From contig CM060732.1 of the NCBI GenBank assembly GCA_030704615.1, positions 50,902,001 to 50,966,000 of the forward strand: a stretch of DNA of 64,000 nt, in the 5' to 3' direction. The notes beneath the pieces were generated by a model that was not told where the DNA came from, searched no databases, and worked only from the letters and a program-made list of their open reading frames with translations. Source of the DNA: Takakia lepidozioides (Eukaryota; Plantae; Bryophyta). The position numbers and the translations under genes were made by a program. Of this stretch, positions 1 through 64,000 are shown piece by piece. Every line of letters starts with the position of its first letter. The stretch's first letter is position 1.

Positions 1-328
1 AAGAGAAATGAAATGAAATGAAATGGTGCTTTCTAACGTCCGCGGAAAGTGCATAGAGCTTATGGGACAAAATGGAAGAAAACATGAGAGAGGAAACAAA
101 ACCAAAGCCAAGACTAAGAACTATTGCTCGAGTGATTGTCTAAGGGTGAAGGCCTCGTGCAGGTAAGCTGCCAAGCACTGCTGATCCTCATAGTGGAAGA
201 CTTCAGTGAGAGAGTGGGTTCCACGGAATAAACAGTGGAATCTCCCACGGATCTCGTAGTATAGAGGGCAATAGAAGAAGAAGTGTTCTTCAGAGAGAAA
301 GTTTTACTGGATGGTTCTGTTTGTGCAG

Positions 329-2911
329 ATTCCAAAATGATACCCTTGGAGAACTATGGAGTACACTGCATGTCAATGGGCTTTCTAATGGAGAAGGATG
401 CCCCTGCTGTCTGGAGAGGGCCCATGGTATATGTTGCTCTTCACTTTCTCTCAAATTGCTTACCAGCTTATCTGCATGAGGCACTGCAACTTGGAATTTG
501 ATGTTCTCTCTGTTTTATATCGTGTCACATCAGCCCTGGGCCTCTTATGGATGTAAGACATGTCTTCTTCCTTTTCTCTCCCTGGGTTGGCCTCTCAAAA
601 GACTAACAATTGAAATGTCTGTAAAGTTTGTTGCTCTTTGCTCTTGGTCCATGGTTGTACAGCTTTAAGAGGCCTACCAAGTGAAACTAGGGGCCTGGGG
701 AAAGAAGTGCGAGCATGTATGGAGAGAGGGAGAGGGAGGGAGAGGTCTCACAAGCGATAGTTTTTGTCCCAGTGTTCCCAGTGGCACTTATGAATGTCAG
801 GTGATGAGTGCATTGGATAAGCTGGTGCGAGGTGTGGCCTGGGGCAAGTTGGATGTTATGGTGGTGGACATGCCCCCGGGCACTGGTGATGCTCAAATTT
901 CTATCTCCCAACGTCTCCCTCTTGCTGGTAAGACCACCTCAGCAGTCTCAACAGGATTGTTAGTGCATGGCTGCACGCTTCAAATTTCTGGGCTAGAAAG
1001 AGTCAATCTCCTGGAGCTTCCAGAGGCTCAAGGGTTAGAATGCTGTTGTCAGTGTACTCAATCACTTTGAAATGCTTTATCGATGTTGGAAATCAGAGTT
1101 GCTTTTGCTTCCAAGGACAAGAAAATGTGAAGGAACCTTTTCTCTGTGATCTGCCTGCGTAGTGTGCATCTGACTGCCACCTAGAACTCCCTACAACTGG
1201 TCTTTGGTGAGGATGTGAAGGGAGGTATGGAGACAGATTTGGGTGGGGGCAGTTTTGATGGTGCCTTGATCAGGTTGTATGACGTTGTGAAATAAACATG
1301 GAGTTTCCTTCTCCATACCTCTCTCTCCGTGGTTTTTATAACTGGTATTTAAGATATGTCTTGGCTGTTTCTTTCCATGGGGCCACACAAACTCAGTATG
1401 TCTGCAACCCTGGTTGTACCATCCATTGGGAATCCCCACCTCCTACTGGAGGTTGTAGCCCTCATTGGAAATGGGAGCCCTAGGTGTTGACAGCCTCAAC
1501 TTGTAGTAATCTTCGAAATTTTTCCTTGGACTCTATACTTTGAGCACCTCCGCTGTTATTAGTTATGCCTAGAAGTAGGGCATGTTGCTCCAGGGATGTT
1601 CCAGAGGTAGTTTGGATATATTGTGATCTGATCGTCCACAGGTTGTATGTTGGTTTCCACAAGTGGAAGAGTGAATGGGATGTATCTAGGCTTTCACTCT
1701 GCCTTAGCATTTTCTCTCTTGTATTGTAGGGGCCTGTGCAAGTCACTTACTTACTAGTTTACTGCCTTGAAAGTTGTGGATGCCAGCAAAGTTTCAGACC
1801 GTGCTAAGCATTTAAAGCATGGATTCTGGGACTTGAATACTTGAACTTCTCAGTCGTCCAACGTTCTATCTGGTTTGTCCGGGAGATGGTGGCAGGAGCA
1901 GTGATAGTTTCAACACCCCAAGACATTGCTCTGATTGATGCACGTAGGGGTGCCAATATGTTCCGAAAAGTGGATGTCCCTGTAAGTGAGAAGCTCTTTC
2001 CTTCCAATCATATTCGGATGTAAGTCTGCAAAGTAGTTATCCTCTGGCAAGGATATTCATAAGCATGTTTTATACTGCTGTCCTGTTTTCTCTGGAGATT
2101 CTGATTGCTACTAATGGTGGGGTGAGAAGCTGTGACTCCTTAGCAGCCTTCTTGGCTGACCTGCTTTGATAGAGAAGATGCTTATGCTCTCGTACACAAG
2201 ACTGTTGGGTAAAGGACAGGACTAAGTTCAATGGGAGTTTGGGTGTTCTTAGAGTCACTTATGGATGGAAGTGATTTACTGAAATTTAAGTTTGCAATGG
2301 TCCAGCTAAGAGGAGTGCGCTGCAGATAGTGGGGTTGATTGAGAACATGAGCTTCTTCAAGTGTCCACATTGCGGTGAGCGTTCAGATGTCTTTGGCCAT
2401 GGGGGTGCTCGCTTGACTGCAGAGGAATTGGACATGGAGTTTCTTGGGGAGGTGGGCCCATACCTTTCTTGCCAATTTTGGTTTCATTTAGGACTATCAG
2501 AGCTCCTGCTTGATCACACAGGGTGTGGAACTCATAATTTCGTACTAGAGAGCCAAGTGAAATGAGCATTGTCGCAGTAGTTGTCTTTGGCGGGCGGATG
2601 AGGGAGAAAGAGGGCACGGGCACTAGGTCTGCAGGGCTGGGACCAGCTTGAGAAGTGTGTCGCAATTTGCAATATAACACCACAGCTGCAGACCTTGACC
2701 ATAGAAATGACTTTTCCGGGTTGGTTGGTGACAGGTTCCCTTAAACATGGCAATTCGAGAGACCTCAGATGCAGGCAGTCCGATAGTGGCATTTGCACCG
2801 ACTAGTGAAGCAGCAACAGTGTACAAGAGCATCGCAGTCCGTGTGGCTGCCAAACTACAGGATAGGGAAGCTTCTGGTGTTGGTGTTATGCCTCGGATCA
2901 CGATAGACTAG
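329..2911 (+). CDS. IND1: Mrp/NBP35-family Fe-S carrier ATPase, mitochondrial IND1/INDH-like; 3' exons only (329-426, 801-927, 1896-1981, 2326-2451, 2735-2911)
   Basis: Spliced peptide [13 protein letters not shown]|[27 protein letters not shown]..|[19 protein letters not shown]..|[16 protein letters not shown]..|[18 protein letters not shown] junctions are in frame and the stop is TAG at 2909-2911. The 5' part lies outside the window. Confidence 0.9.
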
Positions 2912-3617
2912 GTTCTGCCAGACAACCTGCACATTGGGTGTCTTTGAATTCATCGACAGGATGCTAAAAAGCTGCAAGTAAGACACCAACATCGACAGGA
3001 TGAAAAGAAATTTAGGTGACTAATGTGATAGCATTCCCACTACTGAAGGTGATAGTCATGGATGTGGTTCTGATTCTCTACAGATTCGAGAGAGGGGCAT
3101 AGTGTGAGAGACATGCAGCATCACCTCCATCAAGTTTTGACGGTGTGTTGATGGGAAACAGAGTGTTCTTTTCATAGAAAATCACAGTGTATTGTTTTGG
3201 CTGTAGGGTCAAATCAGGTATCACACATGGCTGTTGTGTAAATTTTTATAAACAAGTTTCCCATGAAACCCACTCCCCCCTCTACCTTTTCTCCGACCTC
3301 TTGCACCTCCCTCTCTCCATCTCAGCATATGAGACAGTGGCACAAGAGTTCCCTCTGCTGGAAGGGATGCAAATGAGGGGATACCTATTAGCACTGGAAA
3401 GTATGTTCGTGGTGACTGTCTGCAGCTGCTGTATGCAAGCATCCAGTGGTCTCAAAACAAGAAGTCTATGAGAGTGAGCCAGCCTTCAGAACTTAGTTAG
3501 AAGTCATATGCCGAATGATTCCACATAAAGGTCACCGGTTCTCTTCCCAAAAAAGCAAAAAAGTAAAGCTAAAAACAGAGAAAACGTAAGTCGATAACTT
3601 TTAGACACGGAAGGCCT

Positions 3618-4022
3618 ATGTATAACCCGGGCTCTATTGTTTCTCTTCGATTGCGCTCTTCAATTGCGTACGCTATCAATCTCCTGTCTGATCTTCACCA
3701 GTTGCTCTTTAGTATGTCTTTCTCACACGCATGGGGAGTGGCAAGGGGATTTGTGGCGGTCTACGTGGGCAAAGAGAGGCGGCGATTTGTGATCCCAAGT
3801 ATTCTCCTGAGGCATAAACTATTTGGTGAATTCCTTGCAAAGACCGAGGAAGAGTATGGGTACGAGAATCAGGGGGGTATGCACATCTCTTGCGACCCTG
3901 ATCTCTTTGAGCAATTCTTGCAAGGAATGTTGAGGGAGACTTCTCTACAAGTTGGAGGCCACTGCTCTGATGCAGGCGCTGTTTGTGGCATGGAAGCAGG
4001 GTTCGAAGCACTGGTATTATAG
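3618..4022 (+). CDS. SAUR: SAUR (small auxin-up RNA) family protein, intronless; true start may be the Met at about 3714
   Basis: SAUR core VARGFVAVYVGKERRRFVIP..LRHKLFGEFLAKTEEEYGY..GGMHISCDPDLFEQFL. Confidence 0.85.
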   Translation: MYNPGSIVSLRLRSSIAYAINLLSDLHQLLFSMSFSHAWGVARGFVAVYVGKERRRFVIPSILLRHKLFGEFLAKTEEEYGYENQGGMHISCDPDLFEQFLQGMLRETSLQVGGHCSDAGAVCGMEAGFEALVL

Positions 4023-6274
4023 GATGCCCGGGTGGGCCACTTTAAAAAACCAGTGGCAACCTCGGCCTCCTGGCAACGGGAAAGCCTTTATTCCAAAGCT
4101 GATAAGCTGAGTACCATTTAGAAAATTCGAACCACTGAGGAGATTGATTTAACATGTAGGCATAGTTATTCACTTCCCCATGTACACTGGTGATATCATC
4201 TGGAAGGAAGTCATGAGCCAAAAAGGCCAGTGGAAACTACCTTCTAGCCCCTATGCATGGACTGTCAGCTGCGTGACAAAATAAATCAATAGGAAACTGT
4301 ATTAGTGAGAGCAATTTCAGAGTCTGTACTCTCTTTTGAATTCCTATTGGAAGCAAAGTCACTACGGGATGTTGAGACTTGAGATTGATGTCTCAGAAAG
4401 AAACATGTAAATTTATAGTATGCACAATCAATTGTAGACGAAATTCCTTGCTACAGATCTCCCGGTGGATCTCTCATCCTTTGACATCTTTGTATGCTAC
4501 TGTACTCATTTGCTATGAATCTCTGTCTTATTCCACGCAGAGGATGTATGCATCGTGATGGGTGACTTGTCCATCTGCTTCTATCGTTGAGTTTCCCACT
4601 ATTCTGTACACCAGGAATTTCAAATATTGCAATAGCTCAGTCATGATGTGGATTTAAGTTTTTCTAGAAAGGCCTACACCAGCACAATTGACCAGTGTCC
4701 ATGTCCATGTTTCCAGCTGAACAATCGAGAGAACATATTTTCTTCAATTTCTCTCTTCACACACGAAGCCCATTCCCATTCGAGTATATATGATTGTAGT
4801 TAATGAGTAAATGGCATGAGTTAACTTGCAAAAGATGACTGTCTGTGATCATGTAGCCTGTTGTGATTACAGCCTTGTCCCACACAGGGGGAAGAGTTTA
4901 CAGAGCCAGCTTTGAAACGTACAGGGCTACCTCCCATGTGAGTCACCAGATTTTATGTAAAGTGGGTTTCACCATACTGCATGGAGGGGAGAACTCATAT
5001 AATAAGGGTAGCTTTACAGTACAGAGTACAGACCAAGACCAAGAATTACTGCTGATTGCCATGATGTAAACTAATACAACCAGGATCTTGGTGTCTCTTC
5101 TCATCCATGGTACATGACTCACAAGAAGTCAAGATGCTAAAAGGGGGGAACTGAGCAGTTAGTGCACTGTTAATTGAAGCCCAATTACCTTATCTGCAAA
5201 TTCAGGCCCCACTTGTAGTTGGTAACACCTTTTTAGCTTGTTTATGGTGAATTCAGGCCCCATTAGATGCGTGTTAAAGGCACAGTGTGTGCTTACCTGT
5301 AAGTGGGGCCCGTCCTTAGGTCCAGAACCTTCAATTAAGGAGGAGAGACTTGAAGGTACCGAATCTGCCTTGGAGATTGATCGGCCATTTGAAAGATAAA
5401 TTTTCAAGTGTTCAGCTAACCTCCCAAATCTGATCCTCCAAGCCACATATTGGTCCCTAGAGCAACAATCTCTGCCCCTTAGATGCCCACTTCATTCTTG
5501 GTCTTGATCTATCATGTATGCCAGAGACAAAACCCTTAGCCAATGCTAATGCACGGAGGCTTTATGGACAAATCCCAGTCAGAAGATCTGAAGCCTATTG
5601 GATTGGGATGCTTGGATCGCTCGAGTCTTTGCATGCCTGATCCAGCCTTAAAGTCTTTGAGTGGGCTCGTCCAATCCTTCTAGAAGTTTTATTTGCTTGA
5701 TTGCAGATGCATGTTAGGGGCAATTTACACTCAGGACCAAGACCAAGAACTTCAAAGTTGTTCTAAGGGGACACACTGTGCGTCTTGGTCCAATACTCCA
5801 CAACCCCACACAGCCAGCAGCCAAGAGACTCGCAACAATTGCAGGAATGAAACACTCGTGTACTACTTTACTGACAACGGGCAGAACCAGCACATAGAAC
5901 GAGGAAAACCTTTCCTCAGGAAGTTTCTAAGATGTTTGCAAATGACCCTTCTCCATAATTTGCTAGCAACAGATGAAGCTAAGCAAAAGAGGAGGCTTCA
6001 ACTTATCAGAGACAAGTTCACAATACAGGGACAAAATGTTCATAAATAAACCAGCCACAATATGTGACATCTTGTGGAAGTTCTCATTCCTTACCATCAG
6101 TTACTTAATTTCAGATAACTACAAATTAGGCTGAGGTGAAACTGTCACACAGGTCTCAACAAACCAAAAGCACTGCATAAAAATAGTTCCACGAAACTTG
6201 GACATTGTAACCACCTTTATGTTTCAACACCTACACCAACCTTGTCAACAATTCATAGCGTATATGCTGTTAAA

Positions 6275-9200
6275 TTATTCCAGGTCCCGGTAGGCAATGA
6301 TGGCCACATTGCGTGGGGAGATGGAGGGGTCAAACAGGGGCACAAGCCCTGCTGTTATCCCATCACATTTGCCTTCTCTACCAAAATTGGATTTGCCTTG
6401 TTCCTCCAGATACAAAAGGCGGTCCAATAGTATGTACGATTCCAGAACTGGAGCCACAACAGCTCTCAATGTCCAGAAAGGACCCACATAGTCCTGCAAA
6501 AACTCATCTTCCGTAGTGAGTCAATATCCGGCATTTATGACATCAACGCCCGAACAGGTTCTAGACAGCTTACACACTTAAAATCTTCTTGACTCACATT
6601 TGTTCATCAAATCACAACCATTCTGAAACTTGACTTGCGTAACAACTGGAAGGAGACCTACATGATACCAAGCCACTAGAAATCCAAAGCAATTGATGAC
6701 TGAAGGTCGTCGTGATGAAGGTTGACCAATTTCAGCAGCAACACTCACCAAATATGGTGCCACCTCTTCCCAGATAGCGACAAAAACATTCTTAGACACC
6801 ATGGGCAGGTCCAAGCGTTGCAGAGCTGCTCTTGCATACTCCTCAAACCCTGCTGTCGTATGGGTCACTGAGTGCTTCCCAACACTAGGCAGATCTGCTG
6901 TGCTCGAATTTCCAGAAAGCTTGGCCTGGCCCTCTGGCAAACATAAACTCTCTCTGCAAGTCTCAGCCATGTCATATACACCATTGCAATCATTTCTAGC
7001 CAGTTCACCACTGTGCATGTGTGGCCTACCATCTGCAAAACACCAAAGAACATTATGATTACAGAGAAATGGTGACCTGATCAGGCTGGGCTTGATCAAT
7101 TTCAATTAACCAAAAATCTACACGCACATGCTCTTGGTCCATGGAAACATTCAGGCCAAGCGAGAATGCTACATTCCAGATCATCTGGCCTATTTCACAG
7201 CCATCAGGACTTTGGCCTCCTCAGTGTGCTATAATTACGGCACTGCCTGACTGCTCTGCACATACAGTCGTGCCTGAAAAGCCAAGTTCCCAATGCCCCA
7301 AAAGTGACTGCGGATATGAATTTCCGTAGGAGATTCATGGACTGATGAAACTCTCTTACCTGGCACCAGCGCAGATGGACAACAATAGAAGGGAGTGGGA
7401 TGACAGTCCTAGTGTATGCCACCTTGCAAGAAGGTTGAAGAGCTCTCCAAGTGTAGCAGCTTCTGAAGACTATGTTTTAAGGAAAACAAAGCTTGACCAA
7501 CTTCATGTCTAAGCTTGTGGAGTACTATTGACAAAGGACACTTTGGAAGAAGACATCTGGGCACTGCTGTGTGAAGCATGACCTGGACGGATGCCATTTG
7601 CAACCAAGACTGCCCGGCGCGCTTGTCGACGTCGCCGTGCTTTCCCTGAACGGCCCACTGACGTGCCTGCGAGCGCAGTTTCTGGATAGAACCGCAGCAA
7701 AACCTGTCACAGCACAGTATAATTCCCACCACTTCCTGAAATAGATCAGCTTTGGCAGTTTTTCTCTAACGTAATGATTCTTAGTCTGGGAGCATGAATG
7801 GTTCCACTTACTTGCCCCTCACCCTAGAATTTTCAAATTTCAAATTTCCCTTGAACTTTTGGCAGGTAACTAAAACTTGATGGCTAATTTAATTCAATCC
7901 TTCAAACTTCTCATCTCAAGCAAGTAACGAACTACTTCAAAGCTTCATTAAGTTACATCAAATCTTCTGAGATTTCACTGGGACAAATGTATACCAACTG
8001 AAAGGCAGCTCGAAAGGCATGATCTTTGAAATTTTGGAGCGCTGTTTCAGGCACATGATCCCTCCATCTTTCTGCACTCTGCCCCGTCAACTCGTCCACA
8101 CATGTAGGTCAAATCAGAAAAAACTGGCACCTTTTATTGACCCCTCTGTATGCTAATACTCAACCCCCTAATAAAATATTCCCGTGATGTATCTCCAATG
8201 TAAAGAAGCAGGACTGATCACTTTGCTGAACAAATCTAGATATTCAATGATAACTAGTTGGAGTTTTCTGTATGTGAAATTAGAATCTAAACTTCACAAG
8301 AATTGAGACTATTTCTTGATTAAATATTGACAAGGAAATGTGATGTAACAAGTCACTGGGACAAACCAATGTTTTTCAGAAAAGGATCAAGGGTGCAATT
8401 GACTCCACACAGCATAATAAGATGTTGGATAGAGGATGCCCCATAAATACCCCAGCATTACCTTCACGGCCTTTAGGATTGCAGGCAACCCAACAAAATA
8501 CAAACACAGGAAAAAATATTGTATAGTGAACACAATCACCTCCTGAAAAGATCTGTTCAGGATATCAGGGCAACACTGCGTTGAGTACCTGACAAGCAAG
8601 ATCACACCCATTTTTCCCCAACTGCAAACCCAGGCGTCGCACTCCCTGACTTAAAGGGAAGCCCTTAGGCTCATCTGCAGTACTAGCTGCAACACCGTTG
8701 GAATCCTCTGATAGCAAGTTATAGCAACAGCCCACATTTATCACAGCCTTCACCTCCTTGCACTCTAGGAATGTTCTGCACAGAAAATTCCAATCAAGCC
8801 AATTTGGAAGGCCCACATCAGACTGTTCACAATGCATCTTTTCAGTAAGGGAGTACTTGCCATGGCAGAACAACTAGCCAGCCTCAAACCTATTTTCATC
8901 GGCACCAGCTTGGATTTCGTTGACATCAAAATGTCATAGGAATGTGCAGCAACCTGAGATGTCATGTTGGCTACACTCCAAGTCCATACAACTGCACCAT
9001 TAATTTACACACACAACACAATATTGAGGACAGGACAAGCCACATACCGGAGCATTGTGGAAGAAAGATCTCCACATGCATGCAGCCCTGCGAGCACCAC
9101 AGCACAGGCCGCCTTCTCCTCCCTCACCACCTCTTCACCTTGGCATGGGCAGGTCAGGCCCTTGCCTGTCCCCCTGGACTCTTCCAGCAAGACTGTATGT

Positions 9201-11839
9201 CTGCTTTGTGCATCCTTGCCAAAGCTAGCATCCAGATTTTTCCTTGACTCAAAGTGGGGCAGTAAAGAAGCCAACGCTGTAGGAGCCTCCCCTGAAACTA
9301 CGCGGCAAGTCACAGTTCGAGGGACAGGTATGTAGGGGTGATTTGAGCCAACTACAACAAACGCAACAACAGGCATAATCAGCCAAAGTCTCTATCTCTG
9401 TCTGCCCCTGCACTTCAAACACTCTGTTGACAAGGAAAGCATGCAATGGCTCCCACCAGCCCACCCTCACAAACAACTCACAGTACATCTACCAAAGCTG
9501 AGGGGAGCACATCAGTTCTATCACAAACTCCCCAAATTATAAGCGAGACATTTGCTACAATCCAGCCCTGAATTTGTTAGAAACATGACAAGCGCCCACC
9601 CTGCTGTGACTTGCGCAAACGAGCATTATAATATTTTCGGATGCGCTCGGCACGCTCATTAGTCACATTGGCATGGTGGGCGCACGCATCAACAGCCACC
9701 ACAGTCAACTGGTACTGAAACGCCAGCACTAACGCCAGATATCCCTGTTGCCCTTGCCAGCCCCACATCCCCCTCTAATGAACAGCCTGCACCTAACCCT
9801 CACTCATCTCCTGCAGACATAGTCTTCTGATGGTGACTGGCGCACGCGTAAGCCAAGGGGCTATAATTTCAGTCTCTCCATCCTTGTGGGAAGTACCTCT
9901 TGAGGTGGACACCACAAGTGACATCAGTACATCCCCACAACTTCGGCCAGATGCCTGCTAAGGTGGAGTTCAACTGTCACCCTCAACATCCAGAGGCCTT
10001 CCCGCGCCCCACGGCTAATCATAAGGGGGTGCAAGGATACCTGGCCAGCTCCTACATCAATCACATCTGTCGCTGCAACCATTTTTGCCACGTGTGCAAT
10101 CAGAGCTCCCAGTATACCAATCTGCAAAGTCAAAGGAGCCGATTACATTCACAAAGCTTCTCTATCCATCAGATTATACGTTTGTATACACAAAGATATA
10201 GTCACAGTAAGACAATTGGGAGCCACCTTCAAGGCAAAGTGCTGGAAAGACACATGCTGCAAACTTAGTGCACCAGCCCCCCAAAAACCTTTTCAATGTC
10301 TCAACCCTCATTTTCTGTCTATGGCACAAAACCCATGACAGGCCAGTACAATGGTACACTCTCACACACACCACAAAAAGAAGACACAAAGATGTCCTTT
10401 GAATGTCTCAGGATTCTAGATTGTACACCAAGGACAGGCCTTATCGCTTATACACCACACCACACCACTAACATCCACACCATGATGCATAGGTGGTTTA
10501 CCTCATGGCATTTCTTAACACTCATTCCCTGTGCCAGCACGCTGCCAATGGAGGCTGGAGAACCCTCTGGAAAGGACTACATGAACAACCCATCAGTACA
10601 ACCAGGCACTCCAAAAAGGATAAAATTTCCAGTCCAAATTTCATCTGTGACCAACGTGCTAACAAGTAATGTCTGTCAATTTGCATGAGTCGACAGAGCT
10701 TCCCCATCCACAAAACTCAGTCGCATCCTATAATCTCCAGCAGAGCTTGACTCAATCCAGTAATCAATCTTGAGACTTTGTCATGAATATGCACAAATAT
10801 GTATCCACAACGACAATGGATAGGGAGTTCAGTACCAAGTGTGTTTGGCTGGGCGCAGGTTTTCGATGAAGAGCTAGAGACTGCGCAGTGAGTACAAACT
10901 CCTTGAGCGACTTTGGCCATTCATCCTACCAGGAGGAGAAAGAGATGGGGATTTAGAAGAGAAGACAATGGAGAGGGAAGAGAGAAAAAGCAAGAGAGCA
11001 CAAAACCCAAGCATTGACCTCAGTCAAGGCCGGTAATCAGACCAGCAAACAGACAGACACGAAGTCCCAAGCGACAGAGCAGCTCATGAGAAAAGCGGTA
11101 CAGAGGGAGGCGAACATCTGCACAAAGCAGCTCAACAGAGCGAGACCGGCGTTGTCTCACTCAGGTGCTCAGTGAGTCAAACCACCATACCTTCTAGCAG
11201 GACTAGATACAACGTAATAGTAGGATTGGCAGAGAATTCATACACGAACAACTCCTGACGGAAGCAGCAACCAGTTCTCCACCGCCAGAGGGCGCAGGCA
11301 CGCCAACCACTCCCCATCGACCTTCTCCCACAAATTCTCCTGCAGAATTCCAGAGAACAACTGGTGAACAAAAGTGTGAAGTAGTAAAGATACAGCTACG
11401 GCAAGCTTTGATCTGAGATGGAAAGGGCATCAACCCCCATAGATAGCTGAAAGCTAAGTTTTTTTTAGTGGGAACATGTTCAGTGGCCTTCGAAACGTAC
11501 TCGCCTTCCAAATACTCCATCATCCCAGCTACGGTTCTCAAGAGATATAAGAGTTTTTCAAACACGTGGGACAGGCCTCCAAACACAGCCAACTACAACA
11601 GACAAACAATATATGCCAGCACCAGCAAAATCACAGGACTTAGTGAAACGCTTTCGGAAAGCAATTTGCATTTCTGTCAATGAATTTTCCTTTTGCAGAG
11701 AGACCAGAAGAGCAAAGGGGCAAACGGTACCCGCCTGGAAAAAATCGACAATATGGGCTCCCCACAACGACGCGTGCAGCTGTAGAAATCGTGCAATTTC
11801 TGTGACATGCCTCAGCGTAGGGCTCTCTTCCTCCCCCAT
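6275..11839 (-). CDS. METTL25/RRNAD1-like SAM-dependent methyltransferase (Methyltransf_32-type), multi-exon
   Basis: Exonic motifs in order: HIVDFFQ, VIDVGAGQ|GYLALVLAFQY, LAGLHACGDLSSTMLR, VINVGCCYNLL, LRAVVAPVLESYILLDRLLYLEE, LVPLFDPSISPRN. ATG at 11839 has an in-frame stop upstream. Confidence 0.85.
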
Positions 11840-12599
11840 CAAGCTAGTCACTCTGAGTCTCAGTCTCAAGCCCTGCCCAATTCCTGTACCCGTGCGATCC
11901 TACGCCCCACCTTCTCCTCTTTCCGCCCTAGTATTTTCACACTGCCTCCCTTGCTGCATTTGGCATGTGTATGAATTGAACCCATGAGGCGAACGTCTTA
12001 CATATCCTGTGTGGGCAGAAGCCCCGATAGGGATGCAACTTTGAACATCAATTTGAAAAGCCCGATCTAAAATTGGGAACCTTCCTGTGATGATGGGATT
12101 CCCCCTTACCTGTTTTTCTGCCTTAGATGAATGGAGGGTGGAGGATGGGAGGATGAACAAGGGATGGACGGAGTTAGGATGTGGTCTGGATGAACTTTTA
12201 CCTCATGCATGAGGATGAGTTGGCAGCTTACGGCTTTATTATATGTTATCTTATTCTAACAGCTAGTTTAGGATTAGATTAGGATGAAACTAGATGATGT
12301 GGCTTCTTTCTATGGTCAGGCTGGAACAACATCTGGAAAGGTTATGTGTATGTGCCGCGTGGCGCTAGGGTTAGATTACGCCCTAATATTATTTAAATCC
12401 CTCTGCCGTGGCAGAAAGGGTGGTGGATTTCATCTTACATGTGTGCGTACTGAGCGTAACGGTGTGCTTGAGTGCTCTTATGAATGTTTTTGGATGTGTG
12501 AGTTTGTTGCGTCCTCTTCGTGAGATTCCGTCTTCTTTGCCGAACTCCTCTATCTACTACATCCCCCTTATAGAGCCTTGTCCGGTAGAGGAAGGGGAA

Positions 12600-13090
12600 T
12601 AAACCAGTGTTGGACTAGTATCAAGTTTTTTACATACCATACTGGTCCTGGTACTAGACGCATCACAAACTTTCATACCAGTCTGGTCTATATAATGGTG
12701 GATGTATTTTTTTCCACATACTGGTATGAATATGAGTATCATGACCACAATACCAGCTGGTATGAGATATCAACTCTGGTATCATTCCAAAGCCATCTTG
12801 AGTTACAAATGTGTCAAATGGCAAGTATCAAGTGAAAACAAATAAAATATACATAAAGAAATAAATATACTTAAGTACAAATATATAGGCAGATGTACAG
12901 ATAAATTACTTCAGTATACATACCAGAGTAAATTAGGAAGACAGTGGGGGAGTACTGGTATTGTGGCTGGTTTGAAAGAACTGATACCAGCTTGGTCTGG
13001 TATATGACCAAGTACTCTCCCAAATGATACCAGACTTGGTATCTAATACCAGTGCATATACCAGTATTATATACCAGTCCAACACTGGAA
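12600..13090. repeat. Dispersed TACCAG/CTGGTA motif cluster in both orientations
   Basis: More than a dozen ataccag/ctggtat-like words in about 500 bp; no ORF homology. Confidence 0.5.
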
Positions 13091-13212
13091 TAAACCCATA
13101 GCTCCGGAATCATGGTGGACATGCGGGGTAAAGAATGTCGTTAATAAGAAATAAGAATAATAATAAGAAATAAGTTTTTTTTTTTTTTTTTTTTTTTCCC
13201 GGCATTTGGGTA

Positions 13213-13385
13213 GATGTCGTCGATGATCATTGTGAAATCATGATCATGAAGAAATTGAGTGCGTTGACCCACTCAGTTCTCCGTGGGGCGGAGGGGAGGG
13301 GGAAAAAAAAAAAAAAAAAAAAAAAAAAAATGAATCTTGTTCTGCCCCGTTCCCACCCCCTCCACACGCTCCACCCCCCCACCCG

Positions 13386-13423
<38 letters not shown>

Positions 13424-13493
13424 GGAGAATTGAGTGCGTCAACACACTCAATTTCTTCATGATCATGATGTCAGGATGATCATCGACGACATC
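13213..13493. repeat. MITE/foldback-like element with about 70-bp inverted arms around poly-A and poly-C tracts
   Basis: 13213-13281 (gatgtcgtcgatgatcat..catgatcatgaagaaattgagtg..ttctcc) is the near reverse complement of about 13423-13493. Confidence 0.7.
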
Positions 13494-14040
13494 GACGACA
13501 GTGTTGTGTGGGTCCGGATTTTAACCCCGGATACCCGGCGGGCAATACGAACAAACTCATCATGTTGATTTTTCTTAGTTTTCCACCATTGGCATAGGTG
13601 ACACTGTCGTGCGCATACATATCGCTACACAACTACATCGCTGTCCAAAACCACACAACACATGTGCACACCACACACTAGTATACCACTAGTCCACCAC
13701 TAGTCCAACCACTAGGCTACAACTAGTCAGTCACTAGGCTGCCACTATGCTGCCCACTATGGCAGTCACTAGTCCACACAATCGCCCCCCTAGCTGGTGT
13801 TTAGGTCCATCTAAGTCCAGGTAGCCACAAGATGTGATAGTGACCATAGCCTCACTAAGTCCTCCACCACTATCCCTACTACACTCAAACTCGATAGATC
13901 AAGAGGTCGGGTGCAAGAGTTGCCCCATCGTTAGTCGTCGTCTTGCAACCTGTGAACTTGAGCTTGGGATCTCATGTATTGACTCCTATGAGCTTGGCCT
14001 CCCATGTCTTGTTAGCTGCCTCCAGTCATGTCCACTGCCA

Positions 14041-15350
14041 CTATCCCAAGCAGTGTGGACACAACCAATCTCCGTCAGGAACCTTCTCAAGAGGTGGTGT
14101 CAAGCATCCCATATGCCAACCCCTTGAGCATCGATCACACACCAGCATGGTGGCTGCCCCTTTGGCAGACCCACAGAGCATGCACCTCAAACCTGCAGGT
14201 ACCACTGCCAAGTTTGGGTCAACTCTGTCATCGACATTGGAAAGGTGACATGGCGCACAATTACGCACATGGTCCTTCCAAGTCATGCCATCCCGACCCT
14301 CTAAGATCAGGACCCCTGAGGGCAACACCTCTCGAACCCTCAGAATAACACGCCCTGCAGTAACATCCAGAGTCGTAGGAGCAGTCTGCTGCAAATAAAC
14401 ATAGTCACCAGGGCTAAACCTCCGAACCCCAGGACGATATCCTCCACCACGTATAGTGGCATACCTCAACGTATCACGGTGTTGTGCAATGGCAAGGTTC
14501 TCAAAAGCCATGGGCATGACTTTCTTGAACAACTCTGCACGCTGATCACATGCACGTACCCACACGTCCGGATCGTCAAGGTTAAGGACTTGAGCAGTGT
14601 TCCTACGAATGGCTGCAGGCAAATCCGGCTCTCGGCCAAAGAGAAGGAAATATGGTGAGAAGGAGGCAAGTGATGCTTGTTTGCTGAACCTGTAGCCCAT
14701 GGCTAACCAAGGAACCTGAAGATCCCAATCTCCTAGGTGTCCCTTCTGCAAGCCATACTTGCGCAAACCCCTCTTCACCGTCTGAACAACTCTCTCTGCT
14801 AAGCCATCGGCCTCAGGATGATCCCGAGAAGTGTGCGGTGGTCTATCAAGGCTTTATCACACAAAGCCTGAAACTCCCCCAAGAACTCTCTCCCTTGGTC
14901 CGTGAGTACCTCAGCTGGAGCACCAAATCGGCTAAGCACACGATCCAAGAATGCATACGCAACCCCCTCACTAGCCTTGTCAGGCAATGGAACCAACTCA
15001 ATCCACTTGGAGAAGTGCTCCACCATCACCAACACATATCTGTGGTGGCGCATAGTCAGTGGCAACGGTCCTGCGAAGTCAAGACTCCACCTGTAGCCCA
15101 ATCCCATGATTGGTAAAGGATGCAACTGTGGTGTAGGGGCGTTGAATGAAGCACGCACCCTGTCACACACCATGCACCTAGCCACGAACTGTTGCACCTC
15201 TGTATGCATACCACGCCACCAATACTGCCCCTGCAGTAAACTGTGAGTGCGTCGCACTCCAAAATGCCCCAACTCCTCATGGGCATGCCGCACTAACCGT
15301 GCACGCTGTGTGGGGTGAGGCACAATCCTCACCCGACCATCCTCCCACAC
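14041..15350 (-). CDS. Integrase (HHCC zinc-binding + DDE core) with C-terminal PHD finger; frameshift at about 14.8 kb
   Basis: HAHEELGH..CMVC; SLDFAGP, TDQGREF, FSPYFLLFGRE; C4HC3 CMLC..CDRC..WHMGC..WLCPHC. Confidence 0.9.
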
Positions 15351-17014
15351 TCGAAGTAGGTGTATCCCCTCCCACTTGAACCTCTTGGCTCGTTGCAGGA
15401 TCCGATCCCTCTCCCTGCAGTCACAGTGGCTGCCATGTCTCCCGTGCGGAGGTAGTCCAACACAGCCGAATCCTCATGTATATCTCTGGCACCACCTGGC
15501 TCATCACTAGCCTCAGGGTCCTCAGACACTCCGTCTACAGTCATCCATGTTGTAGGTCCAACCTGACCTCCCGATGCCAAGATACACAAAAATGCAGATG
15601 CGTGCCATCCCGGCACCATCTCCTCGTCCGTCTCACCATGCCACCGAGCTCCAGTGTCATCCTGCTGGCTCATGCATGGATTGCGACTCAATCCATCCGC
15701 ATCCCGATTGACCAAACCCGGTCGATGCACAACCTGAAAGTCATACTCCTGGAGTATAAGTGCCCACCGTGCAAGCTTCCCCGTAAGCTTGTCTGACTCC
15801 ATCAACCACTTGAGTGGCTGGTGATCCGTGACAAGGGTGAAAAGATTGCCGTATAGATAGCACCTGAAGTGTGCCACGGCCCACACTGCAGCTAAGCACT
15901 CTCCCTCATATGAGCTGTACTTAGCCTCTGCAGCGTTGTTCGAGCGGCTAGCGTAAGCCACTACGAACTCTCTTCCCTCATCATCCACCTGTGTGAGCAC
16001 CGCTCCAAGCCCCAACATGCTCCAATCCGTATGCAGCTGAAAGGGACGCCCCCTGATAGGTCGTCTCAAGATAGGCGCCGAGGTCAACCTCGCCTTGAGC
16101 TCTTGAAAAGCTCGTTCCTGCTCATCTTCCCACTGCCACTCCTGGTCCACCTTGGTCAGCTTGGTTAGAGCCTTTGCAATGGTACTAAATCCCTTGACAA
16201 ACCGTCTATAATAGTTTGCCAACCCCATGAAAGCTCGAACTCGGCTCACATCCGTGGGGCGTGGAATTTGTGCAATGGCCTCTACCTTAGTCTGCTGTAC
16301 CCCCAATCCTCCAGGATATATCATGTGACCCAGATACTCAATCTGGTTGTGGAAAAACTTGCACTTCCCCGGATGCAACTTCAATCCGTGCGCTCTCAAG
16401 CGCTCCAATACCACCTGAAGGTGTCTCTCATGCTCCTCCATCGTAACACTAAAGATGATGATGTCATCTATGTAGCACCGAGCAAAGTCCACCCCTGCTA
16501 GAATCCTATCCATGACTCTCTGAAACTCTGCAGGAGCATTCTTAAGCCCAAATGGTAAGAACCGCCACTGATATAGGCAATCCTTGCCGTGCTCATTGAT
16601 CCCCCAGAATGTCGTCTTCTGCTTGTCCGCCTCCTTGATTGGCAACTGGTGATATCCGGATCGTAAATCCAAAGTGCTAAAGGCCTTAGCATGCCCGATG
16701 GCATCAAAGATCTCCTCTGGTGTTGGCATGGCATACTTATCGGACTTGGTCTGACGATTTACAGGCCGGTAATCACCGCACATACGTCTCTCCGTCCAAT
16801 TGCCATAGACATCCTTCTTGGCTGGCATCACTGTGGCTGAAGCATACTCTCCACCAGAGAGCTCCACCAAACCTGCCTCCCAGAGATCTTGAGTCCTCAT
16901 CTGAATCAAAGACCTCTCCATGTCACTGTATCTATAGGGTCTCCGAAAGATTGGCGTGTCAGTGGCCAACTCAATACGGATCTCTTGACCCTTCAGTGCT
17001 CCCAAGTCCTTCAA
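15329..17014 (-). CDS. Gypsy reverse transcriptase + RNase H
   Basis: [56 protein letters not shown]. Confidence 0.95.
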   Translation of the reverse strand: MKDLGALKGQEIRIELATDTPIFRRPYRYSDMERSLIQMRTQDLWEAGLVELSGGEYASATVMPAKKDVYGNWTERRMCGDYRPVNRQTKSDKYAMPTPEEIFDAIGHAKAFSTLDLRSGYHQLPIKEADKQKTTFWGINEHGKDCLYQWRFLPFGLKNAPAEFQRVMDRILAGVDFARCYIDDIIIFSVTMEEHERHLQVVLERLRAHGLKLHPGKCKFFHNQIEYLGHMIYPGGLGVQQTKVEAIAQIPRPTDVSRVRAFMGLANYYRRFVKGFSTIAKALTKLTKVDQEWQWEDEQERAFQELKARLTSAPILRRPIRGRPFQLHTDWSMLGLGAVLTQVDDEGREFVVAYASRSNNAAEAKYSSYEGECLAAVWAVAHFRCYLYGNLFTLVTDHQPLKWLMESDKLTGKLARWALILQEYDFQVVHRPGLVNRDADGLSRNPCMSQQDDTGARWHGETDEEMVPGWHASAFLCILASGGQVGPTTWMTVDGVSEDPEASDEPGGARDIHEDSAVLDYLRTGDMAATVTAGRGIGSCNEPRGSSGRGYTYFECGRMVG

Positions 17015-17439
17015 ACTGAAGGCAAAGCAATTCCTGTAAGCCCTCAGGAACCGCCGTATACGTCGTCTCTCTCCTCCGGTGACAATGGGTCCAATGTCAG
17101 GCTCCCAATTGTCCTCCGTAACTGCAACCTTAAGTCCAGTGGGCTTAGAGGTAGAGGACGCGTCCAGTGGTTGCTATGTTGCAACCTCTTGAGCAGTACT
17201 CCCTGCCTGCTCAGTCAATGACAAGGCCTCATCCTGCCCCATCATCTCATCCTTGAGGACCTCCTCAACCGAGAAGAATCCCCAACCTCATCCATCACAG
17301 CCGCCTTGGCTGCCAACTCCCTCTGAACCTCGAGCACCTCCCACGTGTGCCATGGATGCATGCACCCCGTGGTCCTCACATGCTCGCCCCCACTCACTGC
17401 CTGTACCGTCTCGGTAGGCAGAGAGACCATTGAGGGAAG

Positions 17440-18415
17440 TGTACTCCGCACTCTGCGTTGCTCAGCAGAGCCAAGCTGATAATCCAGGTCAAGCAATTGA
17501 GATCCATTGCTTGCCCCAACACTTGACGACGTGATGCCTCAGAAAGAGACGACACCGCCGTGGTACCAGTGGTAAAACCCATTGCCCGCTCACGCTCGTC
17601 AGCATTAGGCTCCACTAACTGCTGCAACTGAGCATCCCACAGGAGGCCAGGTCCACTATCCCGGAAAGCATGCGATCCTGGGAAGCTGAGCAGTGTAGGT
17701 AATGCTGCTCGTGGTTGACCCACCTTGTTGACCACTGCCAAAGGCGAACGGTCATCGTGTCTCACACGCTGAAACTGCCTCCCTGTGTCCAGAATGTTAT
17801 CCACTGTGAGATGTGCTGGCCGCTGCACCCCATCAAATGCACGCTTGAGCAGTGCGGGTGGCATCAAGTTAGTCCACCATAGCCGTGGACGATGAGCCCG
17901 TGACCCCACTGTAGCTGCATCTAGCAACACTGCTGACCCAAGCCACGACCGGACTTGATGCACACTGGCCATCACCCTGGCCCGAGAATCGCCCATCAGT
18001 GGCACATTCTCCAAGATGTATGCTGGAGATACAGCTTGATGAAGCTGCAAGTGGCGCAAAACCCGCACCATCTCCCAAAACAGACCCGACCTCGAGTCTC
18101 GCAATCCATTGCCATGCCCGGCTGATGAATGCCCTTGGCAGGGCCAACCTGCCACTACCAGATCAATGGAGCCAACCCGCTCCAAATCCTGCGCCCCCAG
18201 CAACGAAATGTCTGCTGGCAAGGCCTGCTGATATCCACGAATTGCAGACACCGACAACAACTCAGGGTACCGCTGCACCAACTGAGCAACATGGCGAAGT
18301 GAAACGCGTCGTGCAGTCTCATCCCTCTCCACATACAGGTAACGCCGAACTCGTACACCTGCTTGTAACACAGCAGCCAATCCGGTGCTGATCCCGCCAA
18401 ACAAGTCCAAAACAA
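17440..18415 (-). CDS. DNA (cytosine-5) methyltransferase domain, DNMT3-like, inside the pol polyprotein
   Basis: C5-MTase motifs in canonical order: VLDLFGGI (I), YVERD (II), ADI (III), DLVVAGWPCQ (IV), YILENV (VI), RAHRPRLWWTNL (VIII), ERERAMGF (IX), RRQVLGQAM (X). Confidence 0.9.
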
Positions 18416-19341
18416 ATGCCTTCATCCGGATACTGCCACACAATAGGTGTGGTGTCCAATGGAGACAATTGAGGTGGTCCTGGTGCAATCCCCACACTCT
18501 CCTCCTCTCCTGACGGTACAAAAGCCTCCACCCAGGCTTGTTGCACCCGTCGATCAGCATCCCGCTGCAAATCCTTGCTCGTGCCCCACAATGGAGTCTG
18601 AGCAACCATGGTAGGCAACTCCGCCATACCATACATGTCATCCTGCTCTCCCGGAGGTGGTACATCCTCTGAATGAGCATTGCCCTCAAGCAACTCTCTA
18701 GGCCAACTCACTGCCGCTGTGAATGCTGCTAGTGTCGGCATCTTGCCTCGCTGGGCAACCGCAACTCCTCCTATGAACGTCACAGGGAGCTGCACACGCC
18801 GGCCCTCCCCTGACTGCCATGCAGGCCTATAGGAAGCTGACTCCTCCCAAAAATCCAGGGTGAAGCCCATGGGGTACAACACTGCCCCACCAACCAGGAC
18901 ATCGTATGAGACTGCGTCTGTCACAATGGCCTTGGCTCGCATCACTGAGCCATCTGTAGGGTGATCCGGCCGTAGTCTGATAGCCAACTCACGCCGTGTC
19001 ATGCCCCGAGCCTGCTCCGATCCTCCCAGAGACGTCTGTATCTGGAAAGGACAAGGCTCCATATCCGCCTCCGTGAGGCCCAAGCCTGCAATAGCAGCTC
19101 TGCCCAGCATCAGTGGCTGAGCTCCCGAGTCCAACAAGACCCGCAGTGGCCGGTACCTCTTGCCTGCCGGTCCACTCAAACAGAAAATGCCATCCTGGTT
19201 GTCTAACATGACAACTCCAGGTGTCACCATGGCGCGCTCAATGGCTGGCCTAGCTGGCAGCTCCATCAACCTGGCAGCTGCAGCTTGCCATGGCGCCGCC
19301 GTGGCAGTCTTGACCCTCAAATCCGAGGATCCCTCCGGCAC
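18410..19341 (-). CDS. Retropepsin-type aspartic protease and linker
   Basis: VLLDSGAQ active site and YDVLVG motif; joins the DNMT frame through a 2-nt indel at about 18410. Confidence 0.8.
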
Positions 19342-19527
19342 TACACCTCCCAGTACTCCGCAGAAGATGAAGTAACCTCCCCACTCTCACAGAGTGTAGC
19401 TGCCAGCCTGAACACCTCAGCTGGTCTTACCCCCGGCGTCGCAATCATGGTAGCCGAGAACAATGGAGCCTGGCACACAGATGTGGCCGCTCCTAGCAGC
19501 ACACTAGCTGCCGTAGCCTTGGCAACA

Positions 19528-21341
19528 CTAGGTAGTGGTGCTACCCGTGTAGCTCTCCCCAATGGCATAGTAACCTCCGCCTCGGTAACAGTCGGCGCGA
19601 GAACTAGGTGCCATGGATGGCGTCGACACTGTCTCCGCCAATGTGAATGACTGAGGAAGCCTAGCCTGACGGCTTGCCTCCCCACGCTGTGGATCCAACT
19701 CCACCTCTGCACCTCGTGGCTCAGGAACTCGTGCTGCTCCTCGAGTCACGGCTGCAGCAGACTCCACCTGCACTAGTGGTAGTGCTGCTCCACACATGAA
19801 TCCCATGCCTCCCATATCTCCTCCCTCAGGAGCAGGAGGTGGACCATCCGGCCTTAGAGCCGGTACCACCTGAGCTGTAGCCATGGCAGCGAGCCTCTGC
19901 TCTAGCTGCTGAAGCCGGTTGGCCATGCCTTGGTCAACACCCTGACCTCCGCGTCCTTGGCCACGTTGAGCTTGCCCTTGGTCTCGTGGCTGGCCACCTC
20001 GTCCTCTCTGGGCTGCTCCACCTCGCCCCGGCCACCATTGTTCCCTTGGAACTGGCCTGGGCGCAACTCAGGATGCAAACATAACACTGGGCCTCTCCAT
20101 GCCCGTGCTTGCCACAATGCCCACACTGCAACTGTGCAGGCTGTGCATGTGCCGACCCTTTGCCTCCCTCTGGGCAATCCTTCTTGACATGGGGTCCTCC
20201 ACATGTCCAGCACACCACATCCGCCCGTTGTTGGCCAGCAAATGAAGGGAGAGACCCCTGCATCTGAGGTCCTCTCTGCCCTTCCCTGAGCTTCACCTGA
20301 GCCCCCTTGTTGCCTTGAGCACGTTGAGGTAGTGGTTGGCTAGGAGCACCACTACCCCGTGGTGTCTCCTTAGCAAATCCCACCATGACCACTCGTTCCT
20401 CCACCATGTTGAGCTCTATCCGCTCTGCCAGCAAAAACACATTTGCTAAGGTGGGTTGGGCCGCTTGTAGGAGAGTTGCATCCCGCACCTTCTCCTCAGC
20501 TCCTTGTCCAATATCCCATACCAGAATGGACTGCCTGAGCTTCCGTAACCCCTTGGGTTACATTTATCAAGCGCCTCATGCGAGTGAAAGCCTCCCTCAA
20601 GCTCTCGGTCGGCTTCCGTTGGAACTCTTGCAAGCTCCGCAACTTCTCTGTCCTCACCCCTTGGTAGTTCCCTCTCAACTCTTCGAAGAACTCCACAACA
20701 GGGTTGAAGGCAGGCACGGGTGCTAGTGCTGGTGCGGTAGTGGCTTGGGTGGACGTCGTAGCTACTGTACCACCAGTCCCACTAGTTCCACTGCTACTTG
20801 CTGAAGCTGCCGGTGCAGCGGCAGGTGTAGCCACTGCCCTCGTGGCTCTAGTGCCCCTAGTGATGGAGACATAGTCGGGTGACCAGTACATCCTCCACTC
20901 CTCGATCTCAACCTCATGCCCCCGCCTGAACTCATGGTAATCATCCATAGGCGGCCCCTCAAGGTGCTGAAACAGCCCTTTCCATGCCATGAACGGCGTA
21001 AATAGTTGTGGATTGCGCATTTGCTGCAAATCACACCAACTATCAAACTCTTGGATAAAATCATCCAACTCGATGGTGCCCACCGCCCCAGAGTACCTTC
21101 GTGGCCCCTTGGTAGCTCCATACATCTCCTCCATTGTGTCCCACAACAATGGCAAAGAAACAACTTGCACCGCCGGTATGAGTCCTCCTGATTCACAATC
21201 CGAATCAGAACCTTCCGTGGAAGACACAGGAGGTGAAGGTGGCCTAAACCGCACACCTCGTCTCGTGTACCCACTAGTATCGCTAGTGCTCGAACCGGCA
21301 CTGTCCCCAGCAACTAGTGGCACCTCCGTGTTGACACTCAA
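19528..21341 (-). CDS. Gag with two CCHC zinc knuckles (frameshifted)
   Basis: LQEFQRKPTESLREAFTRMRRL gag-like motif; CWTCGGPHVKKDC and CGHCGKHGHGEAQC. Confidence 0.75.
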
Positions 21342-22049
21342 CCGGTCATGAACATGTCCCTAAACCCCTCTCCACAAGGTAACCGGGTAGAGAACCTGTT
21401 GCGGCTTATGGTTTGGAATACTAAGTTCCTAACATAGCCTACACCTGTACCTGCATCCACCGCAAGCACTCCTATGGTTGGCTGGTCATCACCTCCAACC
21501 TCACCACAGGAGAAACAATGATGGTCTGGCTGGTCATCACCCCAGCCTCACCATCGACAGCATGCTCTAGGACTGGCCGGTGATCAAATCCGGACCAATC
21601 ACCTATAAAAACAAGCGCCCAACACAAACTAGCATGGCGCAGCAGTCAAGCATGCAGGTATGGAGGGGATCCAAACACAAGAAATCAGAACGACAACTCC
21701 CCCACACCAAAAACAACTCCACGGTGTTGCTCCTGCAAGGACACCCCAGCCCAAACCCGGACTGACTCTTGCCTCCACCTACGGAAAGGTCTTGGCCTAA
21801 TGAGAGGGTGGAAACTACGAGGAAGAGAAGCTAAAGCAATGCCTAACCCCAGCATGCCCTCATCCCAACACTCTTTCTCTCCTCTCTTCCCTCACTTGCA
21901 TGACCATGGGAATATCATGAAGATACTCCTCAAACCGCCCTCCACGAGCTTCAAAATTCGGCCTTCCAGACCACATGCCAGTCCTTAGGCAGTCCACCAG
22001 TGCCTCCACGAGTCAGCACAGGCCGTCCACAGGTCAACACGGGCCACCA

Positions 22050-23290
22050 CAGACCAGCACAGGCCCACACAGCTCACTGGTCACAGCCGTCACAGTCCCA
22101 CAGGCCACTGGGCACAGCCTGTCACAGCCCCTCATAGCCGTCACAGCTCACAAGCCCGTCACAGCCCCACACAGCCGTCACAACCCGCACGCCCGTCACA
22201 GCCCCACAGGCCACTGGGCACAGCCTGTCACAGCCCCTCACAGCCCCAAAGGCCTCAGGCACGGCCTGTCACAGCCCCTCACAGCCCGTCACAGCCCCAA
22301 AGGCCTCAGGCACGGCCTGTCACAGCCCCTCACAGCCCCAAGGCCACGGGCACAGCCTGTCACAGCCCCCACAGCCCGTCACAGCCCCACAGGCCACTGG
22401 CACAGCCTGTCACAGCCCCTCACAGCCCGTCACAGCCCACAGGCACTGGGCACAGCCTGTCACAGCCCCTCACAGGCCACAGGTCACAGCCGCACAGGCA
22501 CAGGTCAGGCACGGCCTGACACAGCCCCAACAGCCCTCAGCAGACGGACACAGTGTCACAGCCCTCACACAGCCCATCACAGCAGAGCACACAGCGCAAA
22601 CTCAGGCACGGCTGTCACAGGCCCTCACAGCCCATCACAGCCCCAAGGCACCGGCGACAGCCCGTCACAGGCCCCTCACAGCCCGTCACGGCCCCGAAGG
22701 CACCGGCACAGGCCCTCACAACCCGTCACAGCCCCGAAGGCCACCGGCGCAGCCCGGCACAGCCCTGTCACAGCCCTGAAGCCCCCGGCACAGCCCCTCA
22801 CAGCCCAAAGGCCTCAGGCACGGCCTGTCACAGCCCCTCACAGCCCGTCACAGCCCCAAAGGCTCAGGGCACGGCCTGTCACAGCCCCTCACAGCCCATC
22901 ACAGCCCCAAAGGCCATGGGCACAGCCTGTCACAGCCCTCACAGCCCGTCACAGCCCCCACGGGCCACTGGGCACAGCCTGTCACAGCCCCGCACAGCCC
23001 GTCACAGCCCCACAGGCCACTGGCCACAGCCTGTCACAGCCCCCACAGCCCGTCAAGGCCCACAGGCCACGGGCACAGCCGTCACAGCCCCACGGGCACG
23101 GCCGTCACAGCCCCTCACAGCCCGTCACAGCCCCAAAGGCCTCAGGCACGGCCTGTCACAGCCCCTCACAGCCCATCACAGCCCCAAAGGCCATGGGCAC
23201 AGCCTGTCACAGCCCCTCACAGCCCGTCACAGCCCCACAGGCCACTGGCACAGCCTGTCACAGCCCGCACAGCCCGTCACAGCCCCATCC
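22050..23290. repeat. Minisatellite of 10-11-bp TCACAGCCC units in a higher-order unit of about 50 bp
   Basis: Recurrent ggcacagcctgtcacagcccctcacagcccgtcacagcccc. Confidence 0.9.
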
Positions 23291-23769
23291 ATGGCCGCTC
23301 TGGCAGTTTAGCCATTTCTCCAAGGGGTTTAGCCACGCCAAGCTAGGGTTTGTGTCTCTTGGACTCTAGGCTTCTTTCCACCGAGCTATGGCGGCTGTGA
23401 GGAAATCAGCAAGGTATTCTTGCTCTTTCGGCTCCCACACACCACCATAGTAGCCCTAAGCCATGAGGTGGTTGCCACAAACCAAGCCTTCTTTCTCACT
23501 TAGCCTCCCCAAACACGCCACTAAACTCAATGGCAAACAACCAAGCCCTGCTGGTTCCCAGCCCTTGTGAGCACTCATTCAAGCACTCTCCTTGGCCATA
23601 GCATCTGTCTTAGAGCCTATTCCAGCCCCTACACCTGCTGCTTCAAGAGTTGCGCTCCCTTCAAGCTTGAAGTTGAAAACCCCAACTCACATAGGCCCTA
23701 CAAGTGCTTTTCTTTCACTCCAAGTGGAAACCAGCCCTAGACCTTCCGTTCTAGCTCTCTAAAGCTTGA

Positions 23770-24140
23770 AAACAAGAGCCTCAATGGGCTGAAGGCATGC
23801 TCCACACATGCCCCACTCTCACCATAAGAGAATCAGCTCCTTTGCTTCATTTCTTGCACCCACAAACCTGAAAATACAAGCTTCAGCAGGCTGAAAGCAT
23901 GCTCCACATGCCCTACAGGGAAACCAGCCCTTCCTTCCTTTCTTGCACTCCCACACCTGAAAGTGCAAGCCTTCACCAGGCTGATAGCATGCTCCACACA
24001 TGCATTGCCCTCACATAAGGGAAGTCAGCCCTTCCCTCTTCCTTGCTTGCCCTCCAAGCTTGAAGATGGAAGCTTCAATGAGCTGAATACATGCTCCACA
24101 CATGCAACCTCTTCACACAAGAGATATCAGCCCCCTATCT
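23770..24140. repeat. Four degenerate 90-103-bp repeats with conserved core GCTGA..CATGCTCCACACATGC
   Basis: Cores at about 23795, 23897, 23987 and 24090. Confidence 0.75.
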
Positions 24141-26407
24141 TGGCTCCTTGGCTCCTTGATGCTCTCTAAGACAAGACTAAGCACTCCACAGCCTTTGCCA
24201 AGCTCCTGAAACCCTAAGGCTTACATTTCCAGCCACAAGACACTTCTCTTGTGGTGCAAGAGCTCTTCTTCCAAGCTCTGAAACCCTAGGTGCACATTCC
24301 ATGGCCTTGCCGCACCTCTTAGCTCCTGTTCCAGCCCTGCTCTTGCCATGACAAGAGCCCTCTCAATGCTGAAGCTCGAGATTGAAACCCAATCTCACCA
24401 TACTCCACAAAGTGCACTGATTTGCCCCAAGCCAAATCAGCCCTTTCGCTTGGTCTTGCAATCCTTCACACAATGAAAGCTCGCATTCCCAAGTCCAGTT
24501 CTCAGCTTTGCCACCAAAGCCACTATAACCTGCTCTTGACTGGTCCTCTTCCCAATCGTGCTTGCTCATGCATGTACACAATCTGAAACCATCAAGGTGC
24601 TCTGGAATTACCTGCAGCATGGTGCTTTCATCTCTGAAGCTGAAGATCGAATGCCAGGTCTACCACCTCGTAACCCACATCGCCTCCGCTTCTAACAACC
24701 AAGAGCTCCACGGTGCTCCTTGCATAACAACTTGGTTTCTCTCATTCTCAAGCAAAAACCACAAGTGCTACAACTAACTCGTATCTGGCACTCACAGATA
24801 CGAGCTCATCTTTCTCGAGTGATAAAGAAGAAAGAATAGAATACAAGCACGAGCTCACAAATGAAGCATAAACTCATGCATATATAACCTCATCACTCAA
24901 ATACAAGTCAAGCCAAGTGCACCCCACGCCATGGGGAATCCACACTACGGCGCCATAGCTAGGCGCGGTGAGGCTCAACTCGAGAAAGATGAGCCTTCCG
25001 CGCTTGCCGTGAAGATAACCACTCCAGGGCCTAAATCTGCCTTGACCCCTGGATTGACACTTGGGCCAATCCCAAATGTCAATATGTAAAAGCTAGCTAT
25101 TTCCTAGCTAGTTTCACACTAGTGGTAAAATAACTTGACACCACATGCAAGCATCATCAACATCCATTTGATTCACAAGGGTGGAAATACATGTAGACAC
25201 CAATCGAGGAATACCTAGAAGTGGGCACTGCACTACTCTATACCCCATATATATAGTCACTCCTACCTCTTTTCAAAATCCCTTAAAAAAAACCCTGGTT
25301 AAGGTCCGAGGATCCGGACCCGTGCCATCACCAAAAACTCGGATCCTAACCCGGGTTCATTTTTAAAATGAACCCGGAACCAGACCCGGGCCCGCCAGCT
25401 AGGCCCAGAACCCGTTAAACCCACTACTCGCGGGCCAGAGTTGGTGAGTTGGCCATCTTCCCTAGTTCACCAGTTGACATTCTGGACAGTTCTACTTTCT
25501 AGATAGTTCTACTATTGTCGGTGGGTTGAAAAGCAACTCACTAGTGGGTGTGGCTGCTGTAAGAGTATACTTATAGAAACAGTGACCAGAGAAGGTTGGG
25601 GCTTGGTGAGAGTGGGGCCAGGTGAGATCGCGGCTTGGGGCTCGTCTTCAAGGTAGAGCGCTTGGGGCTGGTGGAGGGTGGGACCAGTTGCGTGAAGTGC
25701 TTGGGGTGGGAGTGCTTGGGGTTGACGAAGTAGGGCTGGGGGAATTGGGTCAATCGTCATGCTTCTAAAGGGGACTCAATATTGTCGTGTTTGCCTTGTT
25801 TGGAAGTTTTGTCGTGTTCACCTCTTCTTCCAAAATATATGCTTCCACGGTAATAGGACCCCTTCTAAATCCTGTCCTTGGTTATAGGACTTGCTTCTCC
25901 CTCCTCTAAACCCTGGGCTCACACTTAGCAAGTGTGAGCCTAGGCTCACGCTTAGAGGGCAAAGCATGAGCCGAGCTCCTGGGCTCACGCGGCTAGGCTC
26001 ACGCCATAGCTACGCTCTAATTGCAGAGAGAGGAGATAGCAAAATGGCGGCTTGTGTGTTTTGTGCAGTGAGGGAGAGAGAGAGTATGTCTGCTCAAGCT
26101 TCCTTGTGTTTTGAAATTTTCGTGAGCAAGCGCGATGGCCTCCAGCTCTGAGCACGGGTGGTGTGAGCTCGATCAATTTGAGGTTCCTCACATGCGGCAA
26201 ACCCAGGCGCTCGAATCTCGTTACATCTGTGAACTTGCCCGCCACCTTTTGCCAGAGCAGATAGTGTTCGCTGATTACCTGGAGGGCAAACCTCTCCCAC
26301 ATCCTGAGCTTCCGCTGGACACACTCTCCGAGTTTTGGGCTAAGACCTTCGAGGAGAATGCTCGCAAGGAGGCTTCTAGGCCCATACACACCAGAGCGGA
26401 GCGCAAG

Positions 26408-27916
26408 TGTCGCGCACCTTACTTCGGTAAGCTCCCCTTCAAGTCATAGTTACTCGCTTTGATGCGCGTGCCTAACTCCCAAACTGGTCGCCGAGCCCTC
26501 ACCGAGCCAATTCAGAGCTTCGGCTGTTCACCGGGACATAACGGTCCCCCTTTACTCCTCCACTTGACCCTCTCTCAATTTGAGCCAAGTGGAAATTCCC
26601 TTTGGTCGATGGCAGTCCGGAACAGCTCCCCATACCTTGGTTGCTTTCCGGCTCGCACGCTTACTCACTTGTTTTTGGTTCACCAACGGCTTGCCCACCG
26701 TTCTCGGGGTTACTACTCCCTATATATACTTCTGTGAATGGGCAGCGGGGTTTGAAAAACAACCATGTCATTTTATGGCGAACCACCACGAAAACCCTCG
26801 ATTCCCGGTGATGAGTCGCGGTGAGTCTTGGCCCACCACCCACGGCCCCATTGGACCGTGATGAGTCCCAAGACTCCCCACGGCTCCCACCACAAGGTCT
26901 CCGCCCCATGGTGAGTCCTATGCCACCCCCAGTAAGACCCACTAAGCTACCACCATCCCTCGTGGAACCACCCCCACCGCAACCCGGTGTGCGGGGCTCC
27001 ACCTAGTGAGCACCTCTCCTTGAGTGCCTTGGGCACTCAAGGGTGCTTCAGCCCCCATACCTATTGTTGCCACTGCCCCCACCACAGGGGCAGCCCCCTT
27101 AAGTCCCGACGTCCTGCCCTCAAGGCAAAGGGCCGCGACACACACCCCTACCAACAAGGAGTCGATGTCCTCATCGACTTGTCCATTTTGTGAAAACGAA
27201 TATCCAAGTTGTGGCGTCCCACATCAAGGAGTTTGTTTCCGCACCTTGGCGTCTCATGGCAAAGAACCAAACCCCCACTTGACTCTATTCTCCACTAGCT
27301 AGTTCGGCCGACTTCCTCCAAGTCCCGGCCAAGGGTGGAGCCTCTCAAGCTCCTCCCAGTGCACTCTCTTGGCCCACTTCAAGGCCAAGGAGCGATCCTC
27401 TCCGAGGATCGAATCGCCTTACTGCACCAACATTGATTGCGACCGCTCATGATGCCGCTTTTGGCATCACCTTGAGCAAGGGTTCACCTTCAACCCTTTT
27501 TGACCAGGAAGATAACCTTGAACCAACCGTGCGCCCCAATCACTACAACTGGGTCCGCCTTGGAATGCTGGCCTGAGGTACGGGAACACGCCGAAGCCGC
27601 ACTACGACTTTGTCCCGAGTATGTGCACGCGTCAGGTGCGCACTAACACGTGAACTCCCAAAGAAGGCGCAAGTTTTCTTGCCTCTTGGATGGGAGTCAC
27701 CCGATTTCGGCACTGTGCAAACACACGATTAATCCAATTTACCTCTCCCACTTTTGTAAGCTAGCATGCATTCTACACACTAACCAGCCATACCATGCAT
27801 CATCATTCCAAACAAAAAGACACACATTTAGAAACCATTTCATTTATAACAAAATTTGTACAATACAAGTTTTTGCAATCGGATTCCTGAGCTAGCTAAG
27901 CCGAGCTAAGCATGCA
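26408..27916 (-). repeat. 3' LTR, about 1.5 kb, TG...CA
   Basis: Starts TG, ends CA next to the PPT; first ~620 bp match 32311-32916. Confidence 0.8.
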
Positions 27917-27925
27917 TTTCCTCCC

Positions 27926-30900
27926 CTACGCTCCAAGGTTGATGTCCCCATCAACGCTTCTTCCGCTTTTGAGGTCGCCCTTCGAAAGTTGCAACCGCCT
28001 CGGATGCGTTCCCCATTTCTGAGGCACGCACCCAAGATGCCTCCACATGATGATAGCCCTCCATTTCACGAGATACTCTATTTCTCGATTCTTAAACCTC
28101 CTCGACTTAAGCATTGCCTCCACCTCGTACTCAGGTTCATTTTCATGATCTAATAGTATAGGTGGCAGACACAACACTTGATGCCGATTCGGACGCGCTT
28201 CATCTTTGAAGTAAGGTTTCAAAAGGGAGACGTGGAATACCGGATGCACCTTGCTGTTTGCCGGCAACTCCAATTCATACACATCCTCATTCATAACCTT
28301 TCGGATGCGAAAGGGTCCCGCATACGGAGGTACGAACTTCGGACTCACTTCCGGAGGTAGTCGGAAATTTGTGATGTTCAACCAGACCTCCGTGCCTACC
28401 TCAAACTTAACTTCCCTCCGCTTCCGATTCGCCTGCCGTTCATACCGTTTCCTAGCTTTGGCAATGTTGTACTTTGCGAGCTTCAACAAACGCTCGCGTT
28501 CTTCCAGCACCGCTACTGCTGCCGGTTCCTCGACGTCTTGGGCGGCCCAACTTGTCGGCACCAGAGGTGCTTTTCCATAGACCAATACGAAAGGGGAAAC
28601 TCCCGTTGCGGAATGTTTTGTGTTATTATAACAGAACTCTGCCGCATCCAAGTGCTCCACCCAGTCCGATTGGTCCGCCGACACGTAATTCCGCAAGATC
28701 TGCTTCACCACAGAATTCACCCTTTCTGTTTGGCCGTCCGTTGTAGGTCGGAAGGCGGTGCTCATCTTGAGCCTCGTCCCCATCTTCTTCCAAAGTGCTC
28801 TCCAAAATTTATTTGTAAACTTTGGATCGCGGTCCGAGACAATATCCTTTGGGAGTCCATGATGCTTGAAGACGTGGGCGAAGTAAAGTCGCCCCGTCTC
28901 CTACGCCGTTGTCGTCTCCTTGGTGGGAATGAAATGGCCCATTTTACTGAACCTATCCACCACCACCATGATTGCATCGAATCCTTTTGACAGCGGCATG
29001 GCAGTCATGAAATCCATCGAAACACTTTCCTAAGACCCCTCTGGAATCGGCAAGGGTTGTAACAGCCCCACTTGCTTTTTGTACTCGCTCCGGTTTTGTT
29101 GGCATGTGGTGCACGTCTTGACATACTCCTCGGCCTCATCCCTCAGTTTGGGCTAGAAATACTCTTTCTTCAAGAGTACCGCAGTGCGCTTGGCTCCGCC
29201 GTGGCCCGCAAGCGGGCCATTATGGCATTCTCTCAAGAAACTATATATGATCCCTCCCTTCGGCACGTTGGGACGCTTTTGCTTATACCGGAGCAGTCCA
29301 TTTTGCAAATGAAACTGCGATTTAACCCCCATCCTCAAGTCCCGCATCACAGACTTCGCCATCTCATCCTTCCGGTAAGCCTTCCGGATCTTCCTTTGGA
29401 GCGTCGTCTTGCCGCTGTACACCAACATGAGCTGCTCCTTTCTACTAAAAGCATCGGCCACCACATTTTCTCGTCCCGGTTTGTACTGGATATCCACGTT
29501 GAACACCGCCAAAGTGTCTTGCCACCTAAGTTATTTTGGGGACAACTTAGGCTGCGTGACAAAATACTTCACCGTGACATTGTCCGTGAATACCTTTACC
29601 GGGTTGGAACCAACATAGTGGCGCCAAATCTCAAGGCAATGCACCACCGCCTTCATTTCTTTCTCATGCGTAGGCCACCTTCGCTCCACTTCATTCAGTT
29701 TCTTATTTTCGTAAGCCACTAGACGTCCATCCTGCATGAGCACACCCCCAATTGCGAAGTTCGACGCATCTGTATGAATCTCAAATGGACGGTCGAACTC
29801 CGGAATTTTCAAGACGGGAGCTTCCGCCATCCGTTGCTTCAACTGAGCAAAAGCTTGGCCACAAAAGGTGTTCCATACCCAGACTTTGGATTTACACAGA
29901 AGGTCTGACAGCGGCCCCACGATCTTGGCGAAATTTCTCACATACTTCCGGTAATAGGAGGCAAGTCCTAGGAAAGATCGCACTCCCGGAACCGAAGTCG
30001 GAGGCTCTCAGTCCAAGATCACACTCAACTTTCTGTTCCATTTTGATCCCATCCTGTGTAATCACATGCCCCAGGAACTCCACTTTTGTGACCCCGAATT
30101 CGCACTTTGAAGCTTTGGCATACAGCTTCCCTTCCCGCAATTTCTGGAACACCCTTTTGAGGTGCTCCAGGTGCTCTTCCTTTGTTTTCAAGTACACCAA
30201 GATGTCGTCGATGTACACGATCATAAAGTCATCCAACCACTCCTGGAAAAGGCTGTTCATTAGCGTGCTAAAGGTCACGGGTGTGTTGGTGAGCCCAAAA
30301 GGCATCACCAAGAACTCATACGAACCATATCTTGTCATGCACACGGTCTTCTCCTCATCTCCTTCCGCCACTCGGATTTGATGGTAGCCGGAGCGCAAAT
30401 CGATCCGGCTGAAATACTTCGCTCCTGCCAACCGATCGAAGAGGTCGTCGATCCTTGGCAAATGGTACTGGTTCTTGATAGTCACCTTATTCAGAGCCCT
30501 ATGATCGACACACATCCGCAGCGTCCCATCCTTCTTGTCTGCGAATAGCACCGGGGCTCCGTAGGGTGACTTACTCGGCCGGATGTACCCCTTTGACATT
30601 AGATCCTTGAGCTGAGCCTTCAGCTCAACCAACTCTCTGTGGCTCAACCGGTAGGACGCCTTGGCATGCGGCTCCGATCCCGGTATCACCTCAATCTTGT
30701 GGTCAACTCCTCTTCGCGGTGGCAAGCCGCTTGGAAAATCCTTCGGCATCACATCCCATCCATCTCTATTTATCCAAAATCCCATTGATCCAATCTGGGC
30801 TCGGCTCCCTATCGTCTTCTCCCTTCACTTGTCTTACGTAAAGCAAAAACTGGGGCTCGTGTGGCTCCTCCACGGCCCACTCCTTTGCTGTCAACATGTT

Positions 30901-31948
30901 TATTCGCCCTCCCACTAGGTTGGGTGTTTCCGACACTTGTAAAACTTCGCCACCATTCCCACACGACAACGTGACTACTCTCTTGCGGCCATCTATGACC
31001 GCTCCTGCTCAAAAAGGTCATCCCTAAAATGAGATCCACTCCATCGATCTCGCAAATGGTGAAGTTCTCACATCCCTCCCAACTCCCCAGCTTAAAAGGA
31101 ACATCGAACGCCAACCTCGTCGCCAGTTGTGGCTCTCTTTTGGCAAAACGCACTTCAATAGAGGCCCCCACATCACTTGTCAGGAGCCCCAGCTTTCGTG
31201 TCGATGCCGGTGTCATGAAGGAGTGCGACGCTCCTGTGTCCACCAACAACGACACATTAGTTCTGGAAATTATCCCACTTACGAACATTAACTGACTCCC
31301 TTTATGCAAGGGGCCAATCTCCTGATACAACTCACAAGACTGGTTGCCTACCTTGCAAGTCTTGGCAACCACCGCTTGCACCAAGTGGCTGATGGAATCT
31401 TCGGACAGCTCCGTGGTTGCCCGAGTCATGTTCAATTGTCAGGGTTTCGCGCACTTCTTGGCCATGTGCCCGGGCTCCCCGCAATTAAAGCATACTCCAT
31501 CGAAGGTCGCCTTCTGTCCGCCATAAGCCGTCGCACCTAATTTTCTTTTCGGAGCACCGGGTGTTGCATTGACGTGTGAAGGCCCTCCCTTCGATTTCCA
31601 CGTGCCATTGTCGCCGCGTGGCCTATCCCACTTCTTTTCCAGTCGGAAGGAGTCACCCTCTAGCCGAGTCTTCTTGTGGTTCAGCTCCGTACGGCCTTGT
31701 CTTTCGCCCCTAGGGACATCCGAGAAACATTCAACCCTTTCAATTGCCTCGTTCAAAGTCTTAGGTGGCTTCTCCTCTAACTTCCGCCTGGCCCATGGGG
31801 CCAGTCCCGCCACAAAGTTGAAGACCATTTCTAGTTCCGTCATATCCGCGACTTCGAGCAACAGCACATTGAAAGCCTGAAAGAGCCAGGTGTTGAGTGC
31901 CTTCCGATTTTGGACACCCTCGAAGGTGTCGGGTTCCTTAGGTTTCAC
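27926..31948 (-). pseudogene. gag-pol of the chromovirus, frameshifted
   Basis: CFNCGEPGHMAKKC; LLVDTGASH; MPFGLTN, YIDD; HTDAS; TDGQTERVN; PYAGPF; chromodomain EYEVEAMLKSR..EYLVKW. Confidence 0.9.
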
Positions 31949-32310
31949 TTAAACTTTTCCCTAGTGGAAGTGGCGTTAGCCGCCTTCAACACGTCTTACA
32001 ACGTCCGCCCAACTGCGCTAATAATCCCTCCCAAAAGGCTGCTGGCATGGGAGGCATCTGTTGGTCTGCCAGAGCCTCCGGGGAGTCCTCGGGCTTCGAA
32101 TCCCCCAATTCCTCCTGTTCTTGAGCGGCCTCGCTTTCAAAAGCATGAATCGTCTCCTCAAATTGCCGCTTCGGTGACACGTCGCCCCCATCGGGCTTAC
32201 CATGATCATCATCTTTCGGGCCGTTCCGCTTTCGCTTTGGCTTGCCCGACCCCATGATGAGGCCGATCTCAAGAACGATTGCGTACTGAACTCTAAGCTT
32301 TGATACCAAG

Positions 32311-32916
32311 TGTCGCGCACCTTACTTCGGTAAGCTCCCCTTCAAGTCATAGTTACTCGCTTTGATGTGTGTACCTAACTCCTCAAACTGGCCGCTGGGC
32401 CAACTCGGAGCTTTGGCTGCTCACCGGGATATAACGGTCCCCTTTACTCCTCCACTTGACCCTCTCTCAACTTGGGCCAAGTGAAATTCCCTTTGGTCGA
32501 TGGCAGTTCGGAACAGCTCCCCACACCTTGGTCGCTTTCCGGCTCGCACGCTTACTTACTAGTTTTTGGTCACCAACGGGCTTGTACCATTCTCGGGGTT
32601 ACTACTCCCTATATATACTTTTGTGACTGACCGCGGGGGTTTCACAAACAACCATGCCATTTTATGGCGAACCACCACGAAAACCCTCGATTCCCGGTGA
32701 TGAGTCGCGGTGAGTCTTGGCCCACCCACCACGGCCCCATTGGACCGTGATGAGTCCCAAGACTCCCCACGACTCCCACCGCAAGGTCTCCGCCCCCATG
32801 GTGAGTCGTATGCCACCCCCACTAAGTCCCACTAAGCTACCACCACCCCTCGTGGAACCACCAACCCGGTGTGCGGGGCTCCACCTAGTGAGCGCCTCCG
32901 CCTCCTTTAGTGCCTT
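32311..32916 (-). repeat. Remnant of 5' LTR (about 600 bp next to the PBS)
   Basis: Homologous to 26408-about 27030; similarity stops after agtgccttg. Confidence 0.85.
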
Positions 32917-32971
32917 GAAGCAGATGAAACTTTAGCGACTTCTAACTCATATGATCACACCTCTTCCTTAT

Positions 32972-33150
32972 GTTAACCCCAATCTGGTTCACGCACAGAG
33001 CATTCTTGCCATCTGGGCTGTACAGGTTGTGCTCATGGGAGCTGTAGAGGGCTTCCGCATCAATGGTCTCCCTGGTGTTGGTGATGGTGGCGATCTTTAC
33101 CCTGGTGGAACCTACTTTGACCCCCTCGGGCTCGCTGATGACCCTGAGAC
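32972..33150 (+). pseudogene. LHCB3: Fragment of light-harvesting chlorophyll a/b protein, Lhcb3-like
   Basis: [59 protein letters not shown]; no N- or C-terminal parts nearby. Confidence 0.8.
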
Positions 33151-35859
33151 TCTTGTATCTTCTTCCATGAAATTTGCATGAGTTGGAATCAAGTTTTCAA
33201 TCTCATAGTCCAAACTTGGAACAATTGTTTATTGATGAATGTCCATAAACTCATTGAAAATAATCCTTCAACCAGGCATGCCACGATCCTGCATGGGATG
33301 CACTGGTTTAGACTTCAAATCCTGAAGCGTACACTACCTCACCTATAGGTGGGAGACACCAGGGAACGGCAACCGATCCAAATAACAGTTAGTTACGTAT
33401 CGACACACAAAGTATATAAGAACGGATCGTAGCACCCTCCGCTCCGCTACCTTCGGGATGACAAAGGGTCAGTACTTCCAGACGCACTCCCTTCAGTCTA
33501 CGAGTGAGAAGGTTGGCTCCCAAATAAAAAACTGACGGTCTGAAACATAATCGTGGGCAGCGTTAGATGATGTCGAACGACATAGTCTAGCCTTCCGTAG
33601 TACTTGGAAACTTTACAAGATAGACCTGCACTTAGAGCAACCTTATAGCCTCACAGGTTAGGGGCTGACACTTTCAACATAAATCAGACGTGACTCTCAA
33701 ACCATGTACATTTCAGGACCAGACCGCAATTCCTATAATCGTCACCACACACGGTGTTCTCAAATGTACACGAACAAATCCAAGAAGTCTAACACGAAGA
33801 GGCTGATCTGATTCAACTACACACACCTCGATGGATCACTCACCACACGGCATCCCAATCACAAACAAGAAAAAAAAAAACTTGCGGCTGAAATTTTTCT
33901 TTGATTCAAAACCAGTCACTATACACTTTCTTATTTCACTACACCCTAACATGCATCAAATTGAGAGAGAGAGAGAGAGAAGGAGAAATAGAACTAGATT
34001 ATGATTGCTCTGGCCTTCGCCGACTGATTTATAGTAGCCCGTAGCTTTCCTATCGTCTCCATCCGTTAACTTGTTTTGACGGATGTCATCCATCCCTTTC
34101 TTAAAAAAACAATAATCACTACTGATGTGGCTAAGGTGCATTTAAGCACCGACACCTAGTTAAAAATTTTAATTATTTTTTCCTAGAGTGTCCATTACTA
34201 TAGCATAAAGTCTCTTTTATTTTAATCCTTCAGATCTGCCCCCTCCATCTGAACGGACCAGATCGAGTCACTTTTTTTCATCAATCCGTTGATATTGTCA
34301 TCCATCCAGAAATCCAGCCTGTAATCCATCGTGAGATATGGAGTCAATTCTCAAGTCAAGATCCGATCTATGCGTCATCAAATTGTGATGTTGAATGTCC
34401 GTGTTGTAGAAGTCGTGAGTTCATCAGCTATGATGTTGTCGTTGTCTCAATGACATTACATTCCAATGTTCTTGTTCTCCAACCACCGAAGAAAATGGGT
34501 TAAGTTAACCTTTGTAGCCAACACCAAATCATTTCCATCTTCATCTTCATCTTCATCTGCATCCTCGATCTGAGCCTTCTTCCACAACACATTCCTTAGC
34601 CTGTCAATCAAGGCATCTGAGAATCGCAATCTTCTTTTCGAGCGGATCATCTTGGATCCGGTAAAAACTGATGAGGCTGATAAAGAAGCCATCACATTGC
34701 ATTAAGTGCTTGACTTGTCTCGCTAGGGAGAAGAGATAAATACAGAGACTAAGATACTTGAGGAGATCACGTGTAAATCCATCCAAAAAAACTGAAAGCA
34801 AGAAGAATGTTGAGCTAGAAGAGATTAAGAGAGACTAAGATACTAACATGAAAGCACGAAGAAGAAAAAAAGCACGATGGTTGGTGGATATTTACCTCAT
34901 ATGCAACACGCCTTAAGGTACTTGGAGAGACCAACTCACTCTTCATATACAATTCCTCACACACAATACACGCCAAAAAGTACTATGAGATAAGACGGAC
35001 ATGTACCTCAGTATTCCAGTAAAGAAGGATTAATAGAATGCTTGTAGTTCATGTTGTTCCTCAGTAAATAATCATACTTAGCTAGAGCTTCATTTTGGTT
35101 CCTACTATCTGCTGTTCAATTATATCAATGACAAATAGTTGAATAAGTGCCATGGCAACAAAGCCAAATTCTTTTAAGGTGCAGCTACATGTATAAGGGT
35201 CCCAAATCTTGTATACCTATAGGGATGACTGATGCATTTGTGCATTGATGATGTTTGGGTTTTTATTTTGACGGATTTCCTCACCAAGCTTCTGGCACCA
35301 ACTTACGTAACCACTGTATGAGCGAAAAACCTTAACCAACGTAAGTATCGTTAAGAAAATCTTGAGACATTATGGTTGGCCTAATATATATATATATTAG
35401 CAAATACCTCATATGTCCGAGCATACAAACTCTAAAAATAGATGAGTCATAAGAATGATGCAAAGTTGGAGATCAGAACGTTGTGAAAAGTCTCATATAT
35501 GCAATGGTCTTACAAGACCTCATATTGCACAAACAGTGGTCGGGTTTGGTCGGGTTTGTGAACAAGCTTATGTATCTTGAGATACTATGGTGGACTAAAG
35601 TATGGGAGTAAAAACCTCGTTTGTTCCAAATTGCAAACTCTTGAAAGAGATGAGTCATAAATGTGTTGTAAACACAACGTTGCGAGCCACTTTATGGCTA
35701 ACCTTGGGCAACTATATTGAATTGTCGTTTAACATATTTTCTGTTATTTGAGAAGCACAATTGATTATGGTCTGTGCTTGAGGAAAAACAGTGATAACAT
35801 TCATCTGGACCAAGTGGATTTGAATTATATATAAGATAATACCGTCAAAAACATAATAT

Positions 35860-36260
35860 AAAGATCTACGGCTATTGTGATGCAGATTAAACTAGTAATG
35901 TTGATGACCGTCATTCTACGTGGTTATGTTTTTCTCTGTTGATAAATGGTGCATTCAATCTACAACTGTTGTATTATCAACTGAGGCAGAATATATAGTT
36001 GCTCGAGCCGTAAGGCAAACAATATGGGTATTTTTGTCAAGTATTGGTCATCCATAGAGGGATACCACGGACATGTATGATGACAACCAAGGGTGTATTG
36101 CTCTCTCGAAGAATCCAACTTTTCATGCTCACACAAAAGCATATTGAGATTCGTCATCATCTAATACGAGAGAAGATTGAGGGAGAAATTGTCAAATTGG
36201 TATATAATTGCAATACCCGTTGCAGACATATTGACAAAAAGACTTTATGCTGAAAAACAT
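35860..36260 (+). pseudogene. Ty1/copia RNase H relic
   Basis: Read across frameshifts: GYCDAD..; DNQGCIALSKNPTFHAHTKHIEIRHHLIREKI; ADILTK. Confidence 0.75.
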
Positions 36261-38356
36261 GAATGCTTTGGAGGTTTAACGAGAGTAGTAAAATTCTTAA
36301 TCCAATAAATCAACTCCTTACCCAGTCAGAGTTATTTTAATAGCAATGATGATAAGTATCACTAGCCTCACTTAGCAATATCGCAAAGCACAATACCATG
36401 TTAGCAGTTAGAGATAAGTAAATTAAACGGTCATTAGAGTTGTTTGTGCTAAATCTAGGAAAAGATATGCGAAAGTTATCTCGGCTATTTCAACCATAGA
36501 CCTTGAGTATAAATGGGGAGAGCTCGGAGGGTGGAACAGTAGTGGGGCTTGTTAGGTTCCTATGGTTGGTGGAGAGTTCTCAGTAAATCATTTCATCTTT
36601 AATCCCAATTCTCTTACTGATTACAACAACTGATATGTTTACTTGCGTTTTAGTATGCATATGCCTCATCATGGCTCAATTGAAGGTTTTAATTTTTCCC
36701 TCCAATGCTTATTATTTATTTCAGAATGGCTTTGATTGGACCCTTGAAATCACATCCATTTGTGTGTGTTTGCCAGCATGGAAGAAACTTCCAAACCTTC
36801 TGGAATGATGTTTCTACAGCTCTCTCTCACTCTCAGAGAGTCAACTTGGAGGAGGTCATGTATGTTGTACTTGGCAATTGGCCATTGACGAACTCTCCGT
36901 TCATGAGCTACTTGTCAATCAGTCATAGGTGAAATGGTTGGGATGCAATTCAGGGAAACATTATACAACAGAAGGTGACACTAAAATACAAAAGAACAAA
37001 AATTGATTAGGTACTAGCTGCAAAACTTGGATATGCATGTTTACTATGGAAGCGAGAAGCCTTTAGAGAGGAGACACGTACACCCCTTGTAAGTGGGTAC
37101 ACTTGCACAAAACTCCACTTTCATCCTTGAAATTTTGTCACGTCCTCCTAAAAGGATCCATTCTTGGTTTGGGTCCTATAAGGTTCTGTTAGGTACGCGT
37201 GCAGTTTTCTTTTTTTTCCATGGGAGGTAAAGACAAAAACATATAAACATATAAAATAACCTGCTCTTGGTAGAGTCCCTCGTCCATGCTGTCCATGGAC
37301 TGTTTGTTTGGGGATACATACAAGACATGTAACTGAGCAACTTATCATGATAAGCTACTACACCTTTGCATGTGAGTACCTTAGAGAACGCAAGCTTGTA
37401 TGCACAGGATAAATTCCAGTGCTAATGCCGGTCTCTCCCTGGAGGAAGGAGAGGGCCATTTTGGAAGTTCAGTTGGGACTGTCATCTCCATCTAAAAGAG
37501 TGTGCATATTGTGGATAGCTGTGAGCAGGACTCCAATGACTGCATTTGTGCCTCTGCAGCCAGCACCACAGCCTGCGAATCATTCTTTACTATGCATGAT
37601 GCACAGATGTTCGACCTAGGAGCTAAGCCAAAGAAGAAAGACTCCAGAAAGACTCAGGCGGGTCTGTCAACCATGCAGAGCACAAGCCTCATTGCCCAAA
37701 CCTGCCTGCCAATCGTATCAACTTCCTAGTGCTGTGTCTTTTGTGGCAAATCTAAGGTTATCTCCCACTATACTGCTCCACTGGTGTGGTAGCCCTTTGA
37801 AGGGCGGTCCAAAACCCTTCACCATTCCATGTGAAACCATCACCCATGCATGGATTAAATGTTTTCAGCATTGCTTCATTGAGAGATGTCCTTTCCTAGC
37901 ATAAACCTCACTGTTGAGAAGAAGACTTGCCCTCTAGAGCTGACAGGACATAGCAAATGATACAAATGCACGGGTAAAGCACTCACAAGCAGAATAGACT
38001 GAAACCACCAGGCAGAGTTTGTCGAGGTTGAGTGAGCAGTTGTCAAACTTGGGGAAGCTTGACTGGACAGAGTACTTTCAGAATCAGGTATTCTGAATAA
38101 AGGAAATGGGTCTAGGAAAACCACTCCTCTGCACAACAGAGGTGCCTAACCCCGTTCTCCTACTAGCGACCACTGCAGACAGATATATACCAATGCTGTT
38201 ATGCTAAAGCTGAATGTGCTACACAAATTGCCTGCATAATCCCACGCATTCAGACACTCAATTGTATCACTTGTGGGAAAAGAGAACGTCTTTCTGTTAT
38301 TCACCTTCATTGCCATTCTGTAATACACTGCAGTGCAGCACACACGAATACATAGA

Positions 38357-40108
38357 CTAAACTCGAAGCCAGACACTTGAAGACCGTGACAGCTTCACTG
38401 CAGCTTCAGGATTATAAGCTTTCCTACAACCAGGGCACCGACCGTCATCTGAGGCGATCCTGTGATGACAGAACAGACAGAGTTGAAAACCACAGGTGCA
38501 AGGGATGTAAGAAGAATCAGTCATATCAAGCTCCTCTGTGCAGATGGGACAATAGGATGGGGTTGGAGGGGGGCCCCACATATTCCCATGCCCGGAGCCC
38601 CACCCTTGGTTATTATTACTGGACTGATGGATAGGGTAACTGTGCTGCTTTGTAAGCCTTGGCAATGTGGGCGGCCGTGATACATCGTCTGGTCTCCATG
38701 CTCTGCCCCCATTGCCCCTTCTTCCCCCAAAACCACTGTTCTTATACTTGTACTCGGGCTTCAGCTGACCACTCTGTAGCTCTGAATGCAGTAATCCATT
38801 GGACTTCTTCTCGTGTGAATCCTTCCCGTCAGGATGTGAAACACGATCTGAATTAGGGCCTTTATGCGTCCCATCACACCGGTATGGAGACCCCTGTATG
38901 TACAGTGCATCTGCAGCAACCTCCCAGTCATCTTCAGCATCATGAGTATCGTTGTTATCTTCGAAACCACTTCCAGTATAGCTGCTGCTTGCACAGCTGC
39001 TTTTCGACTGGGATGTGCTTGCATCGCTGCTAGACCAACCGTTTCCTGCGTCTTGCTTATGTTCAACCCCTCCGTGCTGGACCTCCTCGTCCCCAAAATA
39101 TTTGGGCCGGCCTCCTACATGCTCTGGCCGTCTGACTGGCACCTCTTTTTTGATATTCTTACCTTCACTAGAACTCGTGGCGGTAGAACGAGAGTTCATG
39201 GCAGGAGAACCTACAGGTGTACGCTCGGTTGTATTAGTACTTGAGCCACTCAACTGGCTTCGACAATGCCCGGAAGTGCCTGCCATGTCGTGCCCTGTGT
39301 ATTCACTTGATGCCTCTCCCGTCTTAGGGTGGTCAAAAGTTTGATGCTCTTCTTCCGGCTTCCCTTGCTTCCCTGCAGGCAATTCCAGCAATTCCACACT
39401 CCAAATCGTCAAATCAAGAGATCCCTACCGTTGCGAAGTAATTCCAAGTACCAATCTACACAAAGTGCACTGGAAACCCTGGTTGAAAGCAGTCGATATA
39501 TGTGAAACGGATAGATCTCGTAAGCAAACCGTGCGTAGCAAACCCTCCATGGCAAGCAAAGGATACAATGATATCATTCGCACGCGACTTACCCTGTGAT
39601 CCTTGTGAACCATGTAAGCCCTGCGAAAGCCACTGCTCTCGACGAGCATCTTGCTTACACTGCTTCAACCTCGCCGTCCGGTTCACCTGTATTACCAAGT
39701 TACAATCTTCCTTAGGACCATATCGTCAACAGCAACATACTCATATCTCTATGAACATTCATGATGCATAGATTCTGATGAAACGTCTTCACATGAAGAC
39801 CCTAACCACAGTTTATGTCTGAAAGGAGACCACAGAAAGAAGTGGCCGATCTTAAACCAAACAAACAACGTTACGAGCATCGCCTACATATATCTCACCC
39901 GCTTCCGCTTGCTGGCATCCTTGGCACTCAAGAATTCGGCCCTAGATTGCGGATGTTTGCTCTCACAGCCTCCCGTATGCAACCGCACCAAATCCTGTTC
40001 CAGCTGCTGCTGGAATGCGCTTTGGCTGGGGCCCGAACGGCGCTGGCAAGGGGGAGCGTTGACAGTAGACAGCGGGTTAGAAGCGGCCATATTACGTTCC
40101 ACCACCAT
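38357..40108 (-). CDS. Plant NOT4-type C4C4 RING (zf-RING_4) protein; exons 40108(or 40090)-39899, 39686-39593, 39372-38357
   Basis: N-terminal KRKRVNRTARLKQCKQDARREQWLSQ; C-terminal CPICTEELDMTDSSYIPCTCGFQLCLFCHHRIASDDGRCPGCRKAY; phase-compatible GT-AG junctions. Confidence 0.85.
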
Positions 40109-40639
40109 AACACTCCCTGCGCATGCCTAACTCTCCCGGCAGCCTCTTTCTTCTCCTTTCTTCGTCAACAGCGCAGATCTATACCTTGCTTCCACACACA
40201 CCCGCCCTAAGACGCAATCCAACCTCCCCTCGAGCAGATGCAGAGCGGCCGTGACGCACGAGAGACGAGACAGAAGACAGACCAAAGAGGAGCAGAGGGT
40301 CTTCTTCTGAATTTATACCAACCCCCCGTGTTCCCCGAGCCAAACCAAAACCTATCGAGCCGTTCCCGAACCTGCTCGCCGAACCTGGCCCGAAGCGCCT
40401 AGAACCGATCGCCTGACCCGCCACGCGTCGGCTCTACGTGGCCTGTGTTGGAGGGATAAGCAGTGCAAACGCAGCCTCATATATATATATATTTATTTTA
40501 TTTTTTTAAGGGAACAGGGACAGGGCCGCCCTGGTAGAATTTTATTAGAATTATTGAAGGGAAAAAAATTAAAACCCTTTAATGCCCATAAGGCTTAACT
40601 CACGGTGAACCCGTGACGGATACTCCGAAGATCAATTAC

Positions 40640-41932
40640 TTAGCTGCACAAGAGATAGCCGGTGTCATTTGAGGCGGGGAAACAATAGAAATGTTCAAGT
40701 CCTTCAAAGTCTGCTCGAGCACAATGGTTGCGCGCTTCTCCAGCTGCAAATGGTACATTTGTCAGTTTTGCAAATAAGGTACTCATCACATTCATGAAGT
40801 CAACAAAGATGGAATTTCTTTGAATGCACACCCGACTCCAAAATATAGCCTTGTGAAGCCAGTTGTCAAACACAATGTCACTGATTCCTTCCACCTTTGT
40901 GCCAGGCTGTATAGTGCTATTTGGGAACTGATTCAAGTCCTTCACTATCTGATATGAGTTCCAAATCTCCAGCCAGAATGCTCCAAGCTCGTATTGCAAG
41001 CACCACGGAAGTGCCTGATCCAGGATATGATCGGGTGTACACAATGATCACTTTGACATCTGCTGTTCATGACAAGGCCTACGACATCACGGTTTCCAAT
41101 TTCCCCAATTGCACATGTCCTGATTTTGTGAGTATGCTATCAACCAGTTTGGGCAAGAGAGGTAAATTCATACCCTGCAAACATTTGTATTTCGTATTTT
41201 TGAAGAGGATGGTTTGCGATCCCAAACGTAACAACTTCGTTCCCTAGGCCACTCTGAGTTTCAACGAGGTCGATACTCTATTGCAGCGGGATACAAACAC
41301 ATGGGTAGCATCAACTATGCAATGTGGTATGTGGACGACCATGCTATGAAATGTGAAATTCAAATCAATTCGTTTGCAACATCGTCGGCGGTCCAATGAT
41401 ATGGCGTCCCTTATCTCTCCATTATGCTTCCAACTATACTGAGTGAGCTCTGAGTGACAACTTTTAAAAGCACATGCATCATTGCACCGTTCGAAGTCTA
41501 CATGTCTTCCTGTCGTTATGCACTTCAATCATCTTTTGAAGATGATCCTAACTCTCATTGTTATTTGGGGAGGGAGGAAGATTATCCCATGGCAGCCTCT
41601 ATGGCGCACACTTTGTGAGGATATTTTCTCGTCGTCGTAATTGTAAAAGTGAAACAAGCAATGTTGGATGCTACAATTGTAGGCCTCATGGTAGTCTTGA
41701 TTGTATTCAGGCAAGGATTCCCTGCATTAATCCCACGGTCATAGGACCATCCTCGGTTATAGGCGGCGCATGTTAATGCTGACGTGGCATATGACGGCGC
41801 AATGCCACATCATCATTTGCCGCCACATCAGCCTGCTGACATGACGCTCACGCCACGTCAGCATGGGTGCAGGCTCACGCAACGTCAACTGGCGTGAGCG
41901 TACGCTCGCGCGCTCACGCCATTGCGTCGTTG
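40640..41932 (+). mobile_element. Internally deleted, diverged relative of the MULE at 46225-56742
   Basis: About 40660-40973 matches 49420-49731 and about 40975-41932 matches 55765-56742 (SWIM end and the same terminus CCATTGCGTCGTTG); left boundary not found. Confidence 0.8.
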
Positions 41933-44900
41933 ATTACAAAGAGGAGGACAAGCGTCATTTTTTTCGTGGGGAATGGAGATACAATAGCTACATCCGAGGC
42001 ATCCGAGGCATACACATGCGACAATCTACGCTGCAAATATGCATCATCCCAATTATCCACTATCCATCCACAAAGAAAACCCTGCTTTGATACTACGTAC
42101 TCACATGCCCCCCATTTTTTTGTGATTTTGGTCTCCAAGTATTTCTGTATGAAAGTCATTACAAAGTAGCCACATTCCCAGCCGCTTGGTTGTTGTGGCA
42201 CCTCAGGTTGCAGCCACTCCCATGCCATTATTTCATTCCAAAGTACCGAGTCCGGTTCGGCTTTGTGTAGGTATGCTCTAAAAGTGCGAAGACGCGTTTC
42301 AAAGGCAAGTCGGCTATGGGATTTGAATGATGTCATGGAATTCAGATGAACAAACTTGGACTTATCAAAAACCATCAAATTCCAATGGCCCCTGCAGAAC
42401 GCACATGTGTTTGAGGCCAGACTAATGCTTTCCATTCTCCAAATCAAATCAAAGTCGGTCAAAGCTACAAAATAGGAGGATTGAGGGACGTACCCAGAGC
42501 ATAAGGGGACGAACCATGTCTGAACCTTATCTAGATCCTTCCCTGGGCTCTTCTCAGTTACCCAATCATTTACAAGCCCTTTGGAAATCCTGTGAAGGTC
42601 GTCCTTGGATGATGCCTCCAAAGCCGTCCATATCAATGTGTCCATCACAGCCCACCAGCAAGGATTACTCTCCTCCAGGGATAGCTGCAAAATATTGGCA
42701 TACAAAAACACCCCTTCATCCCCCGCTTCCCCATACAATTTTGACAACCGTAGATAATCCCATGAACCCAGAATGGACTCCTGTGGAGTGCCTTTGAAGA
42801 AAACAAGGCAGCCCTTGTCCTCTGGGAGCTTTTCCCTCAGTCTATTCTGGTTTCTGCATTGTACACAAGTTCACGAAGTCACACAGGCAGGCAATTAACT
42901 CTTAAGGGTGTTTTCAAGCAACCACATGAAGGACCACAGAGAGACACAACAGCCCGCGACAGAGCATATACATGGAGGGGAGCAGGCATGACATCGGGAA
43001 CAACATTGGGGGATGACACCTCGGGTGATAGAGCACTGAGGGGGGGACCGGAGGGAGTCACAGTAGCATGCGAGAGAGTAGACAGATGTGGGGAAGAAGA
43101 GTGGAAGTCAGGAGCAGACAGGGGGCGACCAGGGTCACACACGGATGCATGCTTCGTAGAAGGCAGATCTGGGGGAGCAGACAAAAAATCGGGAGTAGAG
43201 GAGTGGGCTGCCAAGGCTAAAGGGAGATTAGAAAGGGAGGGAGCAGTGATACACACTAAAGCAGTACCAGATGAGGGGGGAGCACAAAAAGAAAACTCAT
43301 GCGAGGAGGGAGATGAGTCCGATGGGATAGCATGCGGTGAGACGAGGGTAGCCACTTCTGGGGGAGCAAATAATGGAAGAAGTGCAGAGGCGGGGGGATC
43401 ACATGGTTGGGGAGGAGTGGCAGAGAGGGCGGCAGACACAGAGGGGGGGGGGGCGGAGAGGAGGGTAGCACCTGGTGCGGTTCACAGATTTGAAGGGGAG
43501 CAGCGGCGGGACATCACATGATGGGGCAGCAGAGACAGAGAGGGTAGCAGAGAGGAGGGCCGCTCCTTGGGAGCGATCAGAGATAGGAAGGGGTGAAGAG
43601 GTAGGGACAGCAGAGACAGCAAGGGCAACGGAATATTCCTTTGGGGAGTCTAAAAGAATACTGTGAGGCAGAACAGTATGAGAGGGGATGGGATTGACAT
43701 CAACTTCCGCAATGGTGTGTAGAAACCTGCCGTCGGAGATTCCACTTGAAAAGTCTCTGTATGAGGCGCTTGAAGGTCTTCAACCTATGAGGGTGTTGGC
43801 GACGCCATCGGCGATGCATGGTGGAACAACTGTGATGAATTGAAGGCGTCCACGTCGATGGGGGAAAGGTGAGGGGCATATGGTGACACTCGTCGGTCGT
43901 ATAGTTCATGTCTTCTCGCCAACAACACCTTGTTTGCTCGTAAGACCTCCTCCATGGCATTTTGAACTCCAACATCAGCTGCCTCAGCCTCACCTATCAC
44001 AGAGACAAGCGTTTGTGTCTTAGCTTTGACCCCCGTGATCCCGTGATCCCCCAATCCCCGACTGTAAAGTCTGCTCCCCCCTTTATCTATTCCAATTCTG
44101 ATCTTCACAATGACAGGCTGTTGGAGAGGCAAAACATACACTTACTCAAAAGATGCACGTAGCGTCCCAAATCAATGTGCTCCCGCCTAAACAATAGATC
44201 CTCCCAGGCCTTGGCTGCACGTCGTATCCTTTTGGCATCGTTGCCCTTCCACCACAAAACTTGGAAGTGGGCGGTTTTCGTTGCTGCAAATTCATGAAAC
44301 GCTCGGGCACGCACCATGCAAAGAAATGCTCGACAGGAGTCGACGATCTGCATTTTGTCCTGCATTGTACCATATCTAAGCTGACCCTCTGCCAGGAGCA
44401 CTTCTTTCAACATAGTCTCCTGATTCTGAAAATTCCCAAACGTCCGCCAACCTCCATGCAAGAAGAGTCCAAATCCATGGTAGGGCAGTCTGCGGTGCAA
44501 AAAGCATCATGATATGACTTGGGGCAGATGTCGTGTCTTAAATTGGCCAAAGGATACAAGTGTGAAACATGGGGTCGAGGGTCCATGGTAGAAAAAACTT
44601 GGAGGGGAACAAGGACCGGAGGCAGTCGGGCTGGACATTGACGTTTCAGCCAGGTGACAATGGCATCAGATTCCTCGGCAGTTCTTAGGAGAGGGAATTC
44701 AGGAAGCAGACGTCGAACGTCCTGCTCTTCCAGCAATAGTTCAACAATATCAAACTGGAGATCTACAGATGAGGGGGGGGAGCAGAAGAGGGGGGAACGG
44801 TGCAAGGGGGACATGACGTGGGGGGACCTGATATGGGGCGAGCAGACCTGTCTGCTGCTGGCTGCTCACGGTTGTAGGGATATTTTTTCTTTGGCTTTCT

Positions 44901-45542
44901 ACTCCAAGTGACAGCGAGTTCAGGCTGCACTTTGGCTTGTCTCTCACGGGCGGAGGGTAAAGTAGTAACAATCTTAACCTTTTTTGCCCCCTTCTTTGGT
45001 TTGGTGTGCTCAAAATCGGTGTCGGACCCACTACGTCTACTCCTCTTGTGAGGGGCAGCCACTTGTGACGGTGCAGGCGCATCAGGCTTCCGTTTTCTCG
45101 CTCCTTTGGGCTGCTGCTGTCGATCAGTAGGGGACACGTCGTCTCCTGGTACGTGCCGCGCTTCGGGGTTTGTACACCCTCTCAACCTCTCCACAAAATG
45201 AGTAACCTGCTTCGGGAACTCGGCAGCGGGCCAGGGTTTTAGTGGCAACTGAACCTCGTCCCAACCATCCACCATGTTCAACCAAGGACAACCCTCCCCA
45301 TCAATGACATGCCTATTCAACCTAACCTTATCCTTCATGGGCCGCCCACAAAACTTGCACTTATAGGGATTCCTTTGTTTCGCGCCATCACGAACTCTGA
45401 GGTCCGCCTCTGCCTCCACTATCATCTCCTCCCACTCAGCTGGCATATACCAGAAATGAACCTCATCCCCTTTCTTAGGCTTGTGCCAAAAAACCAGCAT
45501 ACCATCCTCAGGGGGGATAACCTTAGGCCTAGTCTCCGCCAT
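41933..45542 (-). pseudogene. TE-associated gene: N-terminal zinc-finger-like region, low-complexity middle, C-terminal Ulp1/peptidase C48 SUMO-protease domain
   Basis: YKCKFCGRPMKDKVRLNRH..C; FVPLCSG|GHWNLMVFD (GT-AG intron 42392-42493), HLNS, PEVPQQPSGWECGYFV; 3' end abuts a MULE terminus. Confidence 0.65.
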
Positions 45543-46429
45543 CGGCAACGAGCACACGACGCCGAAATACAGAAAATAAAAAGCAAGGAACAGAAGCCAG
45601 AGAAAACAAAGAAGAGCACACGGATTGCAACGAACAAAAGGAAAACACACAGCATAGACAACAAAGAGGAGATGAGTAGAGCAGCAGAAAAACCACAACG
45701 AAGAGCCGCCACCGAAGAGTCACTTCGCGAGGAAGACATTCCGCACGTGCAGTGTACCTAGGGGAGTGGGCACGTGGGGGAGCAAGGGATCAGTCGATGG
45801 ACACGTGTCAACAGCACCAAAGTGGGGGATCACTGATGTCAACACGTGGGGAGATCTGGGCGGTCATAAGGGGGAGCAAGCATGGGGAGATGTGAAGGGG
45901 GAGCGAACCCCTAGCCACTCCTAGAACATGGGGATCAAAGTAGGGGGACCAGACACGTGGGGGGATGTTAGTAAAGGGGAGCTGATATGTGCGGAGAGTA
46001 CTGGATATGACATGCATGACGATTCTGTGGTCAGGGAGGTGACACGTGGGCAGTGAAGACAGGGGGAGCGGCGGGGGGGACTAGACAATGGGGGAGCAAA
46101 AAGTCAGGAGGGAATGGATGTTTGGGGGTTTGCAAGTGACGGATTCAGGGAGGGAGACAACTCATGAGAGGAAGGGGACCAAAACTGCAGGGGCAGGGAA
46201 CATGAGAAGAGACCGTTGTGTAGGCAGGGATGCCTCGGCGTGAGCCTGGTCACGTGAGCGCGTGAGCGCAACTGCGCTCACGCCACGTCACCTTGCGCAA
46301 ATGCCACGTCACGGGGCTCAGTCCACGTCATCACACGTGAAGGCCGAGTCACCACGTGCCCAGAAAGAAATGGAGTGTATTCCCGCGGATTGGCACCCTT
46401 TACCGGCGAAACAAGCTGGACGACATAAT

Positions 46430-46800
46430 AAAAGGCATTGAATAAAGGATGGATGAATGTACAGTTGGATGATAACAGATGGATGAATGTGAAAAATGTA
46501 TGTAGATGGATGAATGACCGATGGATAAGAGTAAAATGGATGAATGTATAATGGATGTTGAGCAATGACAAAAATTCATGACAGGAAGATGCATGACCAA
46601 ATCTTTTGACGAATGCACAAAGTATATGAAATGAGTGTGGAAGGTTTGTGGGGTGGATTAAAGAGTACAGAGGATGAATGTACAATGGATGTTGTACAAA
46701 GGAAGCTTTCATGAATGGAGCACGCATGAATACAGTGTAGATGAATGCACAATGGATATGAGAAGAGTCAGGAAGGTTTGTGAGATGGATTCATACATAT
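46430..46800. repeat. Subterminal GGATGAATG short-repeat cluster
   Basis: About six (g)gatgaatg words plus many atggat words. Confidence 0.6.
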
Positions 46801-47010
46801 AGCAATTTAAACGAAAGTTGATTCTGTGATTATTATTTGTTCTAAAGGAACAACTACGGTGGAGGAAGGGGATTCAACGTTTTCCAGATAATATGAAAAT
46901 GAATATTAAAAAATACAGTTCAGTCTGACTCAGAGTCAGTACAATGTATCCCCTCTTCCTCTGCATCTAAGTCTAAGTATTTTAGAACACCGGATCCACG
47001 CTGGATACAC

Positions 47011-50000
47011 CTACAGGCAGATCGCCTCGAACATCCTCGTCTGGCAAAGATAGCAGGTTAGTGTGGTAAACCCAAATCTATAGTGGAAGTGTGTACATCG
47101 GCTATTCAGAACTCTGACACAAAAAATCATGAATCGTTGATGATCGGTGTCGATCATAAAATATTCTACTAGAGTGGAGCTGCAGAGAAAATTGAAACTC
47201 ATGATCAAAGCACAAGCAGAAGGGAGACGGCATACCAGCTGACCAGGGAAACCCCCTTTCACAAGGTAGAGGCTGTTCACACAATTCCATGTGCGCAAAA
47301 CTTCAAACCCTGAAGACTTGAGGTATGATGCCAATGCCCGACGACTATCATTGTCACATGACTGAAAAAGCAGAAGTGTCCCTGCATCAGAGAGGAAATT
47401 GTTACAGAACCCGAACACCCAACTCCAGTAGTTGTCCTCGAATTTGTTCCAGCCTGGCGTCTTGCCCTTTGGAAGAACTTCTGGCACAGCCTGGCCATCC
47501 GGGATGTCGAGAATGACAATGTCGGCCGCATAAGTTTTCTGCACACCGCACACGAAGGTGGGACCTGTGCTCACCTGCAACAGACATGTTTTTTATAAGA
47601 ACGATGGCAAGAATGTTTTCAAAGAACGAGACTGAAATACTGCCAACGAAACTTTCAGAGAAAAAGGAAAGAAACTGGAATTCTCACCAGATTGAGGAAT
47701 GAGATTATATTGTCCCAGGTAGGGGATGGCACCCCAGTGTATCCTCTCTTTCGACTCTGCATCATCGAAAGCCAACCCTCATTAACAATTTTCATCTCTC
47801 CTGCTGAATCAGAACGGGAAGGGTGTGGCTTGGCATCGAACACGCACTGAAGAGTGCGGGTATATCTTCCAGCACTAAAGTCCTGCCCACTCTCCATCTC
47901 CTTTTCATTCTCCTTCCCCTTGTCCTTTTCCTTCTCTTTGGACTTGTCTTTGTCCTTTGGCTTTGCTGGTGAGATGGCTATGACATCAACAGCCTTGTCT
48001 TTTGGTTTGCGGCCCGCCTTCTTTCCCTTCTGCGGCGTTCCCTGAGCATCAGGCTCCTTGGCAGCCAAGGTTGCTATGTTTCGTTGATACTCTTCGTCAG
48101 TCAAAGGCGCCAGCATCTCAGCGTTATTGTTCAAGTATTTCATATGCTGTTCTTGAAAGGTCGTGTGCTCAGGTGGCAGTCAAGGTACCACCCACAGTCT
48201 CTGAAGTGAGAAGGACTCCAGTCCTTCAATATCCCTGCAGTATACATGGTTGGATCGTTTGCAGGGTCCGACCACATGTCAAGATAGTCGGGAATTCCGC
48301 TCAGGTGATTTCCTTCCATAAGCACATATTTCGTGTACCTGAAAAAAGGAGATAAATCCCAACCCACAAAAGCGCTCAGTGAGTAAGATGCAAGTAGAAC
48401 AGAAAGAATAAAACATAGATTGAAATGGCTCTGACAACTGCTCCAAGGACCTTTCAGGACCACACTACTGCTCCAGATATGAATGTCGTCAACGCCATTC
48501 AGAACATTCCATTCCATGACACTGTAAATACATCCTAATCCAGGTGAATGCAAATAATCGTTTAGAAATGACACAGACAGAAGTGAATGTCGTCAACGAC
48601 ATTCAAGAATGAAGCCAAATTATTACTTAAATGAAGCAAAATCACAGGATGGAAAATAAAAAAATTGAGTAAGGAACCCTCCAGGAAAACTCAATGCACA
48701 TTCATAACGAACCTATCACTGAGGACCTCACAACATCACTGTATGTGAATGGCGTCAACGCCATTCACAAAAATACAAAAAAGAAACCAATTACTTAGCT
48801 CCCCAATCCATGTAAATTGAATTTGTCGTGTTGAATAATACAGACACAGCTGTGAATGTCGTCAACGACATTCACTTTGGATTTCTTAAACAGAGCTTAT
48901 CAAGCCTCCACATTCATCGCAAGAGGCAAAAACAATGCAGAACAACTGAATGTCTGCATTGACATTCAGCAAAATGAAGTGAGGAACCCTCACTGTAACC
49001 TCTATGGACATTACAAAAATTTAAATAACCTTGAGGACCTCTCAACAACTCCGTATGTGAATGTCGTCAACGCCATTCAAGGACATTATCAATTCTAATC
49101 AGGGACAATATAATTGCACCCTTAGATCCTAACCAGGTGAATTCATATACTCGCTTAAGAATGACTCAGACAAAGAAGTGAATGTCGTCAACGACATTCA
49201 ATCTGGATCTAAGATTGCAATCCATATGAAGCCACATTTTTTCCCAAAAAAACAGTAGAGTTTCAAGTATGACATTGCACCTGTACACAACTCGCATCAT
49301 GGCCCACTCTCCTCCAACCTGACTGTCAAAGTCGTTGGACCGTAAAATGTTACCATCTTTGGAACTCCCGGAAAAAACAGTATCTCCAGGTGAGACCTCT
49401 CCACTTCCTTATGTATGCCTCCAATGACATTTGGGGAGGGGAAACAATCGCATGTTCAGGTCCTTCAAAGTCTGATCCAGCACAATGACGGCGCGCGCTT
49501 TTCGAGCTGCAAATAGTATATTTGTCAGAATTGCAAAAAAATACACATCACATACTTGAAGAGAAGAAACAGCATGTTCGAATACACACCTGACTCCAAA
49601 ATGTAGCCTTGTGGAGCCAGTTATCAAACACCAAATCACTGATTCCTTCCACCTTTGTGCCAGGCTGTATGGTGCTCTTTGGGAACTGATTCAAGTCCTT
49701 TACTGTTTGATCTGAGTTCCATATCTCCAGCACCTTATTTTTGTTTGTGGGTCGACCATCGATATGGCCAGCCGGTGCAATTTTTCTCCTGCTGCATCTC
49801 CGGATGCACATGCTTGTCATAGTGTGTTTTGATCTGCTGAAGGAACTCAGGACCAAGTCCAGGATCTACTATTCTAAGCTGCTTTCCGAAGGCTGACATC
49901 AATTTGGTTCTTCGCATCTCAAACTCCTTCTTTATTGCAGCTTCCACACCCTTTGATGTCCTTAGTTCTGGTGTAGTGGTAATATTCGGATTTTCCCTTC

Positions 50001-51757
50001 TCAGCTGCCTCTGCCAGTTCTTGCTGCATTCATTCAAGTAGTGATTAGCTCCGAAGGGACTACAAACATGTATTCGAAAAGTAAACAGATTACAGACTCG
50101 GGCTTACCGCATACATGTACTCCAGAAACGCCTCTCGTGTCAAAGAATACCAAGTGCCTGCAGCTCTTCCTGTTTCGCACTTCTTGATGATATTGGGTGG
50201 TAGTACTGTCCGAAAATCATCCAGCTTCATCAGACCAATCCTCTGAATTCGGAATAGTGTGTGAACCAAGCTTGTTGTCACATGCGATTTCTCTGTCGAT
50301 CTGCAAAAACATTGAAACATTGCATTCCTTAACACTGTTTTTTGAGGATTAACAAGACACTACAGAGGGAATGAAATCTCCTGGATGACTTACTTGTTCA
50401 CGTCGTGCATAGCTGTAAGAAGCCTAGCGATGTCGTTTCCTGGATCCAAAACCATTGCCTCCACAGCAACATGCTTGTCTTTGTCTTTCGAATGGTGTTT
50501 CTGAATGTATCCCCATCCATGCCAGCAATCGGTGGTTGCCCGTCCCACGTAGAACATGTGGTTGCAGAATTGCTGGTGTTTCTTTCCCATCATGAGGCCC
50601 AGCTCGAACTCCTCATTGGCATCTTTCCAGCACTCATCCCAGTTATCACTGATCTCTGGAGAAACTAATGTGCTTTCCCATTTATATCCGTCAGTGACAC
50701 ATAAAAAACTTGTGCACCAAGTCTATATCCATGCACAAAATCACTCTCCAATTTTGTTATGTCATGGGAAAGAGGTGGACGCACAACAGCATTGATATCA
50801 TCCGGCACAGAGGTATGTCCAGACGCCCTCCAGATACGAGCATGTCCCTTATAACCTCCTGAGAGTTTACCTTCTGGAATGACATGAGTTCTTTCACCTT
50901 GTCAAGGTAGTGCACTTCGGATTCATCTGCTTCATCTGTATTCTCTGAGCTTTTTGCGGACTCGTCCCCATCTCAGATCCTTTCCCCTCTGATCCTGTAG
51001 GCTTCGACCTCACAGTTTTCTGCACGATGCCATTCAGTTTCTGACTAAGTGATTTGCAAATAGTGAATGGCGGTAACGACCATCACTCTGTATCAAGGAA
51101 ACTCACCATGAATGGTGTGAAAGAATTCAGCACAATCTACACATGCAAAGCCGAGACTGCCGTATTCAAAACAAAAGCGAGAGCGATAGCGAACGGCGTT
51201 AACGACAATCACAAAAGATAACAACCTGCCGGATCGGTGTTGTGTAATGACATACATGTGCAACTGATTGGCGGCAACGACATTCAGTGTAGTTTAGGGA
51301 GAATAGTAAGTGCAGACTCTCTCTTCAAACACATAGGTACATAAATCTCATGAGGAGAATCGAATGGCGTTAACGACGCTCGCGATTCAGTAGTTCCTGC
51401 TAAAGAATGGAAGAGGAAGGACTCCTTGAAAGGCAATCAGACAGACTATATGATAAACTTACTGGCACCTTCTTAGGTTTTGAAATTTGATCCCCTTCTG
51501 CAGCTTTCTCTTCCCTCTCACATCTGCTGGAGTTTCTGTCTGCGCAAGGGTTTCTTGACCTTCTCCAGGTTCGGCGTTCCGCGTGCTTCCACCTTCTTCA
51601 GTGTCCCTGCGATCATCTCTGCCTCCACAGGCTGGCGCACTCTTATCGCCGACTGTGTCGCAGCCGCTGCCTCAGTCTCCGTCTGCTCTTGTGAATCAGT
51701 CTCCGCGTTCACCTGCTGCCTTGGCCCTGTGTTCTCCAACAAACGACGCCTCGTCAT
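47011..51757 (-). CDS. MULE cargo gene (spliced, frameshifted): charged N-terminus, ParB/Srx-like region, Lys-rich linker, N6/N4 amino-methyltransferase-like C-terminal region
   Basis: ATG at 51757; intron 51020-51462; IPLCRM..VRPPL..LESDFVHGY..FYV(W)DGNHRLLAW read across indels at about 50.5-50.8 kb; ADIVILDIPDG..WNKFEDNYWSWVFGFCNNFLSDAGTLLLF..LKSSGFEVLRTW in exon 47236-47574. Confidence 0.6.
48481..49199. repeat. Seven 20-bp palindromes GAATG(T/G)CGTCAACG(A/C)CATTC in an intron
   Basis: Copies at 48481, 48585, 48747, 48854, 48948 (variant core), 49059 and 49180. Confidence 0.9.
51065..51381. repeat. Four degenerate copies of the same 20-bp palindrome in intron 1
   Basis: 51065 gaatggcggtaacgaccatc; 51191 gaacggcgttaacgacaatc; 51266 gattggcggcaacgacattc; 51362 gaatggcgttaacgacgctc. 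Confidence 0.75.
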
Positions 51758-52607
51758 TTTCTCTCTTGCTCTGCGTCTCTCTCTAAGGGAAGTAAAATAA
51801 AGAGACTTTCTTCTCTTTCGTATTCTAGAAGGAACCCTCTCCAGCTTGACTACCACTCTCCCTCTAAGCGCGAAAAGTAGAAAAACGCAGTGACTCCCGA
51901 TTTCTTGCGGGATTGCCTGTGTTCTTGCGTGTCTCTAGAAGCATCGGATTCCCTCCCGCGTGACCGTTACACATAGTCGTTTCCTTATTAGTGCACATGC
52001 CAGCAATTGGTGTACAGCTGTTCGTTCAGTTATGGATGTCTGACGTGTGCCGCCCAAAAAAAACGGCGTGTTCTTTATTATAACGGGTTCAATATTTAAA
52101 AGAACAGCGAATCCCAGAAATTGATGCGCAGTCTTAAACAAATAAATATAAATGAACGAGAGTTTGATGACAAATTTTGGAATATCATACACGGTCATCC
52201 TTGTTATCCAAACCCCACATTCGTTTCACATTTGGAACTTTCCAGGTGCGCATGATCATTGGTAGTAGTATATAGATACATTTACTTAATCTGCAATCCC
52301 ATTCTCAGATCCTGTGGCATGCTTCCAGGAAGTCGGCTTTGTTATTGGGTTTATTGATGAGGTTCTGATTAACGGTTTAACAGTTGCCGACACTGCCCCT
52401 AGGATACTCTGACCACTGGGCCCACAAGAAAAGTAATTAAAATGGACGGCTGCATATCTGGAATGAATAACAGAATATGCACAGTCGTTATCTGAGCTTC
52501 CTCCGCCATATTCTCTGCTCATTCTTCAACTGTGTTCTGGAGACAGCAGTAAACCGATTTACACTAGATCTGCGATAGCAAGGTACAAACATACTCGAGG
52601 AAGGAAG

Positions 52608-55600
52608 ATGGCTTCCTCTGAAGCGGAGTTCTTCTCAGACGACAAACCAGTGCCGTTCTCCCAGGAAGTCCTTGACAATGGATTTGCAATTGTTCTGGAA
52701 CATGTCTTGGCTACCCGTTTTCAGCTGCAGAATGGCTCCATCTTTTTGGAGAAAGAGGTTTACGATCTGAAAGGGAAGTTGGTGAAATATTCTTTCCAAA
52801 ACCGTGATGAGACGCTCATATCAGCCAGTGGAGAGTGCGTCCTGGTCGATACAGAGTACTTGGAGAGCCTCGGCGAAAGTCCCTTGGGTCATATGTGACG
52901 CCCGGGACTGCTGCTTCGGTCGTTGAAGACAAGAGGGAGGTGGTGGTGAAAAAAGAACAGACTTCCTCCACTCCAATCGTTGAGCTTTCGGATTCTTCCG
53001 ATGATGACATAAGTGAAATTCCAAATCCAGTCCTTCCTACTGTGGTTGCAGAAGCTGATGAAGAAGAGATTTGTAGTGTCATTCCAAAATTGCGGGCGAT
53101 GGGAGGAATGGCTGGATTCAAAAGTGAGTTGCGGGGAATTGATTGGGAATCTTTGAAGCAGGTGCCTGTGAAGTTCTTGCCGGAGACTTTTGATGGCGAT
53201 ATCCTATTCGAGCTGCCTCCTCCTCCGCGAGTTGGAGGTGTAACAATCATGATGCATGGAATGGACAAGAAACACGACGGGCACCCGTGGTGCAGAACAA
53301 AAACATCCAATATTCAGAATGATGACAAGCTTGTTTTCAGGAGGACAGTTTTGCAATGGACACCTTAGGTGTGATAATTTGAATTGCAGACACTTTCTTC
53401 AGTCTGGGTTCATAATCAAAGCGAATGGGAGGGTCTGGCTGGGACTGCCCCTCCACCGGCAAACACTTTCGTCTGCAAATTCTGCAAACTTGTGCCATCC
53501 TGCTTGGCGCTCTGCGGAGCAAGAATGTACTATGTTGTCCACCGTTTGAATACAATGACGAGAGCTTGTGTGCATTTTGGATTCCATAACCATCCTGTCT
53601 CGAAGGGGGATTACAGGGAGAGTGTTGAGACAGTATCGAGGTTGATCAAACAGGAGTTCGGGAGAAACCCATCCGCAACAACATCTGCAATTGCTCTTGG
53701 CGCAAGCAAGTCCTTCTTGGAAAGCCATATTTTGAGTGAAGGAGATTCTGTGGGGACTAAACTTGACGGTGCAGCATTGGACCTGGTCATGGATCATTTC
53801 TCCACTTTAAGTTCACCTAACATTCGGCATCAGATCAATGCATTGAGAATGGGCTCTGGGATCAGAGGCTACATAGACAATATTTTGGAATTGAAACGAG
53901 TGAGCAAGTACGATTACATCCAGGACAATGTATTCCCAGGTCAAGGTGCCATCAAAGTTTTTCTTTTCAAAATGTCGACTGTTGGGGAGGGCAGTGGGGT
54001 TAGCCTCGTGAAGCGGATGCAGAAGACTGGGGACTTGCAGAACTGTTTTCTTATGTTTGATCATGTGAAACGAGTGAAGGATTGACGACAATGGCTTGTC
54101 ATGTCTACGATCCAGTGTACCAACGAGTTATGACAATTGCAGTTTGTGACATGCAATCCGAGGATACGGAATCCCAGAAGCTCATGTGGAATTCCCTGAT
54201 ACGTGTCATGGGCTGCCATGGGCTGCCATCTCCAAATTTCGCAGGTTTCATGGCGGATAGTGCTCAAGCAAATTTCAATGCTGTTCGTATTGTCTTCGGA
54301 TCGGGCGACCCAAAAGTGCCTATGCCAGGAAGAGAGCGTACATGTCTATTCCATTGGACACAATCTCTGGAAAAACATACAAAGTCGGACATCAAACCAG
54401 AGATGCAGACTCAGCACCGTAAATTGTGCAAAGAGTACAAAGATGCTAGAACAATGAAGGAGGCGGACACTTTGTTCCAGACAATTCGTGCCTGGTGGTT
54501 CTCTTCTGGAGCTGCATCACTTGAGAGTATGAGAGCATTGGAAGATTGGCTGGCGTTTTGGCACTTCCGGTATAGACAGTGGGGAGCAGCCATGACAATG
54601 GTACGAGGCTTCTATTTCATGCTTTATTCATACATTTGCTTTCCATATTTTTGACTCATTGCTTTCTTTATGTTGTTTCCTGTGCACTTTCTGAAGTGTG
54701 GTTATCCTCTTTGCAACATGTCCATTGAGGAAATGGCGGACATGCCATCTTGCAATTTGGCAGAAACTGTGCACAATGCATGGTTGCAGCAGTCTGGGAA
54801 ACGAGGTCGGGATTTGTATGTGGCAACAACAGATGATTTGATACGTGCCTTGCAACAACAAACCCGATACCGTGATTTCTTACGAGGTGGGGTTGGTGGC
54901 AAGGGTCCGGACAAATGGGAGTTGATGTTGCGTGCTGCAAACAGATCTGGGGATCCAATCAAGATAGCACGGGCGGTGAGCATGTATGCCCAGGGAACGC
55001 CACTTGTTTCTAGAGTTCCACATCTTGAAGGGGAGGAGAGATTCGGCTCCTGTAAGAGGAAATTGAACACTCCACCTGGTTCGGATTCAGATTCCCACAG
55101 GGCAGACCGTGATAACTTCTCGAAGCCTCGTGTTCCCCTGCATGACAGCTCCGTGTCCGGAACCTCCATTGTGGAGGAACCTCCAACACGACGGCAAGCT
55201 CCAGCATCAAACCGTGCCACTGAAATGGTGCAGGAGAGAAACAACCCCCTTGATGTGCTTGAGTCCGCATGCCCCGACCACGTTTGGCACATAGAACGCA
55301 CAAGTGTCGGGTCTCGTGTGAAATGTACAGCGATCAGGGCAACTAATTTCGAGAAGTGCACTTCATCTATATCCAGAGGTGGTGCCCGAACTCCTGCTCC
55401 GACTTTCACGGGCTTGATGCGTCCATACGGTCAACCAGAAGCCAAGAACCACAAGTTCTGGTTCGCAGATGATTGTGCCAGATGTGTGCATGGAACTGTG
55501 CGTCCTTCCGTAGTGATGAAGCCATCTCCTCCAACCGTTTGGCCCGTGAAGGTGGGAACACATCTCAGCTTTCAGGAGATTGAAATGCTGGAGGAGGCAG

Positions 55601-56096
55601 GTTTTTCCCTTGCGAGACAACCCCAACTCCATGCATGTGCTACTACTCCTGCGTCCTCCCGGGTCCCCCCGGCAAATCCTGACTTGTGGCCAACCAAACG
55701 AGATGGAAAGCTCGTTCGGCGTTTCCCTCCAACCGCTGAACACTTTGGCAAAGTGGAGTCCGCAAGAATGCTCCAAGCTCGTGTCGGAAGCACCACGGAA
55801 GTACCCCCAGGATATGGTCGGTATTCACAATCATCACTTCCACATCTGCTGTTCATGACAGGACCTACGACATCACGGTTTCCAATTTCCCCAATTGCAC
55901 ATGTCCTGATTTTGTGAATATGCTATCAACCAGTTTGGGCAAGAGAGGTAAATTCATACCCTGCAAACATTTGTATTTCATATTTTTGAGGAGGATGGTT
56001 TGCGATCCCAAACGTGACAACTTCATTCACCAGGCCACTATGAGTTTCAACGAGGTCGATACTCTTTTTGCAGCGGGACAAACAACACATGGGTAG
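52608..56096 (+). CDS. MULE transposase: GCM/WRKY-like zinc DNA-binding region + DDE core + SWIM; several frameshifts and a TGA at 54083
   Basis: DGHPW..CNGHLRCDNLNC..CKFC..C..HFGFHNHP; MFDHVKR, FMADSAQA, ERTCLFHW, CNLAETVH; SWIM CTCPDF..PCKH; probable intron about 54601-54697. Confidence 0.85.
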
Positions 56097-57289
56097 CATG
56101 AACTATGTAATGTGGTATGTGGATGACCATGATTTGAAATGTGTAATTCACATCAATTCGTCGGCTGTGCAATGATATGGCCTCCAACTATACGGAGTGA
56201 GGTCTGAGTGACAACTTTTAGGTAGTGCACATTGTCATTGCACCGTTCGAAGTCTACATGTCTTGCTGTCGCTATGCACTACAATCATCTTTTGAAGATG
56301 ATCATAACTCTCATTGTTATTTGAGGAGGGAGGAAGTCTTCTCGTGGCAGCCTTTATGGCGCACACTTTGTGAGGATATTTTGTCGTCTTCGTAATTGTA
56401 AAAGTGAAACAAGCATTTGTAATTGCACAATGTTGGATGCTGCAATTGTAGGCCTCAACGCTCGTCTTGATTCTATTTAGGCAAGATTCCTGCATTAATT
56501 CCACGGTAATAGGACCATCCACGGTTATAGGCGGCGCATGTTAATGCTGACGGGCAGTTGACGGACAGTGTGCCACGTCATCATTTACCGCCACATCAGC
56601 ATGCTGACATGACGCTCACGCCACGTCAGCGTGTGCAGGCTCAGCCACGTCAGCTGGCGTGAGCGTACGCTCACGCCACGTCACTCCTGCGTGAGCGTAC
56701 GCTCGCGCGCTCACGTGCAACGCTCACGCCATTGCGTCGTTGGTTGTGTAGGACGAGTAAAACACCATGCTAGGTCGAAAAAGAAATCCCTATAGGTGCA
56801 TGCATTATGAGCTGGCCGGTATACAACCATCTTGGACTCTCCAACCTCCATCAATCCTATCCAGCTGCTCGATACCCAACCATGTTCGATTCTGCAACAC
56901 ACAGATGTTCACATTTGAATCTAGCAAGGTAAGTAGTATGAAAAAAACAACATGAAGTTGAGGCTGAAAACAACAAACAGAAACAAGAAAGAGGCAAACA
57001 AGAAAGAAACAAAAGAAGAACAAGAAAAGAAGAGAAGAAGAAAACCCCCTGTACGTATGTATGCAAGACGTGAGTCGCAAGAGAATCACAAACGCCGTAG
57101 AGCGCACACGATTGAGGCCCTGGCAGGTCATCCCAAGCCCATAGAAGTAGGAGCACGAACAAGCACGACAGCTGGAAACCCTCGCTCAATCCAGATGGAG
57201 AACCCTACCTCCACGACGAAGTGAATAGCACATGCAGGTCCACGTGGTGCGATACCCACCGTTGGAAATGGAAGGATTGGGGGATCGGT

Positions 57290-58433
57290 CGAAGGGGATC
57301 AAAGCAGGAGATCGGCGGCAAGACCAGGGAGGGGATGGACGACCGGGGGAGCGCCACGCAGTGACCATCGTGCAAAACTATCGGACGGCGGGGACGGCCA
57401 CATCACGTTGAAGAGGGCCAAGGGGGATGAGTCCTGGGGAGTAGGGATCGGGAACGGATCGACATTGGGGGTGCCGGCACGCGGTCGAGGGGATGGCCGC
57501 GCGGCGAGCGAGGGGGGGGGGTGGGGGGTCGACGACGAGGGACCGCGACGTGGCCCACGTGTGAGGAGGGTCAATCGAGGCGGGGGGAGCGACAACGCGG
57601 GATTGCGCCGTCCTTGGTCGAAGGCCCGGGAACCGCGCCTGGGCTCGGGGGATCAGGCCTCTAACCGTTGGAGGATTGACGGCGGAGGGATTGCGATGTG
57701 GCGGCGTGTCACTATGAACGGCAGTGGTTGTAAGTAAGATTGATGCGTAGGGGATCAACGGTTCGAGGAGAACCACGTGGCGCACGATTGGGAGTGGGGG
57801 ATCACTCCCACTGGACGGGGGATCAACCCAGTTGCGGGGATCCCGCCTCCGATGGATGAGGGGATCGACGGTGGGGGGAGTGCCACGTGGTGGTGCGCGT
57901 GCCATGGGGCCTTCATCGGCCGTTGTCTCCACTGCGCGGGAGGATGCGGGGATGAGGGTCGGATGACCCAGAACATCCATTGTTTTGAGGTTGGATGGAT
58001 GAGCAGGGGATCGACGGTTCGGGGGCCAGCACGTGGCGGCGATTAGGGTGGGGGATCACTGCCGGTCCGGAGTGGGGATCAAGCCAGGTCGGGGTAGCGG
58101 CGACGTGTCGGGGGATCACGCCGTGGATGGGAAGAGGGATCGGCGGCGGGGGAGCGCCACGTGCCGTCTGATGGTGAGGGGGATCAGCACCGCATTGGAC
58201 GGGGGATCAACCGAGGGGGGGTGGGGGGGTGGGGGCGACGTGTCGGGGGATGGGCCGTCGATGGGAAGAGGGGATCGACAGCGGGGGGAGCGGGATTGAT
58301 TGGGGATGACGGGCGGGATGACACCTAACATCCATTGTTTGTGAGGTCGGATGGATGCGCAGGAATCGACGGTCCGGAGCCATACGTGGCGGGTGATAGG
58401 GTTGGGGGATCAAGCGCGTGGGGGGGAGCGCGA
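57290..58433. repeat. GC-rich GGGGATC/CACGTG low-complexity region with an internal duplication
   Basis: Numerous gggatc words; about 57970-58060 resembles about 58328-58412 (acatccattgttt..ggatggatg..atcgacggt). Confidence 0.6.
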
Positions 58434-59081
58434 CAACGACGCAATGGCGTGAACGTTGCACGTGAGCGCGCGAGCGTACGCTCACGCAGGAGTGACGTGG
58501 CGTGAGCGTACGCTCACGCCAGCTGACGTGGCGTGGCCTGCACACATGCTGACGTGGCGTGAGCGTCATGTCAGCATGCTGATGTGGCGGTAATGATGAC
58601 GTGGCACTGTCCGTCAACTGCCACGTCAGCATTAACATGCGCCGCCTATAACCGTGGATGGTCCTATGACCGTGGAATTAATGCAAAGAATCTTGCCTAA
58701 ATAGAATCAAGACGAGCGTTGAGGCCTACAATTGCAGCATCCACACATTGTGCAATTACAAATGTTGTTTTCACTTTTACAATTACGAAGACGACAAAAT
58801 ATCCTCACAAAGTGTGCGCCATAAAGGCTGCCACGAGAAGACTTCCTCCCTCTCAAATAACAATGAGAGTTATGATCATCTTCAAAAGATGATTGTAGTG
58901 CATAGCGACAGCAAGACATGTAGACTTCGAACGGTGCAATGACAAATGTGCACTACCTAAAAGTTGTCACTCAGACCTCACTCCGTATAGTTGGAGGCCA
59001 TATCATTGCACAGCCGACGAATTGATGTGAATTACACATTTCAAATCATGGTCATCCACATACCACATTACATAGTTCATG

Positions 59082-62000
59082 CTACCCATGTGTTGTATCC
59101 CGCTGCAAAAGAGTATCGACCTCGTTGAAACTCATAGTGGCCTGGTGAATGAAGTTGTCACGTTTGGGATCGCAAACCATCCTCCTCAAATATGAAATAC
59201 AAATTTGCAGGGTATGAATTTACCTCTCTTGCCCAACTGGTTGATAGCATATTCACAAAATCAGGACATGTGCAATTGGGGAAATTGGAAACCGTGATGT
59301 CGTAGGTCCTGTCATGAACAGCAGATGTGGAAGTGATGATTGTGAATACCCGACCATATCCTGGATCGGGTACTTCCGTGGTGCTTCCGACACGAGCTTG
59401 GAGCATTCTTGCGGACTCCACTTTGCCAAAGTGTTCAGCGGTTGGAGGGAAACGCCGAACGAGCTTTCCATCTCGTTTGGTTGGCCACAAGTCAGGATTT
59501 GCCGGGGGACCCGGGAGGACGCAGGAGTAGTAGCACATGCATGGAGTTGGGGTTGTCTCGCAAGGGAAAAACTTGCCTCCTCCAGCATTTCAATCTCCTG
59601 AAAGCTGAGATGTGTTCCCACCTTCACGGGCCAAACGGTTGGAGAGATGGCTTCATCACTACGGAAGGACGCACAGTTCCATGCACACATCTGGCACAAT
59701 CATCTGCGTAGAACCAGAACTTGTGGTTCTTGGCTTCTGGTTGACCGTATGGACGCATCAAGCCCGTGAAAGTCGAAGCAGGAGTTCGGGCACCACCTCT
59801 GGATATAGATGAAGTGCACTTCTCAAAATTAGTTGCCCTGATCGCTGTACATTTCACACGAGACCCGACACTTGTGCGTTCTATGTGCCAAACGTGGTCG
59901 GGGCATGCGGACTCAAGCACATCAAGGGGTTGTTTCTCTCCTGCACCATTTCAGTGGCACGGTTTGATGCTGGCTTGCCGTCGTGTTGGAGGTTCCTCCA
60001 CAATGGAGGTTCCGGACACGGAGCTGTCATGCAGGGGAACACGAGGCTTCGAGAAGTTATCACGGTCTGCCCTGTGGAATCTGAATCCGAACCAGGTGGA
60101 GTGTTCAATTTCCTCTTACAGGAGCCGAATCTCTCCTCCCCTTCAAGATGTGGAACTCTAGAAACAAGTGGCGTTCCCTGGGCATACATGCTCACCCGCC
60201 CGTGCTATCTTGATTGGATCCCCAGATCTGTTTGCAGCACGCAACATCAACTCCGATTTGTCCGGACCCTTGCCACCAACCCCACCTCGTAAGAAATCAC
60301 GGTATCGGGTTTGTTGTTGCAAGGCACGTATCAAATCATCTGTTGTTGCCACATACAAATCCCGACCTCGTTTCCCAGACTGCTGCAACCAGCATTGTGC
60401 ACAGTTTCTGCCAAATTGCAAGATGGCATGTCTGCCATTTCCTCAATGGACATGTTCTGCAAAGAGATAACCACACTTCAGAATAGTGCACAGGAAACAA
60501 CATAAAGAAAGCAATGAGTCAAAATATGGAAAGCAAATGTAATAAAAATAAGCATGAATAGAAGCCTCGTACCATTGTCATGGCTGCTCCCCACTGTCTA
60601 TACCGGAAGTGCCAAAACGCCAGCCAATCTTCCAATGCTCTCAACTCTCAAGTGATGCAGCTCCAGAAGAGAACCACCAGGCACGAATTGTCTGGAACAA
60701 AGTGTCCGCCTCCTTCATTGTTCTAGCATCTTTGTACTCTTTGCACAATTTACGGTGCTGAGTCTGCATCTCTGGTTTGATGTCCGACTTGTATGTTTTT
60801 TCCAGAGATTGTGTCCAATGGAATAGACATGTACGCTCTCTTTCCGGCATAGCACTTTTGGTCGCCCGATCCGAAGACCAATACGAATAGCATTGAAATT
60901 TGCTTGAGCACTATCCGCCATGAAACCTGCGGAAATTTGGAGATGGCAGCCATGGCAAGCCATGACACGTATCAGGGAATTCCACATGAGCTTCTGGGAT
61001 TCCGTATCCTCGGATTGCATGTCACAAACTGCAATTGTCATAACTCGTTGGTACACTGGATCGTAGACATGACAAGCCATTGTCGTCCAATCCTTCACTC
61101 GTTTCACATGATCAAACATAAGAAAACAGTTCTGCAAGTCCCCAGTCTTCTGCATCCGCTTCACGAGGCTAACCCCACTGCCCTCCCCAACAGTCGACAT
61201 TTTGAAAAGAAAACTTTGATGGCACCTTGACCTGGGAATACATTGTCCTGGATGTAATCGTACTTGCTCACTCGTTTCAATTCCAAAATATTGTCTATGT
61301 AGCCTCTGATCCCAGAGCCCATTCTCAATGCATTGATCTGATGCCGAATGTTAGGTGAACTTAAAGTGGAAATGATCCATGACCAGGTCCAATGCTGCAC
61401 CGTCAAGTTTAGTCCCCACAGAATCTCCTTCACTCAAAATATGGCTTTCCAAGAAGGACTTGCTTGCGCCAAGAGCAATTGCAGATGTTGTTGCGGATGG
61501 GTTTCTCCCGAACTCCTGTTTGATCAACCTCGATACTGTCTCAACACTCTCCCTGTAATCCCCCTTCGAGACAGGATGGTTATGGAATCCAAAATGCACA
61601 CAAGCTCTCGTCATTGTATTCAAACGGTGGACAACATAGTACATTCTTGCTCCGCAGAGCGCCAAGCAGGATGGCACAAGTTTGCAGAATTTGCAGACGA
61701 AAGTGTTTGCCGGTGGAGGGGCAGTCCCAGGCTGAAATGGATTCTCCGCCAGACCTCCCATTCGCTTTGATTATGAACCCAGACTGAAGAAAGTGTCTGC
61801 AATTCAAATTATCACACCTAAGGTGTCCATTGCAAACTGTCCTCCTGAAAACAAGCTTGTCATCATTCTGAATATTGGATGTTTTTGTTCTGCACCACGG
61901 GTGCCCGTCGTGTTTCTTGTCCATTCCATGCATCATGATTGTTACACCTCCAACTCGCGGAGGAGGAGGCAGCTCGAATAGGAATATCGCCATCAAAAGT

Positions 62001-62585
62001 CTCCGGCAAGAACTTCACAGGCACCTGCTTCAAGATTCCCAATCAATTCCCAGCACACTTGCGCAACTCACTTTTGAATCCAGCCATTCCTCCCATCGCC
62101 CGCAATTTTGGAATGACACTACAAATCTCTTCTTCATCAGCTTCTGCAACCACAGTAGGAAGGACTGGATTTGGAATTTCACTTATGTCATCATCGGAAG
62201 AATCCGAAAGCTCAACGATTGGAGTGGAGGAAGTCTGTTCTTTTTTCACACCACCTCCCTCTTGTCTTCAACGACCGAAGCAGCAGTCCCGGGCGTCACA
62301 TATGACCCAAGGGACTTTCGCCGAGGCTCTCCAAGTACTCTGTATCGACCAGGACGCACTCTCCACTGGCTGATATGAGCCGTCTCATCACGGTTTTGGA
62401 AAGAATATTTCACCAACTTCCCTTTCAGATCGTAAACCTCTTTCTCCAAAAAGATGGAGCCATTCTGCAGCTGAAAACGGGTAGCCAACAATTCCAGAAC
62501 AATTGCAAATCCATTGTCAAGGACTTCCTGGGAGAACGGCACTGGTTTGTCGTCTGAGAAGAACTCCGCTTCAGGAGGAAGCCAT
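59082..62585 (-). CDS. MULE transposase, copy 2 (frameshifted)
   Basis: Same peptides as 52608-56096; TGG (KDWTTM) where copy 1 has TGA; 18 extra bp (ENPFQP) absent from copy 1. Confidence 0.85.
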
Positions 62586-63441
62586 CTTCCTTCCTCGAGT
62601 ATGTTTGTACCTTGCTATCGCAGATCTAGTGTAAAATCGGTTTACTGCTGTCTCCAGAACACAGTTGAAGAATGAGCAGAGCATATGGCGGAGGAAGCTC
62701 AGATAACGACTGTGCATATTCTGTTATTCATTCCAGATATGCAGCCGTCCATTTTAATTACTTTTCTTGTGGGCCCAGTGGTCAGAGAATCCATAGGGGC
62801 AGTGTCGGCAACTGTTAAACCGTTAATCAGAACCTCATCAATAAACCCAATAACAAAGCCGACTTCCTGGAAGCATGCCACAGGATCCGAGAATGGGATT
62901 GCAGATTAAGTAAATGTATCTATATACTACTACCAATGATCATGCGCACCTGGAAAGTTCCAAATGTGCAACGAATGTGGGGTTTGGATAACAAGGATGA
63001 CCGTGTATGATATTCCAAAATTTGTCATCAAACTCTCGTTCATTTATATTTATTTGTTTAAGACTGCGCATCAATTTCTGGGATTCGCTGTTCTTTTAAA
63101 ATATTGAACCAGTTATAATTTAGAACACGCCGTTTTGTTTTGGGCGGCACACGTCAGACATCCATAACTGAATACGAACAGCTGTACACCAATTGCTGGC
63201 ATGTGCACTAATAAGGAAACGACTATGTGTAACGGTCACGCGGGAGGGAATCCGATGCTTCTAGAGACACGCAAGAACACAGGCAATCCCGCAAGAAATC
63301 GGGAGTCACTGCGTTTTTCTACTTTTCGCGCTTAGAGGGAGAGTGGTAGTCAAGCTGGAGAGGGTTCCTTCTAGAATACGAAAGAGAAGAAAGTCTCTTT
63401 ATTTTACTTCCCTTAGAGAGAGACGCAGAGCAAGAGAGAAA

Positions 63442-63740
63442 ATGACGAGGCGTCGTTTGTTGGAGAACACAGGGCCAAGGCAGCAGGTGAACGCGGAGAC
63501 TGATTCACAAGAGCAGACGGAGACTGAGGCAGCGGCTGCGACACAGTCGGCGATAAGAGTGCGCCAGCCTGTGGAGGCAGAGATGAATCGCAGGGACACT
63601 GAAGAAGGTGGAAGCACGCGGAACGCCGAACCTGAAGAAGGTCAAGAAAACCCTTGCGCAGACAGAAACTCCAGCAGATGTGAGAGGGAAGAGGAAAAGC
63701 TGCAGAAGGGGATCAAATTTCAAAACCTAAGAAGGTGCCA
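63442..63740 (+). CDS. Exon 1 of the cargo gene, copy 2
   Basis: MTRRRLLENTGPRQQVNAE identical to the copy starting at 51757; GTAAGT donor at 63741. Confidence 0.65.
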
Positions 63741-64000
63741 GTAAGTTTTATCATATAGTCTGTGTGATTGCCTTTCAAGGAGTCCTTCCTCTTCCATTCT
63801 TTAGCAGGAAACTAATGAATCGTTAACGCCATCGATTCTGCTATGAGATTTTTACAATGTGTTTTGAAGAGAGAGTTCTTGCACTTACTATTCTCCCTAA
63901 ACTACACTGAGGCTCGTTGCCGCAATCAGTTGCAACATATATGTCATTAAACACACACGATCGGCAGGGGTTATCTTTGGTGATTGTCGTTACCGCGTTC

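What the first reader, a model, noticed from the sequence alone, without database searches (positions are those of the whole stretch)
17440..18415. DNMT3-like cytosine methyltransferase embedded in a Gypsy pol polyprotein between protease and RT
The C5-MTase motifs are intact in one frame, including catalytic PC and ENV. RAHRPRLWWTNL and ERERAMGF..RRQVLGQAM resemble DNMT3 (AAHRARYFWGNL; EMERVFGF..RQRLLGRSW), and the motif order is not permuted as in DRM. The fusion to protease is broken only by a 2-nt indel at about 18410. As I recall, DNMT-carrying retrotransposons have been reported in dinoflagellates and the charophyte Klebsormidium; a land-plant example would extend this. Inference: the enzyme is packaged in the particle and methylates the cDNA or the insertion site.
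Basis: partly seen in the sequence, partly recalled or inferred. Interest (0 to 1): 0.85.

Follow-up and report, generated by a model that had tools for sequence, protein, structure and literature searches.

The report
Plant retrotransposon stockpiles its own methylase
This is one copy of an abundant plant jumping gene, with close relatives in liverworts and peat moss, that encodes a DNMT3-like DNA methylase in the same reading frame as its capsid protein, ahead of a conserved stop codon that ribosomes likely read through only occasionally, so the methylase would be made in excess and likely marks the element's own new DNA copies.

Summary
Observation confirmed; placement corrected. The minus strand at 18416-17442 encodes a stop-free C5-methyltransferase (Pfam PF00145; best sequence and fold matches DNMT3A) in an 11.5-kb Ty3/Gypsy element (Gag-PR-DNMT-RT-RH-IN-PHD). 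It is no one-off capture. Relatives occur in Marchantia, Calypogeia, Riccia, Sphagnum, Closterium, Klebsormidium and chlorophytes; DNMT and RT trees agree; dN/dS between families is about 0.06-0.24. The domain is not inside Pol. An in-frame stop followed by CARYY separates it from RT in 54 of 56 copies (window: UAG-CAA-CCA, the TMV-type leaky context), so it is likely made at Gag levels. Relatives have split repeats (A-coding-B-A-B) like Klebsormidium KnitGypsy-Dnmt3, 4-bp target duplications and a near-palindromic B|A junction, which suggests integration by cutting inside the repeat. The kind is published (de Mendoza 2018, PMC5890265); my library searches found no paper on land-plant members, the leaky stop or the PHD. 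Self-methylation of cDNA is inferred, not shown; the Klebsormidium enzyme gave no signal in yeast. This copy's ten frame breaks may be assembly errors. This scan already noted the same family on other DNA (19 findings).

The parts
25129..25140 (-). 5' end of the element: start of repeat A (begins TGTCA); the end of A could not be fixed
   Evidence: Loose ends at 13604 in other copies (runs X1, X5) match the window from 25140 onward; flanks GTGG / GTGT agree in 3 of 4 letters
22050..23290 (-). Tandem array of short (about 10-50 nt) units in the 5' non-coding region
   Evidence: covered by many contigs in host DNA runs
20081..21134 (-). Gag (ATG at 21134), with frame breaks near 20526 and 20487
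   Evidence: Pfam Retrotrans_gag weak, E 8e-4, below cut-off; 64% and 46% to Marchantia Mp_4g09160 N-terminus; breaks
19390..20200 (-). Zinc-knuckle-like (CCHC) and linker region, frame breaks near 20079, 20025, 19596
   Evidence: translation; homology to relatives
18420..19386 (-). Aspartic protease (LLDSGA, 19134-19120) and linker to the methyltransferase
   Evidence: no Pfam hit; about 50% to Marchantia and Calypogeia relatives
18409..18415 (-). 2-nt frame break between protease and methyltransferase in this copy
   Evidence: relatives are fused in frame
17442..18416 (-). DNMT3-like C5 cytosine methyltransferase domain, stop-free, catalytic Cys at 18140-18138
17177..17465 (-). C-terminal tail of ORF1 (about 95 codons), frame breaks near 17465 and 17268
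17168..17176 (-). Conserved UAG stop followed by CAA CCA (CARYYA leaky-stop context)
   Evidence: unchanged in an X12 contig that differs at 24 other places
17057..17163 (-). Predicted stem-loop 3' of the stop (possible readthrough stimulator)
   Evidence: z -2.97; ranks 4 of 58 windows in this element
15730..17134 (-). Reverse transcriptase (YIDD 16474-16463) and RNase H
   Evidence: Pfam RVT_1 5e-33, RT_RNaseH 6e-36
14190..15420 (-). DDE integrase (H2C2 zinc finger, rve core), frame breaks near 15416 and 14832
   Evidence: Pfam Integrase_H2C2 1e-16, rve 2e-13
14044..14184 (-). PHD finger at the integrase C-terminus
   Evidence: Pfam PHD 4e-11; nearest solved fingers CHD4, KDM5B, PHF12, KDM5A, ATXR5
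13782..13795 (-). Polypurine tract
   Evidence: same motif before B in 18 loci
13605..13781 (-). Repeat B, ending CGACA = 3' end of this copy (A-coding-B form, no terminal A-B)

Best explanation
The window holds one copy of a high-copy Ty3/Gypsy retrotransposon whose first reading frame encodes Gag, protease and a DNMT3-like cytosine methyltransferase and ends at a conserved UAG that is likely read through at low frequency to give RT, RNase H and a PHD-tailed integrase, so the methylase would be packed into the particle in excess and likely methylates the element's new cDNA before integration. Shown: the domain order, the intact catalytic motifs, the stop and its context, purifying selection, and shared descent of DNMT and RT. 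Inferred: readthrough, release of the domain by the protease, catalytic activity, CG preference and the substrate. The likely benefit (inferred) is that the copy arrives already marked as self, like host chromatin. The PHD is predicted to read unmethylated H3K4 and so to steer integration into non-promoter chromatin, the job the ADD domain does for animal DNMT3 (recalled).
For: Catalytic residues are kept across 251 homologues: Cys 242, motif VI Glu 247, motif VIII Arg 241 and 240 of 251. Pairwise dN/dS for the domain between families is 0.06-0.24 where dS could be computed, and 0.12 in the one unsaturated intact pair, L036/L037. For 44 elements with both domains, 21 of 24 well-supported RT splits recur in the DNMT tree, 17 of 18 the other way, with no strong conflict. 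A stop plus CARYY lies in the RT frame in 54 of 56 copies; 6 of those 54 have the full CARYYA, encoding Q-P, Q-L or Q-S, so the constraint is on nucleotides. CAR YYA after UAG is the TMV readthrough signal, giving 6-10% in stable Arabidopsis lines (PMC2754532 passages). DNMT and RT are in frame in 42 of 56 copies. Marchantia ORF1 models of 1278-1281 aa end at one position. The 120 nt after the stop rank 4 of 58, 4 of 57, 5 of 57 (tied with 4th) and 5 of 33 for folding in four elements. The related Symbiodinium DIRS-Dnmt3 domains methylate CG de novo in yeast (PMC5890265 passage).
Against: No activity, expression or particle data here. The Klebsormidium domain, the nearest tested relative, gave no methylation in yeast, which the authors call inconclusive. 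48 of the 54 stop contexts, all from one Sphagnum-like family, lack the +6 A (46 CAACCC), and that family has an ATG two codons after the stop, so reinitiation is possible there. L015's downstream fold is weak (z -0.59). Klebsormidium, Closterium and many environmental relatives have DNMT fused to RT with no stop, or placed after RNase H, so high stoichiometry is not required for the domain's job. CpG depletion (O/E 0.53 against 0.86 in the window's other Gypsy) lies within host background (0.37-0.60) and is not diagnostic.
Confidence: 0.57

Rival explanations
1. The methylase acts at or after integration: carried in the pre-integration complex with the PHD-tailed integrase, it would methylate the target site and the new copy in chromatin rather than free cDNA.
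For: The integrase ends in a PHD whose nearest solved structures are KDM5A/B PHD1, CHD4, PHF21A, BAZ2 and AIRE, which I recall as readers of unmethylated H3K4; that pairs a DNMT3 writer with an ADD-like reader. In one well-supported clade (0.999) the DNMT sits directly before the integrase.
Against: In this family the DNMT is upstream of the stop, with Gag, and so in excess over integrase. PHD binding was not tested.
Confidence: 0.2
2. The stop is a true ORF end, and RT-IN is made from a spliced or subgenomic RNA or by reinitiation; the methylase is still made with Gag.
For: The Sphagnum-like family has ATG two codons after the stop and lacks the +6 A; gene callers annotate ORF2 separately.
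Against: The frame is kept across the stop in 42 of 56 copies. The window, L015 and L036 have no ATG next to the stop, and the window's first Met lies inside conserved RT sequence. CARYYA recurs in three diverged families.
Confidence: 0.1
3. The enzyme acts in trans on genomic copies as a self-limiting brake that lowers transposition and so benefits host and element.
For: Raised by de Mendoza et al. (Discussion). The Sphagnum-like copies are heavily decayed, with many stops, as expected for methylated DNA.
Against: Fusion to Gag suggests a particle location. A brake gives the individual copy little advantage, yet selection is strong. Host enzymes explain the decay.
Confidence: 0.09
4. The domain is a neutral or non-catalytic passenger (a one-off capture or a mere nucleic-acid-binding module).
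For: No activity in yeast for the Klebsormidium relative. Within the decayed Sphagnum-like family median dN/dS is 0.57.
Against: Catalytic residues are near-invariant, and between-family dN/dS is 0.24 or less. RT (0.39) and protease (0.69) show the same within-family decay. The trees are congruent.
Confidence: 0.04

Closest known systems
KnitGypsy-Dnmt3 of Klebsormidium nitens (de Mendoza et al. 2018, PMC5890265; I read the abstract, passages, sections 9 and 11, and searched its 3 held supplements for five terms; figures not seen)
   Same: Unpermuted DNMT3-like domain in a Gypsy element; repeats described as DIRS-like (A-coding-B-A-B); purifying selection. A Klebsormidium protein, KFL_009030040, is 46% identical in the domain and falls in the same RT clade.
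   Different: There the domain is described as within the Pol ORF and as acquired in the K. nitens lineage. Here it ends ORF1 before a conserved UAG-CARYY stop, and relatives span liverworts, Sphagnum, Closterium and chlorophytes. 'PHD' occurs 0 times and 'Marchantia' 0 times in that paper's text.
SymbioDIRS-Dnmt3 of Symbiodinium (same paper, passages)
   Same: DNMT3-like domain in a retroelement with split repeats; shown to methylate CG de novo in yeast.
   Different: DIRS element with tyrosine recombinase; this element has a DDE integrase and 4-bp target duplications.
Host plant DNMT3 (PpDNMT3a/b, MpDNMT3; PMC6453930 passages)
   Same: Unpermuted DNMT3-type catalytic domain.
   Different: Host genes carry a C-terminal DUF3444; Pfam finds only PF00145 in this ORF, and it is intronless within a polyprotein.
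TMV-type UAG-CARYYA readthrough (PMC2754532 passages); SIRE1 pol-env readthrough (recalled, not read)
   Same: Same stop and hexanucleotide context in a plant host.
   Different: The boundary here lies after protease and methylase rather than after Gag or Pol.

Membership tests
C5 cytosine methyltransferases | Motifs I, IV (PC), VI (ENV), VIII (RxR), IX, X in canonical order | tested here: met
C5 cytosine methyltransferases | SAM-dependent methyl transfer to cytosine in DNA | not testable with these tools
   no assay possible
DNMT3 | Closest sequence and fold relatives are DNMT3 rather than DRM, DNMT1 or bacterial enzymes | tested here: met
   (22-23% identity, TM about 0.7)
DNMT3 | Nests within the DNMT3 clade in a tree with host enzymes | not tested
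   no host DNMT3 sequence was returned or 47 (top rows only)
Host plant DNMT3 genes | C-terminal DUF3444 | tested here: not met
   feature
Ty3/Gypsy | Order PR-RT-RH-IN with DDE integrase | tested here: met
Ty3/Gypsy | Two full direct LTRs at the ends | tested here: not met
   no terminal repeat pair in the window; relatives have split repeats
Ty3/Gypsy | 4-5 bp target-site duplication, TG...CA ends, PPT | tested here: met
   8 loci with both ends: 6 perfect 4-bp, 2 with one mismatch; window 3 of 4
Ty3/Gypsy | tRNA primer-binding site after the 5' repeat | tested here: inconclusive
   sequence after A inspected by eye; no tRNA set was searched
KnitGypsy-Dnmt3 kind | DNMT3-like domain in a Gypsy coding region under purifying selection | tested here: met
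KnitGypsy-Dnmt3 kind | A-coding-B-A-B repeat structure | tested here: met
   complete in L047, L055, L074, L075; B-A-B in L033, L034; the window copy itself is A-coding-B
KnitGypsy-Dnmt3 kind | DNMT within the Pol ORF, continuous with RT | tested here: not met
   stop between DNMT and RT in 54 of 56 copies
DIRS/Ngaro | Tyrosine recombinase instead of DDE integrase | tested here: not met
   rve and H2C2 found, no recombinase hit in the eight ORFs scanned

The most novel reading that the evidence does not exclude
A green-plant-wide retrotransposon lineage, older than the chlorophyte-streptophyte split, that couples an epigenetic writer (DNMT3) and reader (PHD). In land plants it uses a leaky stop to stockpile the methylase in its capsid, and it integrates not from the ends of linear cDNA but by cutting a near-palindromic site inside its LTR on a circular intermediate. 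Under this reading the true LTR is B+A, and the observed A-coding-B-A-B and A-coding-B forms are the cut products.
Probability: 0.3. Interest if true: 0.85.

Novelty: new variant of a known kind. Interest (0 to 1): 0.62.

Why it matters
DNA methylation is the main host weapon against retrotransposons, and why some elements carry their own methylase has been open since 2018, partly because the known hosts are hard to work with. Full-length ORF1 gene models with all catalytic motifs are annotated as hypothetical proteins in Marchantia polymorpha, a genetic model with methyltransferase mutants. That makes the question directly testable. These copies could also confound DNMT gene counts and methylome interpretation in bryophytes. 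The leaky stop gives a concrete prediction on enzyme dosage, and the split repeats with a DDE integrase point to an unusual integration route.

Tried and rejected
No whole genome was available, so no copy number or host gene set; depth is not a copy number. Viral contigs: 3 pattern matches, none confirmed. Sequencing runs: no RNA holder listed; X12 is only guessed to be RNA, so I draw nothing on expression. First idea of a frameshift between DNMT and RT: rejected, since the frames agree in 42 of 56 copies. Canonical LTR pair in the window: none. Tf1-type self-priming: the 10-mer after A is a direct, not inverted, repeat of a sequence inside A, so it is not supported. Tree with host DNMT3: not built, no sequences returned. 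CpG/CHG depletion as a mark of self-methylation: not diagnostic. Covariation of the post-stop stem: the alignment was too shallow and pairing registers differ, so it was not counted. Phygy/Selgy identity: PMC6317226 passages mention neither PHD nor methyltransferase; the lineages were not compared by sequence. Literature searches with no or no relevant hit: 0 papers; 3; only PMC5890265 holds 'KnitGypsy'; 0; 1. The library lacks most subscription journals, Repbase, and the figures and unseen supplements of these papers. Look-up of earlier findings by sequence gave nothing.

Full report
Observation. The minus strand from 18416 to 17442 is a stop-free frame with all C5-methyltransferase motifs in canonical order. 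Pfam gives PF00145 above its cut-off. Among solved structures the best sequence hits are DNMT3A, then DNMT3B/C, and only then DRM and M.HhaI. An AlphaFold2 model built on a 132-row alignment (pLDDT 94, pTM 0.92) matches DNMT3A best (E 2e-19).

Anatomy. The domain lies in a Gypsy-order element: Gag (ATG 21134), zinc knuckles, protease, DNMT, tail, RT, RNase H, DDE integrase, PHD finger. A polypurine tract at 13795-13782 is followed by a repeat ending CGACA at 13605. Loose ends of other copies at that point match the window from 25140, which places the 5' end there and gives an element of about 11.5 kb. The coding region has ten frame breaks (near 20526, 20487, 20079, 20025, 19596, 18410, 17465, 17268, 15416, 14832), at each of which other copies in host DNA runs differ, yet DNMT, RT-RH and integrase segments have no premature stop. 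The window's fold-back at 51.4-63.8 kb has 59 gaps, 54 of them 1-2 nt, against 34 mismatches in 5,407 columns. The assembly is therefore probably indel-prone, and I cannot tell whether this copy is dead or mis-assembled.

Not a one-off. Longer proteins gave 73 hits and similar-length proteins 264, of which 120 were listed. Named sources include Marchantia polymorpha (many loci, mostly 60-77% identity), M. paleacea, Riccia sorocarpa, Calypogeia fissa (76%), Sphagnum troendelagicum and S. fallax, Closterium, Klebsormidium nitens (46%) and Monoraphidium. The RT search added Tetraselmis proteins, which carry a partial DNMT match at about 30%. A full HMMER scan counts 256 clusters at 50% identity with E up to 1e-30. 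Metagenomes gave 205 related stretches, 80 kept; most belong to one family that is 90-92% identical to a Sphagnum protein. A land-plant host is inferred from the tree position next to Marchantia and the Sphagnum-like family (RT support 0.987, DNMT 1.0).

One lineage. In an RT-RH tree of 126 rows (hits aligned over fewer than 380 residues were left out), all DNMT-bearing elements group apart from angiosperm and animal Gypsy elements (support 0.85, or 0.99 with one extra environmental row). For 44 elements with both domains the two trees agree: 21 of 24 and 17 of 18 supported splits are shared, with no strong conflict, and Mantel rho is 0.66. A monophyletic group (0.999) has the DNMT after RNase H instead; this is the commonest order among the representative hits that could be typed (55 of 120 had RT before DNMT). 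The simplest reading is one old capture plus one relocation. No named REXdb lineage and no host DNMT3 were in the trees, so the date and donor are open, and the high identity between liverwort and Sphagnum-like elements leaves horizontal transfer possible.

Selection. Across 251 homologues the catalytic Cys, motif VI Glu and motif VIII Args are kept in 240-247. Between families dN/dS of the domain is 0.06-0.24 with dS near or at saturation, and 0.12 in the unsaturated intact pair L036/L037. Within the decayed Sphagnum-like family the median is 0.57, against 0.39 for RT and 0.69 for protease, which reflects decay after insertion.

The correction: a conserved stop. Many intact relatives end 60-170 residues after the domain. 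Of 56 copies in which both the DNMT end and the RT start could be placed (55 of the 80 loci plus the window), 42 keep one frame and 54 have a stop followed by CARYY just before RT: 37 UAG and 17... see the tally: 31 TAGCAACCC, 15 TAACAACCC, 2 TAGCAACCA (window, L015), 2 TAGCAGTTA, and one each of TAGCAATCA, TAACAACCA, TAGCAACCT and TAGCAACTC, that is 38 UAG and 16 UAA. CAR YYA after UAG is the TMV readthrough signal (PMC2754532 passages). The three diverged families keep it while encoding different residues. The Sphagnum-like family lacks the +6 A and has a nearby ATG, which counts against a universal signal. The 120 nt after the stop fold better than shuffles in three of four elements and rank in the top 7-15% of windows in four elements. 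So ORF1 is Gag-PR-DNMT, and RT-RH-IN-PHD is likely a readthrough extension. Klebsormidium and Closterium gene models have the fusion without a stop.

Ends. Relatives show A-coding-PPT-B-A-B, as described for KnitGypsy-Dnmt3. Of 18 loci with a PPT-linked B, 7 continue into A, 10 run into flank and 1 ends with the contig; short-read collapse may inflate the 10. Of 8 loci with both ends, 6 have a perfect 4-bp duplication and 2 have one mismatch; L074 and L075 may be one insertion. B begins near TG after the PPT and A ends in CA, as one LTR would, while the element's ends lie at the B|A junction, GACA-2 nt-TGTC, which is also seen in distant L036. Inference: the real LTR is B+A, and integrase cuts this internal near-palindrome on a circular or linear cDNA. 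A-coding-B could also arise by B-B recombination.

Mechanism. Best reading (0.57): the methylase is made with Gag, packed in excess, and methylates nascent cDNA. Support is the architecture, the selection, and CG activity of the Symbiodinium counterparts; against it, the Klebsormidium domain was inactive in yeast. The PHD resembles fingers of KDM5, CHD4, PHF21A, BAZ2 and AIRE, recalled as H3K4me0 readers, which keeps the insertion-site rival alive (0.2).

Novelty. The kind is in print (PMC5890265). PMC12344493 (passages) repeats it as 'streptophytes and dinoflagellates'. PMC11982613, PMC6453930 and the Marchantia sperm preprint (passages) showed no mention of retrotransposon-borne DNMT3 for the terms searched. 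Searches found no paper on land-plant members, the stop or the PHD; subscription journals, Repbase and unseen supplements could hold one. Earlier notes of this scan (19 findings, 8 shown, unchecked) reach the same family, stop and repeats on other DNA. My reading was recorded before I saw them. Verdict: new variant of a known kind, interest 0.62.

Noticed in passing
window 51401-63803: Fold-back of about 5.4 kb per arm, 97.5% identical but with 59 mostly 1-2-nt gaps; likely a chimeric long-read artefact and a sign of an indel-prone assembly.
   Followed up: partly
window 26404-32917: A second, ordinary Gypsy element with about 630-bp LTRs (89% identical), protease, RT and an SH3_Tf2-type integrase end; no methyltransferase hit in the ORFs scanned.
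   Followed up: partly
window 41917-42870 (-), repeats at 40819-41865, 49577, 55820-56633: Ulp1-type C48 protease ORF amid long repeats; probably a DNA transposon.
   Followed up: no
window 38360-39424 (-): ORF with a zf-RING_4 domain, possibly a host gene exon.
   Followed up: no
window 13210-13496: 93-bp inverted repeats around poly-G and poly-T runs just outside the element's 3' end; MITE-like.
   Followed up: no
window 23726-24134: About 100-bp degenerate repeats in the element's 5' region, besides the array at 22050-23290.
   Followed up: no
P0041, P0049, P0050, P0272, P0287 and others; Monoraphidium P0072: A clade with the order RT-RH-DNMT-IN-PHD; the methylase has moved next to the integrase.
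   Followed up: partly
84 of 251 homologues, including Closterium P0245: Motif IV reads EC instead of PC in a large subgroup.
   Followed up: no
P0094, P0447: Members of this family carry bacterial labels (Obscuribacterales MAG, uncultured cyanobacterium); probably plant DNA mis-binned.
   Followed up: no
L035:5881-13426, L038: Derivative in which A is joined to B through about 16 nt, next to a nested inverted piece.
   Followed up: no
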